From: Marsupella aquatica
Lineage: Eukaryota; Plantae; Marchantiophyta
Assembly: GCA_973895155.1 (NCBI GenBank)
Contig: OZ316895.1
Location: 18,960,508 to 19,024,507 of the forward strand
Length of the DNA: 64,000 nucleotides
Reading direction: 5' to 3'
The position numbers and the translations under genes were made by a program. Numbering within the stretch: position 1 is the stretch's first letter; the number at the start of each line of letters is the position of its first letter. Shown in pieces: positions 1 through 64,000 of the stretch. The notes under the pieces are model-generated. The model was not told where the DNA came from and did not search any database. It was given only the letters and a program-made list of their open reading frames with translations.

Positions 1-3000
1 ATGTACACGCTAGACGTGATCACAGCCTACCTGTATGGTATCCTAGATACCACAATATACATGAAGGCACCCCCGGAAATGATCAAAAGAATAAGGTTCC
101 ACATTGAGGGGGAGAAGAATGGTTGTCACGCGATTGACATGGGTCTTAACACCAAAAACGTCACTATGGGTGCCAAAACCATCTCCTTGTACCTGAGGAT
201 CACGAAGGGATGTTGTGAAGGCCGGTAAACACCAATTTATGCCCTTAACACTAGACTATCATAGCAAGACTCCGTCACACATCACCCAAGCTCAATCCCT
301 AAGAACCAAGGTTGGGAATCAGATCCTGTGCTCATGATAGTTCTGGTGAGAAGGGGTCTTCATATCGGACCCGTACACACAGGGCCTAGCGCTACGGTGC
401 GCATATGTCTATACGCATGCTTACTGTCATAGGTATATTTCTATTCCGCCGCCGAAATGTACCCATAAACCAGTGACTCCTGATTAATTCCCGACTTAGG
501 GACTTCGAAGCCATTGCCCCACCACTCTGCCATTCCACTCTCAACAATCAGAGCTGTGACAGCCCTCACCCAACCCACTTCAATGCACCCGATACACCTC
601 TCAGTGGCGCTGCTGGTCCCATCATACACTCAGATGGCCTCACACACATACACATCCATGAGAGAAATGAGGCTTGAGAGGAAAACTCAATTAGATTCAA
701 AGATGTGCACAATAGTTCACTGAGAACACTTGATCCGAACACTAGGCCCGAAGGCTGTCTCCTCCCGATTGCGACGTGCTTCCCCTGCAAGCCCCGTGCT
801 TGCCATGCAAGCTCAATCTGAACCTGAGCCCGGCTCACTCTAGATTGTGACGGCAGATTGGACTCGAACCAATCCCGTACTTGCCTTGCAAACTCAATCC
901 TGAACTCAACCTCCTTCACTGCACTTCATTCTTGGGGGCACATACAGATCTCACACCTCCAATTCAGAACGTCAAGTTACGCATGCACAGTTGACTCGAC
1001 TTCAAAGCTGGTACCAGGCCTAACGACGATCTATCCCAGACTGCAATGAGGCCCGGCCTCACGCTTGCCCTGCAAGCTCAGCTCAGCTCTGGCCATAAAT
1101 CCCTTAGTGCTCTCTACCAGACAAAGGCCGGGACTCCCCATGGATCACGTAGCCTTGCCAGACTAAACTATAAATGCTCCTCCTGCTGCCCCTCAATCAG
1201 TGTCTCAGCCTTCCTAATGTGCTCACCGCAAATCACATTGAAATCCTCCCCACAGTTTACAATCACCAACACACCACCTATCACCAAGGCTCTATATCGG
1301 GGGAAAAGAACCCAGTTGTGTTGCCTACTAGAAAGAGCCACAATCCAGCTTGCAAACCTGGCCAACTGTTGCTATGAAGCGTGGTTGATTACTCCCTGAG
1401 TAATAGCACAACCAAGCTCTTCCCAGCACACAGCTTCCAAGCCCAACCTCCCTTGCACAGAGCTCCTCCCTGCTGCTCAGTCTACGTGAGATCACACAAC
1501 TGAAGTCCCCCCCCTTGCCTCTACCGGGGGGCTGCTCTATATACTCTCATACTGAGCCCAAATGGGTGGATATTACGCTACTGGAGCCCCATCCCAGCCC
1601 TAACAGAGCCGCCACTATCTCTAACTACTGAACCCTAACTCGCAACTTTATTTCTATCTCGAATTGGCTATGTACTTCGGATTTGGCCCTCCTCCATGGT
1701 TTTTGCGAGCTTGCGCCTCCTCTCCCGATTTCTCTATTCAACCATTTACTGCGTGGATAGCAGCGTTGGAAGCTGCTTGAGCTCCTCTTTCCACCGAGGT
1801 CCATTATAGCTGATTTGGTCAAATACACAGAGAGTTATGCCCCCGCAACCGAGAGAGGGTGCTCACTGCTGCGCTAACCCGAGTTTGGCTAACCTAGCTA
1901 TTCTATCTAACCCGAGTAGAGCTAACCCGCGGTCTCGGGTTAGGCCGCTACCCACTATCCGCTGACCTAGGCTAACCTGAGCCCGAACCCGAGCTTATCT
2001 ATGCTTAACCTGAGCCCGAGTTTAGGCTAACCGAGTTCAGTCTAACCCGGGATCAATCTAATCCGAACGCGGGTTAAGCCTAAGCTGAAGTTATGTTGAC
2101 CTGAGCTAAGCTGAAGTCGTGCTTACCTGAGCTAAGCTGAAGCCGTGCTCACCTAAGGTAAGCTGTGGCCGAGCTTAGGTTAACCCGAAGCCGAATCCGC
2201 TAATTCCGGCCACAAGTTAACCCGTCACATTAATCAGGCCGTATCTTTCTTAATACACCTCCGTTTCTCAAGTGTTTTATATCGATTTTACTCGCCTTGA
2301 TCAGATCTTTCCAATGCTCTTTACAGATCCAGATTTGGTGACGTATTGAACGAGATATGGTCACCGACCACCCGCGACATGGCCATTTATTTCCCTAACA
2401 TTCTAAGACTAGACTATGAACCACTAACATAACTAACAAAATGAAGCTACACACCCAAGACATTTAGATTTCATCCTGAGCACAATCACCATACCCCACA
2501 ATTTCATATTCAGCTATGGAGACTCGCTTCCTTGAATTACCACGCCTACCTCCGTACAGGCATCTTGAAGAGCCTCCATGCTCCATCTTGCTTGTCAAGA
2601 AGATGGTATGCTTGAAGAGCTGAATCCTCTCTTCCCCAATTTCTCCTTTGTGGCCTTGACAGTGACTACCTCAACTGTGTCTGCCTTGGTTGTGCAGTCT
2701 TCAAGCTGAAATACCTTTATCCCTACTCTTAACGTCATGATTGCCCTTATTCTTGCCAGCTTGCTAATTGTTATGCAATATCAATAGCTACTCCTTGCAT
2801 ACAGCAACCTACTTAATCAGATTACAAAATAAGGACCATGTCATTGGCGTCACAATGGTACCACAGACCGCGGTCTACAACCGGGCCTAACCCAAACCGG
2901 CCCTACAGGCGATTTTGACAAAATGACGAGCGAGCTCGGACCTGCAGTATCGACACCAAAGGATGTGCTTCACACATCCGACCTCACAAAATGAACGCTC

Positions 3001-4221
3001 CGCCGACCGAACACCGCTGCTACACAGCCGAAACAAGTCAAAAGAGAACTCGCAGTCCAAGTCCTACGCTCAATGTATGGATTAAAACAGAGCGGACGCA
3101 CCTGGTACAAACGATTCAAAGCTTAAATGCTCGCACTGAACTTCAATACTGACGACATTGCCCCTTGTTTGTTCCTCAAACAGGAGGCAGATGAATTCGT
3201 CATCATCGCAATTTACGTAGATGACATAAACATCTTTGGCACAACAACGATAATGCAAAAGACAATCGAAATCCTGAAGAAGACATTCAAGATGAGGGAC
3301 ATCGGGAAGCCTAGCTATTGCCTGGGATTATAATTCAACTACTTGCAGCAGGGAATCCTGATCAACCAATCAACTTATACCAAAAAGGCGCTACGGAAAT
3401 TCAACATGGCATCCGCCCACCCGGTCAGCACCCCCATGGACCTGAGATCCTCAGACCCCACAAGGGACACCTTTAAAAAACGGGCAGAGACAGAGGAGGT
3501 TCTTGGCCCCAAGAAGCCATACCTCTCAGCCATCGGGGCCCTGATGTACCTGGCGACACAGTCACGCCCCGACATTGCTTTTGCCGTCAATCTACTCGCT
3601 CGCCATAGCTCCAACCCCACAATCCGACATTGGAACGGAGTAAAAAGGGTATTCCGATACCTGCGCGGCACAACGGACATGGGGCTATTCTTCCCCAAGA
3701 ACTCTGAAAACATGCTGACCGGCTACGCGGACGTGGGCTACCTCTCAGACCCTGACGATGCGAAATCCCAAACAGGATACGTCTTCCTACAAGGTGGCAC
3801 GGCGATCTCTTGGAAAAGCAGCAAACAATCACTCACAACGACCTCCTCAAATCATGCCGAGATAATAGCACTTTACAAAGCCACCAGGGAAAGCATCTGG
3901 CTGAGAAACCTGATAAACCACATAGACCTGCACACAGGCAGAGCGCAGCTAAAGAAACCAACAACTATATACGAAGACAACCGACCCTGCGTGGAGCAGA
4001 TAGTCCAGGGATTCATTAAAGGGGATAGAATCAAACACATAGCACCCAAATTCTTTTTCACTCACGAACAGCATGGCGAACAGGTCCAAGTACAATGGAT
4101 TCCAAGTAAAGACAACCGCGCGGACTTGTTCACTAAACCACTCCCACCAGCACTACACCGCGAACATGCATACGGGATAGGACTGCGAAGTATGGCATCA
4201 CTTTTACAAGGAAAAGAATGA
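1..4221 (+). pseudogene. pol: Ty1/copia pol (RT-RNase H), Bianca-like lineage, interrupted by a solo LTR
   Basis: Motifs DVITAYLYG, SMYGLKQSGRTWY, IYVDDI, GYADVGYLSDP, SSNHAE, YEDN, GFIKGDRIKHIAPKFF, ADLFTK. The frame is continuous across the removed 124-2859 insertion; several in-frame stops. Confidence 0.93.
124..2854 (-). mobile_element. Solo LTR (2.7 kb), TGTGACGCC...CGTGACA family
   Basis: TG...CA ends; 5-bp TSD ATGGT at 119-123 and 2855-2859; reverse-complement match to the LTR at 18853-21232. Confidence 0.93.
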
Positions 4222-4790
4222 CGCAGGCCATCAAGGAACTTACCCAAACTGCACACCCATTACTGCCGATCAAACTGATACAACGGGAGCTCCAACATCA
4301 CATGCTACCCCCAATCCGCCACCCCGAACCATCGAGAATCACGCAAAACCGATGAGACTTGACCAATCCCAACACACAAACAACGACCTCCTGACATGGC
4401 CGCACCGACTACTGAACAAACGAAGATTCAAATGATGTCAGCAGCCCACCAAAGCAACAGACCAACAACTGGAGGCATCCAACCCGTGGCCCGCAGGATT
4501 AGAGTAGGAGCGTAAATAGCTCCTTAAACATAAACACAGACCACGAGTCTTTAGACACATTAACGGACACATACATAGAGATTACACCCTTTAATTCCCC
4601 TTATGCACCCTTTTTGCACACTATAAGGACTTACATTCAATAACTAGACCCAAACCTATGTTATAGTAGTGGCACTCTTTCCATGATGGAAGCATGGTTT
4701 TAATGAGACCATACTACATTGGGCCAGACTATAGACCATAGGGTTAGCTTTCCCCATCATATGGTTGGCTGTAACACACTCATCACCCAA

Positions 4791-4976
4791 CCAAGGGGGA
4801 GTGTTATAAGTGATAAACCTAACCCCGGTAAACTAGACTTACCCTAGTGAATAGGGACAAGAGGTGGTTACATAACCACCACGCCATGTACTATATAGGG
4901 AGCCCCCATACTCCCAAATAGAATAGAAGGTAGTGAGTTTGTTGGCGCATGAGATCTATGTCCCTGAATAATTACA
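4791..4976 (+). repeat. Polypurine tract and short 3' LTR of the Bianca-like copia
   Basis: CCAAGGGGGAG directly before TGTTATAAG at 4802; TATA-like CTATATAGGG; probable end ATTACA at 4976 (no second LTR in the window to confirm). Confidence 0.65.
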
Positions 4977-6349
4977 AATAAAATGTATTTTTGAATGTAA
5001 CAAAAAATGTTTTGTGGATAGAATGCATGGTCTTTCAAAACAAGAAAACTTGTGAATGGTGTGAATTACTTAAGAACGAGTTCAAATAAACATAAATGAT
5101 GTTTTAAAAATAAATTAAAAAAAGGAGAGTTTAAATTTTAAATGAGGTACTTGTCTTTTGGACAAAACTAAAACTTTCTAGTTAAATTATCTGTTATTTA
5201 AGAAAGACACCTTAACAAGAGACTTTTTAAGAAGCAAATAAGTGGGTAGGATAAAAAACATTATCATGGAAGAAAAATTAATGCTAAGTAGAGCCTTTTA
5301 ATGAGATTTGAGACGATATTAAGGGAATGGATTATATGAGTTGATGTTAGATGTAATCTAAGTCCCTAAGATTTAAAAAGGCCATCTTTTCACCGCTTAA
5401 AATGGTTCCTCAGACACCAGGACCAGAATGGCCCGACTCTAGCAACCAACTTGCGGTTCTCACTCAACTGATATTCTAGGGGCCAACTAAGTGCACTTGG
5501 AACTCAACCTCCATGTCTACTTGGCCTTGCCTCCCCAATGCAAGCTCCTAAGGAAACTAAACGGGCGAGGCTTAGCTACTATTTCGGTAGGATTTGGCAA
5601 GCAGGCAAAATAGTTTCTGCAAACCCCAAGAATCCATGGCACCCCAAGACCCAAATGATCTCAGGAGGATGTATTAATCCTCCAGAATTTTCCAACACAC
5701 CCAATAAGTCCTCCAACAGACTTCCCGTTGAGAAATAATCGTCATTATGTTGATCGTCTCCCCTTGGTGTCGTGGTGGCTCACGACTTGGGCTCGCCCTT
5801 GGCCCCTAGGGAGACACCACTCCCCTCATATATGCTTCTTGAGACCTGCCACCCTTATACCTACTTTGGTCCCCAAATTTTAGCCGCCTACCTGGACCCC
5901 AGCTAACCAGGAAGCATGGGCACGCAACTAACTTGCTATGCCCATAACTTTCTTGCCTTAGCCCGTTGTGATTGGGCTGACCCATTGTTCATGCCTAGGC
6001 CCTTAGAACCCATTGTCACTTGGGTGTCCCGGGCGGTCGCACTTAGGTCGCGCCATATCTCATGCGCCAAGCATCCGTTGCGCATGAAGTAAACTTTGTT
6101 AGTCTTGGGCCCAAGAGGAGCTCTCACTCAAGCCTTAAAAACTCAAAGTCCATTTGGGGGTCCGGATGGTCCACCTTGAGCCCAACCTCTTTCTATGACC
6201 CAACCGACTCCAAGCTAGTCTAAGTCCTTAGTGTGCATCACCAGCTTAGTGCCTTGCCTTTGCTAGTGCAACGCCTCATTGCCCACTAGTCTCCCCATAC
6301 TTAGTTCTCACTAGATGACCGTTCTGGGTTTGGACCATAGAGGAGCTCG

Positions 6350-6788
6350 GCGTCAAAGTCAGCAACACCAGAGCTAAGTGTTAAGGTAGTCAAGTTCCGC
6401 GACTGCCATCAACAAAGAATGGCTTCTTCTGGAACACTTGCACCAACCCACACATAGGAGAGATTGTTGACTCCTTGCGGGTGACCTTGCACTGAAATTT
6501 GGCAAGGCCAAAGATAGGTAAGGCACAAGTTTACGTTGCCAAAAGGCCAAACCCAAGTCGGGACTACAATGGGTACCTCCTCACCCAATTGAAGAAGATC
6601 CTGAAGGAGGAACAGCAGGTCATGGGCCAAGAGAGTGTTTCCCGACTTGTTGTACATAGTTGTGCTGGTATGCTCGGAGTAAAATTTTTGCACCCATATA
6701 TAATACCCTTATAGGCCAGAGCACCTAAAGAACGGTCAAAACAGACACCAACAGCAAAGGACCTCGAGCCGGTCGATAGTCCTACTAT
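6350..6788 (+). pseudogene. Degraded accessory ORF, 5' piece (homolog of the 50910-54529 ORF)
   Basis: IGKAQVYVAKRPNPSRDYNGYLLTQLKKILKEEQQV is nearly identical to a peptide of the 51755 ORF; continues at 28652. Confidence 0.8.
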
Positions 6789-7689
6789 CATGGAGGGTAA
6801 CTCACAACCCAAGTGTCACACCAAAAGAGTCGCCCTTACGCGGATTTTGGCTTAGGCGGCCATAAGCTTTGTAAATATTGAGGTTTTGGGCACGGAGGGA
6901 CGTGCAAACAGTACTTATTCCCATAATTGGATGCTAACCACATCCAATTCTAATTCTACACACATCACAGGTATGTTTTGTGTTCCGCCACCGAAACGTA
7001 CCTTAAGTCGATGACTAGATCAACCCCGGCTTAAGGACTTCTAAGCCTATGCATTATGAGCCTCCAATCCAGATCCGATGATAAGGGTATCTAACCTTGG
7101 CTCGCAACCACTGTCCGCAGCTGTCACCCCGTGTGCAGCTCGTACAATGCGTTCGGCCAAGCGTTCTATACCCGTATATGAGATTTATGACCATAATAGA
7201 TTCCACAACATACAATCTTGGTTTACATGAAGGAAATGATGGGGGAAAGACTTTTAATTAGAAATCCATCATACACAATTGACTCGACTTCTGCAGGAAT
7301 AAACAAGCCCAACGGCAGGAAGGTGTACACTACAACGGAGCCCGGCTCCGCACTCGCCCAACGAGCTTAGTCATACCCTCCCTCCGTGGTACTCTTTCAT
7401 TCACTAAGGTTGGGACTCCTTGCACATCCGGGGATACCCGATTCTAAACCTAAAGTCCCCCCCCCGCTACCTCTACCGGGGTGCACTAAATACTAACTAA
7501 GAGCCGTGGCTTGGAACAGTCACGAGCTCAAATCTAGTCTATTCTAATTTCAGCTAAATGCCAGGCCGTAAAATGGCTTGTTTCTATCCTAAGATTCTAT
7601 ACTAAAAGAGGGTTGACAATGCCGCTAACTAGTTTCGGCGTTTGTCTGCAGTGTCCAATTTCCTTGGCTAAACCTACGCTCTTCTAAAC

Positions 7690-9456
7690 TTGTCGCGCCG
7701 CTAATGTCTCTTCATGTTTGCCAGACCTGCCCGAGTGGGACTTGGAGCAGCCGTCCCGTTGCCTCCTCAGCCAGTCGGCGTCCTGCTAGAGGATCTGGAC
7801 TTGGTCCAGGAGAGACTTGTTCTCTTGTTTCACCGCGTCCATCTCCTTCGTGGCCTCTTGACATGCCTCTTCCAACTGTTGGCCGTCACTCATCAGCTGT
7901 GCCACCTGTTGGTCCTGTTTAGCAGCTTTGTGTAGAAGCCGTGCCACTTTTGCTTTCAAGGCGTCCACCTTGGCTGTATCCCTTTGGGCCCGAGCGTCGG
8001 CCTCCTCTATGTCCTTTTGCTAGATTACGGCTTGTCCTTTCAAGCCATCAATCTGGGCCCGGAGCCGTGAGATTTTGGCATCCTTTTTGGCCTAGCTTGT
8101 ATGGCCAAGGCTAACTTGGCTTTGGCGTCGGTGACCTGAGCCAAAGCAATTGTAAGTTGAGGCCAGAGAAGTTGCAGCTTGGTCTCTTGAGTTGAGGCTT
8201 CATCTAATAGTTGGGTTGCCTCCGCCCGATATCGCTCAATCTTAGTTGTGGCTTCCACTAAAGCCTGCCCTACTTTTACTGGCGCCACCAGCTCTTGGCT
8301 GAAGAAGTAAGCCACCTTGCGGACCATGAACTCCTCCATTTCTCGACTAATTTGTTGGAAGAAGTTGCCCAACAACCCATTCAAATACGTGCCCGGTGCA
8401 AAGAGTTCCAGGTTCACCAGGCTGTGCCCAGTCGGGTTAGGGCAGGGATAGACCTCTACTCGAGCAGAGGCCGAGGTTGTTACGTCCAGCCCCAGGGTAG
8501 TAAGGGTAGAGGGGGAGGGGCATCTAGTAAGGGGATCCACGTGCACAGACACAGAGGGTACCACGGCTTCCTCCAGAATTACGGCCTTGGGTTTGGGGCC
8601 AGCTTCAACCCGATCGGCTGTGACTGCATGGGCCTGGTTTTGGGCATCAGGGTTGCAATAATCACCAAGTCTGGCATAGAAGAAGGTGCCTCAATAGCTA
8701 TTTGTGGGGCCGGGGTGGACACCACTGGTGCTGGATTGCGGCTCTTGGGTTGTGGCCGCCTCTTCTGAGGTGAGAAGACCCACCTGGCCGGGGTGAGTTT
8801 GGGCTCGTTGCATCTTGGGAGGGTTTGTTGGCTGAAATTGGCGTACCACTCGATGATGATCTTGATATGGCTGGCAAGGTACGCGTCCCCCCCAAGGTAC
8901 AAGGTCTTCCTTTATCGTTCCATCTCCTCGTGGAACTTCTTGACAAAGAAAGAGGCCCACTTCCTAAGCCGGTAGTTCTTGACCTGGATCACTTGGGCGG
9001 CGGATATCTCACCCCGCGGCTTTATCATGTGGAGGGCATACCTTTGAAAATCCAGCCGCTCTGCAACCTTCGGGATGAGGCATGTCCTCATTAGGAAGCC
9101 GTTGTCCACCAAACCCTTGGCCGGGAAGCTGGATGTTTGGCACTTCGCTCCTTTACCCCTTGGGGCTCGTGATTCCACCCGGTTTGGTCCCTTGGGTAGG
9201 CTGAAGATGAGCTTTAATTAGTTGCTCTTTGTTCAGGGACATTACCCGTCCGTTGAACCGTACACCTGGGTCATGGTATGTCTTGACTGGGCGAGTGCCT
9301 GGGCTTCAGCAAAAATCTTGTTGAAGTGGTGCCGTTGTAGGTTGATGGTACCTGGAATTTGGAAGACCTCATCGGGGAGGCACAGGATGGCTTCCCCAAA
9401 GCCGATGTACTTATCTTCGTCAAAGAAGAGCTCAAAGATCTCTTTGTCCTTATAGT
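7690..9456 (-). pseudogene. Accessory ORF (plant-transposon-protein-like domain plus coiled coil) inside the LTR-like unit; 5' part at 24863-~25300
   Basis: FPAKGLVDNGFLMRTC...PRGEISAAQV aligns with FPGPSTKNGFFQNTC...PRAEIGKAQV of the 51755 ORF. The frame DFRLNFESKYYK|DKEIFELF is continuous across the MULE insertion site. Confidence 0.7.
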
Positions 9457-9956
9457 GAGGCTTTTCACGGTGACAGCAAACAGCAAACAGTAAAGCTCAT
9501 AGCAGTAAATGTCTGCACCAAAAAAATCTTCCCTAATCCGACATCTCTCGTAAAATGAGATCAAAACCTCTAAAATCCATCATTTAAAAACACATCGTAA
9601 TACTAGCGCCCAGCGCTACAGTCCTGAAACAGTCCAAAATACCCGAAACCTCATTCGAAACATCTATTTGCAAAAGTATCCCCAAAAACATATGTATACT
9701 AGCGCCCGACGCTAGTATACAAACCTCAATAATAGACTTAAAAACAGAGATCAACTTTAGGGTAAACACCCAATTGTAATACATCCCAAGTTAAGATTGT
9801 CCGCTTCATAGAGGAAAGTTTAGTCAAAAAACAATGTGGACAGTCCGTCTCACTTTATAAACACCCATCAATATTACATGTGTTCACAATAGCGCCAAGC
9901 GCTATTTTGTAAAATAGCCAATATCTATATCCCCAAAATATAGTTTTAAAGTCTGG

Positions 9957-12900
9957 CTAGCCATCAGATTCTGAATCAGTCGAATCTAGTTTTGATTCTT
10001 CTTCACTACTTTGTGATCTATCAGTAGACTCAGCTTCGTCGTCTACATACTTGCTCGGGACGATGTCATCGACATAGCGATTCTTCATAAAATTTCTATC
10101 AAAGCCCCTTTTGAGCCTCAGGCCTTTGCTTTCCCAAGTCAGCATTCTCACAGAATCTGCTTTTCGAACCGCCTTTTCTACATAAGAAGGCAAGACAAAC
10201 GGCTTCTCCGGGGTTTCTATTGCATTCCTAGCGACTTTCCTTCGTAGTTGAAAGCGCTTCCGAAGATTCCACTCAGACCTGGAAAGTTGAATCCGATATC
10301 TTTAGTCGGGTCCGGGAAAATGGTGGAATGTTGGAGACACTAACGTCACACTTAAAAAGAAAAAAAAGATAGGGAAGCTGAAGATCATTACTCAGAAGAC
10401 TCTTCACTATCCTCAGATTCAAAAGACCCAAGGTTCACCACTTTCTTGGAGGCCCCATCATCTTTGGAATGTTGCGTACCATCGCCTCCATCATTGTCCT
10501 CGTCAGAATCAAAATTAAGAACAGCACGGAGTCTGTCCTGCTTCTTACTCCCCACCTGCCGGTGCGGAGGTGTGGACGTGGAGGCCTCTTTATTCTCGAG
10601 AAGTCCAAAGAAAACTTTTGTGGCAGTGTCGAGAAACTCTTTACGATTTTCAATCCCGACTACAAACCTCCCACAATGATCTCCAGCAACAAATGTACTT
10701 CCGGCCCCAATAGTCCAATCTATGACAATATCCCCAGGGAGGGTAATTAATTCTAAAACGGACTGCATGAAACCCACAAGCAACCTTGAATTCCCGGCGA
10801 ACGCAAGCTCCAGCAGAGGATCATTTTTTGGCACGGGAAAACCAATGAGATTGGTTATTGAAGGATCCTCTGTATGTGAAAGAGGCCAAAATTTGGGATC
10901 CTTAGGGACCCTACCTTTGGACGAAACACGCCCAAAAACATTGAGAGTGAGCGTAAAAACCTGCACATCGAATAACGTTTTGTTCATAATAAACATCAGA
11001 TGCTACGTCGAGAATACGGAAATATTTCACGAAGAGGATATTCCACACTAGCGCCTGGCGCTAGCGTCGCCGTCAATCTCCAAAGGAGGACACCAAACAG
11101 AAACTTTGGAATAGCGCCAGGCGCTACTATACATACCTGCATATCCGAGCAAGGCCTGTACATTGGAGTGCCCATGACAACATTGTGTGTCGAGATACAC
11201 TGGAATTTCTGTGAATCTTGACAAGCTGCAATGACCTCGGAAACTTGGTCATAGTCGCCTCTATGCAAAATCGCTAGCAATCCATCATCTGCTAGGAAAG
11301 GATCCATTGTTCTGAAAAAGGCACTTGGAATCGTATAATCTTGAAGGTTCCATTTAGGAACCTTCCTATCCACAAGTGTTGGTTTCAACCCAGTTGGAAG
11401 ATATATGAAACCAGCATCAACTCCAAAAGCTCTTTCTTTTCCCCCTCGGACAACCCCTTTTGCTCGATCCCTAGACTTCACCAGCTCTTTCCCCCAACCT
11501 TCAATATTAGAAACCCAGTCCGGCTTTTCTCCCTTGTTAAACAGGGAATCAAAACATTCTGTAACACTCGACTCCACAAAACAATGTCAAGTACGCTTTT
11601 GTTTGAAATTCCCCACATCTCTTTGCAATCCAGTAGGCGCAACTGAATCTCGGGACAAAGATCCGAGCCTATCCTCAAGTGTTCCTCTCTTTTTCTTCTT
11701 CTTCATACTTGTTGCGTCCACTGGAACCACTGCCTTTCCACTCTCCCTAGGGGTTCCCTGATCTGGTGTATTTTCCGCACCAGTGTTAGCTTCAGAGGCC
11801 TGAGGAGTAGCGTCCTCTTTTACATCACCAGTAGCATCCGACTTCCTTCCCCCTGAAAGACGGAGAGACGATACTCAATGGAACTAGTTCTCATAATAGC
11901 GCTCGATGCTAGTATCAATTGGGGGAAAATACGTCATACAAACAAGAGCGGGAATACTTTACTGAATCCTAAGAGGCAAACTTACGTTTTTTAAGCGATC
12001 GAGTTGATTCACTGGGAGCTGCAGATTCATTCTTGGCCTTCACTCTTGGCTTTCGGCTCCGGTCAACATGCACGACGACTGTCTCGCATTTCTTTTGCAG
12101 TTCAGTTGTCAAAGCGTCCACTTCAATCGCAAGACCCTGCTTCATCTCCGATATGTACCTTGCTGGGATTTGCGACTTCTGTAACTTCATGAAAGCGTCT
12201 TTCTCCACCTCGTCGAAAGGCAGATCCCATTTGTCAGTGTCAAGATACCATGGGCAGTGGAGTCTCTCCCACTCTGACAAGGCGCAAGGTGGGAACTTTC
12301 CCTCAGCTGGGTACATCGAATACAGATCAACAAGGTGGTCACCATCTTTGATAATCACCCACTTTTGAAATGCACCAGGGTAAGCCCACAAAACCTCAGG
12401 AGATCGCAACTCCATCCACATGTAGAAACGGTAAACGTATCGCTTGGCTCGTTTCCGGTTCCGCTCAGTGTAGTCCTCCTTGTCTGCATACTTTGATGGC
12501 CACATTATGTTGAAAAATTTAGCCTTGACAAGGTCTCCAAATGATTTGAATTCTTTGATAATGGACTTCATGAGAACATCCAGGGACTCACAACCAGACT
12601 TGACAAGACGATCATCTGGCATGCGATCCAAAACCTGCTCGAGCGAGGTGAGGATCAATCCAGTAGCAATTTCCTCCACTAAATTCCAGATATGCCAGGT
12701 ATGGCACCATTGTTTTACAGGATCGTCGTTCACACTAGCTGGATGAAAGAACTGTTTCCAAATCTCCGGAGTGCAATGGGCAACGAGAAGGGTACACCTT
12801 AACTTTGGATCCAGATAAGTAACTACAGTAAACAGATGAGCACGGTCCATAGTGCAAATAACTGTATCGGGCTTTTTTTCTCTTTTGTTCTTCTCTGTGA

Positions 12901-14156
12901 TGGGAAACATTTCGGCACATGTAGCCAAGTAGTCACCAAAATCAGGGTGCAGCAATGGAGTGATCTTTGTTACTTTGATAGCCCAGTCTTTTGTCGCTTC
13001 CTTCATCATAGCTTCATGCCTCTTCTGCGTCTCCTCTTCGGACCACGGAGTCCCCTAGGCAGCTGCAAAATCCATGTCCACTTTGAACTGGTTTGTGTAA
13101 GATTTAATCTTGTTCTCACACAAAATATAGATGAGCACGTCTTGTGGCATCTTGTGTGTATACCAAGAACCCTTTCGAGTCTTCTTTCGAATGGCTTCAA
13201 ACTTAGCATAACTCGTAGCATCAATTAGGGGTTTGTAGTGCTCTAGGTCATGGGATAAAAGACGAGAGATTCTGTCGGCATCAAGAATCCAAGACGGCTC
13301 GACCACAGCTTGTCCCAACCTACGTCAAAATTTAAATGTAAATTAGCAGCGCCGGGCGCTAGTAAAACACCAAAGATAATATCACATCCAAAATCCATCT
13401 TGAACTAGTACGTCATATTAAATGAGGTTGTCCTGAGGAATGGCTTACTGGTTGACAGCGTGCATGGCAGCCTCGAGCTCCACGAGGGAACCTTTATCTC
13501 CATTGAAAACAATGCAAGTCACACGAGGGTGGTACTTAATGTTGTCCGGATGCTCTGCTGTCACAATCGACCACGAATACAAACGGTGATTTTCATCGAA
13601 GACACAAAACATCTTGTCCTTCAAAACTCTGAAATCAGGATCAGCGTCACACTCTTCCTTGAACTTGTCATTCTCGGCAACCAGATTGGGTCCCAAGAGG
13701 CTCATTAGTGCAAATCTGTGGAACCCCATCCGCATTCGTTGGTTGTATGTAAAATGGCATGCCCATGCGCAAATTGTATCCAGAAATCCGGAATGACTCC
13801 TTCAATTTGTCGATGGAGGCGCTCTGCTTCTGCAACGTCCGCACCACTTCCATATGAATCAATCGACATAGAGGAATTTGTGGAGGCTCCTTCTCCAATC
13901 CTCTGAAATCTTTCCCAAAGGACAAGACATGCTTGGAAATGTAATCGTCCATTGAAAGTCCAGCAACACCAAAATCAACTCGAGCAACTTCCTCAGTCAT
14001 GTCCATTCTCCCCCTTCTTGATCGCGTAGTCGGAAGAGTTGAGCCAATGTCTGAATGTGAATGAGACGCAACGGACCGAGTCACGCGACGAGTGTACACA
14101 GAACCTGAAAAAAAGGACTGTGAGGACTCGGAATGACCGGCATGACTATCTCCCAT
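9957..14156 (-). pseudogene. Multi-exon gene: ParB/Srx-like N-terminal domain plus beta-class N6/N4 DNA methyltransferase-like C-terminal domain
   Basis: VFDENHRLYSW (DGNHR with one G>A) at ~13585; VDAGFIYLPTG then FLADDGLLAI; TLPGDIVIDWTIGAGSTFVAGDHCGRFVVGIE (motif I-like) at ~10650-10745. In-phase GT-AG introns at 13448-13320, 11985-11853 and 11136-10961. Frameshifts and a TGA stop present; 5' and 3' ends uncertain. Confidence 0.72.
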
Positions 14157-14443
14157 CCTCGTATTACCCCACTGAGAGATGGCAATGGCGTTGAGCAGAA
14201 CGTCGGACAGTATCGTACAACTCTCCCAGAGCCCCTGATCCAGTACGGAGTAACAGACTCAGGTATAGAATGTCACGCTTGATCAGGCTGCTCCAGGAGA
14301 ATCACGTCTCTCCCACGAGCGCCAAGCCTCCTCAGAAGGTTAAGACATGGAGTCTCGAGCACATTAGAGTGTTGCTCAATGGTAACACCAACAGATCTGA
14401 ACACTTGGAAGATTACCATTGGACCAAAAACCGTCTTATGTGA

Positions 14444-14517
14444 CCAGCGATCCTCAATGTTACGCGTGACCAGCAATCCTCAAGGTTACGCGTGACTAGC
14501 AATCCTCAGTGTTACCG
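14444..14517. repeat. 26-bp tandem repeat, ~3 copies
   Basis: AGCAATCCTCAA(T/G)GTTACGCGTGAC units. Confidence 0.8.
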
Positions 14518-15297
14518 TTAAAATATGACCGTTGATCATTTTGGCCTTATTGATAGCGCCAAGTGCTAGCAAAAACAACTCCATATTACCTGATTGAAAC
14601 TACTAATTTCAATAGCGCCGAGCGCTAACAAATCTCCCACGTATATATATTTTACACAATTCAAATGGAATTCATGGATAGATGGACAAAATGGACATTA
14701 TTTGGACCATTTTATCCGTAAGCGTTATTAGCGCTCGGCGCTATCATAAATCGCATCCGAATCGATGTTACTCATCATGAGAGAGTAATACAACCTCTTA
14801 CATATCCACAAATATTTAAGAATCCATCTGGTATTAGAAGCATAAGTTTGAGCATTCCAATGCTAGCGCCAAGCGCTAATATGGAACCTGTCACGGGTAA
14901 GACCACTCCATCAAAAACTACAAGCATTACGAAGACTTTCAAAAGACATTTGGTGAAAAGATTTACTCATTCCCGTAAGGAAAAACATCGAAAAACACAA
15001 ACTGAATAATGAAAAATGCGTAAGGGAATGGCTAATAGATTCAAACTCCATTTAATGGTATCGGCTTTACTTCACAAAGTCTCAAAATATTGAGTAAAAA
15101 CATGAGAGTAACCTCCCAATAGATTCCGAGACTATCGTGTTGGCAAAAGATTGACTACCATTTCTACCATCATTGCATCAACTGGTCGTGGCTGTGAACA
15201 TCGAACTCCACCAAATGAGGTTGGTAATCTACTCAGGGTTATTGGGTTCTCCAGGATCAGACGGTCCATGCGTTAATCTCCAGTTTCAGTTGATCAG

Positions 15298-15735
15298 TTA
15301 ATCTTCCCACCAGCTTGGCTTGTACGCGTTCAAATCATCGTTGGAATCGCTAGAACCAACGCCCCAGCGAAACCCACCCCGGCTGCAAGAGGAGTCGTCG
15401 TTGGACCCTGACTCATCGTGGCTCCCTACATCATCGTCTGTATCCTTGCCTTCACTTGAAGAACGTTTTCCATGTCTAGGTGACGGGTGCGACGAAGATA
15501 AGCCCGCCTTCGACACCCGACATTTTTGCGCGACGGGTTGAACTTCTACTTTAGCCTGAGGAGCACCATCTGGTGCGGATACAACCCGGGTTTTCACAAT
15601 TACTTTCCCCTTCGCCAAGATCGGGATGTTTGAATGAGAAGGAGGCTTCGTGAGAGACTTCTCCTCAGCGCCCTCTCCATCGCTGCCGCTTCGAAACGTA
15701 ACCTGCGCCTTCCCCTTAGCTCGTGGTGGAGCCAT
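15298..15735 (-). CDS. Hypothetical low-complexity ORF in the MULE (separate gene or upstream exon of the ParB-MTase gene)
   Basis: 145-aa ATG ORF, K/S/D-rich, same orientation as the cargo gene; no recognisable domain. Confidence 0.4.
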   Translation of the reverse strand: MAPPRAKGKAQVTFRSGSDGEGAEEKSLTKPPSHSNIPILAKGKVIVKTRVVSAPDGAPQAKVEVQPVAQKCRVSKAGLSSSHPSPRHGKRSSSEGKDTDDDVGSHDESGSNDDSSCSRGGFRWGVGSSDSNDDLNAYKPSWWED

Positions 15736-16799
15736 GGAAACTTAAACAAACGACTCTGAACGATCAAGACTGAACGGAAGTTTCTTGTATAAAAATGGAC
15801 GCGGGAGCGCAAAAAATGTTTCTGAGAACAAAGAACTTCAAATGGTGAGAGGCAGACTCGCCGGCCAGGTTTTGAGGACAGAGGTGAGAACGTTCAGATT
15901 TCCATGGACGTCTCAGATGTAATGGTTTCCGATCGTGCAATTGACGTCCGAGATGCGTCGATTGTGGAAACTTTAATGCACACGTGCGTACTTGGACTGA
16001 TTCACGGATTTCCTGTCTGTTGTTAGAGGTAGAACGTATGAGCTTTGATGATAGCGCCGAGTGCTATTATTACAATCTGAGTTTTCCCTGTCCTCCTTGC
16101 CATGCGGTACTGTATTCGGTCGAGAGTCATGCTTCCATTGTCAAGTTGTTCCCCGTTCACAAAAGTAGCGCCCGACGCTATTAAACTCCCGACAATTAAG
16201 CTGGTTCAATACAGCCATTGAATAATGACAAAATTCAATTGATTTACATCGTCCAAACCATTAACGTAACTTTCTTTGTCATTATTCAATGTTCTTTTAT
16301 ACTGTCGTTATTAACCTCGTACATCAAACAAGACTTAAACCGATTGGGGAAGTGAGACATCGATTATTATCTTCCGCTGAAATGGGACGATCGATCGTAG
16401 TGAGACACAAGGGCACGCGGGATGTCGTCACGATTATCGTATCCCCTGAATCTCAGTCAAGGAGAGTTTCGGATGAATACTTGGGGTTGAGATTTGATGT
16501 TTCCAAAGAGTGTATTCTCTCTGTGTCCCTCCTCCCTAAGGATTCAAAGGCAAATACCATCTTCTATGATGTCATCGATGGACTCAGGTTTTGGATGATG
16601 TATCCGGAGAAAGTATACGAGGTCTTTGTTTTGGAAGATTCTGAAGCATCGGAAGATCTATGTCCTATTCCCGGTGGTGTTGATGTTGTCAATCTGTCTG
16701 ACACTTCGGAAGATGACGGGAAGAATTCGCCCCTTTCCTTTGATGTCCCGAAAAGGATCTCAGTGGATCCCTTGGTGGTGAAGATGGAGGTTCAAGATG

Positions 16800-19700
16800 T
16801 GTGACGCCAATGACATGGTCCTTATTTTGTAATCTGATTAAGTAGGTTGCTGTATGCAAGGAGTAGCTATTGATATTGCATAACAATTAGCAAGATGGCA
16901 AGAATAAGGGCAAGCATGGCGTTAAGAGTAGGGAAATAAAAGCTATGTCGCAGGTGGTCGGCGACCATATCTCTTTCAATATGTCACCAAATCCGGATCT
17001 GTAAAGAGCATTGGAAAGATCTGGTCAAGGCGAGTAAAATCGATATAAAACACTCGGGAAACGGAGGTGTATTAAGAAAGATACGGCCTGATTAGTGTGA
17101 CGGGTTAACTTGTGGCCGGAATTAGCGGATTCGGCTTCAGTTTCGGGTTAACCCAAGCTCGACCACGGCTTAGCTTATGTGAGCACGGCTTCAGCTTAGC
17201 TCAGGTCAGCACGGCTTCAGCTTAGCTTAGGTCAGCACGGCTTCAGCTTAGCTCAGGTAAGCACGGCTTCAGCTTAGCTTAGGTAAGCACGGCTTCAGCT
17301 TAGGCTTAACCCGAGTTCGGATTAGATTGATCCCGGGTTAGACTTAACTCGGGGTCAGGTTAGCATAGGTAAGCTCGGGTTCGGGCTCAGCTTAGGCTAG
17401 GATAGTGGATAGCGGATAGCGGGTGACGGCCTAACCCGAGACCACGGGTTAGCTCTACTCGGGTTAGATAGGATAGCTAGGTTAGCCGAACTCGGGTTAG
17501 CTATGTAACTCGGGTTAGCGCAACAGTGAGTACCCCCTCTCGGTTACGGGGGCATAACTCTCTGTGTATTTGACCAAATCGGCTATAATTGACCTCGTTG
17601 GAAAGAGGAGCTCAAGCAGCTTCCAACGCTGCTATCCACGCAGAAAATGGTTAAATAGAGAAATCGGGAGAGGAGGCGCAAGCTCGCAAAAACTATGGAG
17701 GAGGGCCGAATCCGAAGTACATAGCCAATTTGAGATAGAAATAAAGTTGCGAGTTAGGGTTCAGTAGTTAGAGATAGTGGCGGCTCTATTAGGGCTGGGA
17801 TGGGGCTCCAGCAGCGTAGCATCCACCCATTTGGGCTCAATGAGAGAGTATATAGAGCATCCCTCCGGTAGAGGCAGGGGGGGTTTTTAGTTTCAGAGTC
17901 GGACATCCGCGGGACATGCGGGGAGTCCCGACCTCTGGGAATGACAGAGTACCAAGGGGAGGGGGTAGGACTAAGCTCGCCGGGCGAGTGCGGAGCCGGG
18001 CTCCGTTGTAGTGTGCACCCTTGGCCTTGAACCTGTGCATTCCAGGGCTGTCGTGTCAACTAAGTGTACGCATATGTTCCCTTTGTAGTAAAATCCTTTC
18101 CCATCATTTTTCCTTCGTGTAAATCGAGATTGTATGCATGTGTGCGCATATGTGTGTGGGTTTCTCGTATATGGGTGGCAGCGCCGGGCCGAACGCACTA
18201 CCCGAGACGTGCACGGGGTGCAGCCTGCGGGTAAGTGGTTGCGAGCACGGGTTGAGGACCTGTATCATCGAATCCGGATCGAAGGCGGACAGCACGAAGG
18301 CTTAGAAGCCCTTAAGCCGGGGTCGATCCTGCTATCGACTAAGGTACGTTCCGGCGGCGGAACACAAACCATACCTAGGAGGTGTCCGTATTTAGCAGTA
18401 TGCGCACTTAGCGCTAGTTTACGAGAATAAGGTGCATTACGTGCTTCCCTTCCTGCCCGAACCCTCAGATTTACGAGGGATGTGCCCGTCTAAGCTGAAG
18501 TCTAAGTTAAGGCCGAAGCCTACGACGTGACATAGCCTTTGTTTTGGCTCTAGATGGAGGGGATGGAGCTATGTTGTGATGCTGGTAAGAGTTCTTATCT
18601 TGTGAGGAAGGAGTATCCTCTGTTGGTGCTGGATTTTAGAAGTGCAGGAGTATGTACAGTGAGGGGAGCAAAGCAATATGTTCACATTTGAAGCTCACTT
18701 GTGTACATTGGCATGCTGAGGAGGAGGTTCTGGCCTATCTACACGGGGAATCTCAGCTTAGAAGGAGGCAAAAGAGAAGTTAGTATTTTGTTTCCCTCTA
18801 GATCCAGGATGTTGTGTGAAGCGGGGACGCTTCACAGTTAAGTAGGGGGATATGTGACGCCAATGACATGGTCCTTATTTTGTAATCTGATTAAGTAGGT
18901 TGTTGTATGCAAGGAGTAACTATTGATATTGCATAACAATTAGCAAGATGGCAAGAATAAGGGCAATCATGGCGTTAAGAGTAGGGAAATAAAAGCTATG
19001 TCGCAGGTGGTCGGCGACCATATCTCTTTCAATATGTCACCAAATCCGGATCTGTAAAGAGCATTGGAAAGATCTGGTCAAGGCGAGTAAAATCGATATA
19101 AAACACTCGGGAAACGGAGGTGTATTAAGAAAGATACGGCCTGATTAGTGTGACGGGTTAACTTGTGGCCGGAATTAGCGGATTCGGCTTCAGTTTCGGG
19201 TTAACCCAAGCTCGACCACGGCTTAGCTTATGTGAGCACGGCTTCAGCTTAGCTCAGGTCAGCACGGCTTCAGGTTAGCTTAGGTCAGCACGGCTTCAGC
19301 TTAGCTCAGGTAAGCACGGCTTCAGCTTAGCTTAGGTAAGCACGGCTTCAGCTTAGGCTTAACCCGGGTTCGGATTAGATTGATCTCGGGTTAGACTTAA
19401 CTCGGGGTCAAGTTAGCATAGGTAAGCTCGGGTTCGGGCTCAGCTTAGGCTAGGATAGCGGATAGCGGATAGCGGGTGAGGGCCTAACCCAAGACCACGG
19501 GTTAGCTCTACTCGGGTTAGATAGGATAGCTAGGTTAGCCGAACTCGGGTTAGCTATGTAACTCGGGTTAGCGCAACAGTGAGTACCCCCTCTCGGTTAC
19601 GGGGGCATAACTCTCTGTGTATTTGACCAAATCGGCTATAATTGACCTCGTTGGAAAGAGGAGCTCAAGCCGCTTCCAACGCTGCTATCCACGCAGAAAA

Positions 19701-21232
19701 TGGTTAAATAGAGAAATCGGGAGAGGAGGCGCAAGCTCGCAAAAACTATGGAGGAGGGCCGAATCCGAAGTACATAGCCAATTCGAGATAGAAATAAAGT
19801 TGCGAGTTAGGGTTCAGTAGTTAGAGATAGTGGCGGCTCTATTAGGGCTGGGATGGGGCTCCAGCAGCGTAACATCCACCCATTTGGGCTCAATGAGAGA
19901 GTATATAGAGCATCCCTCCGGTAGAGGCAGGGGGGGGACTTCAGTTGTGTGATCTCACTTAGACTGAGTAGCGGGGAGGAGCTCTGTGCAAGCAAGGCTG
20001 GACTTGGACGCTGCGTGTTGGGGAGAGCTTGGTTGTGCTATACTCAGGGAGTAATCAGCCAAGCTTCACAGCAACGGGTTGCTAGGTTTGCGAGCTGGAT
20101 TGTGGCTCTTTCTAGCGGGCAGCACAACTGGGTTCTTTTCCCCCGATACAGAGCCTTGGTGATAGGTGATGTATTGGTGATTGTAAACTGTGGGGAGGAT
20201 TTCAATTCGATTTGTGGTGGGCACATTAGGGAGGCTGAGGTACTGATTAAGGGGCAGCAGGAGGAGCATTTACAGTTCAGTCTGGCAAGGCTACGTGACC
20301 CATGGGGAGTCCCGGCCTTTGTCTGGTGGAGAGCACTAAGGGATCTATGGCCAGAGCTGAGCTTGCAGGGCAAGCGTGAGGCCGGGCCTCATTGCAGTCT
20401 GGGGTAGATTGCCGTTAGGCCTGGTACCAGCTTTGAAGTCGAGTCAACTATGCATGCGTAACTTGACGTTCTGAATTGGAGGTGTGAGATCTGTATGTGC
20501 CCCCAAGAATGAAGTGCAGTGAAGGAGGTTGAGTTCAGGATTGAGCTTGCATGGCAAGCACGGGGCTTGCAGGGCAAGCACGTCACAATCTGGAGGAGAC
20601 AGCCTTCGGCCCTAGTGTTCGGATCAAGTGTTCTCAGTGAACTATTGTGCACATCTTTGAATCTAATTGAGTTTTCCTCTCAGGCCTCATTTCTCTCATG
20701 GATGTGTGTGTGTGTGAGGCAATCTGAGTGTATGATGGAACTAGCAGCGCCACTGAGAGGTGTACCGGGTGCATTGAAGCGGGCTGGGTGAGGACTGTCA
20801 TAGCTCTGATTGTTGAGAGTGGAATGGCAGAGTGGTGGGGCAATGGCTTAGAAGTCCCTAAGTCGGGAATCAGTCAGGAGTCACTGGTTTATGGGTACAT
20901 TCCGGCGGCGGAATAGAAACATACCTATGACAGTAAGCATATGTATAGACCTATGCGCACCGTAGCGCTAGGCCCTGTGTGTATGGGCCCGATATGAAGA
21001 CCCCTTCTCACCAGAACTATCATGAGCGCAGATCTGATCCCCAACCTCGGTTCCTTGGGATTGAGCTTGGGTGATGTGTGATAGAGTCTTGCTATGATAG
21101 TCTGGTGTTAAGGGCATAAACTGGTGTTTACCGGCATTCACAACATCCCTTCGTGATCCTCAGGTACAAGGAGATGGTTTTGGCACCCATAGTGACGTTT
21201 TTGGTGTTAAGACCCATGTCAATCGCGTGACA
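16800..21232 (+). mobile_element. Non-autonomous LTR element with two dissimilar LTRs (16800-18532 and 18853-21232)
   Basis: TSD AGATG at 16795-16799 and 21233-21237; both LTRs run TGTGACG...CGTGACA; PPT AGTAGGGGGA at 18841-18850; 320-bp internal segment. Confidence 0.9.
17160..17305. repeat. 26-bp tandem repeats in U3 (also at ~19215-19355 and ~2075-2185)
   Basis: AGCACGGCTTCAGCTTAGCT(C/T)AGGT(C/A), about 5 copies. Confidence 0.85.
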
Positions 21233-24200
21233 AGATGTCCCAATTGTATATCGGCAAAGTGCGATGGATCTATCCTAAAATCGAAGGGACATAGCGAGTT
21301 ATCTCATTTCATCAGGGAGAAGGATTTCACGCAGATAGTTCCCAGCCTCCCGAACAATTCTTGCCAATTCTGGAGAGACAAAAAGACTAGGAACAACCAA
21401 GTCTGGGCGAGATCACCAAAACTATCAGGCACCTTTCGAGTTGGAGAACTCATACCGCAAGGTGGTATTGTCTGTCACCACTGCTCTGAACCTCCGATGT
21501 GTACAACATCGTGTTCGGCCATGATGTTCTATATGTATCCTTCGGCCAAAGTGGATTCAACTCATTTGGTGTATATCGGCTGGCTGTGCACATGGGATTT
21601 CACAACCATCCCAGTCGTCGAGTGTGGCCGAGAGAGGCTGAAAAGGTTGCTAAGACTCACCTCGCAAAGGAGTTCCAGGCTAATCCACGAGCTACGCCCG
21701 TTGGGATAAAGAATGCGGCTACAGACTCTCTAACCAACGCCCTCTGTGAGGAATCCATGCAGGAAATGTCTTCGGAAGAGGAGAAGGAGATCTGGGAGTC
21801 CCTCATGGTTGTTGCTACCCCACAAAAGTTTGCTTTTGTTCTGCGAAGTGTGAGACAAGACCAGAAAGGCAAAGGTGAGCTTGAATATTTGGTGTGGATG
21901 CAAAAGTGTGTGAGACTTCCCTTTCTTCATAGGTATTTGCTTCCAGGCCAAGGATGTCGAGACGAAAGTGCTCACATCTTCAAGATGACTGAAAGGCTAA
22001 GGATCTGGGATCGACCTTCTCCAGAAAATGCAGACCGGTGGTTCATTAGAAGGGTCATGGGTGAGCTTCGACGTCATGCATAGAATTACATCGGACTGGC
22101 TAACTTTTAGTGTTCATGTATATGATCATCACTATCGGGCGCTTTGTACAATTTTCACTTGTGAATTAAAGGCTGAAGACACCAAGTCCTTAGAGAGAGC
22201 GTGGCAATTGATGATAGAAGTTGCGAGTGAAAATGGCCTGGAGAACATTCAAATTCGAGGATTCATGGCGGACAATGCCCAGGCTGGATGGAATGCGGTG
22301 CAAAATGTTTTCTTCAATGGGGTACCTGATCCTGACCGAGAGCGATCAGATGCGTTTCATTTTTATCAGTCATTTCGTCGGCATTCACGCGAAGGTGTTC
22401 CAGAAGGAAAACTCAAAGAACACAAGAAGATGTGGGATGGTCTTCGTAACACAAAAACATTTTTGGACGCATATCGTATGTCAAGAGAGATCGACGATTG
22501 GTGGAGAGCTGGAAATTGCCATCAAGGGAAGCTTCAAATGTTGCAAGGATGGCTCTCATGGTGGGTCGTCCGTTGGAGACAATGGGGAAACTTCATTAGG
22601 CTGGTAAGGATTTTCTTAGATTCATGATAGTCCGTTACCATTGATTTGTAATAGTGCCCGACGCTAATATGGAAAATGATTATTCTGACTCCAATTCCTT
22701 GTTACAGTATAGTAGCGCCAAGCGCTAGTATGAACAAGCACACTTTTGCAACTATGAACATGGCAGTCATGCAAGAGATTTGATAGTGCCAGGCGCTACT
22801 TATATATTAGAGAGTCCATATTGCATAAATACAAACTACACTTGTCGCAAATTACTGTAGTTACTAAATTTTGTTTCCGATGACAGAGGAAGAGTGTTGA
22901 GGCAGGTATGATTCCGAATTGTACTGGTTCGGAATCGGTCCATGTAGGCATGAAGGCGTGGCAAATGAAGAAGCGGGTTGGCCTCATGGAGGGGTGCAAA
23001 ACTGACCAAAACCGAGTCGTATGTCAGATAGCAGCATATACTGCATACGGTCGAGGATTACATTGAGGAAGTGGACCCACTATCTTTGAGCTAGCTTTCA
23101 GATCTGCCGACATGACAGGGTCTCCGCGTCTATTTGAAGAAGCGACCAATCTCCTTCTTTCCAACGCAGCTGAATTTGATTTGGAAAGAACTGTTCCATT
23201 GAATGGAGACGTCATAACTCGATCGGTGAAGCGAAAAGGTAATGCAAGTGGGAATGTCTCGGCACAAGACTCTCACAGGCATGATACTATCCTTGTGACT
23301 TCACCAAATACAAGGGGTTTGAAGAGAAGAAACCTCCATTCCACAGACTTCGAGAAGATGTCTTCCACACCTTCTGCTGGTGGAAGTGGCGTTGTTAATT
23401 TGTCTCAAACTGAGAGTGAATATTTTGAGGAGGTCGTCGTCCTTGAGACACCCTCATGTCGAACAACAAGATCTTCTGTTCCTCCCGTAGGACATCAAGC
23501 TGAGGCCGTGCCTGAGGAATCTCTTCTCCCAATGGAAACTGACATAGCTCCAGGTCTCTGGCAGCTCCGTCGAACTGCAAAATGCGGTGCTGGTCCAACT
23601 TGTAATGGGACCCTCGGTTGGAGAGGAAGCCGCGATGAATGTTGAAATTGAGTAAAGAAGGTTGGGTTTCCAAATCCAGAAGGAGTTGTCGCAATATTTG
23701 TAAGAGGATGTAGACTTTTTAGAGGAGAACCTCATCCGGACCAGATATGGTTTTGCCCAAACAACAAATGTCACAAAAGTCGGCCAAGAAGAGGTGTTTC
23801 AAACATTCCCAATATACCATCCGTTCTTCCCATTGCGAGAGGGACCAATCTCCAGGAGGGCGAGATCCAATTCTTGAGAGAACAAGGTCTACTTGGTACA
23901 GGAGAGGTAAGGGAAGATCAGGAGCCATCCCCGTTTGAGTTACGCATCGATGTGAATTTGTTCCAAGAGAGGATCAATTTAGCGGACCCAATTTTCAAAT
24001 GTGGCTCCAAGAATGGAAGGAAGTGCTTACAGAGAGTGAATCTAACTCAAACACATTACAAGAAGATCGAAGCATCCGAAACATAAGTAATGAGGCTCAT
24101 ATGCGAGAGAGATGTCACGAGAGGGAATGCGTGGGGGAAGTAGTATTGTATCAGAACACATGAACATGAGAGGAATGTTGCCTCTTATTGGGTGCAGATT

Positions 24201-24704
24201 TGTTGTTTCCCTTGCTGTTCATGTGAGGATTTCTATCGGAGGCACATTTATAGGAAACCTTACATGCCTTGCAAACATCTATATTGGGTATTCAGGACTG
24301 TGTTAAAGTTGAGTCTTCACGATTCGACACTATCTAGTCAACCAGTTCTGACATTGGGCGAAGTCCGTTACCTGCTTGATCGACAAAATGGAACGGACAT
24401 GTAGTCAATTTGGTGCCGTTCAACAGCTTTAAATGGCATTTGTCTTTTCTAACGGACAGAAGATGTACCCGTTTCTTATCTAGAAAAATGTGTTGTCTGT
24501 TGCTAGCGCCTGGCGCTAGCCAAAATTTGAAACAGATAGCAAATATATTGACTGTTAAATAAAGCACGTGTTCTTATAATGACCTTTATATTGCCCGTTT
24601 ATTATCATTGAATGGTGGGCCCCATTATGTTAGCATTTCAGAGAGCGCTTATATGGTTGTTATTTTTTAACATCGAGCCATTTTTTTGAACTTTGAATAA
24701 CCTA

Positions 24705-24830
24705 TAAAACTCGTACAAGTAAATAGTTTCTCGTATGAGTAAACAGATTTCCAGCTATGAGTAATTGAAATCCTCATATGAGTAAATTTTTGCTCGTACG
24801 AGCAAAAAATTTGCTCGTAACAGCAAATCT
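24705..24830. repeat. Subterminal repeats of the MULE
   Basis: About 6 copies of CTCGTA(C/T)GAG(T/C)AAA (palindromic core) just inside the right TIR. Confidence 0.75.
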
Positions 24831-25346
24831 ATTTACTATTTGTTGTCACGGTGGTTATACCCCTTATAGTACTTGCTTTCAAAGTTGAGTCTGAAATCAC
24901 AGATCCAATGGGAATGGCCTAGCAAATGGACACGACATTTGAAATGCTTCTCAATGGCATACCTCTGCGGATTGATACCAAAACCGGACAGCTGAGCTGG
25001 ACAGGATAGGGCCAATCATATGGCAAGGTGTGCTTGGTTGCTAAGGGAGATGGAGGAGCTGCTAACAAAGCTGGTGCAAGGAGTGAACTGACGATATCAG
25101 AGGCAGCGAAGGGCTTGCCTTACATACCCTTGTGGGGCGTCAACCGATCGGCCCCTCCTGCCTCTGATAGGCCAAGTCCCTCACACTTAAAGTGTACCGG
25201 CCATTCCTCAGGTCCGGGTCAAGGCTTGTCAGAGGGCCGCCTCCTGGATTATATGGATCCGAGGTAGACGGCCATAACGCGCTCGTAATCCGTTGGTGCA
25301 CCACCAGCCCGAAGCATGAATGCTCTTTATTGACTAAACTTGTCCT

Positions 25347-25547
25347 CCCTGGGCCCTTAGTCTTAACTAATACATGGAGGACGTGTGAATGCTTGAAGGG
25401 TAGTTTTTATTTGTTTTGAACTAATAATTATAATTATTACCGGTAATAAGGGAACTTTTAATGGTAAAATAGAAATAACAAGGGGTAAACACAAAAAGGG
25501 CCCAATTGCAGGGGTCCACTTCTTTTAAACGGAGTGAGGGCCCAGGG
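25347..25547. mobile_element. MITE, 201 bp, copy 1
   Basis: TIR CCCTGGGCCCT; 8-bp TSD CTTGTCCT; near-identical to 32798-32997. Confidence 0.92.
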
Positions 25548-26410
25548 CTTGTCCTAACCATCATGACTAACTAATTTTGTGTCACTATGCTAATAACTAC
25601 AAACTACTAAGTCCACTTCGTACGTGCTTAGCACAAGTTAAGCCGGATTACTTATTACGAGCCGTGCAAGCGGCGTCACACCAAGCAAAGTTATTGCTAT
25701 CTCTACTAGTTTGTTCCCATGGAAGAGTTTAGGGTAAGACCACAAGCAAAAGATGGACCAAAGAACTTCTTAAAACCAACAAAGGCCTCCCTTTCAAGAG
25801 GCTAGAGAACTTTCTCCACTTCAAACAACAAGCTACAACATCAAAACAACAAGACCTAACTCTCCACAAAGACTCCCTGTGGGAGTGCAAACTTACTAAT
25901 GTGCTTCAAATTAAAGCGCGGCCAGGGAAAACCTGCAAGCAACTTCCTACTAAAAGCTCACAACTAGACACCAATGCACTATAAGGAACCGCCAATATGA
26001 TACCAATGTATATTGCCCGGACCAGAAAAAACCTGAAATTGCAACACAACTTCTAATTGATCTTACATTCCAACAGCAAACCGACAGCTCACTAAGAAAA
26101 TTCTGCCAGGTACCACATAAGCTTTTGTTGTCGTGATGCTACAACTCTTGCTCTTGATCAATTTGTGAACTCTAGGGACTAAGCCCATAGGTCCCGACTA
26201 CAACACGATCTTCAAACAATAAACTTGAATATTCTTTGATCAGATTGGTACTTTTGGACGCCTCCAAGCTCTAAGAATTCACATTGTCACATCTTGGGGA
26301 TATCTACTAACTTTGGCCAATGGCAAAAGGTGAATAGCAAAACACACAATAGAAAGCATATTAAACCTTCAAGAAATCAACCCAATTGAGCATGAGGTAA
26401 CATCCATGCG

Positions 26411-26840
26411 GGGTAGCGAGGATCATCAGTTATCAGCCACTGATAACTGATATCAGATTTTCCGCTGAAATATTTTTGAATCTCAGTTGAGCAGCTGAGA
26501 TGATGACTTTGCACTTCCACGCATCTCAGCTAGGCAGCTGAGATTGACTCAATCTCAGCTGACCTCACCGAGATTGGCGTGCAGAAAAAAAAAAGAGAAA
26601 ATAAATTTTAAAAATTATTTTCTTGAGAAATTTAAAAAAAAAATTAAAAATTTGACACCCGGCCATCTCAGCTTGCCCCGTCGAGAAGTGGCGTCTATAT
26701 GGTACGGACACCCATAGTCGAAAAAAAAATTCGCATTTTTTTTTGGCGCCACATCTTGGCAACCTCTCTGAGATGATGTGGCGACTGATATCAGGTCGAC
26801 TGATGAAAACGACTGATAATTGATGATGTAACTTTACTCC
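26411..26840. mobile_element. Non-autonomous Mutator-like MITE (~430 bp)
   Basis: ATCCATGCG duplicated at 26402-26410 and 26841-26849; inverted core ATCATCA(A/G)TTATCAG near both ends; internal ATCTCAGCT/AGCTGAGAT repeats. Confidence 0.75.
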
Positions 26841-28651
26841 ATCCATGCGGGCATCCATGTACTCATCCCTTCTAAAGCTCAATTCTCAGCCACCTATAAT
26901 TGGAATCATAGCAGATGTCAATAAAAGACAACTTTATGTCACATCATAAATTCTGGTATAAGTGAAATTTCAGTCCAGGGCCCTTTGATATACTCTACTA
27001 CTATCCAATGCTGGGAGGATATGCTTCCTAGTCTGAGATTTCACTCCACTTGGTAGAGTTTTCACTAAGCAACAAAGCATCTGTCCCTAGACAAGAGAAA
27101 CTACAACATTTAAGTACTTATCAACCACTCCAATCTACTCCAATCAAATCCTCACCATGGGCTGAGCGTTTCCCTTTCAAAATAGCTCCTAATTAAGCTC
27201 CTAACCTTCAGTCAAACTCTGGTCCTTGACTTCAATCAGCTGCACACAAAAATCCAACACATGATTGTGCATCAGTTGCAAAACTTTCATTGCTCTCATC
27301 CTCCAATGGTCAACAGTAGTTCATCCTCTTTCACAATCAACAAACATAATTCATCCCCGAGGCTTCACAACAAAGAATTCTTCCTCCTCCACGACGCTCT
27401 CCACGTGCTTCAAGAACTTCAAACAAATTTGCAACAATTTGTGTACTAGAAAAGTCACTAGTAGAACCCCCTCCACCATCTGATTTTTCTCCCACCAAAG
27501 AGACCTCGGTTGGTGCTTAAACTTTGCCGGTAGGTGCTTCTACTTCACGCAACATTTTAGCCAAATTTTTTAGCGAATATGGCGCTAGAATTTTTTTGGT
27601 GTTGTTGAGTTTTCCTACCATGAGTTTTTCGCAAATTTCAACTTTGGCAACTTGTAATTTGGATTTGTCTCTCCAATTCGACTTGTCTTTCCAGGCCATG
27701 ACTACTTCAACTTCATTGCATGCAACTAATGACCTCCTAATCCACCACATTTCATCAATCAATTGTTGATCGAGTCTTCATTCCTACCTAATTCCATGCT
27801 TCAATCAAACCGATCATCGACAGAGTAATTCTTTATATTTTCTTTGTTCCTTTGATTACCCTCTGCCTCTTCTTTCCTTCTTTGAATACCCTCAATATTT
27901 TTAGAGTATGCCAACATAATAGAATACCTTGGATAATTTTAGATTACCTAGGTATCACTTCCAGAGTGTATTTGATTACCTTGGTCCACATTAGAGTACC
28001 TTGGCCAATTTTAGCTTACACTGGCCGATTTTAGATTACCCTGGTCATCAGTTTTCGAACTACATTTGATTTACCCTATAGCAAAAGTTATTTTGATCAA
28101 ACCCCTAACTTTGGCAATTTTCAACCCCCTAACATTAACTCTAAAAGTGGTCAAATTTTGCCAGTGTGTTCCTCTACCTATAACCTATCACCAGGCATAA
28201 ACTCAGAAGTTTTGGACAAGTAGAAGTCATCTAAAAAAAATAAGCAATCTAGCAAACTAACAATTTGTCAAAAAAACCAAAAAAAACCTAACTACTCTAA
28301 GTACTCTTCTAATTACTTCCTACCTTTCCTGGTTTAGTTATACAAGGTTAACTCTCCCATCTTTTGGTCTACCCTTGGTCACATAGAACTAAGTAACGAG
28401 AAGTAAGCATATTTTTCATTCTCTAAATTCCTATTAGCATAACTAATTGACCCTAAATAAAATCAATTCTAAACTAAAATCAAGTACCAAAGTTGCCTTA
28501 GTCTCCTCAACCTTTTGGTTAAATATCTTTCACTCTTGGACCAAGAAAATTAACCCTAATGTAGTTCCTAATTTTACAACAATTTCTCCAATAAGCACAA
28601 AACTACCTAATAGCCATGTGTGACACTTCTCAGGGGGCGCATACCTACTAT

Positions 28652-30256
28652 TGATCAGCTGTTTATGCAGAGGTCGATAGCCATGCCAAAGAAGCAGGAT
28701 GGAGTGGACAATTACCGGTGCAGAGCACCATTTCAGAGCGGGTCACTCATGACAACCCTAAAGGCCCACATCAGAATACCAACAAGGGAAAATATGTTTG
28801 CCAATGTCACTGAGAAGAAGAGGCAGATGACAAAACAGGAGCATCGGCGGTACATCAAGCGCTTGGAGTTAGAATTTGAGGACAGAGGCCGCAACCTGGG
28901 TATTCCAAGCTGAGATGAGGAGAGGGAAAGGCGAGTGTGGGAGGAGAGGCCGAGGCAGGCACCCATTTTCTCATTCTAGTAGGAAGCAACCTTTGTAGGC
29001 ATTCAAAGGGAAGCAGGTTGGAAACTCAAGCTCCAAGCCGGAAGTGTTGGATTGGAGGACTACAAAGACAAGGGCTTCGTCTATGTAGAGGAGCGGCCTG
29101 TACCAGGAGTCAGGACTTTTGGCTGATCCATGGGGACCTGGAACATCAGGTAAGCTCTAAGTCTCCCCCAACAGAGTTACCTCCTTTAGAATTTGATCGA
29201 ATGGAGGAGGCCGAGCAAGACCTATTGGAGTGGCTGAGGGATTTGGCCAAGGTGACCCAGAACAAGGAGATTGAGGGAGTTGTTGGGGGGAGAATGGCCA
29301 GAAGACATTTAGCAGCTTAGTCCAAGACAAGCCAAGTCGCTCACCAATTTTGATGATGTCCTTAGGGAAGCATGGGAGGTGAGGCCGTGATGGCAAATCA
29401 TGCCAGTTTCTCTGGGCACTCCACATATGCACCCAATTGGGCTATGAAGTATGGGGAGATGTGCAGTTGTTAGCTCTCAACATCTTTGGAGCAAAGTTGG
29501 AGATGGGACCGTTTATCCAGAAGGAGTTATTGGATAAAAATTGCTTGGAGGAAGCAAAGGAAGAAGGAAGAACTCATTGGGCGGCTTAGGAGGATGGAAG
29601 TTGGGAAAGGAGGAATGAAGGCGGTTAAGCAGGCTCAAGACAAGCTACTAGTTTAGAAGCATGACCTGAGCAACATGCAAGAGCAGCCAGACACTACCAA
29701 AGCAGATAACTAGCTTGTCAAGGGTAAACTCGCGTGCCCAAACTCAATTGCAATTAGCCGACATTTTCAAGGAGAGACAAAACCAAGAGCAAAGGATCCA
29801 AGATCTAAAGGCTGGCAATTAGGCCAACATAGCGGTCTACAATAAGGCCCTGGCAGATGCAGGGAAGGCAGAGAAGGCAGTACAAGTACAACTCAACAAT
29901 CTCCGCCAAGATTACCAGTAGAAGTGTGTTGATTATGAACCAAACCCGATGCAGCCCAATCCCTATTGAAGGCTGATATTGCAGCTTTGACGACCAACTT
30001 CCAAGCCAAACTGCAGCAGAAGGATGACATGCTTGAGCAACAATACAAGAAGATGAACCAGATGGAGTTTGATGTCGTCCATGAGCTAAATAAGGAGTTG
30101 AAGGAAACCAAGGAGGAGAAAGAGGCTTTAGAGAAGGAGTTGGAGGAGGCTCAAGAGGAGTTGGAGGAATATGTGCAGAAGGTGGAGAACTTGCAATGAT
30201 GAGCAAACAACAACACGGAGCAATTGAAAAAACTAGCCAAAGCAAGCAAGTCCTCA
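28652..30256 (+). pseudogene. Degraded accessory ORF, 3' piece (coiled coil)
   Basis: KDDMLEQQYKKMNQME...ELNKELKETKEE is homologous to KDEMLDQTYAKMNQME...ELDKELRATREE of the 53000 ORF. Confidence 0.8.
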
Positions 30257-30299
30257 GTGGCAATGACAAGGTTGTCGGGTGTAGTGATGGCCAAAATAC

Positions 30300-33200
30300 C
30301 GGTTCAACAATCTACAAACCACTTCCTCTTGTCCTCTCTTCACAAAACCTAGCGGTTGTCTCATGAAGATCACCTCTTCCAAGGTGCCATAGAGGAAAGC
30401 TGTGACAACATTCATCTGATCTAGCAACAGACTAAATATTACAACAAGCACACACAATAGCTGTATTGTTGAGTACTTAGCAACTGGTGAGAAAACCTCA
30501 TTGTAATCCACACTTTTTTCCTGTGTGAATCCCTTGGCTACCAACCTAGCCTTGTAGACCTTTGATCCACCTCCCGTAGACTGATCCTTCAGCTTGTATA
30601 TCCATTTGCTGTCCACCACTTGTTGACCCTTAGGCAGCTTAACAAGCTCCCAAGTTTTGTTGTCCTTCAGTGATTACATCTCCATTTGCATTGCTATAGT
30701 CCACTTGTGCTTCTCCTTTGAAGCACTTGCCTCATGAAATGAAGAAGGTTCCCCTTCTTCCAAAATCAACGCATCACCCTCATCATCAGCTGCAAAATCA
30801 TCCTCTTGCAATTGAGATGAATCAACCCACTCTCCATACCTGGGAGGAGCACGTACAGTGCGACCAGATGTTCTTCTAGTCGATGACTCTGGTTGAATTG
30901 CATCTATTGGTACAATTTGAATTTTAGCAACATCCACTTGCTGCTCACCAGCATCAACAAACTCCTCTTGTTCCTCTGGCACAGGAACCAGCTCCATGCT
31001 TGGAGCACTTTATTCTTTCCGATCACGCATCTCATGATCAATCTCCCCCTCAACGAGATCTGGGATATGAGATTTTCCTTTGTCAGTACGGGAGACTAGA
31101 GTATTCTCCCCCTCCTTCAATAATTTGGATTCATTGAAGGAAACATCCCTACTGACAATGAGCTTACAGGCAATAGGATCCCATAGCCTGTAGGCCTTCA
31201 CACCACTTTGATACCCAAGAAAAATACATTTCTTGGAGGTAGGATCCAACTTGGTCCTATTCTGCTTTGGTGTGAGAGCATATGCATCACTTCCAAAAAC
31301 TACCAAGCCATGATAGTTTGCTTGCCGCTTATAACGCATTTCAAATGGTGTTTTAAAATTGATTGCACTAGAAGGAGAAAGATTTACCAAATAAGCTGTA
31401 GTATTGACAGCTTCTGCCAAAAATTCTTGTGGTAAACCTGATTGGCTCAGCATACTCCGTGATCGCTCCAATAGTGTTCGATTGAGCCTCTCAGCGACAC
31501 CATTTTGCTGCGAAATATAAATTGCTATGAGATGGCGAGTTATCCCCTGTTCTGCACACTACTCTTCAAATTCTATTGAAGTGTACTCTCCACCGTTGTC
31601 TGACCTCAGACTCTTCACCCTGGTATCCAAACACTTAACCGGGATTCCCGTCTGATTCTCCACTTGGGCCTTCCACTTTGTAAAAATGGACAAGACATCA
31701 GACTTATGCGTTATGAAATAAATCCATACAAATCTTGAGTAATCATCAATAAATGATACATAGTACAATTTTCCAGAATGTGAAGGAGTCGGGGATGGTC
31801 CACACTTGTCACTATGTATGTACTCAAGAACCTCTTTGGAACAATGTGTGCCAACACCGAAAGCACGACGATGCTACTTTCCAAAAATGCAATGCTCATA
31901 GAAATCCAATTTACGAGACTACATATCATAAATGAGCTCATTCTTCCGCAAGATAGCCAAACCCTTCTTACTCATGTGGCCTAGCCGTGAATGCCATAGT
32001 TGAGTCATTTTCTCGCGAGACTTGGTTAAATTGGCCTCTCCACATATTGTATTGCCCTGCAGCACATACAAATTCTTCTGTCTGCTCCCCTTCAAAATCA
32101 CTGTCTCTCCCGATATGACTTGAAGTTCACCATCAATTACTCGCCATTGATGACCATTTGAATCCAACACACCGAGTGAAATCAAATTCTTATGCATGCC
32201 AGGTACAAACCTGACTTCAGACACTGTGCGCATAATGCCATCAAACATTTGAATCTTTACAAACCCAATACCCTCAACTCAATAGGAGTGATCATTTCCC
32301 ATCAAAACTGAACCCTTTGACACAAAATAAGAATTGAAATACTCGCGAATGTAACAAATGTGAAAAGAGCAAGCACAATCAAGAATCCACACATCGTTTG
32401 CTCTCCTAGATGATGTGCATAGGGCATACTCTTGGCTTCATAAAACATACTCATCATTGAGTAAATCAACTTTTCCATCAGCACTAGCCACATTGGCTGA
32501 TGAAGATTCAGTTGCCTTACCCTTACAATCCCTCTTAAAGTGACCAACCTTGTGACACTTCCAACAGACTATTGGCTTTCTCTCCTGGGACTTTTCCCTT
32601 GAAGCAAATCTTGTCCTAGATTTACTTTGTCCCTTGCCATTCATGCGTTGCTCGGGACACTTCTATGACCTCCCACAATTCACATTCAAGGCAGCACCAG
32701 ACGACGATGTTGTCTGAGATTGACCCAATTTCTTGTGTGCATCATCTAACAGCAAAGAGCTTACCACCTCATCGTATGAAATAGACTTCAGGTCTCTCCC
32801 TGGGCCCTCAGTCTTAACTAATACATGGAGGACGTGCGAATGGATGAAGGGTAGTTTTATTTGTTTTAAACTAATAATTATAATTATTACCGGTAATAAG
32901 GGAACTTTTAATGGTAAAATGGAAATAATGGGGGTAAACACAAAAAGGGCCCAATTGCAGGGGATCCACTTCTTTTACACGGAGTGAGGGCCCAAGGAGG
33001 TCTCTATACAAGAGAAACTGCTTCAAACCCTGATAAGGATCTGAGAAGAAGCAAGGCCTTGTTCTCTTCTTCAACGCCCTTACCGAGATTGGACAAATCA
33101 ACAACTAGGCTGTCAAATTCATCCAAGTGATCCTGAAGCTTGTTCCCCTCTTTGAGCCTAAGGCTCATCAAGAGAAACTTCTTGTAAAATCGGTCTGATG

Positions 33201-33680
33201 CATCCTCCCGATAGTATTTCTCCCTTAAGCCTCTGAACAAAGATGCATAATCCACATAGTCATCCAACTTCTTGATGATATGCGGCTTTAGATAAAGCAT
33301 CATTGCATTCACTACAATCACTTGTTCCTACCCCCACCTCTTTAGTGGAATCTCTTCTTCATTATCGTACATGTCTCGTGTAGAAAGAAGGTGATCTAGG
33401 CCTATAGCACGAAGAACTCCTTTCACTTGCTTCTCCAAGAGCAAGTAGTTAGTCCGTACGCCCATCATGCTTTTCCACCTCAAACTTGACACCTCCAAAC
33501 CTGGATGCCATCTTTTTTTCCTTCACAACCCCATCTACTCGTTGCACCGGTGATTGTACCAGTGTCACATGCGCTTCCTTTTGCTCCTCTCTCTCCTCCT
33601 CAAACCGTCGTGGTGATCCTCGTGCTTCAAGATCCACTTCTTCAAAAATCTCCTCCAAATCACTCATGTGAGAATGCAAG
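30300..33680 (-). pseudogene. gag-pol: Ty1/copia gag-PR-INT-RT(5' part), Tork/Tnt1-like
   Basis: CWKCHKVGHFKRDC zinc knuckle, LWHSRLGHMS, FIDDYSR, LRSDNGGEY, KCIFLGY, KWIYKLK...YKARLVAKGFTQ; truncated in RT; stops and frameshifts. Confidence 0.92.
32798..32997. mobile_element. MITE, 200 bp, copy 2 (inserted in copia gag)
   Basis: TIR CCCTGGGCCCTCA/TGAGGGCCCAAGG; 8-bp TSD AGGTCTCT. Confidence 0.92.
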
Positions 33681-35405
33681 AAAAAATCATGTTTTTCAAC
33701 TTCTTAAAAAAACTCAAAACTTATCACTGCCGCGTAGCCCACAGGCCTAGCTCTCCAACCTTGAAAACCATAATCAAAACCAAACTCCGACGTAAAACTT
33801 ATTCACTTTTTGGTCTAGGTGGGTAAAACTTGGAATTTTCCTCCGTTTTGACCACCTCGGGGAATAACCAAAATATGAACTAGTACCCAACGTTGGAAAT
33901 GCAATTTGATTGGTGCACCACATAGCCAACTCCAATGGCTACCTCCTTGCCAAAGGCGAACGGAAAAAGTTACAGGTCCTGGGAAGCGGCACAACCAATA
34001 GGAAGCCGGGGAAAAAATGAAAAAACAGACTTAAAGGGGTGTAAAGCCACTTTCAAAAAAATAATTATAAAGGTCGGGGGCGTACAAGGGCAGGGGTGGG
34101 CGTATGGCGAGGCAACGACGGGCGCATAGGCGGAAGGGTTGACGACCAGAAGTGGGTGGTCGGGGCAGGTTGCCGAAGCCGCAAATCGGCTGATCACGGG
34201 CGAGGCAAGGCGGGGGGAGGAAAAAACTCCAGGCTGTAGGCTACGCTTCGGCCTGGTCATGGGCGAGGCAAGGCGGGGGGGAGGAAAAAACTCTAGGCGG
34301 TAGGCTACGCTCCGGCCTGGTTGCGGGCTGCAGCAAGTAATGGCGAGGGGTGGCCGGGGGTCGCGTATGCGTAAAGGAGGAGGGAGGGGGTAATCGTGTG
34401 TATACACACACGAATGCGCGTGTATACACACACAAAAGTGTGCTAACACCCCCCTAAAAATACAAAGGAAATAATCGGCAAAGAATCCAAATCGCACCTT
34501 GCCACCGGTAAGGGGCTTGAAGAAATTTCTTAGCAACGCATGATGGAGTCTTTAGAGAGAGAGAGAGCCGTGAATGTAGTATTTTTCGAGCAAAAAATTG
34601 GCCCGTAAGAAATCCAGAAATGCTTGTGGAAATCAAACAAAAAGAGTTTGCACCTTGTAACGTTTGGATTTCGGGGAGGAATCAGAAATAGATTTCGGTG
34701 GGTTGGAAAGATTTGCACACCCGCACCGTTTGCTGGTCAATCAGTGGCAAAAGTTCAGAACTCCTTTCACTTGATTCTCCCAGAGCAAGTAGTCCATACG
34801 CCCATCATACTTAGTACAGAACTCCTTCCTCCCGTGGGCAAAAATGTCAATCTTGGACTCAAAACGATCACCTCTTCGTGATCTCTCCGTTCAGCCCAAA
34901 TACTTCACGTCTCTCCCTCCGAGTCGAGCGCAACAACGAGAAACTCCCCTCAGGCAAAAGAAGACTCCATAGCCGGTCAAAAAATCCGAATGCTTCTTTT
35001 GCTCGTTTTGACACACTCGTTACACATTTGGCAACAAACCATCTACCAAAACGATGAGCTCATCCCGATCTACAAGCAGAGCTACAGCATGCGACGCATC
35101 ATGCACCACAAGGCTCATGCCATCAAAAAAATTAAACTCTGGTCCCTCCTTAAAAAATAACCGCCGAACACGAATGTTGCAAACTTTCTTCACAAAATCC
35201 AGAACGACAAAAACTTAGATCTCTCCGCACCACAAACTCCGTTCAACAATTTCTTTGCACCGTTAGAAAGCCCTCGGCCCGATCTATCCGTTGAGCCCAT
35301 AAACTCCAAGTTCCACGTGACGGAACTCTGGGAAATCCACTGACACTCAACGCTAGAAAAAACCGTCATGAAATCCCGTCACGAACAATGTCACCTCCCC
35401 GGCAT

Positions 35406-35417
35406 GCTCTGATACCA
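35406..35417 (-). promoter_or_regulatory. Primer binding site (tRNA-iMet)
   Basis: TGGTATCAGAGC on the minus strand, 2 nt after the LTR end. Confidence 0.9.
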
Positions 35418-35419
35418 AT

Positions 35420-35762
35420 TGTTGAGCATAGACGATCCTTATAACGGTAAGCACATGACATATCCAACGCGCAAGTAGTCGACACAAGAGATACGTGGTT
35501 CACCTCCTCAAGGCTACGTCCACGGGAACACACAAGAGAGCTTTACTGAACTCTAAGCCCGTCGGCCATACCAAGTCTCCACAATGTAAGCTCTCCTCAT
35601 CTCTCACGTGGCTCCATAACAATGAGTCTAAGTTCCACTTATCCTAGCAAACACTGCTTGTCATATAGTGTGCATCCTAGTTAACCTAATTATGTCTCCA
35701 ACTATGGTTAGCCTAACTACGGTTACATGTCGTAACCCTAGACCTTGAGTAAATACCTAACA
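35420..35762 (-). repeat. 5' LTR of a copia element (343 bp)
   Basis: TGTT...AACA ends, adjacent to the PBS. Confidence 0.75.
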
Positions 35763-35789
35763 CTATTGTCTTTCCATAGCAACATAGCC

Positions 35790-37035
35790 AAGGGGTGCCT
35801 AGGACAGTTGAAGGTATGGATCAGGCAAGTGATGGACAGTTGGGGCAAAGGATCCAGACACATACCAATGAACTGCGTCTCCCTTTGCATCACCCATTGA
35901 GGATTAGACGTCATGACTCCAAGTTGTGGAATAGAGAGGTGCTTAGAGCAGGCTGGGGCATAAATGCCCGAATGAGATATCCCTGCACAGAGTGTCAAGG
36001 ATACCACTAGATGACCCTAAACCAAGTGCATTCTCATCTTCAAAGGCATGGAAGACATCCAATCCGCAGTGTGTGGAATGTGCTAGAGGAAGAGGATTCA
36101 TCAGATGAGGAATGGAGAGCAGATTTTGAAAATGTGAATACTACAAGGCACTCTACATTCTTTCATAACGTCACTGGTCATGCAAGGCAACAATGCCAAA
36201 GATGAGTATGTTCCACAAGGAGGTTCCGAGACTTCTAATGAGGACGGGGCAGATGTTCCCAGGATGGTTTCAGATATTTTTCAAGACCTGGATGCACTTT
36301 ATGACGATGCAGAGGCACAGGGCAACGCAAAACCAGACATGCATGGTGTAGGTCCTACAGACCAAGAAGAGTTTGACATTGGAGAAGGAGCTAGAGATCG
36401 ATGATGGTCAATTCTTGGGAATTGGGGCCGACTTGGAGGAAGCTACATCCCCATTGTATGGTGGTGCAAACTGCTCCAAACTAGGATTTATAGTGATGTT
36501 CCTCAATATATGTGGATGTCATTGTGTGCCCAACATATGTGTAACAGAGTTGTTGATGTTCCTACAAAGGACAATACTACCCGCTGGAAACATTGTTCCT
36601 AAGAACATGTATGAGACAAAGAAGCTGATGAGCAAACTTGGTTTGAATTATGTGTCTATCCATGCATGCCCAGATGGCCATGTACTTTTCAAAAAAGAAT
36701 ATGTTGATTGCCTATCCTGCCCTTAATGCGGAAAGCATAGATATAAGAACTTTGGGAAGTCAACTCAACTTGCTAAGGTCTTGCGGCATTTCCCTCTCAT
36801 TCCAAGATTGCAGTGCCTCTATAGGTGTCCATCCATTTCTAAGATGATGACTTGGACCTCTGATCACAAGAGTACAGATGGTTTGCAACGTCACGTTGGA
36901 GATCCAACCATTGGAAGTACATAGATGAGAAGTGGCCGGACTTTGCAGCAGAGAGCAGAAATGTGAGGTTTGGTCTAAGTCTTGACGGTGCTAATCCTTT
37001 TGGAGACAAGAACAATGTGTATTCTTGCTGGCCAG
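35790..37035 (+). pseudogene. CACTA/En-Spm transposase (Tnp2-type), 5' fragment
   Basis: IHACPDGHVLF, KVLRHFPLIPRLQ, RNVRFGLSLDGANPF...YSCWPV. Confidence 0.88.
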
Positions 37036-37640
37036 TGTCGTGCGCATACACATCGCTACACAACATACATCGCTTGTCACATACATCCAGACATAGTCAC
37101 ACTGCCACATCACAAACACAAGAGAATGGAATACAAGTGGAACTCATGTCCACACATGTCCAAAACCCACAATAATCTCCTCAACAATCGGAACAACGAT
37201 CGACGCCAACAATACGTACTCAATCCCGTCCAATCCGATCACACACATATGTCGAGCCAACGCACCTTGCACTCAAGGAATCCACACTACATAGAGAGAG
37301 CTCTCAGCCACCATAGCCACCACACAAGCTCCCATCTCCAAGGCTCAACATTGAAAGATGACCTTTCAATGCCTCACAAGAGAGAAGTACCCTCTCACAC
37401 AAACCTAACGGAACCTTATCGGCTCATATAGCACACATACCAAACATACGGATTTAGATAATTAGTACAATACACTCTAACACTACCTAGAATGGTGTGA
37501 TAGTTGTCGTGCGCATACACATCGCTACACAACATACATTGCTTGTCACATACATCCAGACATAGTCACACTGCCACATCACAAACACAAGAGAATGGAA
37601 TACAAGTGGAACTCATGTCCACACATGTCCAAAACCCACA
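37036..37640 (-). repeat. 3' LTR region: two 136-bp direct repeats (37036-37171, 37505-37640) with a 333-bp spacer
   Basis: Near-identical TG...CA units; the PPT abuts 37640. Confidence 0.75.
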
Positions 37641-37819
37641 ATCGCCCCCCTAGCTGGGAGTAAGATCCCCTAACTCTAGCTAGCCATGAGTTCTACAAGG
37701 TTGATATACATCTTTTCAGGTGTGAAGATCAGGAGGCCGGGTGCAAGTGAGCCCCATCGATCACCTACCTGCAATTCATATCTTCCAAGAGAACACAAAT
37801 GATAACTAGTCGGCTTCAC

Positions 37820-37963
37820 CGACACTGAGGACACAACCATGATCCACTAGGAATCACCTGCAATGGTGGTGTCAAACATGACATGTGCCATCCTCTAGAA
37901 CACTTATCACAAATCAACATAGTAATTGCTCCCTGAGCAGATCCACACAACATACATTTCAAG
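37820..37963 (-). pseudogene. PHD finger at the integrase C-terminus
   Basis: CMLCGSAQGAITMLICDKCSRGWHMSCLTPPLQVIPSGSWLCPQC (C4HC3), in frame with integrase once the solo LTR is removed. Confidence 0.9.
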
Positions 37964-39684
37964 TGTAATAGAGTACATTAGTTAGAAATGATAGAAAAAT
38001 TATAAATTTTGAACTTTTTCTAAGTCAATGGTGCATAGTTACTTTTTGTAATAATTTAGATCAACTGAACACTTTACCTAATGTCATGCTACACCGGAGA
38101 CTACTTCCTGTTCTGGATATTGAACGACAGCGGAAGTCTTTACCTTTCTATCGGATAACACTCAAGACATGGATATAATTCAAGAAGCTATGCAAGAGAA
38201 TACCTACACAAGAGTTCAGCAACCAGATCAGACGGCACTACTCCAACAAGATTAGCTCTACTGCGATCATAGTTAAGTTATATAGATCTACGCAATTTTA
38301 GTTAAATACTTAAAGTAGTCAGAAAAGTCTCATACTTTTTCAGGAAACAGACATGTGATTTGAAAGTTAAAAATATTTTTGTTTTGTTGTTTTATGCTTA
38401 GACGCGAAAGCGCTAATGCGCTTATGCGCCCATGCTCTTATACACGCATGCGCCCAGCACTTAGAACATTTTTTGTTTTTTTTGTTTTCTGTAATCTTTT
38501 TAATACTTTTACCTATTTTATTGAGGGACTTAGGCACCTCAGAAAAGTCTCATATTTTGCTAGCATGAAGAATATACATCAGAGACCACTTCAGCAAAGT
38601 CTCACCTTTTTATGACTTTTAGTTTAGAAACTAAAATTTGGATAAAACCCCTATTTATTAGTTTTACCATAATTTCACTTTTACAATAGTTAACACCTGA
38701 AATATCTTTTAGTTAGCTTTTCATTCCAGGAACATTCCACTGAACCTTAGGTACTTCTGTAGTACGATTTTATTACTTTACTTTTACCCATGACCCTTGA
38801 GATAAGAAAGGGCATGTCCTTTCATTATCTCTTTTCCCGTTGATTCCTGCTAGCCTATAGATAGTAGTTCTCATGTCATTTCTGGTGTGAAGAAATTTCA
38901 TGAGCGCTCAGTTGCAAGATTACAACTTTGTTACCTCCATTTGTAGCAAACACTCTATGTTGTTGATGAGTACTTAATACAAAGGATTTCTTCCCCTTCC
39001 TTGTGTTTGAATGTTGAAATTTCAGACCAGAGAAGTAAAACTTTGTGATTGATGAATCTTTTGAATGTGTGGAGATAGATTCCTTAATTGGTGAAGGCTA
39101 TACATTCTTGAGTTCTTGATGCATATGTTTTTGGCATAACATTGCTTGTGCACGAGGTGCAAAGAATATTATCACCAAATTACCTGTGACTTTAAGTTGT
39201 TGATGATGGTGCTTGATATTTGTGACACAAAGTACCGATTGGATGCTGAAGTGATTGGTTGTTAATCTTAATTTAGTACCTCGGAAGGAAAGGTTGAGAT
39301 GTGTAGACGGCACCCTAACAACCATCCCAGTAAAGTATTCAATTCCAGAAATATTCTTACAAGTTCAATACCTTAAATCATCTCAAATTAAGTTATGTTG
39401 AGAAGTTACCTTGGTATTTTCCAGACTCCCTCACCATACCTCAAGATTTTATTGTGTTTTGTTAATTGTTTCCATTTTGTTATTTTATTTACAATGTTAA
39501 GCAAACATTCAAAACTATGTCTTGCTGAGCAACCATAGTAAAAGGCTCACCTTTGTGTTTTTGTTACTTAAGTCATTCAAAAGTGCTAAATCATAGAAAA
39601 TCATTCCTTACATGTTCTTCCATGGGAACGAATACTGAGTTTTGGATCTTAAATGTTTATTTATGTCCCTAGTGTGATACTACA
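37964..39684. mobile_element. Solo LTR, 1721 bp, AT-rich
   Basis: TGTA...TACA; TSD TCAAG at 37959-37963 and 39685-39689. Confidence 0.88.
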
Positions 39685-42600
39685 TCAAGCCAGCACGAAC
39701 ATGTGCCAAGCTTGGACCTACTGTGCCATCAATGTTGGGAAGGTGACATGGTGCACAGTTGCGCACATGATCCTTCCAAACCATACCATCGCGTCCCTCT
39801 AACATCAGGACACCAGAAAGCAACACTTCACGCACATGTAAGATTGTCCGGCCTGCGGTCACATCAAGTGTTGTGGGTGTTGTCTGTTGCAAATAAACAT
39901 AATCACTAGGATGAAATCGACGAATGCTTGCACGGTAACCTCCTCCACGAATAGTGGCATACCTCAAAGTATCACGATGTTGGGCAATGGCAAGGTTGTC
40001 AAAAGCCATGGGCATCACTCTCTGAAATACCCGTGCTCTCTCTGAACACACCTTGACCCAAACATCAGGATTATCCAAGTTCACAACTGGTGCAGCATCA
40101 CGACAAATAGCTGCTGGCAAATCTAACTCTCTACCATAGAGCAAAAAGTAAGGTGAGAAGGATGCAAGTGATGCTTGCCGACTGAAACGGTAGCCCATAG
40201 CTAACCAAGGTAGCTGGAGATCCCAATCTCCCAGATGACCAACCTTCAAGCCATACTTACGCAATCCATCTCAGCTAATCCATCTGTCTCAGGATGATCA
40301 CGAGAGGTAGTACGATGATCAATCAGAGCTTGTTCACACAAACTCTCAAACTCTCCACGGAACTCAGTTCCCTGATCAGTCAACACCTCAACTGGTGCTC
40401 CAAAATGACTGAGTACACGGTCCAAAAATGTAGCAGCAACTTCTCCACTGGCTTTATCTGGCAACGCCACTAGCTCAATCCACTTGGAGAAGTGCTCCAC
40501 CATGACCAAAACATACCGATTATGACGTTGGGTAAGAGGTAATGGACCAGAAAAATCCAAACTCCAACGATATCCCAAACCATGATCGGTAACAGGTGCA
40601 CTTGGGGAGTGGGAGCATTAAATGATGCTCTCACTCTATCACATACCACACACTTCGCTATCAACTGCTGGACATGAGTGTGCATACCACGCCACCAATA
40701 CTGTGTCTGTAGCAAGCTGTAAGTGCGCTTCACACCAAAGTGACCCAACTCCTCGTGCGTATGTCGCACCAAATGTACTCGTTGTGATGGTTTTGGTACC
40801 AGCAACACCATACCATCATGCAGTACTCTTAGAAGATGGTTTCCTTCCCACCGAAACCTCTTGGCTCTTTGCAGAACCCTGTCACGCTCCTTGGCATCAA
40901 CACTGCCAACAATAGAACCACTGCGCAAATATTCCAACACCCTCACATCATTGTGAATATCTTGTTGTCAAAAGTTACCTCACCAACATCCACATCTGAA
41001 GACTCATCATCCACTCCATCCAATGAGGTAGAGTCCACAGATCCACTGTATGCTGGCACCCAACAAAGAAAGGCAGATGCATGCCATCCTGGCACCATCT
41101 CCTTATCTGACTCATCATGCCATCTGGCTCTAGTCTCATCCTACTGACTGGTACATGGATTGCAGCTTAATCCATCTGCATCCAAGTTCACTTTTCCAGG
41201 CCTGTGCACCACCTGGAAATCATACTCCTGTAACAACAATGCCCATCGTGCAAGCTTCCATGTAAGCTTGTCAGACTCCATTAACCACTTAAGAGGCTAA
41301 TGATCAGTGATCAAGGTGAAGGGGTTACCAAACAAGTAGCAACAAAAGTGTGCAACAGCCCACACTGCTGCCAAACACTCTCCCTCATAAGAGGTATACT
41401 TAGCCTCTGTTAAATTGTTTGATCTACTAGCATAAGCCACAACAAACTCATTCCCCTCATCATCCTTCTGAGTCAGCAATGCTCCAAGTCCTACTCCACT
41501 CCAATCAGTGTGTAGCTGAAATGGTCTGCCTGAAATGGGTCTTCTCAAAATAGGGGATGATGCCAACCTTTGCTTCAACTCCTGAAAGGCATGCTCCTGG
41601 TCATCACCCCAAATCCATTCCTGATCCAACTTAGTGAGTATGGTCAAAGGTTTAGCAAGCTGGCTAAATCCTTTAACATACCTCCTGTAATAGCTCGCCA
41701 ATCCCAATTCGCATGAACTCTATTCACATCAGTAGGACAAGGAATCTGTGTAATGGCATCCACTTTAGTTTGCTGTACACCCAATCCCCCTGGGTATATA
41801 GTGTGGCCCAAATACTCAATCTGGTCTTGGAAGAACTTACACTTGCTAGGATGGAGCTTCAACCCATGTGCTCTCAATCTCTCCAACACAATCTGCAAGT
41901 GTTGCTAATGTTCTTCCATAGTAGAAGAATAGACCAAAATATCATCAATATAACATCTGACAAAATCCAAACCTGCAAGGATTCGATCCATGACTCTCTA
42001 GAACTCAGCTGCCAGTGCATTCTTCAACCCAAATGGTAAGAATAACCACTGATACAAATGATCTTTGCCATAAGAATCAATCCCCCTAAATGCTGTCTTG
42101 GACCTATCAGCATGCCTAATTGGAAGCTGATGGTACCCTGCCCTCAGATCCAATGAACTGAAAACCTTTGCATGCCCCACAACATCAAAGATCTCCTCAG
42201 GTGTGGGCATGGCATATCTATCAGATTTTGTCTAGCGATTAATGAGTCTGTAATCACCACACATGTGCCTATCTGTGTAATTGCCATGCACATCCTTCTT
42301 GGCTGGCATCACTGTGGCAGATGCATACTCCCCATACAAAATCTCCACCAATCCAGCCTCCAACAAATTTTGAGTTTTGCTTTGAATCAGAGCTCTCTCC
42401 ATGTCACTGTAACGGTATGGCCTACGAAAGATTGGCGCATCACTAGCCAATTCAATCTGAATACCAGGACCCTTTAATGTCCCCAAATCCTTCATGCTAA
42501 ATGCAAAACAATTCTAGTAACTCTTCAGGAATCGATGCATGCAATGTCTCTCCTCCCCTGTCAACTTAGGGCCAAGCTGTGGTTCCCAACTCTCCACCAA

Positions 42601-42895
42601 ATCCCTAATATCTCTTTGTAGGGTAGAAGAGATAGCCGATGATTGCTATTTAGCAGTAGATTGAGCAGTCCCTTCCTGCTCAACAATCTGTCCAGCCTTG
42701 GCCAATCCTACCATAGGTCCATGGACTGTCTGCTCGCCCCCAACTGTGGTCAGTACTGTCTCAGTGGACCGCAAGCTCACCAAGGGACAATCAATAATTC
42801 CAGCAGAGCGCATCCGCAATTGTTCAACTACTCCCAAGCTGATAATCCAAGTCAAACAATTCAGATCCATTGTTTGACCAAGAACCTGGAGCCGC
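39685..42895 (-). pseudogene. pol: Gypsy pol (end of MTase, RT, RNase H, integrase), degraded
   Basis: LDLRAGYHQ, LPFGLKNA, YIDD, VAYASRS, HEELGHFG...C..C, LTDQGTEF. Confidence 0.9.
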
Positions 42896-45800
42896 TGTCC
42901 GGGGACCAGTTTAAAGCGGTATAAAAGTAGACTTTTTAATACTTTTAGGGACTTGGATTTTACATAGTATTTTCTTAAGTTGGTTTAATCTTTCTTAATC
43001 CTAATCAGTTTCCATTTTAAATACAAAATTACACTAAGCTATTTTAACTTAAAACACTAAATTTCTACTTACATCTAAATTCGATGCATCACTCACATTT
43101 CCATAACAATTAAACATTTTTACCACAAGAGCATTTCATCATTTCGATCACATAAAATAATCCAAACTCAACTTTTTATTTCAATCATTTTCAAAAATAT
43201 GAAGTTTGGTTCGGGTTTACAAAAGTGTTTTTCGGTGGCTCATCTCCTAACTCAGGTTTCTCCACTAAACTCAGCTCAATCATCAGGTCAGGTCTCGGCC
43301 TCAACCTCATCAATGGTTTCCCCCAAACATGTTGGACACAATTTTAGTCTCCGCCGAGCTTCCTTCACGTCGTCGCTCCTCTTACACTCTTCTTCTTGGC
43401 TCTTCTTCCTTCTCTCTTCAAGTTTCCAGTCCCATAGCAAAAAAAACTTACGTCCGCTATCCTCATACCCCATGGCAGCGGATTGTCCCTAATTTAAAAA
43501 TGATTTCTATCACCGGATTCCACTCACTAAATGAATGCAAGTCAATCAACTTACAATCCTCTTTAAAATTCCACAACATCAGATGTAAAGATTTACAAGT
43601 AACCCACACTTCCAGCTAAAACGTTTTTAGTTAATCTCATGGAAAATCACTCCTTCTTCATGGTCCATGATAATTAAATTTAATCCATTGCTTCAGGTCT
43701 CCATTCTTAAACATTTCATCGTACAGTCTTCATTGTTTTCCGTTCGCCCTTGCCTCTTGTTCCTGCTATCCACTCAGTCACTTGTCATTTCTTTTCGGGT
43801 TTTGCTTGAAAGCTCTCTCTCTCTTGTCAGTTTATTGTCTCTTTACTTCCTTATTCTGGCTCTCGTTCTTTTTGTCCATATGCTCCGCTTCTTTCGTTCA
43901 AACTTTGGGTTTTTGATAATCTCAATCTCGTCTCTCATCACCTTTTGCCTTCGCTTCTTTGCGTTTAATCTTCTAGCCTCTGATCCTTAGCCTCAGATGA
44001 ACACTTCAACACGATCATTGCCTCCTGTCACCAGATCTCTTATTGTGGATGAACGTCTTTCTTTTTCTCAGATCACCACAACACCGTCAACTCTTACTTC
44101 AATCTCTCCTTCCTGAAATTCAATAGCGCGCTCGGCCTCTTCCTGGGATTCTCAATCTGACATGTTCTTGCAAAAATTCCTCAAAACAATAACAATGAAA
44201 ACCATGCCTCTCCAATTCTTTCTCTGTTTCAACATTTCCCCAGCTTCACCTTGTTTACCCGAAAACTCAGTTCTCCACAATAACATCATCGTTTCTTGAG
44301 CTTCCCCTCTTCTGTATATAGCTTTCTCTTCTTTGTTTTTCATCCTATAATGTTCATCGGTCTTCTGAGCTTGCTTTCGAAATCTCTTCTTTCTGAAAAT
44401 CCCAAAGCTTCAACAACATCTCCTCAGCCGATCCCTCCTTTCCATCTATTAGCACCTGGCTTGTTCTTGTCTCTCCTCACAAAGAAAACTCATCATCGTA
44501 ACATTCCTCCAAAGACGAGATCCACAACATCCATAACACTCTGCTTAAAAATGGTTGTCTTCCATTCCTCTCCCCTCGAACCTGCTTAGCGCTCTCAAAG
44601 TCTCTCCCTTGTTTTGCTTCTGAACTCCTCTCTAACCTCTGCGCCTTGCTTCGCTATCTCTCTACTTATAATTCTGATTCTCCAAGTCGCTTTCCCCTTT
44701 CGGTGCTCCTCCGACTAGTCTGCATTGCACTTCAATTCACTCTAATCGAATGTCCTCTCGCCCGCCATCGCCAGAAATCCTTGTTCTCCTCTTTTTCATA
44801 AAACTTCTGATCTTCCCCGTCACGAACCCCTTTTGTGCACGCTACATAAATCACATGCTTTTATTGCCAGCACCATCTCATCGCCGAATCTCATCACCAT
44901 CTCCTCTATTCTTATCAAATCGCACCTATTCAAAAGAAAATTTGCCCCCACTCCTCGTTCTTCATCGCTTAGAATACAGTCAAGATGAGAATTGCCTGTC
45001 CTCCGTCGCCTTTCCAAAAATCCTCAAATCTTCATCCATACACTCCCATATTCCAACCGTTTTTCTTCTATCACACCCGAAACTCCGACGCACGCCTCAG
45101 CCTTCGTCCGAAAAATTTTAAAAACCTCAACATTCAACGAACATCATCCTCGGCTGAATCTCACCCTATCACCCCGAGTACTCTAGCGCGCACCACACCC
45201 CCGAGAATTTTTCTAACTGCCCCTTATTCCTTTGGCCATTTCTTCCTCCTTATTCACTTCCATTCCCCATCCGCGCGTCAACTCAAACTGCCCCTTATGC
45301 CCGAGCGCACACAAGCCTCCACGTGTCATCTTCTCACAATTCTGTCATTAAAGCCCTTTTTAGCCTTGGCAAAACTGGTTTCTCTATTTTTCTTTTGTCT
45401 TATTACTGTTTTCCTACCACAACAAAAATCTCACCCAAATTGCATTCCTTCATCAAATACCTCCAACTCAAAAATAAGGCCTTCACTTCCCCTCCTCTAT
45501 TTTCCATCCCGACGACATTCACCCCCACCAAACCTGTGTAGCCTCCGGCCTACACCACCATCATCATCGGAGTTTCATCTCAATCAATATAATCCATGAG
45601 CCTGAGTGAGCTGAGCTGAGCTGAGCTGAGCTGAATAGAGTAGTGTAAACCTCAAGTCGAGCAATGATCAACCTGAATTAATCTCCCCTCACCAATAATG
45701 GTACTCCCAAATGAATCTATAAAAATGAGCAAAAATAAACCCTAATATGATAACATAAGCCTAAGTCTACATTTTCTCATGAATTCTAAAGGTGAAAACA

Positions 45801-48800
45801 TTCTTTCACCAAAACTCATATCATAGGAAAACTCTAAAACCAAAATTTTGAATTCAATTAAGTTCCTTAACTCTCAACTAGACTATCATATGAATAAATT
45901 TCTAATTTTATCTTTCTTTCCTACTCTCAATTTCAAAACCAGATTCCTATAAACAAGATAAACAAGACAAACAAGACTCAAAAATTCATCTCTCTTCGTC
46001 ACGAATGTCACTCTCTTGAACTGCATCTTCACCATGTTCGCCATCAGAATTCTCCAAGGTGTCCTCCAATTCCTGCTGCCTTCGCTTGAAAATCTTCACT
46101 CCTCTTGCCGGCATATCTTCCATGATGTTCCGTCCCGTCGAGTTCTCGAATGGAGTAAGTGGCATTGGGATGAACTCTCGTCACCACAAACGGTCCTTGC
46201 CACCTCTGCGCAAACTTCTTCTCCGTAGAATGCTGATTCTCAAGGTTGCTCTCATAAATAAGCACCCAATCACCCTCCTCAATTGCTCGTGGTCGAATTC
46301 GATGTTTCCGGTCGATGTAGTCCTTGTTCTTCATGCGCACCACCCTCATTTTCTCTAACGCCTCTCGAACCTTCTCAGGTGTCTGATTCAAATGGTCGAT
46401 CTTGGTAGCAAGTAACTCCTCACGACTGACATGGTCTCTCCATCCAATCGTTCTCCAGCTCTTCACGTCCTCCTCAATCGGCATCAAGGGCAAATGTCCC
46501 ATCATCAACTCAGCTGGCGCATATCCTGTGACTGAACTACACGTCAATCTGTCCGCCATCAAGGCGAGTGGTAAATAGTCTGGCCACTCTCTGAATCTCC
46601 CTCGACATGACTTAACAAGTGCATTAACAATCGGTGGGTGCCCTCTCTCACTCTTCCCATTCCCCTTTGGGTTATACGCACAAGTAAGACTCAATCTAAT
46701 ATGGAACTTCCTAAAAAAAAGATCGGCTTCCTCCATGTTGAGTGCTCTCCTGTCAGCTCTCAACCGATCAAAACATCTGTGCCTCGCTATCATATCTTCC
46801 AAAATAAACCTACAAATAAATTCAGTCTTATTCAATGGTAACGCTCGACCCTCGACATAAGATGACAACTCTTCTCTCGACAAAACCAAAAACTTTAAAC
46901 CTCTAACCCCTCTCGGCATATAAACAACATCTAGGACCCATTGTAACCTCATCGCCAAAGGATAAGTAGGACAAAGACCATCTCGATGCTTGACTTTTGA
47001 ATAATATTGACAAACCGGACAACTCTCAACATACTCTCGAACCTCTGTATAACAACTTGGCCACCAATATAAGCCCTTGACCCTCTCATATGTTGCTTGG
47101 ACCCCTCTATGTCCTGCTGACTCATCGTCATGACTCTCTGTCAAGACTCTCAACTTAGACTCATTATCACCAATGACCCTTAATGGAATTCCTCCTCGTG
47201 TCTTGGGTCGCCTCCATAGAAGTCCTTCTCGTAGTAAGTATCCAAAAGCCTTCCTCCGGATTCTCTCAAATTTGTCTCGTGTCCATTCAGCTCTTCTCTC
47301 CAGTGTGCTCAAATATCTCCCAAGAGTAAGTAGCTCGCCTGAGTAAAGCTCCTCCTTAAATTCTACCTTCTCAACCTCCAATGTCTCCGTACTATGTACA
47401 CCTGCACTCTCCTCCTCTCCAAAACCATCCTCAAATCTTGCTCTCGAAAGCATATCCGCAACAGGATTATCTTTCCCTACAATGTGTCTCAACTCCGGGT
47501 TAATCATCCGAATAAATGCAATCCATCTCAGCATCGCAATGTCTAGCGTATCACAGTTCGCAATCATCCCCAAAAGTGGCTGACAATCCGTCTCAAGTAT
47601 CACATATGCCCCTATCAGGTAATCCTTCTCCTGACGAAGTGATGACTTAGCTCCCCACAACTCTCTTTTAATCTGTGGGTATCGCCTCTGTCGCTCTGTA
47701 AAAATCTTCGCCCCAAAACGTGTAGCAAACCGTTGGCCTTCTCCATCATCCTGTCCAACAGCCCACCCAGTAGCTGTGGGACTCGAGTCAACCGTGACAA
47801 TGATCGGCCTCCCGCAAGTGTAGTCCAACGGTCGTAATACAGGCGGGCTCAGCAAAGCTTTCTTCAATCTCATCATCGCCTCCGTGTGTCTTTCTGTCCA
47901 GACAAACCTGCGCCCTTTTCTCAACAACTCATACAAAGGCTCAACGGTATGGGCAAAATGAGGAATCCAAATACGATAAAATATACAAGCTCCTAAAAAT
48001 CTCCTAACCTCTGTAGGCGAAGTACAATCTCCTAATTTACTAATAGCATTAACTTTTTCTACACTAGGACTTTGCCCATAAGAACCACAATGTTGTCCCA
48101 CTACCATTACTTCTTTTAACCCAAATGCAGATTTCTCTCCTGAAAGCGTTACTCTAGCCTCTATCATGCGCTGCAAAATTGCCTCAACATCCTGCTACAT
48201 AAATCACATGCTTTTATTGCCAGCACCATCTCATCGCCGAATCTCATCACCATCTCCTCTATTCTTATCAAATCGCACCTATTCAAAAGAAAATTTGCCC
48301 CCACTCCTCGTTCTTCATCGCTTAGAATACAGTCAAGATGAGAATTGCCTGTCCTCCGTCGCCTTTCCAAAAATCCTCAAATCTTCATCCATACACTCCC
48401 ATATTCCAACCGTTTTTCTTCTATCACACCCGAAACTCCGACGCACGCCTCAGCCTTCGTCCGAAAAATTTTAAAAACCTCAACATTCAACGAACATCAT
48501 CCTTGGCTGAATCTCACCCTATCACCCCGAGTACTCTAGCGCGCACCACACCCCCGAGAATTTTTCTAACTGCCCCTTATTCCTTTGGCCATTTCTTCCT
48601 CCTTATTCACTTCCATTCCCCATCCGCGCGTCAACTCAAACTGCCCCTTATGCCCGAGCGCACACAAGCCTCCACGTGTCATCTTCTCACAATTCTGTCA
48701 TTAAAGCCCTTTTTAGCCTTGGCAAAACTGGTTTCTCTATTTTTCTTTTGTCTTATTACTGTTTTCCTACCACAACAAAAATCTCACCCAAATTGCATTC

Positions 48801-48870
48801 CTTCATCAAATACCTCCAACTCAAAAATAAGGCCTTCACTTCCCCTCCTCTATTTTCCATCCCGACGACA
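42896..48870 (-). mobile_element. Internally deleted Ty3/gypsy element with a 2.6-kb 3' LTR (42896-45517) and truncated 5' LTR (48194-48870)
   Basis: TG...CA ends; 4-bp TSD CCGC at 42892-42895 and 48871-48874; 677-bp near-identical repeat 44841-45517 = 48194-48870; PPT GGTGGGGGTGAA at ~45518-45529. Confidence 0.88.
46044..48176 (-). CDS. pol: Gypsy pol fragment: RT C-terminus, RNase H, integrase (710-aa open frame)
   Basis: VRRFLG, VTVDSS, NPVADMLSR, H..GHRG...C..C, GNGKSERGH, WQGPFVV. Confidence 0.9.
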   Translation of the reverse strand: MQRMIEARVTLSGEKSAFGLKEVMVVGQHCGSYGQSPSVEKVNAISKLGDCTSPTEVRRFLGACIFYRIWIPHFAHTVEPLYELLRKGRRFVWTERHTEAMMRLKKALLSPPVLRPLDYTCGRPIIVTVDSSPTATGWAVGQDDGEGQRFATRFGAKIFTERQRRYPQIKRELWGAKSSLRQEKDYLIGAYVILETDCQPLLGMIANCDTLDIAMLRWIAFIRMINPELRHIVGKDNPVADMLSRARFEDGFGEEESAGVHSTETLEVEKVEFKEELYSGELLTLGRYLSTLERRAEWTRDKFERIRRKAFGYLLREGLLWRRPKTRGGIPLRVIGDNESKLRVLTESHDDESAGHRGVQATYERVKGLYWWPSCYTEVREYVESCPVCQYYSKVKHRDGLCPTYPLAMRLQWVLDVVYMPRGVRGLKFLVLSREELSSYVEGRALPLNKTEFICRFILEDMIARHRCFDRLRADRRALNMEEADLFFRKFHIRLSLTCAYNPKGNGKSERGHPPIVNALVKSCRGRFREWPDYLPLALMADRLTCSSVTGYAPAELMMGHLPLMPIEEDVKSWRTIGWRDHVSREELLATKIDHLNQTPEKVREALEKMRVVRMKNKDYIDRKHRIRPRAIEEGDWVLIYESNLENQHSTEKKFAQRWQGPFVVTRVHPNATYSIRELDGTEHHGRYAGKRSEDFQAKAAGIGGHLGEF

Positions 48871-48874
48871 CCGC

Positions 48875-49831
48875 AAACCCTCTGACACAGAGGCAATTGT
48901 AGTGGTGCCAGTCAAAAATCCCATAGCACGCTCTCTCTCATTAGTAGTAGGTTCCACTAACTACTGGAGAGCTGTGTCCCAGACAAGTCCAGGGCCACCT
49001 GCTCTGAATGCATATGAAGCAGATTGTAGTTGGATTGTTGCCAGTGGGCGCCCAACTGCATTGACCATTGCCAATGGAGGTCTATCAGGTTGGGTCACAC
49101 CCTATGCACGATGCCCTGGATCCAAAACATCATCCACCACTAAGGCTGGTGAGCGTGGAATGCTGTCAAATGCGCGCTTCAGCACCTCACATGGGATCAA
49201 ATTAGTCCACCACAAGCGTGGACAATGTGCACAAGAACCCACACATGCAGCATCCAATAACACAGCAGGTCCAATCCAAGACCTCACCTAGTGAACACTG
49301 GCAACAATCCAACTACAATCATCACCTAACAATGGTACATTCTCCAAAATGTATGCTGGAGACTGTGTCTGCTGTAGCTGGAGACTGTGTCTACTGTAGC
49401 TGGAGATGACGCAGCACCTGTAACATCTCCCAAAACAATGCAGAGCATGGATCATGAAGTCTATGCCCAACGCCAGCTCTAGATTGGCCCTGACATGGCC
49501 AACCAGCAAGCACCAAATCAATGGGGTCAACACGATGCAGATGATCCGCCCCCAACAATGAAATATCAGCAGGTAGTGCATGCTAATAACCACGAACAGC
49601 ATCCACTGGCAGCAACTGTGGATATCTATCCACCAACATAGCCACATGTTGCAATGAGACCCTCCGTGCTATCTCATCTGTCTCCACATACAAATAACGA
49701 TGCACAAGAATTCCTACCTGAAGAACAACAGCCAATCCAGTGCTAATCCCACCAAAAAGATCCAACAAACAAATACCCTCCGGTGGATACTGCCAAGCAA
49801 TAGGAGTGGTATCCAATGGTGAAAGAGTCAC
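48875..49831 (-). pseudogene. C5 cytosine DNA methyltransferase domain (DNMT3-like) within gypsy pol
   Basis: Motif I LLDLFGGI, IV LAGWPCQGQSRAG, VI YILENV, VIII AHCPRLWWTNL, IX ERERAMGF; motif X LGQTMDL lies at ~42860-42885 across the nested insertion. Confidence 0.88.
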
Positions 49832-50800
49832 CGGTCCATCTGCAAGAGACTGATCTGCTCCTAACTGTGGTGTAAAAGCATGACGCTATGCATCATGTAC
49901 CAATCGTACTGCTGCCTGTGGCAAGGCCTGTGTAGTGCCCCACACTGGTGGCACAACACTGCCAATAGGTAATCCCTACATGATGTGCTCCTCATGAGAC
50001 TCCTCCAATGGTGGAACATCTGCTACATGCGCATTACCCTCAATCAAATCATCAGGTCCAGTAATGACACCACTGAATGCTGCCAAAGACAATGGTGTGG
50101 ATTTAGGGTCTCCCACAGGTCCACTAAATCTCACAGGCAATTTGCTCAATCAAGCATCAATCTTCCAAATCCTCTAGACGCAATCCCAATCCATGTATGG
50201 CAGACTTACCCAACATCAAGGGCTGAGCACCAGTATCCAGTAACACTCTCTCTAGCTGGTATACTGTTCCAGATGGCCCAACTAATCAAAAGATACCACT
50301 TCGATTATCCAATGACACAACACTAGGTTTAAACCTAGTCCTCTCAAATGTAGGGCATGCTGGTAAATTCACCAACCTCACTGGTGCTGCATGCCATGTC
50401 TCACTAGTAGCAGTAGGTGGCATGGTCTTCATTGCTTCAACACTGCAAGTTGCTTCTACATGGGAAGCAACCACTAGAGTGTCCTCACAGAGTGTAGCTG
50501 CCAATTTGAACACTTCTGCAAAACCAACTCCCAAGTTCAACATGTCTGTTGCTGAAAATAATGGGGTGCGTACTATGGTAGTAGCCGCCCCCAGTAGGGT
50601 ACCTGTCATCCCTACTGCATCACTATCTGATTCTGCCAACTTACGCACACCAGGATTTGTCCGAACCGCGTTCATAGAGGTACTCTAAACTACCTCTAAC
50701 AATGTAAAAGACTGAGGAAGCTTTGTCTGCTGACTTGCATCCCTCCTTTGTGGATCTAGCTCCACTACTGCTCCTCAGGGCTCAAAAGCTTTGGCTGCCC

Positions 50801-53800
50801 TGTGATGCCTAGACAGGAATCACTCGGCCAGTTAAGGGGGTAAAGCAGGAAGGCACCCTAGAAACACCTTAGTATAGGGACAAAACAAGGAAAATATAAA
50901 CAATTAGGGGTGACCATGGAACCCGGGCCGAGGCCGGAGGTAAGGACGCTGGGGGTGAAAACTCGATTAGGGTTAGGGCGCGTTAAGCGTCGGCGGCTAG
51001 GAAGGATCAACAGGAGGAAGGACCGGAAGAGGAGAGGGGTAAGGAGCGCTTGCAGGAGATGGTGGCTCATTTGCGAGCACGAACTAGGCAGACGACTACG
51101 GGAGGCCAACTACTATCAGCTGCTTAGGCAAGCACTCGGGGAGAGAGTAGATACCGACGAGCGACCTAAGGAGGGTATGAGCAACGTCAATCAAGCGGCA
51201 CATTTCTGGGGATGCCTGTTCGAACGGGCAACTGAGTACATCAAGACTTACGAGGACGAGGAATCAGAAAGGGCAGCTCGAGAATGGCAGGAGCTCGCTC
51301 GATTGTGGGAGCTGCAGAAGACGGCTTTCTTAGGAGGCGAACTCATCAAGGACGAGTTCTTGTGGACTCCTACTTCCAATCAGCTCGACGATCTTCTGTT
51401 TTGCAAAGATAGCGTCGTCGGCATCCGAGAGGCCATCAAGAACTGCAACGACATACACTGGGAATTGAAGGGTAGCACGGAAAGGTGGACCCAGGCAACG
51501 GTGCTAGGAGAAACCTCCACGGCAGCAGAGATGAAGAGGAAGGGAGCCGTCAACGATGAAGCCACCCCGGCAAAAAGAACGAGGTCGGCGGCACCAAAGA
51601 AGCCAGCCGAGCAGCAGAGCAGGAGGCAGGGAGAAGCCGAAGAGGAGGAGGTTGATCCCATCAAGGCCATTCCAACCAGGGATGACACCTGGAAGGGCTG
51701 GGCGGCAACCCTACCGGTGGAGGTGCAACTACATTTTGCACGGGAGGAGGATGCATGCTTTACGGCCATGCAGACCAAGAAGTACCAAGGCTTCATGGCC
51801 GGATCCGGCTTAGAGGCCTTTGTAAGATTACCATGGCTGAACCGGAGTCAGACCTATTAGAATTCGTGGGGTCATGGGAACCCGAGATCAATTGCACGAG
51901 GATATATGGGAAGGATTTCTATCTTACTCCCAAAGTGATTGCCGAAGTGTTTGGCTTGCCGATAGGCAATAAGACCAAAGTTGATACCAGGAAGACCTTG
52001 CCTGACAAGGAGTTCCGGTCGTTCCCCGGGCCATCAACGAAGAATGGCTTCTTCCAGAACACCTGCACCAACCCGCACATAGGAGAGATGATCGACTTCT
52101 TGAGGGTGACCATGCATTGTAACTTGCCGAGGGCAGAGATCGGCAAGGCACAGGTTTATCTGGTAGAGAGGCCAGACCCAAGCCGGGACTACAACGGGTA
52201 CCTCCTCAACCAATTGAAGAAGATCTTAAAGGAGGAGCAGCAGGTAATCGGCATGGGGAGCGTGTCGCGGCTTGGCTATCACATGCCACTGTTGTGCCGA
52301 TATGCCAGAGGTCAGACTTTTGCCCCAGTACTTCCCCTGCAGGTAAGGGCACCCAAGGAAGCTCCAGCACCGAGGCCGGTAGCAAAGAAGCCTCAACCAC
52401 CTGTTAGCCCTACGATCGAGCAGGTGTTTAGGCCAAGGAAGGAGGACTTGCCGATGCAGCAACCAGGCATGCAGAGTCTGCTGAAACTAGTGGAGAAAGA
52501 AAAGAGATTGGCATTGGCAACGACAACGGCAACGGCAACAATGCAGGACACTACTCCGGAGGTAGGCCTACACCGGCTCACAAGAGAAAACCCCTTTGCT
52601 GGAGACAAGGAGAGAATCAGGCCGGAATCCAAGCCAGGTGTTCGAATGTATGTGGGACTCTCAAGCTCTGAATCTGAGGCGGAATTGCCTGAAGCTCCTA
52701 CCGACGAAGAGGAGAGGGAGAAGCCGGACGTCCAAGAAGTAGAGGAGGCAGTGGAGGACTTCAGCCATGATAACTCCGGCTATGGGTCGGACCATCACGT
52801 TCCAGGAGTAAGGACCTGTGGCCGGTTTGTCCCCACACTTCCAAGGGTAGTACGAGGGGACCCCAACCAGCAGAGTAGCCCTGAGTCTCCCCCACCAAAT
52901 GTTACTCCCCCGAGCTTCGACGGCATAAAATAGACGGCGCAGGAATTTTAGGAGCGAATCAGGCAGGAAGAGAAGGCAGCCCTGGTCAGGGAAAAGGATT
53001 TGCCAGGAGGAGATTGGCCGGAGGACATCAGGCGGCTAGCCAAAAAAGGAAGCAAACCTCTAGCCATGATTGAAGAGATCCGCAAGATGGCTTGGGAGCA
53101 GAGGCCGCGATGGGCGATGCCGATCACTTCTACTTACTCCACCTACGCTAAGAATAGAGCCATGGAGTATGGTGAGATGTGTGGGGAACTTGCGCTCGGC
53201 ATCTTTGGAGAGGAGTTGGAGGTAGGACCCTTTTTCCATAGGGAGCAGTTGGAGAAGCACCAATTAGAAGAAGCGGTGGCTTTAGAGAGAAGCAAGAAGG
53301 ACGAGGTCATTCGGCGGCTTAGGAGGATGGAAGCCGAGATTGAAGATCTAAGGGCGGCCAAGAAAGCCCAAGATGAACTGCGGATTAAACGGCATGAGCT
53401 GAACATCATGCAGGGGCAGTTGGACACCGCGCAGGCTGATAATCAGAATATCAAGGATAAACTGACTCAGACGCAGGGAGAGTTGGCCGATACGATCAAA
53501 GAGAGGGAGAAGTGGAAGCGAGAGCTGAGGAATGCAGAGGAGGCCCACATAACAGCCAACAGCCGGGCCATGGCGGAGACCCAAAGAAAGGAATGGGCGT
53601 TAAAGGGGGAGCTCGAGAAAATCCGCGGAGCCCTTGAGCAGAAGGAGGCCGAGGTAGGAAAATCCTATCAAGGGATTATGGCGCTGCAGCAGGAGCTTGC
53701 GTCCCTGACGGCCAGCTTCAAGGCCGACCTAAGGGAGAAGGACGAGATGCTCGATCAGACTTACGCCAAGATGAACCAGATGGAGTCTGTCATCATTGCA

Positions 53801-55271
53801 GAGCTCGACAAGGAGCTAAGAGCAACCCGAGAGGAGAGGGCTACCTTGAAGAAAGAACGGGAGGAAGCCCAAAAGGAACTAGAGGAGGCGTGCAAGGACC
53901 TGGATGAGACCCAGGAGGAGTTGGAGGAAATCACGAGGAAGATGGAGAACCTCCAGCGGCGGGCCGACAACCAAACAGAGCGGCTGAAGAAACAAGCCGC
54001 AATATTTAGGTGCTTGTCTTCATCAGGCCCAACTCCAATTGGGGCAACCAAGTTACCAGGAGTGGTACTGGCCGAAGAAAAAGCCGCGCCACCTGCACCA
54101 GTGCCGGAAGTAAGTGGGAAGGGGAAGGGACCAGCTGCCAAACCAGAAAAGAAGAAGAAGCGGAAACCTTCAGGGTCAAGGAGTAATCCGACTCCACAGG
54201 CCGTGGTGACCAAGGAGGTAGATCCAGCACCAACCTCCGGCATGAACACGGCAATAGATCCCGCTATCATCAAAGGTGGGGATGGTGCGGCCCAAGCAGA
54301 ACTACTCAGTAATGAGGCCGGTATCCCAGATCCGCCTCTTGAGCAGGCCGGGGAGACCGTAGCCGATAATGATTCCCGAGCCGATGCCGACGCCGATGGT
54401 GGACCCAGTCAGGCCGATGGAGAGTTGACTCAGTCAAGGGCAGGTAATCTGTCAGAAAACGAACCTACGGCAGTGGCTGAGGAGGAAGCGTTGGGGGCGT
54501 CCATTGAGGATCCACCACCGGTGTCGTGACGGTGCAAGGGCGCCGTTCCTTTTAGGAAGGGCGGACGTGGAGGGAGGAGGCGTGAGTGGGTAGGGCGGGC
54601 GCTGATCTCCAAGTTTAGGATTAGGATCAGGACCAGGAGGCGGCCCTGACACTTAGCTTAGTGGGATTGCGGTTCCACTGGTAGGAGCAACACTTGTGCT
54701 CTTGCCTTGCTGTACATAGGTAGATCCGGGCAAGTAGATTACTGTTAGGTAGTTTAGGCTTACGCTGCAAGGAATTAGGCGGATCCACTACCAGGATAAG
54801 TACCTGGGCAGCGGGGAGCTCAGGGCCTCTTCTTTAGCAAGTTTTTAGTTTGCACCAGCCGGGCTGGGATCAAGTAGTAAGAGAAGCTCTCGGTTAGTCA
54901 TACAGTGACCCTTGTGTATATTCATGTTTCCTCATGCCTAAGAGCTGAATAGAGTTGGCCTCACGGCTTAGTTCGCAGAGCTTGTGTATGAGATGTACTG
55001 TTTGTATGGCAAGTGCATGGTATGACTCAGTCAGAAGGAGTCATTTTGCTATTTGTGTGTCGCATTAACTTGTGTGAAGAGTGCCCACATCAACTAGAAG
55101 GAAGGAAAGTAAGCAGGGGAGTGAGAGTTGGATGTGTCGAGCTGAGAGAGGTCTTAGCGGCTTAACCAAGCCTATTGGGGATCATTCCGGCGGCGGAATC
55201 CAAACATACCTAACAAGACGGAGGGGAAGACGAGGGAAGGCCTAGATTAGGCCGGCTACGTATCTCATGAC
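50801..55271 (+). mobile_element. ORF-containing LTR-like unit (~4.5 kb)
   Basis: Starts TGTGATGCC; family motif TTCCGGCGGCGGAA...AAACATACCT at 55185; right end and TSD not resolved. Confidence 0.55.
50910..54529 (+). pseudogene. ~1200-aa accessory protein: plant-transposon-protein-like domain plus long coiled coil
   Basis: Three consecutive ORFs joined by one frameshift (~51855) and stops (~52931-52950); LLEFVGSW...IYGKDFYLTPKVIAEVFGLP; heptad-rich region 53250-53990. Confidence 0.7.
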
Positions 55272-55604
55272 CCGATGAAGGATCTGTCCAGTATATGTGT
55301 GTAAAATGTTAATAGTAGTAGTAGAAGGTTAGCAGCGTCCCATGCCGCTAAGCCGCGGAAACGGCCTCGCCAAGCGCGAAACTTGCGGGAATCGGCTTGA
55401 GCTGGGGGGGTTTCTTGGGTTTAGGGAGCCATGGGACGCACCACATGCCCCACGTGTCAAAGCTGCTGATGTATCCATATGTGCAGTGCCACTGACACAT
55501 GAATCCCATGGTGGCAAGGTCTCCATCAGCTCCATAAGATGTGGAAGGACCATGGGATGTGGAAGATCCATAGGATGTAGATGCCCCATCACCAGAAGTA
55601 GGTC

Positions 55605-56699
55605 TCACCTGGTTCTGAGGTCCCACCATTTCTGGAGACGATGCCATTTCATCTTCAATCCAATGATTCCCCACTCCACTTGTACTTTGTACCCTGCATG
55701 CATCTTGTTGAATGATCTAACTGCTCCACGAGGCAGTTGCATAGTGCGGATTTCAGTTTTGCTGTAGCCTCTCAAAATATAGTGCTCCTTTCCCTTGTAG
55801 CCTGAATCACCCATAAGAAACTCGTAATATTCTCCAATGTTCACAAATAAATTCTGGAAGTTTGCTTCAACCCAGGAATTATGTAGAATTGTGCAGTCAT
55901 GAAATGATCCTGGATATCCTGGATCTATGAATATGAAGAAACCATTGTGGTCAACTACCACGGTTGAATTCATGCAATACATTTTCTTATGGCCCTGGTA
56001 CCATCTCTTATGTCTAGGATCCTCAAAAGGTTTTCTAATTTTTACAAGAGTTCCATCCACAATCCCAATACAACCTACAAGCTGAGGAATGGCCTACCCT
56101 AAAGATCTTTGCTCCTCCTGAGATGGCCATCTAATCTCCTCAGCGATTGCCTAGTTGACACAAGTAGCCACAAACAAGGCATCGTCGCATACAGTAGCCC
56201 TACACCAATTCCAGCGACTTGCATCAAAGTTCACTATGTTGTTGTGCTTCAAATAAAGCACAAAACTCATGAGACGCTGATCAGGGGACAATTTGCATGG
56301 GCAGCTAGAAACAGTGTGACGGGAGAGTTCTTCAAATTCCTCAGGTGTGAAATTTGTCAGATCTTTAAACTGCTGTGAGTGGCCAATGTGTCGTGTGAGT
56401 AAATCATTCACTGGCAAATTGTGGATCACAAAACTCTGGTTCTCTTGGGAAAGCTCTATTGGCTCAAAGGATTCTATCATAGTCAAGTAACCTCTCATAG
56501 CAGTTGCCAGGATGAGATAGAGCTGCACATCCAGGTCAGTAGCAAAATTGTCATCACTACTACTATCACTACTAGCATCCATGTTGTCAACTTGGAACAA
56601 CTCAAAGTCCTGAATGTCAATCGACATCTTTGCACACCAGCGAGAAAATTTTGGGACAACAAAATAAGTTTGTGAGGTGAAACAAGATGCAAAACTCAT
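55605..56699 (-). pseudogene. PIF/Harbinger transposase (DDE_Tnp_4-type)
   Basis: VDGTLVKIRKP, PGSFHD, LMGDSGY, FNKMHAGYKVQVEWGI.GLKMKW; N-terminal FKDLTNFTPEEFEEL. Confidence 0.87.
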
Positions 56700-56794
56700 A
56701 CATACACTACAATAAACACAGCTCGGGACACGTTCATGATTAAGAGCTCACAAATGATTCCCTAAAAAAAGAAAGAGAAACATGATTCAACAAT

Positions 56795-56970
56795 GACTAA
56801 GCATGATTCAGTGAACTCGAGTATGAATATGAGGTCACAAATAATTCACAGTTTAGACTAAGCATGATTTAGTGAACTCAAGTATGAAAATGAGGTCACA
56901 AATAATTCACAGTTTAGACTAAGCATGATTCAGTGAACTCAAGTATGAAAATGAGGTCACAAATAATTCA
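56795..56970. repeat. 61-bp tandem repeat, ~3 copies
   Basis: GACTAAGCATGATT(C/T)AGTGAACTC...AATAATTCACAGTTTA. Confidence 0.88.
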
Positions 56971-58039
56971 TAGTAGTTTATATGAAGAGCAGAAACACAT
57001 AACTAAGTGCAGCGAGGGAAGGGATTCAAGGAACCTGTATTCTAATGTGAAGGATTCTAGTCACGCTAGGCCAGGTACCTTCGTGATGAACTTAGTGATG
57101 AACTTAGTGATGAAGTCTCTCCGATGCCTAAATTAAGGCAGTCACTCCTGCAAAGATCTTTAGTCAAGGCTGCCTTGGTCACCTTTAGGTTCACTTGTAG
57201 GAAAAAAATTCAACGTTGTTTCAGCAACAGCCCCGTGAAGAACAAGATTGCTAATCATTCTCAACTTTGAATAATGAAGGCAGGGCACAAAAAACCACAT
57301 TGATGGGATCGAAGAAGCTAGCGTGTACCTCTGGTTTATTTCTAATGTTCTTCGCGCAATGAGCGTAGTCTAGTGTACTAAGAGTTTCATCCAGTGTCAA
57401 AACAGGACCAAGACTAAAGGCAGTCCAAGCCAGACCACAAATTGCAACAACCCGGTCACCAAGCCAGACCTACAGCAAATGAAATGATTCCTAAAACTTA
57501 CGCAAATGCCTGTGTGAACCTCATTGACACTCGACAATTGACCTTCATTTGCGCCACCCTGCTCCCCCAATTGTACTTGCTACCAAATTTGCCACTTGGA
57601 GAATGGTGAGATACTCCAAACAATTTTCCATCCACAATGTTGTAGTCCATGACCGCCTCCGGTTTGTGAAACTCCTTTCAGTTCCCAACATTCATCCAAC
57701 GCTAAGATCCTCACCTTCTATACTCAACACAAGTCCAGATTTCAAGTCCTAAACGCCCTCCAAAGTCAAAACTCTTCATTTATTTGTCTCTGAAGTCAAA
57801 ACTTTACGCAACAACATTAGTACCCCTATCCTTAATCCTATCGAGGGTTAACTTTACCTTAAAGTTAATATACGACTGTAATATGATGACGCGTGTCGAT
57901 TAACTACTGACTCTAGTAGAGTTCTATTTATTCTTGGTCGAGTTACAAAAGGTGAATGACTTTATGGATATCTAAACCTCGACCACGGTTTAAAGCTAAC
58001 CATCCTTCAAACATGTTTGACTTTACAAATATCTCTATT

Positions 58040-59119
58040 GTGTCAGATCGTTTGCCGTATTTGTGTGAAGGTGTGGGACCCTACAACATTTCCTCAATTA
58101 AAGGCAAATACTGTGCGTGTGCTTTGTGACTTGGAGATTTATTTCCCGCCAGCATTTTTTGATGTCATGACTCATTTGGTCATCCATGCGGTTGAAGATC
58201 TGGGCCACTACGGCCCAATGAGTACAAGGTGGATGTTTCCAATGGAATGGTACATGAAGTTGCTAAAAGGCAAGCATGGTTCTCGGTTACATTCAAGAAG
58301 AGACCTTGGGGTTCCTTACAGAATACATGGCTGGTGTAGACACTATTAGGAGTAGGGTGTGGGATGCTGAGGAAGAAGAGGGGGTGGCTGGAGAGGTTCT
58401 TCAAGGTGCTTTTACTTCCTTGCAATTGTCTGTAGAAGTTCATGATGCAACACACTTATATGTCTTACACAATACAGTCATGACGCAACCTTGGTGGCAG
58501 TGAGTACTCATGTTTATGCACCCTCCCTGCATCCTTCTTTATTCATATCCATTTTGGTAGGATATGTACATTGTATTGAGAAATTGTTCTCATTGTCATG
58601 ATGCAGGGAATACAATGTGCAGAAGGCCACCCAGTTAGGGTTAAATCAATAGACATTCCCTAGTTTTCTTGAGTGGATCAGGACACCAATTTGAGAGCAT
58701 AGCAGACAGAACCCAAACATGGACAAAGATGTTCTCCTCTTGTCTGTGCCTCCCAAACGCATTGTACAACGGTATAATTGCATGAAAGCATATGGGAATC
58801 AGTACCGTGTCCTTGATGATGAGGGCAAGCATTTAGTGACATATAATTCGGGGGTAATATCTGTGTTTGAGCATATAGATGCTCAGAACAACAGGGGCTG
58901 GATGGAGATGGGATATGATGGGGAGTTGGCAGACATCTGGGCACTGAATTATGGGACCACATCACAACAAATCATCCTAATGAAAGGTTCATGGGTGAAG
59001 CCAGATTGGTATGGGCCAAGAGCAACCATGAAACGGGATAGTCAATTTTAACCAAAGACTGGCAGAATGGATGGAGCCTTTTGTGTTCCCAAGTCAAGTT
59101 GAGCAAGTGTTTTTGATCT
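58040..59119 (+). pseudogene. CACTA/En-Spm transposase 3' fragment (DUF4218/DUF4216-like)
   Basis: LCDLEIYFPPAFFDVMTHLVIH...RWMFPME; EPFVFPSQVEQVF cut by the MULE TIR. Confidence 0.85.
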
Positions 59120-59720
59120 GAGGTATAGCGACCGAGACAGCAAACAGGCAAACAACAAATACTTTTCCTGTTTGCCTTATGCTGTTACCAGGAAAAAACA
59201 TCTTGTACCAGGGGAAAGAACACACAATCAGGAGTTTAGAATTGTTTAAGTTGGAGTTAGGCCATTGCGGTGAGGGAGGATACCATGTCATGAATCGCTG
59301 AACCACATAATAATTGAACCTCATATCCCAACACAAACAAGGGGGAGCATACATAAAAATGTCAAGGAATGCGCACAAAAATGGTAGGTCCCACCACAAT
59401 CGGCAACAAAATATATAAAAATAATACAAAATGAATGCATCCCAAAACTTTATGGTATTATATGGTCCAAAATAAATGCGAACAACGTCTTGACTAGCGC
59501 CTGGCGCTATCTTATCGGTATTTCAGGAAACAAATAGTTGGCGTTGAGAACATCAAGCACAACACAATGATATTTAACGGTGTAGCCTAAACGACAAAAT
59601 TATCAGCGCCTGGCGCTAACAAAACATGACGCGACATAAATAACACTTTTCCGTTGACATACGACAAAATCAATATAACCGTTTGGACCAATAATACAAC
59701 CTACATCATCATGATTCATG

Positions 59721-62700
59721 CTATAAACCATGAGCATTTTGCCTCTCTAATATGAGCTGAACCTCTCCAACAGTGAGAATTGGTTGGCTGGTCAATGTAG
59801 ATTCCTCAACGTCTAGTTTGAAAACGGTAAGGAAAATCCAATACAAATGTTTGCAAGGCATATATGGATGTTTCTGAGAATGTCGCCGATAGAAATCCTC
59901 ACACGAGCAAGTGGGGAAAATGCAAATTTGAACAAAATAACAATTTGGCGTCCGCATATTTTCGTGCGTTTGCACCTTAAACTGCTTTCCCCATGCATTC
60001 CCAATCGCAACATCCCACTCTCCCTGAATGGACATCGTCTCTTTTTTTGCAGACGCAATTCTGTTCATGTGACCCTGGGTAAGATTTGACCGAGGAACCG
60101 TATTCCTCCCATTCCGGCTTCGGAGACAAACATTGGGTTCGACAAGATTCACATGTTCTGGAAAGATATTGACATTGATTTGAAGATCAAAATCTGACGG
60201 GGGTGTAGTTGTACGTTCATTTCCGCGCACTAGGGAGATTCCGTTGTCAAGAAGATATTGCAGCTCGTCTTCCGAAACATTTGTCCCTTTCAAAACGGGA
60301 AGAACATCTGGGAAAGGGGGCAGGTTCAATACACCTCGACGAGGGCGGCTTCTGTAACATGTATTGTTTGGGCAAAACCAAATCATTTCGGTTATGGGTC
60401 CCCCCCTAAAAATGCGTTGTCCTTTGACAACAACGCCGATAACACCATGTGGTGAGGGAAATCCAACTTTTTTCATGCGATTGCGACACTCATCTCTTTC
60501 AAAATTACGGGAAAATGATCCGTTGCACTGAGGACCAGCGCCAAAATTTGAAGTTCGACGTAATTGCCATGCAGCTGGAGCAACCTCGGTCTCACGGACA
60601 AGATACTCTTGTAACGGTTGCTGAAGCACGGAGGGAGCAGTCTGGGGAAGCCTCGTTGAACGCGTTCGGTCTCGAGCAGGAGGGGTATTGAAATCGACAT
60701 CTTCTCCACCGCCCGAAATGTCACTTCCAGACAGATTAACAACAGGATTAACTTGAGGCGTGGGGCCAGGGATAGCATCAAACGTCGTGAGATTAAGATT
60801 CTTCCTTTTCATCGATCTAGTATTGGGTGAGGTGACAAGGATTTTATCATGCCTATGGGAGTCTTGTGGCGAGATATTCCCAGAAGCATGTCCTTTCCTC
60901 TTCAAAGATTTGGTGACAACGTGTCCATTGAGAGGTGCACGTCTCTCCAACTCAAACTCGGCAGCATTGGACAGTAGCATATTCATTGCATCTTCATACA
61001 ACTTGGGGGAGCATGCCTAGTCCGCTGATCGGAAAGCGAGTTCCCAAATTGTTGGACCTTTTCCTCTATGCAACCCTTTCCGATACGCAGTGTAAGCAGC
61101 AACCTAAGAAATAGCTCGATTTTGGTCCATTTCACATGCCTCAAAGAGGCCAACCTTTTTCTTCATTACCCATGCTTTCATACCTGCGTGCACGGACTCT
61201 GATCCTGTACAATTAGGAATCTTAGCCCCTTCTTCGACACTCTTGTTCTGCAATTACATAGAATAAATTGTCCGTTATGCAACAAGAAAACACTAGCGTC
61301 GGGCGCTAGTGAAGTACAGTCTGTACCTAGAAGTAAAAACTGGCACTGTCCATTAAGGGATGACTTATTGCGTCGTATTGTGTCATATCACAGTTTGAAT
61401 AAATGATAGCGCCAGGCGCTAGTATTAAAGGATGCTATGGTATTGTAATATTTGAATATGGATACAAACATTTTGTAATGAGAATATAGCACAGTAATAC
61501 CTAAAGAGCGGAAAGCAAAGTAAACTAACTTACCAAACGAATAAAATTTCCCCATTGCCTCCACCTGACGACCCACCATGAAATCCAACTCGGGAGCATC
61601 CGAAGCTTCCCCGGGACACAGTTACCTGACTTCCACCACAAATCAATCTCCCTTGAAATTCTGTAAGCCTCTACAAACGTGGGGGCATTTCGCATCTTAT
61701 CCCAAAGCCTCCGATGCTCTCCTTGACTCTCTTCAATCACTCCTTCAACTGAATGGCGACGGAAGGCTTGGTAGAAATGGAATGCGACAGTTCGCTCACG
61801 CTCAGGGTTTGGATACCCTCCAAAAAAGACATTTCGGACTGCCAGCCAACCAGCTTGAGCATTGTCCGCCATGAATCCATGAATAATCGGATTTTCTAAT
61901 CCATTCTCCTTGGACACCTCAATCATTAGTCTCCAAGCCTTCTCGAACGACTCTGTATCCTCCGCTTTTAGTTCGCAGGTAAATAAGGTACACAGAGCGC
62001 GATAGTTATGATCGTAAATATGCGCACTAAAAGTAATCAAGTCTTTTGTGAGTCGTTTCATCACATCAAAACTTACCCAAGAACCTTCGAGACTTCCACC
62101 AGGTTGCATTTGTCTCAAAAGATCGACGCCTGATCCATGGCCGATCGAAGTCATCTTGAATATGTGAGGACGGTCTTCTTGAGACCCTTGACCTGGTAGG
62201 AGGTACCTTTGGAGGAAAGGTATGTTGACATTTCTTTGATACCGAACAAGAAAATCTAGTTCACCTCGACCTTTCTGGTCCTGTCTAACACTACGAAAGA
62301 GGGACGCAAACTTCTGGGGTGTGGAAACTACCATGAGCGACTCAAATATCTCGGTTTCTTCAATATCTTGAATATCTTCCACACTTTCATACAAGGACTT
62401 TACAAAAGACCCTGTTGCCACATTTTTTACACCAACAGGAGTGAAAATTGGATTTCCTTCCAATTTCTTTTTGATAACCTCCTCAACAATCTTCTCTGCG
62501 CTCCAAGAAAACACCTTTCTTGAAGGATGGTTGTGCATCCCCATATGAATTGCCAAGCGGGACATGTGAGTACAGGTTTCTGAGTCAACTAGAAGCTAGG
62601 GGTACATGTAAAATAACCTTGCTGGACAAGATTGGACACAAAACGGAACTTGATCACAAAATTGGCAAACAACTCCACCTTCGTCAAGGAAGGAGCCAAC

Positions 62701-63814
62701 ACGATGTTGCCCGCCAAGTTTAGGGGTTCCACCCCAGGCCTTCTGGTTCCTCCTTTTCTTCCGTCGAAAATAGTCGCAAGTATTATTCCTACACTCAATG
62801 GAACCAGTGCACATTACTTTACCAAATTCCCAATATTTCTTGGGATGAACATTAGCTGATGTAGGAAATATTCTGGTCCAGATGTAGCAATCCTTCGACC
62901 GGTCCATGTCGCGTAGACGTGACCCCTTTGAAAGAGCTCCCGTAGGAGGCAACTCGAATACAATATTTCCATTGTATTTCTTTGGCAAACAACCGACTTG
63001 TTCATGGCAGAAGTCCCCAGCCGCGATGAACCTCGAGATTTCACTGGAACCAGTTGACTTGAGAATGGTATCCATTGCACTTCTCCGATACACAATGGAA
63101 TTTTTGGTAAAAACTGCTCTAACCTCCTGTTTAACAGGGGTAACCTCCTGTTTAACAACTGTGTGAGGGGGTTTATCACTAGACTCAGGCAAACTAGAAG
63201 GTCCATCATCGTCGCTATCTGAAAGCAAGACAACATCAACAAAGGGTTTGGATGAAGATGGGAGATCGGATTGCGGCGGCGTTGCTGATTGAGGGGTCTG
63301 CTTTTTGGGGGGCTGCTGTGGGAAGGGCATGGGTGCTCTCTTGATCGGTGTTATTTCCCTTCTTTGAGGGGGGGCTCTCCCTGGGGCTTTGATGCTCTCT
63401 TTTGTGCTTTTGGGCTCTCTTTGTGGCTCGCTAGTGTGCTATTGCTGTCCCTGTATTAAGGGCTGTTGTTCCCCCTATCCGTGGGGTCTTTCACGGTATT
63501 AAAATTTATAAAAAAAACCATTCCAAGGAAGATGGGAGATCGGATGCGACTGGTTTTCGAATGACAATAGAATACCGAATTCCTGCATTCAGGTGCCAAA
63601 AACGAATCCCGTCATCAACATCAAAAGAAGCAGTGAAATTAGAGGCTTCATCTCCGTTCCCCTCCTCCAAAATGTTTTCAATGTCATTCAAATCCAAACC
63701 AAAGCGCCCACAGAGATAATTCTCACTAACTTGCTTGTATACGTCATTGGCCGACAATGGAATGGATACAAGGTCACCCGTAGACGGACGCGTCAGAATG
63801 ATTGACCTCGACAT
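59721..63814 (-). pseudogene. GCM-MULE-SWIM transposase, copy 2
   Basis: Collinear homolog of 16382-24404; same intron position (61533-61248); CTGSIECRNNTC...CQFC...C...HMGMHNHP; CSCEDF...CKH; stops present. Confidence 0.87.
63254..63545 (+). mobile_element. Short retroposed (LINE/SINE 3'-end-like) insertion in the transposase
   Basis: 18-bp duplication GAAGATGGGAGATCGGAT at 63254-63271 and 63528-63545; A8 tract at 63510-63517, 10 nt before the right duplicate. Confidence 0.55.
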
Positions 63815-64000
63815 TGTAAGATCATCCAACCCAAAAACACTCAGTTCACAATAATGAATGACGTCTTCGAATGCACACAATGGTATTCATAGTCAATAAT
63901 CCGTTTGTTAGAGCCGTTAGAATACGACAGAATCACTACCGGTCGAAACCACATCTGACACAATAAATGTTTTTTGTCGTTATGTCAACGACATTTACAC

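Follow-up and report, generated by a model that had tools for sequence, protein, structure and literature searches.

A decayed Mutator-like element of a liverwort with a methyltransferase-related cargo gene and a palindrome confined to the non-coding parts of the element family

The window analyzed here, a 64,000-nucleotide stretch of DNA from Marsupella aquatica, contains at positions 9457-24861 a Mutator-like element (element 1), a decayed copy of a two-gene, multi-copy family in which both the transposase gene and the cargo gene are broken. The cargo gene encodes, in this order, a ParB-like domain, a helical domain and a methyltransferase-like domain, and a palindrome, TAGCGCC-N-GGCGCTA, is confined to the non-coding parts of the family. 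The explanation that we prefer, to which we give an even chance, is that the cargo protein binds these sites as an anti-silencer comparable to VANC of the Arabidopsis VANDAL elements, probably without methyl transfer. The features of the window are as follows (TSD, target site duplication; TIR, terminal inverted repeat).

9448-9456, unstranded: left TSD, CCTTATAGT, 9 bp
9457-9510, plus strand: left terminus; the TIR is short and imperfect, and the A(G/A)(C/T)AAA subterminal repeats probably serve as sites of the transposase
9604-9904, unstranded: three palindromes (9604, 9700, 9890; spacing 96 and 190) in the stretch that separates the left end from the cargo stop codon
9957-10278, minus strand: last cargo exon, basic/acidic tail and stop
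10392-10960, minus strand: cargo exon, motif I half of the methyltransferase-like domain (DWTIGAGST, VGIE), with the Pfam N6_N4_Mtase match (E 1.9e-6)
10961-11136, minus strand: cargo intron with palindromes at 11049 and 11112
11137-11852, minus strand: cargo exon, linker and motif IV half of the methyltransferase-like domain (YLPTG here); premature TGA at 11589
11853-11985, minus strand: cargo intron with a palindrome at 11897
11986-13319, minus strand: cargo exon, all-helical domain of ~400 aa; premature TAG at 13057
13320-13448, minus strand: cargo intron with a palindrome at 13347
13449-14104, minus strand: cargo exon, ParB/Srx-like domain; frameshift near 13690, acceptor at 14104, in-frame ATG at 14006
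14554-14878, unstranded: four palindromes (14554, 14613, 14729, 14864) in the cargo upstream region or first cargo intron
15298-15735, minus strand: low-complexity open reading frame of 145 codons, ATG at 15735; possibly the first cargo exon
16052-16180, unstranded: two palindromes (16052, 16166), both within the 646 bp that separate the start codons of the two divergent genes
16382-16799, plus strand: N-terminal part of the transposase, interrupted by the LTR insert
16800-21232, unstranded: nested LTR-derived insert (TG...CA; 5-bp TSD AGATG; internal 1.09-kb duplication), foreign to the element
21238-22603, plus strand: frameshifted transposase segment; FDVM, MADNA and FHF follow a WRKY/GCM1-like zinc region that is partly deleted
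22604-22886, plus strand: transposase intron with palindromes at 22652, 22713 and 22784; its position is common to element 2 and four Logan homologs
22887-24395, plus strand: last transposase exon, with the GSESVH glutamate and a C-terminal SWIM-type CxC...CxH; several stops
24504-24518, unstranded: palindrome downstream of the transposase
24700-24861, minus strand: right terminus, with CTCGTA(C/T)GAG(C/T)AAA subterminal repeats and an imperfect TIR
24862-24870, unstranded: right TSD, CCTTATAGT, 9 bp
59120-64000, minus strand: diverged element 2, with end type and intron as in element 1; palindromes at 59495, 59604, 61294 and 61407

The boundaries of element 1 were set at 9457 and 24861 because the 9-bp direct repeat CCTTATAGT (9448-9456 and 24862-24870) abuts both ends; the original prediction had the left end right and placed the right end at 24862, which the TSD moves to 24861. 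The right end lacks two letters of the GAGG start seen at the left end and at the 59120 end, and a 7-bp TSD is therefore an alternative reading. The TSD is within the 9-11 bp range of Mutator-like elements (MULEs), and the TIRs, which are short (~35 bp), imperfect and start with G, represent the same end type as that at 59120. Subtraction of the 4,433-bp LTR-derived insert leaves a net size of ~10.97 kb, which bears out the prediction of a TSD- and TIR-bounded unit of about 11 kb. The element ends carry a short repeat that differs from the palindrome.

The transposase, encoded on the plus strand, had been assigned to a GCM-MULE-SWIM type. The FDVM, MADNA and FH motifs are kept in all six transposase sequences that cover them and GSESVH is found in both elements of the window; we take these to be catalytic motifs of the MULE-type DDE core. 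Zinc patterns C-x4-C...CxxC...HxH and CxC...CxH surround this core in the expected order, whereas neither the MULE, SWIM and GCM models of Pfam nor a PDB sequence search produced a match, so that the domain labels of the assignment, like the ParB label of the cargo, rest on motifs. A WRKY-GCM1 zinc domain before and a SWIM domain after the catalytic core have been described in MULE transposases (PMC1702500).

The divergent spliced gene predicted on the minus strand was recovered with four GT-AG introns, all phase-compatible; for the open reading frame at 15298-15735 as a first exon, no phase-compatible consensus donor was found. The cargo is colinear, exons included, with a 1,207-aa protein of Riccia, and both share the domain order of a ParB-like domain of the DGNHR type, a 400-aa helical domain and a beta-class amino-methyltransferase domain. 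We detected 131 cargo homologs, the named ones being from Riccia sorocarpa and Calypogeia fissa, and in the 20 homolog clusters that were looked up, all names, where present, are liverwort names; judging by sequence, the cargo gene is old and conserved. Cargo and transposase were seen together on one molecule in the window copy alone, and no contig among those listed spans both. A search with cargo exon 2 produced no match in viral contigs, longer proteins, the atlas or, at the protein level, metagenome contigs; PDB sequence searches with the cargo, methyltransferase and transposase profiles gave low-complexity matches or none, and tblastn against phages gave weak methyltransferase matches (E 0.2 or worse) and one spurious match to gp32.

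Pfam N6_N4_Mtase (PF01555) matches the methyltransferase half of the cargo above the cut-off (E 1.9e-6; 28.5 bits, cut-off 26.7) and is the sole match at a meaningful level when 71 members of the cargo family are compared with Pfam; PHROGs and NCBIfam also give DNA methyltransferase matches. As regards a Rossmann-type fold, the best Foldseek match of a first model (pLDDT 42.8) is CcrM, a beta-class DNA methyltransferase (E 0.0068); with a second model, methyltransferases fill the lists of the fold searches, the best match reaching Z 8.4 at an rmsd of 2.5 with 81 aligned. The domain shows the beta-class order, with motif IV before motif I, and keeps the SAM-binding motif I and the acidic residue after it. 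The catalytic (D/N/S)PP(Y/F/W) is absent: seven of eight homologs have D-L/M-P-T/S/I and one has H-L-P-S, the window copy has Y-L-P-T, and the aromatic residue is found in none of the eight, a sample that comes essentially from one genus plus the window copy. The domain thus appears to keep its SAM pocket and probably transfers no methyl group; the active self-modification of the palindromes that had been suggested is unsupported because the motif IV aromatic residue is gone in every homolog readable there.

The link to ParB starts from the GxxR motif. The window copy reads DENHR at this motif, and the form in other copies and in homologs is DGNHR (13 of the 15 readable cargo homologs); at position 13593, all other copies in three sequencing runs differ from the window, towards DGNHR. 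No ParB model of Pfam, PHROGs or NCBIfam matches the cargo. HHalign against divergent ParB-like domains gave an E value of 0.013 with a probability of 3.4% over 98 columns, above all 60 of 60 controls, and against 13 canonical ParB proteins it scored no better than shuffles. By the language-model features of the atlas, a ParB_N cluster lies at 0.92 to the cargo. Among the matches listed in three fold searches, which were dominated by the methyltransferase half, there was no ParB, nor any fold match for the helical domain (~400 aa, pLDDT above 90), and the cargo showed no helix-turn-helix (HTH) or other module that could read DNA. The ParB-like and amino-methyltransferase-like character ascribed to the cargo is supported, for the ParB-like part by the motif and with weak profile support. 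Since the cargo has GxxR as its one recognizable ParB motif, a weak profile match and no detected HTH, the suggested ParB/parS mechanism with a CTP clamp is unsupported. The idea that land-plant transposons carry a ParB-derived nucleotide-switch clamp, which loads at their own parS-like palindromes and spreads along the element, with the methyltransferase-derived domain blocking or rewriting host cytosine methylation, can be put forward only tentatively.

The palindrome, flanked by WTRN, occurs in exactly 17 copies in element 1, the number originally predicted, and in four copies in element 2. A search of the 64-kb window with the 14-letter consensus and up to two mismatches found 16 and four sites inside the two elements and none in the other 48,147 bp, so that, within the window, the proposed check for equal abundance outside the family came out in favor of specificity. 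A looser 12-letter pattern with two mismatches added two matches (380 and 20963), both within LTR copies; the chance expectation of this pattern per 64 kb, from 10 simulations, is 0.0 with one mismatch and 1.0 with two. All 21 palindromes are non-coding, though 70% of the two elements falls within the exon model; the palindrome word includes a stop codon in one frame, and the sites cluster in about nine groups and are therefore not 21 independent observations. Since C>T and G>A changes make up 19 of the 21 deviations from the consensus, and most other copies are nearer to the consensus at position 11906 than the window copy, a perfect ancestral site that decayed after the death of the element fits the data. 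These observations support a palindrome that is specific to the element family and is placed like the targets of VANC, in introns, intergenic and subterminal regions. The word alone is no marker of the family because 30 of the 31 metagenome loci with the palindrome pair pattern are unrelated repeats; no viral contig contains the pair, and with a stricter pair pattern a single prokaryotic genome gave two loci, which are unrelated repeats as well. One extended site, found in a viral contig, was dismissed as a chance match within a coding frame.

The predicted diverged relative at 59120 indeed has the end type, intron position and palindrome in common with element 1, and runs past the window end before any position of a cargo gene is reached. 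Identity between the two transposases is 28-72%, depending on the part, and their introns are unalignable (alignment score 28, compared with a mean of 22.6 and a maximum of 36 in 200 shuffles), yet hold three palindromes in element 1 and two in element 2. A metagenome contig, L026, for which the palindrome pair was the only search criterion, encodes the SWIM end of this transposase (E 1.3e-7, 40% identity) and has three perfect palindromes 3' of the transposase end, in a 167-bp duplication.

In the mechanism that we prefer, a cargo dimer would read the two 7-bp half-sites, and loading at the ~17 sites, including the two that lie between the divergent starts, would cover the element and keep its promoter, introns and ends clear of host silencing. 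The methyltransferase domain could act as a module that binds bases or blocks the site, which is rich in CG and CNG, and the transposase would use the separate short terminal repeats. The job of VANC would thus be done with prokaryote-derived parts.

Two other readings concern the proteins of the element itself. In one, the cargo is an active, if atypical, amino-methyltransferase, and the 4mC or 6mA that it places on the palindromes or close to them labels the element as self. This would fit the retention of the motif I glycine loop and of the acidic residue after strand II at ~25-38% identity, that of the first Asp and the Pro of motif IV in seven of eight homologs, the CcrM match and the use of a bacterial-type 4mC enzyme by a liverwort (10.1101/2021.02.12.428880). 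The lost aromatic residue makes this rather unlikely: in a model of N4CMT, this residue stacks on the target base (PMC10406627), and an SPPY to APPA change, although a double one and no clean test of the Tyr, abolishes 4mC addition (PMC8885841). Palindromes are also found on the flanks of the transposase gene and inside it, so that their reader could be the transposase or a host factor. That the palindromes are transposase sites, for synapsis, autoregulation or self-activation, with another job for the cargo, agrees with the presence of a transposase in all three readable palindrome-bearing DNAs (elements 1 and 2 and L026), one of which shows the cargo, and with sequence-specific activation by a Mutator transposase reported in a 2026 preprint (10.64898/2026.08.24.746577). 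We nevertheless consider it unlikely, given the different repeat at the element ends, the location of 11 of the 17 palindromes in or beside the cargo gene, and a cargo homolog (33-36% identity) that reads through its intron into LAPGAS, which is what the palindrome encodes when translated, a weak point in itself with three matches against 0.9 expected, two of them from one cluster.

A captured site of a host transcription or chromatin factor, driving expression in some cell type, would account for the non-coding placement and conservation, as would any protein-read site; it appears very unlikely, as none was found among the other repeats of the window (48 kb), and 14 bp would be a long perfect palindrome for a plant factor. 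The chances are poorer still for hairpins of RNA or single-stranded DNA that act in splicing or stability, or for neutral relics of tandem duplication, even though complementarity is slightly higher between the two flanks of one palindrome than in random pairs (59 versus 48.7, p 0.02) and L026 duplicates a two-site unit: the primary sequence, beyond pairing, is fixed across unalignable introns, and one of the four cargo introns has no palindrome. Neighboring window sites are no more similar in their flanks than distant ones (-15.5 versus -15.2), which leaves a tandem-unit origin of the window palindromes unsupported.

Novelty of the combination, for which the original prediction knew of no description, is unsupported: algal transposon genes with ParB-like and methyltransferase domains are in print together with the same self-binding hypothesis. 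Sola1-1_Ec32 of Ectocarpus (PMC12477816) is described as carrying, on the strand opposite the transposase, one gene of ~1,100-1,200 aa with ParB-like and amino-methyltransferase domains, for which the authors propose self-binding and self-modification; it is likened to the cargo by this description and differs in its Sola transposase, 4-bp TSD and brown algal host. Red-algal Plavaka and Mutator elements with PAG2/PAG3 (10.1101/2025.02.11.637652) likewise bear a ParB-like protein and a PF01555 methylase, but in separate genes, fused with a 2OG oxygenase and a SET domain, respectively; inverted repeats, proposed as sites of the ParB-like protein, form tandem arrays beside PAG3, in contrast to the dispersed intron sites found here. 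The cargo thus resembles the algal accessory genes, as these are described, in that a DNA transposon encodes ParB-like and PF01555 domains opposite to its transposase. According to the proposal of the 2025 algal papers, such cargo enables transposons to bind as well as modify themselves; the one proven case of self-modification that these papers name is VANDAL/VANC. VANDAL elements are also Mutator-like and have an accessory gene and short non-coding motifs spread by duplication; the motifs bound by VANC21 lie in introns and in non-coding DNA between genes and at the termini (PMC5735166), and the element described here likewise has element-specific motifs in its non-coding parts. The VANC motifs, however, are 8-9 bp long, non-palindromic and fast-changing, unlike the 14-bp palindrome common to diverged elements; no domain common to VANC and the cargo was detected (Pfam, 71 members), and the function of VANC is proven whereas that of the cargo is inferred. 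ParB/parS systems, including VirB of Shigella, a ParB-family protein used against silencing (PMC10245682), resemble the cargo in having an N-terminal domain of the GxxR type and in the palindromic nature of the site; the cargo differs in the lack of a detected HTH, a 45-aa domain insert, the absence of ParA and a eukaryotic, spliced gene.

In the literature covered, we found neither a ParB/methylase transposon cargo of land plants nor a defined target site for the class. The family supplies a candidate site, an apparently intact liverwort homolog (R1sor_027256) and a related genetic model, Marchantia, and the self-binding hypothesis is therefore directly testable. If correct, it would extend the ParB/methylase cargo class to land plants, imply the reuse of a prokaryotic partition-type protein against eukaryotic silencing and provide a sequence-specific epigenome tool. 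Should the clamp reading hold, this would be a second plant anti-silencing system, unrelated to VANC, and the first ParB/DUF3723-like transposon cargo, of a widespread class, with a defined DNA site. By language-model features, not by alignment, the nearest named clusters (0.96) are those of the DUF3723 cargo of fungal Starships, with PF12520 on 31-47% of the members; Starships are, unlike the element described here, tyrosine-recombinase elements, and their DUF3723 genes, like the cargo gene, are conserved cargo of large eukaryotic elements (10.1101/2021.12.13.472469).

The region 9457-24861 of the window (element 1) is flanked on either side by CCTTATAGT, a direct repeat that represents a 9-bp duplication, and between its two ends there is an inverted repeat, short and imperfect, with which a second element, at 59120, begins as well. 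The transposase gene, encoded on the plus strand, is split by an LTR-derived insert with TG...CA termini (16800-21232) and its own 5-bp duplication; with this insert subtracted, element 1 spans ~10.97 kb. The originally reported unit of ~11 kb bounded by a target site duplication and terminal inverted repeats is real. The second element, in turn, is indeed related to element 1, having in common with it the inverted-repeat end, the position of the transposase intron and the palindrome discussed below. The sequences at 9000-9456 and 24862-25200 (minus strand) appear to be pieces of one coding sequence, from another repeat, broken by element 1. Given that the insert contains an internal 1,088-bp duplication with 98.7% identity, and that a second copy lies in the opposite orientation at the start of the window (123-2854; 87-98%), it represents a younger family.

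The transposases of both elements and four homologs from the Logan ORFs share conserved acidic motifs, zinc-ligand patterns on either side and a single intron position. The order of these patterns fits the WRKY-GCM1, catalytic core and SWIM arrangement as described in PMC1702500, and this order, together with the 9-bp duplication, places the element in a divergent clade of Mutator-like transposons. The originally proposed GCM-MULE-SWIM labels are motif-based, Pfam and PDB giving no match.

The second (cargo) gene of element 1, on the minus strand, consists of five exons and four GT-AG introns with compatible phases, encoding ~1,170 aa counted from the ATG at 14006; a further upstream exon at 15735 is possible. 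The window copy contains one frameshift, two stops and altered motifs. Contigs from three sequencing runs aligned to the element (1,274-1,513 per run, 30 of 30 bins covered) range from >99% down to <90% identity, indicative of a family of many diverged copies; at position 13593, they differ from the window in the direction of the DGNHR motif, and at the frameshift they contain extra letters. The depth summed over contigs does not measure copy number, and the best-matching run may stem from the very sample sequenced here. None of the contigs listed from these runs covers both cargo and transposase. A profile search identified 131 cargo homologs, and among the 20 clusters looked up all named ones belong to liverworts, eight to Riccia sorocarpa and three to Calypogeia fissa; the R. 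sorocarpa homolog R1sor_027256 (1,207 aa, apparently intact) is colinear with the window exons at 24-38% identity. These relatives make a host of bryophyte grade likely.

The original prediction of a ParB-like/amino-methyltransferase-like protein holds for its methyltransferase half: the C-terminal domain is, by its Pfam match (E 1.9e-6), motif order and, weakly, fold (CcrM, E 0.0068, from a poor structural model), a beta-class amino-methyltransferase. The evidence on the ParB half is divided. The N-terminal domain carries DGNHR in 13 of 15 readable homologs, has a ParB-like strand-helix order in its model and neighbors DUF3723 (0.96) and ParB_N (0.92) clusters in language-model space, and HHalign aligns it weakly, over its full length, with divergent ParB-like domains (E 0.013, better than all 60 controls); Pfam returned no ParB match, HHalign to canonical ParB was null and ParB was absent from the fold-search rows. 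The middle 400 residues are confidently predicted to adopt an all-helix fold, for which the fold search listed no match.

The palindrome, with the consensus TAGCGCC-N-GGCGCTA and weaker WTRN flanks, occurs 17 times in element 1, as originally counted, and 4 times in the second element. At two or fewer mismatches, there are 16 and 4 copies, respectively, while the remaining 48,147 bp of the window contain no copy, so within the window the word is not equally common outside the family; in simulations, chance yields 0.0 matches per 64 kb when one mismatch is allowed and 1.0 when two are. Of the 21 deviations from the consensus, 19 are C>T or G>A. All 21 copies are non-coding, with the exon model covering 70% of the elements. 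They reside in all cargo introns but one, in the intron of the transposase gene, between the start codons of the two genes and in the subterminal DNA at either end, in about nine clusters, which limits the independence of the sites. Between elements, the equivalent introns of the transposase gene align no better than shuffles, yet each contains the palindrome. That 14 bp of palindrome stay fixed while the non-coding DNA around them has diverged suggests a protein that reads the word as a dimer; a hairpin or neutral relic would be a very unlikely explanation.

In JGI metagenomes, 31 loci were recovered that hold a pair of sites with a spacing of 35-65 bp. In one (L026), the SWIM end of an element 1-type transposase (E 1.3e-7) is followed by three perfect sites within a 167-bp duplication. 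This neighborhood, like the copies in the transposase intron, would suit sites for the transposase itself; the element ends have their own short repeats, different from the palindrome, and we regard this possibility as quite unlikely. The remaining 30 loci show no match to cargo or transposase. Sites for a host factor are a very unlikely reading considering the confinement of the word to the two elements in the window. The pair pattern was not detected in the viral contigs scanned, and a stricter version had two matches in one prokaryotic genome, both unrelated repeats. A eukaryote-looking metagenome contig (L021) contains, at 1367-1621, 8 near-copies of the palindrome in its 12-letter form with differing spacers; neither cargo nor transposase was matched there.

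For this reader, the most economical candidate would be the cargo protein, product of the element's conserved second gene, given its ParB-like domain. The palindrome is rich in CG and CNG, and its placement is the same as that of the sites of VANC21, from the anti-silencing factors of Arabidopsis VANDAL transposons (PMC5735166). Motif I of the cargo methyltransferase is intact; in 7 of 8 homologs motif IV takes the form D-L/M-P-T/S/I, and all eight, a sample that is mostly Riccia, lack the aromatic residue, which in N4CMT is modelled as stacking on the target base (PMC10406627). An active 4mC or 6mA writer accordingly appears unlikely. We give about an even chance to a putative anti-silencing system in which the cargo protein would bind the element's own palindromes and act against silencing, its methyltransferase domain being present but probably non-catalytic.

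The combination of a transposon with a ParB/methylase gene, originally thought to be undescribed, has already been published for algae. Brown-algal Sola1-1_Ec32 of Ectocarpus encodes a 1,104-aa ParB-like/N4-N6 methyltransferase on the strand opposing the transposase (PMC12477816), and red-algal Plavaka and Mutator elements carry ParB-like and PF01555 genes alongside inverted-repeat arrays (10.1101/2025.02.11.637652); self-binding is proposed, without a test, for both cases. No land-plant case was found in the literature, and subscription papers or closed supplements could contain one. What the window adds is a Mutator setting in a land plant, loss of the catalytic aromatic residue across the cargo family (as sampled mostly from Riccia) and a defined candidate DNA site.

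The rest of the window consists of decayed plant retrotransposons along with CACTA and Harbinger fragments:

29473-30238: diverged second copy of the long ORFs at 50862-54529
36352-37175, plus strand: CACTA/EnSpm fragment (Transposase_21, DUF4218)
46044-48194, minus strand: open Gypsy-type RNase H/integrase frame, 716 codons
50862-54529, plus strand: long ORFs of 332, 415 and 525 aa
55605-56747, minus strand: Harbinger/PIF-type transposase fragment (DDE_Tnp_4, E 1.9e-23)
57960-59051, plus strand: CACTA/EnSpm fragment (Transposase_21, DUF4218)

For the long ORFs at 50862-54529, Pfam gave a weak coiled-coil row only and no family was assigned. The end of the second element directly adjoins the CACTA/EnSpm fragment at 57960-59051, and near-identical direct repeats at ~44.8 kb and ~48.2 kb bracket the Gypsy-type frame. 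Retrotransposons bearing methyltransferase genes are known; at 48900-49800 (minus strand), adjoining Gypsy-type pol fragments, there is a decayed C5-cytosine methyltransferase-like gene whose two ORF pieces were blank in Pfam and whose LDLFGG, GWPCQG and LENV motifs were recognized by eye, reading through stops.

Follow-up and report, generated by a model that had tools for sequence, protein, structure and literature searches.

What kind of gene carries the beta-class methyltransferase-like domain encoded in this part of the Marsupella aquatica genome, and does the domain still transfer methyl groups? We addressed these questions in a window of 64,000 nucleotides (contig OZ316895.1, 18,960,508 to 19,024,507), to which all coordinates below refer. 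The original prediction was of a horizontally acquired, intronised enzyme, either divergent or a catalytically dead DNA-binding module. The peptides on which it was based are present on the minus strand, VDAGFIYLPTG and FLADDGLLAI in one exon, with the Y codon TAT at 11403-11401 and the T codon of YLPT at 11394-11392, and motif I as DWTIGAGST, which starts with its Asp at 10720. The spliceosomal intron proposed between YLPT and motif I is also found, at 11136-10961 (176 nt, GT-AG, phase 0), reading GTATGT..GTGCAG and joining DMQ to VFTL in frame. The predicted interval, 9957..11577, is part of a real gene, comprising a piece of exon 4 with exons 5 and 6, but the transposon surrounding it was missed. 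The domain sits in a multi-copy DNA transposon and not in an ordinary host gene.

The transposon extends over 9472..24847, as defined by matching termini and a target duplication, and measures 10,938 bp without a nested insert. At the left end (9467..9483, plus strand) the target duplication ACGGT (9467-9471) is followed by the terminal repeat GACAGCAAACAG, and at the right end (24836..24852, minus strand) the terminal repeat GACAACAAATAG precedes the second duplication (24848-24852). The terminal repeats are ∼12 bp long, with GACA[G/A]CAAA common to three ends, two of the main element and one of a sister element. A retroelement-like reading frame interrupted by the transposon is continuous across the reconstructed empty site. 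Read by eye, the target duplication is perfect over 5 bp and contains one mismatch over 9 bp, and 1-, 3- and 7-bp readings fit as well, because the target is near-palindromic; Mutator target duplications are given as 8–11 bp in the accessible part of PMC6446971. The interrupted frame (7700-9471 and 24848 onward) resembles the ORF at 51686-52933 (26% over 147 aa), a retroelement-like accessory gene in the region 50862-54529, with further relatives at 6406-6789 and 29286-30295. Elsewhere in the window, a Gypsy pol fragment at 44841-48870 is bordered by direct repeats of 677 bp with 99.85% identity, which marks it as an insertion or duplication of very recent date.

The transposase gene (16381..24404, plus strand) is probably Mutator-like, with D..D and H motifs and a SWIM-like end, and is interrupted by stops, frameshifts and a nested LTR-like insert at 16800..21232, read by eye from its TG..CA borders and 5-bp duplication AGATG. 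A 1,088-bp stretch of this insert is duplicated internally, 26-bp units form tandem arrays in it, and an inverted relative lies at 123-2854. Alignment of the transposase with IS256 (hhalign, E 0.015, one decoy reaching 0.04) places the D and CxxH in register. A SWIM finger, CxC..CxH, is visible by eye at the C-terminus, and Pfam SWIM is matched at E 0.053 in the relative L019. No Pfam MULE match was obtained for the transposase, nor any match to plasmids or the PDB. The IS256 register and the SWIM-like end make a Mutator-like assignment, drawn mainly from motifs, probable but short of proof, and of the readings of the target duplication only the imperfect 9-bp one fits; on sequence grounds the element is likely a Mutator-type DNA transposon. 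The sister element (59136..64000, minus strand) has the same terminus at 59136, contains four palindromes and runs past the window end. Its transposase is 53–72% identical to that of the main element over three aligned segments and 28–49% in N-terminal pieces. The sister transposase is nearly intact, with a GCM/WRKY-like Cys-His N-terminal part (by eye), a DDE core and a SWIM-like end. The insertion targets at 9467-9471 and 59131-59135 read A-C-[G/C]-G-[T/A], a hint of CG/CHG preference from two insertions only.

The methyltransferase-like domain belongs to an accessory gene that lies head-to-head with the transposase in this one 11-kb element. Its exon model, predicted from DNA, consists of six exons from 15735 to 9957 on the minus strand, joined by five GT-AG introns of matching phase. 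Exon 1 (15378..15735) is of low complexity and Ser/Asp-rich, with a tentative donor site; exon 2 (13449..14104) encodes the ParB/Srx-like domain and contains frameshifts near 13680 and 13700; exon 3 (11986..13319) encodes a domain of ∼445 aa, for which no family match and, in the atlas search, no usable match was found, and is interrupted by TAG at 13057-13055. Exon 4 (11137..11852) encodes a linker, with TGA at 11589-11587, and the N-terminal half of the beta-class fold, with YLPT at 11403-11392. Intron 4 (10961..11136) is followed by exon 5 (10392..10960), in which motif I, a motif II reading GIE, a replaced HPxxKP and an acidic tail are encoded, and by exon 6 (9957..10278), whose tail is basic and then acidic before the stop. 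The coding length is 3,955 nt plus 8 nt found in other copies, corresponding to 1,320 codons and a stop.

The window copy of this gene is broken, with two internal stops and two frameshifts. Other copies were detected in sequencing contigs from four runs of two studies, covering all 30 bins of 8600-16790. Each run contributed 1,530–2,194 contigs over this region at 85–100% identity, a depth that does not give copy number, indicating that the accessory gene region is a diverged multi-copy family. In part of the contig depth, insertions at 13680 (1 nt) and 13700 (7 nt) reopen the exon 2 frame. Neither internal stop appears among the variant rows listed from the sequencing contigs, and no variant of the Y codon at 11401-11403 is present among the 40 of 358 variant rows listed.

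Exon 2 reads DENHR at 13597-13583 in the window, while the other copies carry C at 13593 throughout their depth in 4/4 runs and encode DGNHR instead, which we take to be the ParB/Srx signature DGxHR, a GxxR motif following a strand. A distant metagenome relative, L023, reads VWDGNHH. We refer to the putative exon 2 domain as ParB/Srx-like, a label given mainly by this motif, as the exon returned no credible Pfam or PDB match, hhalign of the region against real ParB gave E 0.45, the same as decoys, and a single-sequence model was unusable at pLDDT 35. Phage single-strand binding proteins (E 0.02–0.8) and DacB (E 1e-4 with a 3-row profile) were also considered for this exon, and both are likely chance matches.

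In the C-terminal domain, the motif I exon scores above the Pfam threshold for N6_N4_Mtase (28.5 bits versus 26.7, E 1.9e-6), and Pfam gives no match for the motif IV exon. With the motif IV exon as query, phmmer returned 41 matches at E ≤ 0.001 among 1.84 billion representatives, and five of the 30 looked up are Calypogeia fissa gene models. In two of these, P0009 and P0015, one protein runs straight through the intron 4 junction, while many relative ORFs lose similarity exactly at this position, which indicates that the intron 4 position is a family trait. The AlphaFold model of P0015 (34-row alignment, pLDDT 66.5, middle loop poor) retrieves CcrM (E 8.8e-6), M.BceJIV and M1.HpyAVI first in Foldseek. 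VIA Z scores for the model are 10.8 for both MboIIA and BceJIV (rmsd 3.8–3.9 over 163–168 aligned residues), 10.5 for HpyAVI, 10.2 for CcrM, 9.5 for PvuII and 9.0 for N4CMT, and at most 8.7 for METTL3 and protein/RNA methyltransferases. Beta-class DNA enzymes therefore score best, and the condition named for rejecting the original prediction, absence of a Rossmann SAM-binding fold or a best match to RNA or protein methyltransferases, did not arise; motif IV lies N-terminal to motif I, as in the permuted Rossmann fold of this class. Residues 120-395 of P0009 returned PF01555 clusters in the atlas at 0.94. Among PDB sequences, P0009 matched CcrM at E 0.068 and the family profile had no match, and word-index protein searches, which are weak evidence, gave none.

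Conservation of the fold is not accompanied by conservation of the catalytic motif. The family xLP(T/N) aligns on DPPY/DIPY/DLPY of phage enzymes, with hhalign (E 0.013, weak) and MAFFT in agreement. Motif IV was counted in the window sequence and 40 relatives, from which the repeat protein P0038 was dropped; P0030 and P0032 miss the motif and P0036 is probably misaligned. Among the 39 rows spanning the motif, position 1 is A in 12, Y in 11, F in 7, S in 4, C in 3 and R and T in one each, and position 4 is T in 28, N in 5 and one of six singletons in the remainder. Relative to the catalytic (D/N/S)PP(Y/F/W), D or N at position 1 and an aromatic residue at position 4 both occur in 0/39 rows, and S at position 1 in 4/39. 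The proposal that YLPT derives from an ancestral DLPT finds no support in this alignment, D and N being absent from position 1 in every row, and YLPT is thus not a recent mutation of DLPT. HPxxKP, located before the SAM-binding strand, is present in 8/8 phage enzymes versus 0/4 family rows spanning it. Of the SAM-binding motifs, D..G.G of motif I and G.E of motif II are kept in 5/5 rows, but the Ser of GSG is replaced by E or A. In the bdelloid enzyme N4CMT, the available text of PMC10406627 describes the Ser of SPPY as hydrogen-bonding at the acceptor site, the Tyr as modelled stacking on the base and His253 as binding ribose, and that of PMC8885841 reports that conversion of SPPY to APPA abolishes activity.

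N6/N4 methyl transfer has probably been lost in this family, as judged from the aligned motifs. The 'catalytically dead' option of the original prediction is backed by this loss across the aligned rows, and since the catalytic motif is missing in every aligned relative, the protein is likely a non-enzymatic DNA-binding helper. Among 28 long rows, median identity is 30%, while P, W, N, W, F, L and G residues are each kept in >85%, including a PxWNxWD loop. From this retention despite the low identity and motif loss, we infer a pseudo-enzyme under selection. When the methyltransferase model is compared with viral folds, a phage protein labelled ParB/Sulfiredoxin ranks seventh, and beta-class-type methylases are carried by phage ParB-terminase loci according to the accessible text of PMC4738411, making a phage-type source plausible. 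Phage sequence matches to the domain are weak, with identity <40% and a best E of 1e-4 among the matches listed; a prokaryotic or phage origin of the domain is a plausible reading.

Distant relatives were found in metagenome contigs with the transposase as query, after a first metagenome scan had found none. The scan yielded 42 loci, with 25–42% identity, that fall into 23 non-redundant groups; accessory pieces are present in four of the ten locus groups having at least 4 kb upstream. In L023 the transposase lies on the plus strand, while the minus strand encodes both the motif IV exon and the ParB-like domain (E 2e-8). L048 contains the ParB-like domain without the motif IV exon. The reverse is true of the L038 group, whose motif IV exon lies on the strand opposite the transposase, and in L031 the motif IV exon shares the transposase's own strand, perhaps coming from an adjoining element. 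At motif IV, the decayed metagenome copies, a sister clade, read NVPSN twice and EVLRN once, with a polar first residue and an aromatic residue in 0/3. These loci gave no detectable match to the motif I half. Two further features were observed in these contigs: in L045 (14807-18976), downstream of the transposase relative, the spaced palindrome GATTG-N5-CAATC occurs 12 times at ∼72-bp multiples, and in L038 (4601-9500) a ∼550-bp inverted pair (81% identical), probably a nested insertion, occupies the gap between transposase and methyltransferase-like exon.

A candidate binding site is present in the element itself. Seventeen copies of the palindrome TAGCGCYnRGCGCTA (≤2 mismatches) occur in the main element between 9604 and 24518, starting at 9604, 9700, 9890, 11049, 11112, 11897, 13347, 14554, 14613, 14729, 14864, 16052, 16166, 22652, 22713, 22784 and 24504. 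All 17 are in non-coding DNA although 66% of the main element is coding. At ≤1 mismatch, 19 are found in the window, all within the two elements, versus a shuffle mean of 0.00 (100 shuffles). Most are internal, located in introns, with those at 11049 and 11112 in intron 4, and in the gap between the divergent gene starts; others lie near the ends, at 9604-9890 and 24504, and at 59495 and 59604 in the sister element. None of the metagenome relatives contains the palindrome, and no other recurring palindrome could be linked to them; the paired-palindrome pattern is absent from the viral contigs searched. The first intron of the accessory gene contains three 26-bp tandem repeats (14440-14515) beside four palindromes, and a single match to YAGTATTAY at 9605 is taken as chance.

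The window copy carries A/T versus G/C of other copies at 156 of 314 variant places (run X1), and several of its palindromes have C-to-T changes. CpG o/e is 0.92 (CI 0.77–1.04) in the element's non-coding DNA and 0.72–0.73 in its exons, the latter similar to young retroelements (0.75–0.78). Near palindromes it is 0.90 versus 0.70–0.77, a small rise and a weak hint. The lowest value in the window, 0.32, belongs to a Harbinger-like DDE_Tnp_4 transposase at 55605-56747. The element copy in the window is a relic, broken and apparently methylated.

Several known systems resemble parts of this arrangement. The beta-class amino-methyltransferases (CcrM, M.MboIIA, M.BceJIV and M1.HpyAVI; PF01555) share its fold, the order of motif IV before motif I and the acidic residues of motifs I and II, but the family has xLP(T/N)G for (D/N/S)PP(Y/F/W), lacks HPxxKP and conserves the PxWNxWD loop, and the accessory gene has introns, a long N-terminal fusion and a transposon location. 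Red algal Plavaka/Mutator elements carry both domain kinds beside inverted repeats, in PAG2 (PF01555 and SET) and PAG3 (ParB-like and 2OG oxygenase), the PAG3 ParB-like protein adjoining the repeats (bioRxiv 2025.02.11.637652, accessible part); the likeness is one of described domain content. In contrast, one spliced gene with both domains is predicted here, no SET or oxygenase match is found in the accessory exons, the methylase motif is degenerate and the palindromes are dispersed rather than tandem. Arabidopsis VANDAL is likewise a Mutator-type element with an accessory gene, whose product VANC binds short sequence motifs located in the introns and in the intergenic and terminal non-coding DNA of VANDAL, as described in the available text of PMC5735166, and a family-specific short motif in non-coding DNA is equally present here, in 17/17 cases. 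The protein domains differ, however, as does the motif, a 15-bp palindrome versus a tandemly repeated, non-palindromic motif of 9 bp, and anti-silencing is demonstrated for VANC, whereas in the present element it is proposed by analogy. The N6A-methyltransferase domain of the DIRS1 retrotransposon is also transposon-borne and, in the accessible part of PMC4738411, judged inactive in all copies, but it is PCIF1-like, unpermuted and part of a retroelement polyprotein, whereas the present fold is permuted beta-class in a DNA transposon. Methylases and ParB proteins as transposon cargo, and a transposon methylase that is inactive, thus have precedents. In the literature searched (main texts, mostly open; supplementary alignments from the red algal study and from Iyer et al. 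may hold relatives), no description was found of a ParB-like and pseudo-methyltransferase gene on bryophyte DNA transposons.

We tentatively favour, at somewhat below even probability, an accessory pseudo-methyltransferase of the transposon that would be non-catalytic, bind the palindromes of its own element and protect that element from being silenced by host methylation. The ParB-like N-terminal part would load at the parS-like palindromes and the dead methyltransferase fold would grip nearby CG-containing DNA, a division of labour that we consider evenly poised between right and wrong. Bound on its own element, the protein would counter host silencing; this purpose, suggested by analogy with VANC and Plavaka PAG3, is the more tentative part, and the decay of the window copy by C-to-T changes and the weak CpG signal argue against protection. 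Also counting against the favoured reading are the lack of the palindrome in the metagenome relatives, the polar first residue of motif IV in the sister clade and the presence of accessory pieces in no more than four of the ten locus groups. Alternatively, the accessory protein or the transposase may bind the palindromes as an aid to transposition, pairing short ends or choosing targets, with the methyltransferase fold reading sequence or methylation and with no role in silencing. The shortness of the terminal repeats, the clustering of palindromes near both ends and the CG-type sequence of both insertion flanks (two insertions only) are consistent with this, but the location of most palindromes in introns and between divergent starts, like VANC sites, makes it rather unlikely. 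Methyl transfer could also persist, the protein being an atypical active enzyme or an inactive subunit of the METTL14 or MTA9 kind paired with an active one, 6mA- or 4mC-marking the element. Retention of the motif I and II residues, N or E at position 1 in the sister clade, the dimeric state of beta-class enzymes (PMC10406627, available text) and the proposal in the accessible part of bioRxiv 2025.02.11.637652 that red algal PAG2 is an adenine methylase speak for this reading; however, all 39 rows and the three sister-clade copies lack the stacking aromatic, the HPxxKP motif has gone and the element shows no partner enzyme, and we regard it as unlikely.

Passive Pack-MULE-like cargo, decaying without function, would fit the stops and frameshifts of the window copy, the fragmentary Calypogeia models and the metagenome copies full of stops, but is made very unlikely by the retention of residues and intron position at a median identity of 30% and by recurrence of the head-to-head layout beside transposases only ∼30% identical. 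A horizontally acquired host gene writing 4mC, the comparison drawn in the original prediction, is extremely improbable. Marchantia DN4MT1 and bdelloid N4CMT do represent a prokaryotic-type beta-class fold in a eukaryote, and N4CMT and PvuII score within the same fold class. However, the likeness does not extend beyond the common fold, since both are active host genes carrying (T)SPPY, DN4MT1 without extra domains and N4CMT with a chromodomain, whereas the present motif IV lacks SPPY and the gene is multi-copy and lies inside transposon ends. The accessory protein is almost certainly not a 4mC writer of the Marchantia or rotifer type.

Within the favoured reading of a non-catalytic, palindrome-binding accessory protein, a bolder and unlikely version can be formulated, in which a ParB-like clamp would load at the intron palindromes, spread and carry a methyltransferase that is catalytically dead but flips bases and so keeps host methylases away from CG/CHG sites. 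If true, bryophyte transposons would run a bacterial partition-style self-recognition, with anti-silencing assembled from components of phage type and unrelated in origin to VANC. As a second plant system, the element would have domains that can be recognised and a clear candidate site, and could be examined by gel shift and by expression in a liverwort model. In addition, PF01555 matches in bryophyte genomes need not represent 6mA or 4mC writers, which matters given the real 4mC enzyme of Marchantia.

Follow-up and report, generated by a model that had tools for sequence, protein, structure and literature searches.

KnitGypsy-Dnmt3 of Klebsormidium nitens, described by de Mendoza et al. in 2018 (PMC5890265), is the closest known counterpart of the element analysed here. 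According to the available text of that paper, it resembles this element in its Gypsy domains, in a non-permuted, Dnmt3-like methyltransferase (MTase) that lies in the Gypsy reading frame and is intronless, in purifying selection on that MTase, and in DIRS-like split repeats. The paper places the MTase in pol. Its main text holds no match for PHD, and target site duplications (TSDs), readthrough and circles are not discussed for this element in the available text. No methylation was obtained in yeast with the Klebsormidium Gypsy enzyme, a result the authors call inconclusive, while the Dnmt3 domains of Symbiodinium DIRS elements methylated CG (PMC5890265, available text). SymbioDIRS-Dnmt3, a split-direct-repeat DIRS element, shares the A..B-A-B layout and the Dnmt3 cargo.

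Other systems combine similar parts. The EpiLTRs of Cymbomonas and Euglena are LTR elements with a cytosine MTase and a chromatin reader, but their MTase is DNMT4-related and they carry an adenine MTase and a chromodomain; the accessible text of the preprint (bioRxiv 10.64898/2026.05.21.726589) calls them distinct from streptophyte Gypsy-DNMT3. Elements of the present kind may already stand in the preprint's DNMT tree. Gypsy-7a_cRei of Chlamydomonas joins a PHD finger, for which a part in reducing harmful insertions has been proposed, to a Gypsy polyprotein, but in the accessible part of its description has no MTase listed and near-normal LTRs (PMC9940879). The available text of PMC12344493 and PMC11982613 cites the 2018 work and adds nothing further on the family, and the main text of PMC6317226 has no matches for PHD, methyltransferase or methylase. 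A search lying outside Repbase and most subscription papers found no paper on land-plant copies, a readthrough site or circle integration of this MTase-Gypsy family.

The decayed element and its nested insertions

The window is a stretch of 64,000 nucleotides from the liverwort Marsupella aquatica. Within it lies what is almost certainly a dead member of an old Gypsy lineage of streptophytes; its enzymes place it in Gypsy, and its repeats are laid out in a non-canonical way. Its features, in the element's own reading direction, are as follows.

50160..50798, minus strand: end of the gag-protease linker and N-terminal aspartic protease (LLDTGA); tblastn with Marchantia P0029 and with P0001, Pfam
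48875..49885, minus strand: DNMT3-like C5 MTase with motifs I, IV, VI, a damaged VIII, and IX; Pfam, tblastn
42896..48870, minus strand: nested insertion 1, a Gypsy element with TG..CA ends and TSD CCGC
42649..42895, minus strand: MTase motif X and tail of ORF1; tblastn, P0001 ending at the same place
42640..42648, minus strand: conserved ORF1/ORF2 stop TAG (42646-42648), then CAATCA; likely readthrough site
41144..42639, minus strand: reverse transcriptase (RT) and RNase H, broken; Pfam RVT_1, RT_RNaseH
39685..40967, minus strand: integrase with H2C2 zinc finger, rve core and C-terminal tail, broken by frame changes; Pfam, tblastn
37964..39684, strand not given: nested insertion 2, solo-LTR-like, with TG..CA ends and TSD TCAAG
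37819..37963, minus strand: PHD finger, end of ORF2; PF00628 at E 2e-12, PDB matches
37643..37655, minus strand: polypurine tract (PPT), almost identical to that of relatives by comparison with them
37505..37642, minus strand: repeat B1 including its leading AT dinucleotide, TG..CA
37174..37502, minus strand: segment A2, placed by the relatives' position and length, two bases from B1
37036..37173, minus strand: repeat B2 including its leading AT; matches B1 at 137 of 138 bases and forms the element's right end
36352..37035, plus strand: CACTA transposase sequence, insertion target of the element; PF02992 at E 2.2e-13 on 36864-37034

Protease, MTase, RT, RNase H, integrase and PHD thus lie on the minus strand where the original prediction had put them, by Pfam and tblastn, and the Gypsy order of protease, RT, RNase H and integrase is found in both the window and its relatives. 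The integrase is of the DDE type (Pfam rve). The protease region has lost about 83 codons behind its N-terminal part, and the Asp_protease_2 match to the LLDTGA protease at 50160-50285 lies below the cut-off, with an E of 0.002. Both of the TSD-bounded insertions are real. The first holds a 2.6-kb 3' LTR, a 677-nt piece of 5' LTR and a pol remnant at 46044-48194, and tblastn bridges it at consecutive residues, with P0001 residue 645 on both flanks; the second is bridged in the same way at P0066 residue 981. Of the in-frame junctions that had been proposed, the continuity across both insertions stands, but the frame is not open: tblastn matches with intact relatives reveal about 15 premature stops and 6 frame changes.

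A search inside the window found neither gag nor the 5' A repeat; A1, the 5' partner of A2, lies outside it. The left end is lost, and the element's own TSD therefore cannot be paired. B1 and B2 differ at 1 of 138 bases, yet the coding part is badly decayed, which may reflect gene conversion, or the mobilisation of a copy that was defective beforehand. A neighbouring element is met at 50801, its far ends being candidates only.

The methyltransferase and the stop behind it

The window's MTase matches PF00145 with an E of 6.8e-7 on 49394-49582. Motifs I, IV, VI, IX and X are present as first read; motif VIII, also claimed, is damaged, with two arginines read as cysteine, and the domain is also interrupted by premature stops and, where a short local duplication lies near 49376-49420, by a single frame change. 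Across the family, the domain finds its best PDB matches, by sequence and by fold, in DNMT3A/B/C, ahead of DRM and HhaI. A naturally intact domain, of the kind the original prediction suggested looking for, exists in the divergent locus L017. Its structure model, built with 60 sequences (a 13-sequence version was poor, at pLDDT 53), reaches pLDDT 96.7 and is predicted to match DNMT3A best, at TM 0.73/0.84. Of 60 diverse members, at least 90% keep the catalytic cysteine, the glutamate and both motif VIII arginines. Many algal-type members have WECQ in place of WPCQ at motif IV. Purifying selection is evident between families, where the MTase dN/dS is 0.17-0.21 (0.18-0.21 for the window compared with 6 loci), a rough value since dS is near saturation (about 1.5); in decayed sister copies it rises to 0.65-0.93.

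Domain order was followed in 80 metagenome loci, which were picked by their MTase motifs, include several duplicates and mostly represent one family. A protease lies upstream of the MTase in 57 of 63 loci with room for it, an RT downstream in 54 of 60, and a PHD behind the integrase tail in 23 of 24; the exceptions examined are deletions or truncations. Named proteins of Marchantia, Sphagnum and Calypogeia carry the family MTase, extending the Gypsy-DNMT3 design to land plants as had been proposed, unlike KnitGypsy-Dnmt3. In a tree without host DNMT3 or outgroup rows, the window's MTase shares a clade with Klebsormidium KFL_013780020 (PR-MTase) at a local support of 98; the neighbour of that gene, KFL_013780010, is an RT relative lying on a contig of equal length.

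Could the MTase be a separate insertion, or a one-off capture by the window copy? Such an origin would suit a window full of nested insertions and a set of loci picked by their MTase motifs. Against it, dozens of loci and named proteins of bryophytes and algae show the MTase in one and the same position; it has no boundaries or TSD of its own, and its tree tracks domain position within the polyprotein. In a quick RT tree, the five RT relatives that have a protease motif ahead of RT but lack an MTase in between all fall outside the window's clade. A separate insertion is thus extremely improbable. Sequence comparison instead supports a Gypsy family, extending into land plants, in which the MTase is integral, DNMT3-like and under constraint. 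Neither of the two refuting conditions set by the original prediction overturned this, within loci picked by their MTase motifs.

The position of the MTase departs from the original prediction, which had made it a plain part of pol. It closes ORF1 (gag-PR-MTase) and is separated by a stop from ORF2 (RT-RH-IN-PHD). Of the 64 loci that span this boundary, 63 have TAG or TAA there, as do the divergent L017 and L063 and the window; the most shared internal stop, by comparison, occurs in 7 of 24. The in-frame stop between MTase and RT makes the family a variant of the KnitGypsy-Dnmt3 lineage rather than a plain member. The algal-type relatives P0082, P0107 and P0202 have MTase and RT in a single frame.

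The context of the stop suggests how it is passed. CAA-YYN follows it directly on the 3' side. The window's TAG CAA TCA is an exact match to the tobamovirus-type signal UAG CAR YYA, as given in the available text of PMC2754532. The hexamer of most relatives, by contrast, ends in C: CAACCC follows the stop in 57 of 64 loci, and strict CARYYA occurs only in the window, L017 and one other locus. The site also differs from the tobamovirus type in lying behind protease and MTase, not behind gag. ORF2 is probably made by reading through this stop. Most ribosomes would halt behind the MTase and a readthrough minority would supply RT and integrase, so that the MTase is proposed to reach gag levels in synthesis and packaging, well above either of them.

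Split repeats and the joints between them

The split repeats escaped the first reading. Relatives are arranged as A-internal-B or as A-internal-B-A-B (L041, L065, L073), and the 3' end in the window is B-A-B. Two complete terminal LTRs were not found: of the 25 loci whose 5' A is visible, 0 have a B in front of it. The relatives end in TG..CA and insert with 4-bp TSDs, exact in 8 of 10 complete copies and with a single mismatch in one further complete copy; L044 has none. A nested TRIM was rejected as the origin of the 138-bp repeats, since relatives share the layout and its spacing (455-477 bases) after the PPT. Split-direct-repeat DIRS elements use a tyrosine recombinase. The family described here, in contrast, has a DDE integrase and 4-bp TSDs, and Pfam detected no recombinase family among the window pieces scanned.

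Seven distinct joints other than the PPT precede the terminal B in relatives. In all seven B starts intact behind GT or AT, and the other side varies: a clean A end in L031, L065 and L073, filler with a PPT remnant in L041, PBS-side bases with filler in L052/L055, internal RT sequence in L072 and the internal integrase tail in L062. The window joint likewise retains AT+TGTGG. The A/B joints vary like ligated cDNA ends, and integration from circles has an even chance of being correct. Because the PPT abuts B1, a normal linear cDNA with an LTR of B+A at both ends is proposed. Host end-joining would close it into a circle, giving the variable A/B joint. The integrase would then open the circle inside the LTR at the palindromic B/A site GACA-GC-TGTC, two central bases would be lost, and insertion with a 4-bp TSD would produce A-internal-B-A-B; A-internal-B could arise via one-LTR circles or B1xB2 recombination.

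The circle model predicts A-B-A-internal-B equally often, so the absence of this form from all 25 loci demands an asymmetry that is unexplained. The same absence favours a linear route. Here a DIRS-like template jump would copy the split repeats together, with a full A-internal-B-A-B transcript as template, and the linear product, ending in A and B, would integrate with no circle. Three of the seven joints are simple and alike, as this route would have it, and DIRS-type elements have the same repeat layout (PMC5890265, available text). The remaining four carry filler, remnants from the PPT or the PBS side, or internal sequence, yet in each the junction falls exactly at the start of B and the 2-base leader is kept, as expected of freshly ligated cDNA ends; B1 directly follows the PPT, the arrangement of an ordinary LTR. 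A template jump is considered rather unlikely. The predicted fold of the region after A1 shows a small hairpin, with no clear primer-binding or self-priming site. The whole scheme of a dead Gypsy copy with a DNMT3-like MTase in ORF1, readthrough and circle integration is, on balance, moderately probable.

Proposed roles of writer and reader

The pairing of MTase and PHD had been taken for a land-plant extension of the algal design, which it is not. A PHD occurs in the Klebsormidium RT relative P0165. Among 150 MTase-bearing representatives, 43 have one, and each of these has the architecture of a sister clade in which the MTase sits between RNase H and integrase; one Scenedesmus protein of this clade is named. 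A DIRS identity for these RT-then-MTase proteins was rejected, as long representatives have a DDE integrase after the MTase. The sister clade makes the writer-reader pairing older than land plants, and with the conserved stop and the split repeats with TSDs it goes beyond the first reading.

PHDs that read H3 unmethylated at K4 lack the cage tryptophan two residues before the histidine ligand and have acidic residues near the first cysteine. All 83 PHDs compared have Gly, Ala or Pro at the tryptophan place, and 51 of 83 have an acidic residue before the first cysteine, the window's PHD being without one. Top PDB matches include CHD4, DPF3, ATXR5, KDM5B and PHF21A. On the integrase, such a finger would read the H3 tail unmethylated at K4 and bias insertion away from active promoters. 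PHD targeting of integration is conceivable, at slightly under even odds.

De novo methylation of the element's own cDNA by the MTase, by which new copies are proposed to arrive quiet or disguised, could equally be right or wrong. The enzyme may have been kept for another use, methylating or binding element RNA, silencing sister copies or serving as a structural part of the particle. Such uses would fit the inactivity of the Klebsormidium enzyme on yeast DNA (PMC5890265, available text), expression at gag level beyond the need of one cDNA, and WECQ in many algal-type members. They sit less easily with the retained catalytic residues and motif VIII arginines, with a modelled fold resembling DNA-bound DNMT3A, and with the CG methylation by Symbiodinium DIRS domains (PMC5890265, available text). 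Another use is possible but somewhat doubtful. The window and L017 show CpG depletion (observed/expected 0.27-0.33) and L024 does not (0.76), a pattern that fits either reading alike.

LTR circles are usually viewed as dead ends. It is tentatively suggested that in this ancient green-lineage Gypsy clade end-joined circles may be the routine substrate, cut at the LTR palindrome, with DNMT3 made at gag level methylating the circle and the PHD guiding insertion. If so, LTR circles would be an obligate intermediate in the window element's clade. The split repeats and their TSDs make it testable in a genetic model whether such circles are real integration precursors, and the two MTase positions in two clades would be a natural experiment on cargo movement within a polyprotein. 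A lineage of retrotransposons found in Marchantia, the model liverwort, would supply a de novo methyltransferase of its own. The intronless 'DNMT' gene models of these genomes would then be parts of transposable elements, and part of the methylation of bryophyte transposable elements could be written by the elements themselves.

The element in the window

Translated in six frames, and with 27 pieces searched against Pfam, the sequence shows on its minus strand every part that the original prediction had assigned to a Gypsy element: a protease motif, a C5 methyltransferase (MTase), reverse transcriptase (RT), RNase H, integrase and a PHD finger. The two insertions proposed within it, each bounded by a target-site duplication (TSD), are both present, and the junctions assigned to them are correct because intact relatives align by tblastn at consecutive residues across both. 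The features are as follows.

37036-50800, minus strand: Gypsy element with MTase and PHD finger
37036-37642: B1 and B2, 138-bp copies at its 3' end
37964-39684: younger insertion 2, TSD TCAAG
42646-42648: ORF1 stop codon
42896-48870: younger insertion 1, a nested Gypsy, TSD CCGC
50801-55330: neighbouring element with a TG start

The window copy is dead. Along the tblastn matches there are 15 premature stops and 6 frame changes. The protease region has lost about 83 codons, and motif VIII is damaged. The right end lies inside a CACTA transposase identified by Pfam; neither gag nor the left end is present in the 64-kb window. The neighbour at 50801-55330 stands where the 5' part of the Gypsy element should be. 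Its long plus-strand ORFs match no Pfam family above the cut-off; similar sequence occurs at 6405-6649 and 29418-30238. Among the pieces at 55605-56747, 57960-59051, 59721-63438 and 21101-24086, Pfam identifies a DDE_Tnp_4 nuclease, and we take the others to be CACTA-like pieces and Mutator-like ORFs. A short fragment at 57251-57469, presumably similar to a segment of a kinesin motor, may have been picked up by a transposon. At 123-2854 and 16796-21233 lie long inverted repeats, 90-98% identical, together with a tandem duplication of 2053 bases. The nested Gypsy has a 5' LTR broken off after 677 bases and fused to RT, a single difference between its two LTR pieces, and Riccia and Adiantum proteins as named relatives. 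Its 4-bp TSD is of the NCGN type, a preference reported for Phygy elements (PMC6317226).

The methyltransferase as a family component

A search with a 100-residue piece of the window returned 63 homologs, those with names coming from Marchantia, Sphagnum and Calypogeia, and long Marchantia proteins follow the order gag-protease-MTase. A metagenome scan retained 80 of 142 loci. In these loci, which were picked by MTase motifs, include duplicates, belong mostly to one family and therefore cannot reveal copies lacking the MTase, 57 of the 63 with enough room have a protease upstream of the MTase, 54 of 60 have RT behind it, and 21 of the 25 with more than 4.5 kb have a PHD on that side; an integrase tail is followed by the PHD in 23 of 24. 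Where an expected domain is missing, the aligned cases are deletions or truncations. A protease motif precedes RT with no MTase between in 5 of 120 RT relatives, all five outside the window's clade, although most of the 120 start downstream of the ORF1 stop and so are uninformative on MTase presence. The proposed check for purifying selection gave an MTase dN/dS of 0.17-0.21 between families (at dS of about 1.5-1.8); RT gave 0.07-0.21 and decayed sister copies 0.65-0.93. Both by profile and by a high-confidence model of the intact domain of metagenome locus L017, the best match is DNMT3A/B/C. The recurring order, the bryophyte homologs and the constraint argue, as originally predicted, that the MTase is part of the element family.

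Kinship and the age of the PHD pairing

A quick RT tree (112 rows, locus L041 and short matches excluded) groups the window with Calypogeia, Marchantia and metagenome loci in a clade of 11 rows (support 99); Closterium and Klebsormidium elements lie farther out. Taken with the Riccia and Adiantum relatives of the nested Gypsy, this placement makes the host likely to be a seed-free land plant. An MTase profile search of 1.84 billion representatives gave 296 matches at 1e-30; among the best 150, the MTase precedes RT in 20, follows RNase H in 71 and stands alone in 59. In those 71 (within proteins P0193-P0332) the MTase sits between RNase H and integrase; a PHD is present in many of them and G-patch or Tudor domains in some. 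An MTase FastTree (95 rows, no outgroup, MTase-only and short rows excluded) divides exactly by MTase position, 26 versus 69 rows, with local support of 98. Bryophytes, Closterium and Klebsormidium KFL_013780020 join the window in the MTase-before-RT clade, a relationship that the suggested trees were meant to check. In the other clade, one of 18 proteins looked up is named, from Scenedesmus, and our literature search found no paper on its architecture. In both clades, algal-type MTases often have WECQ instead of WPCQ in motif IV, ahead of the catalytic cysteine.

Both MTase clades include members with a PHD, as does an RT relative from Klebsormidium, so the writer-reader pair predates land plants. 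The predicted extension of the design to land plants thus holds for the bryophyte members and their DNMT3-like MTase, but not for the PHD pairing. MTase cargo in a retrotransposon is itself a known idea; PHD-bearing Gypsy elements (PMC9940879) and EpiLTRs pairing an MTase with a chromodomain (bioRxiv 10.64898/2026.05.21.726589) have been published.

Expression, ends and predicted function

The window's ORF1 (gag-protease-MTase) ends where its close homolog P0001 ends. Of the 64 loci that span this site and continue in frame into RT, 43 have TAG, 20 TAA and 1 TAC, and the divergent loci L017 and L063 stop there too; the most shared internal stop elsewhere occurs in 7 of 24 loci. Some algal-type relatives have no stop at the site. 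The window context, TAG CAA TCA, is an exact instance of CAR YYA, a readthrough signal known from plant viruses (PMC2754532), and CAACCC, one base off, follows the stop in 57 of 64 loci. Readthrough, the simplest way of producing RT and integrase, is likely and would set the MTase at gag abundance; the literature searched held no description of such a site in this lineage.

The end repeat is split into parts A and B. The window element ends 3' in PPT-B-A-B (PPT, polypurine tract), and complete relatives read A-internal-PPT-B-A-B (L041, L065, L073) or A-internal-PPT-B, with B ahead of the 5' A in 0 of 25 loci where that A is visible. Ten complete copies have exact 4-bp TSDs in eight cases, a mismatch in one and none in one, so these insertions are the work of a DDE integrase. 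The inner B|A joint reads as a palindrome, and once its two central bases are taken away the two halves are the ends of the element. At the joint before the terminal B, the first bases of B and a 2-base leader are kept in all 7 distinct cases; the other side varies and includes PPT remnants, PBS-side remnants and internal sequence. Such variable A|B joints match the appearance of end-joined cDNA circles, and a circle opened at the palindrome would yield the A-internal-B-A-B layout. The mirror form, A-B-A-internal-B, is not seen in the 25 loci and counts against this route, which we consider evenly balanced; the literature searched held no report of circle integration in this lineage. B1 and B2 are identical at 137 of 138 positions despite the heavily decayed coding region. 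The left ends of L015 (7049-7289) and L016 (6335-6575), inverted PPT-plus-B blocks fused to the end of A, look like products of an inversion that used the end of B as an end of the element.

The PHD resembles the fingers of CHD4, DPF3, ATXR5 and KDM5B and lacks the cage tryptophan. The KDM5B finger is described as a reader of unmodified H3K4 (PMC4225485). A role of the PHD in guiding insertion is putative. The MTase catalytic residues are conserved over 60 diverse members and bryophyte host DNMT3b is described as a de novo enzyme for CG and CHH (PMC6453930), which makes methylation of the element's own cDNA the likeliest predicted role. The same role was proposed for DIRS elements in PMC5890265, where the Klebsormidium Gypsy domain showed no activity in yeast, which its authors call inconclusive, and where a figure legend notes the DIRS-like layout of the Klebsormidium element. 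The window element is a genuine, though dead, member of the KnitGypsy-Dnmt3-related lineage in a land plant. Its host range, its split into two ORFs and its PHD set it apart from the published description of KnitGypsy-Dnmt3.
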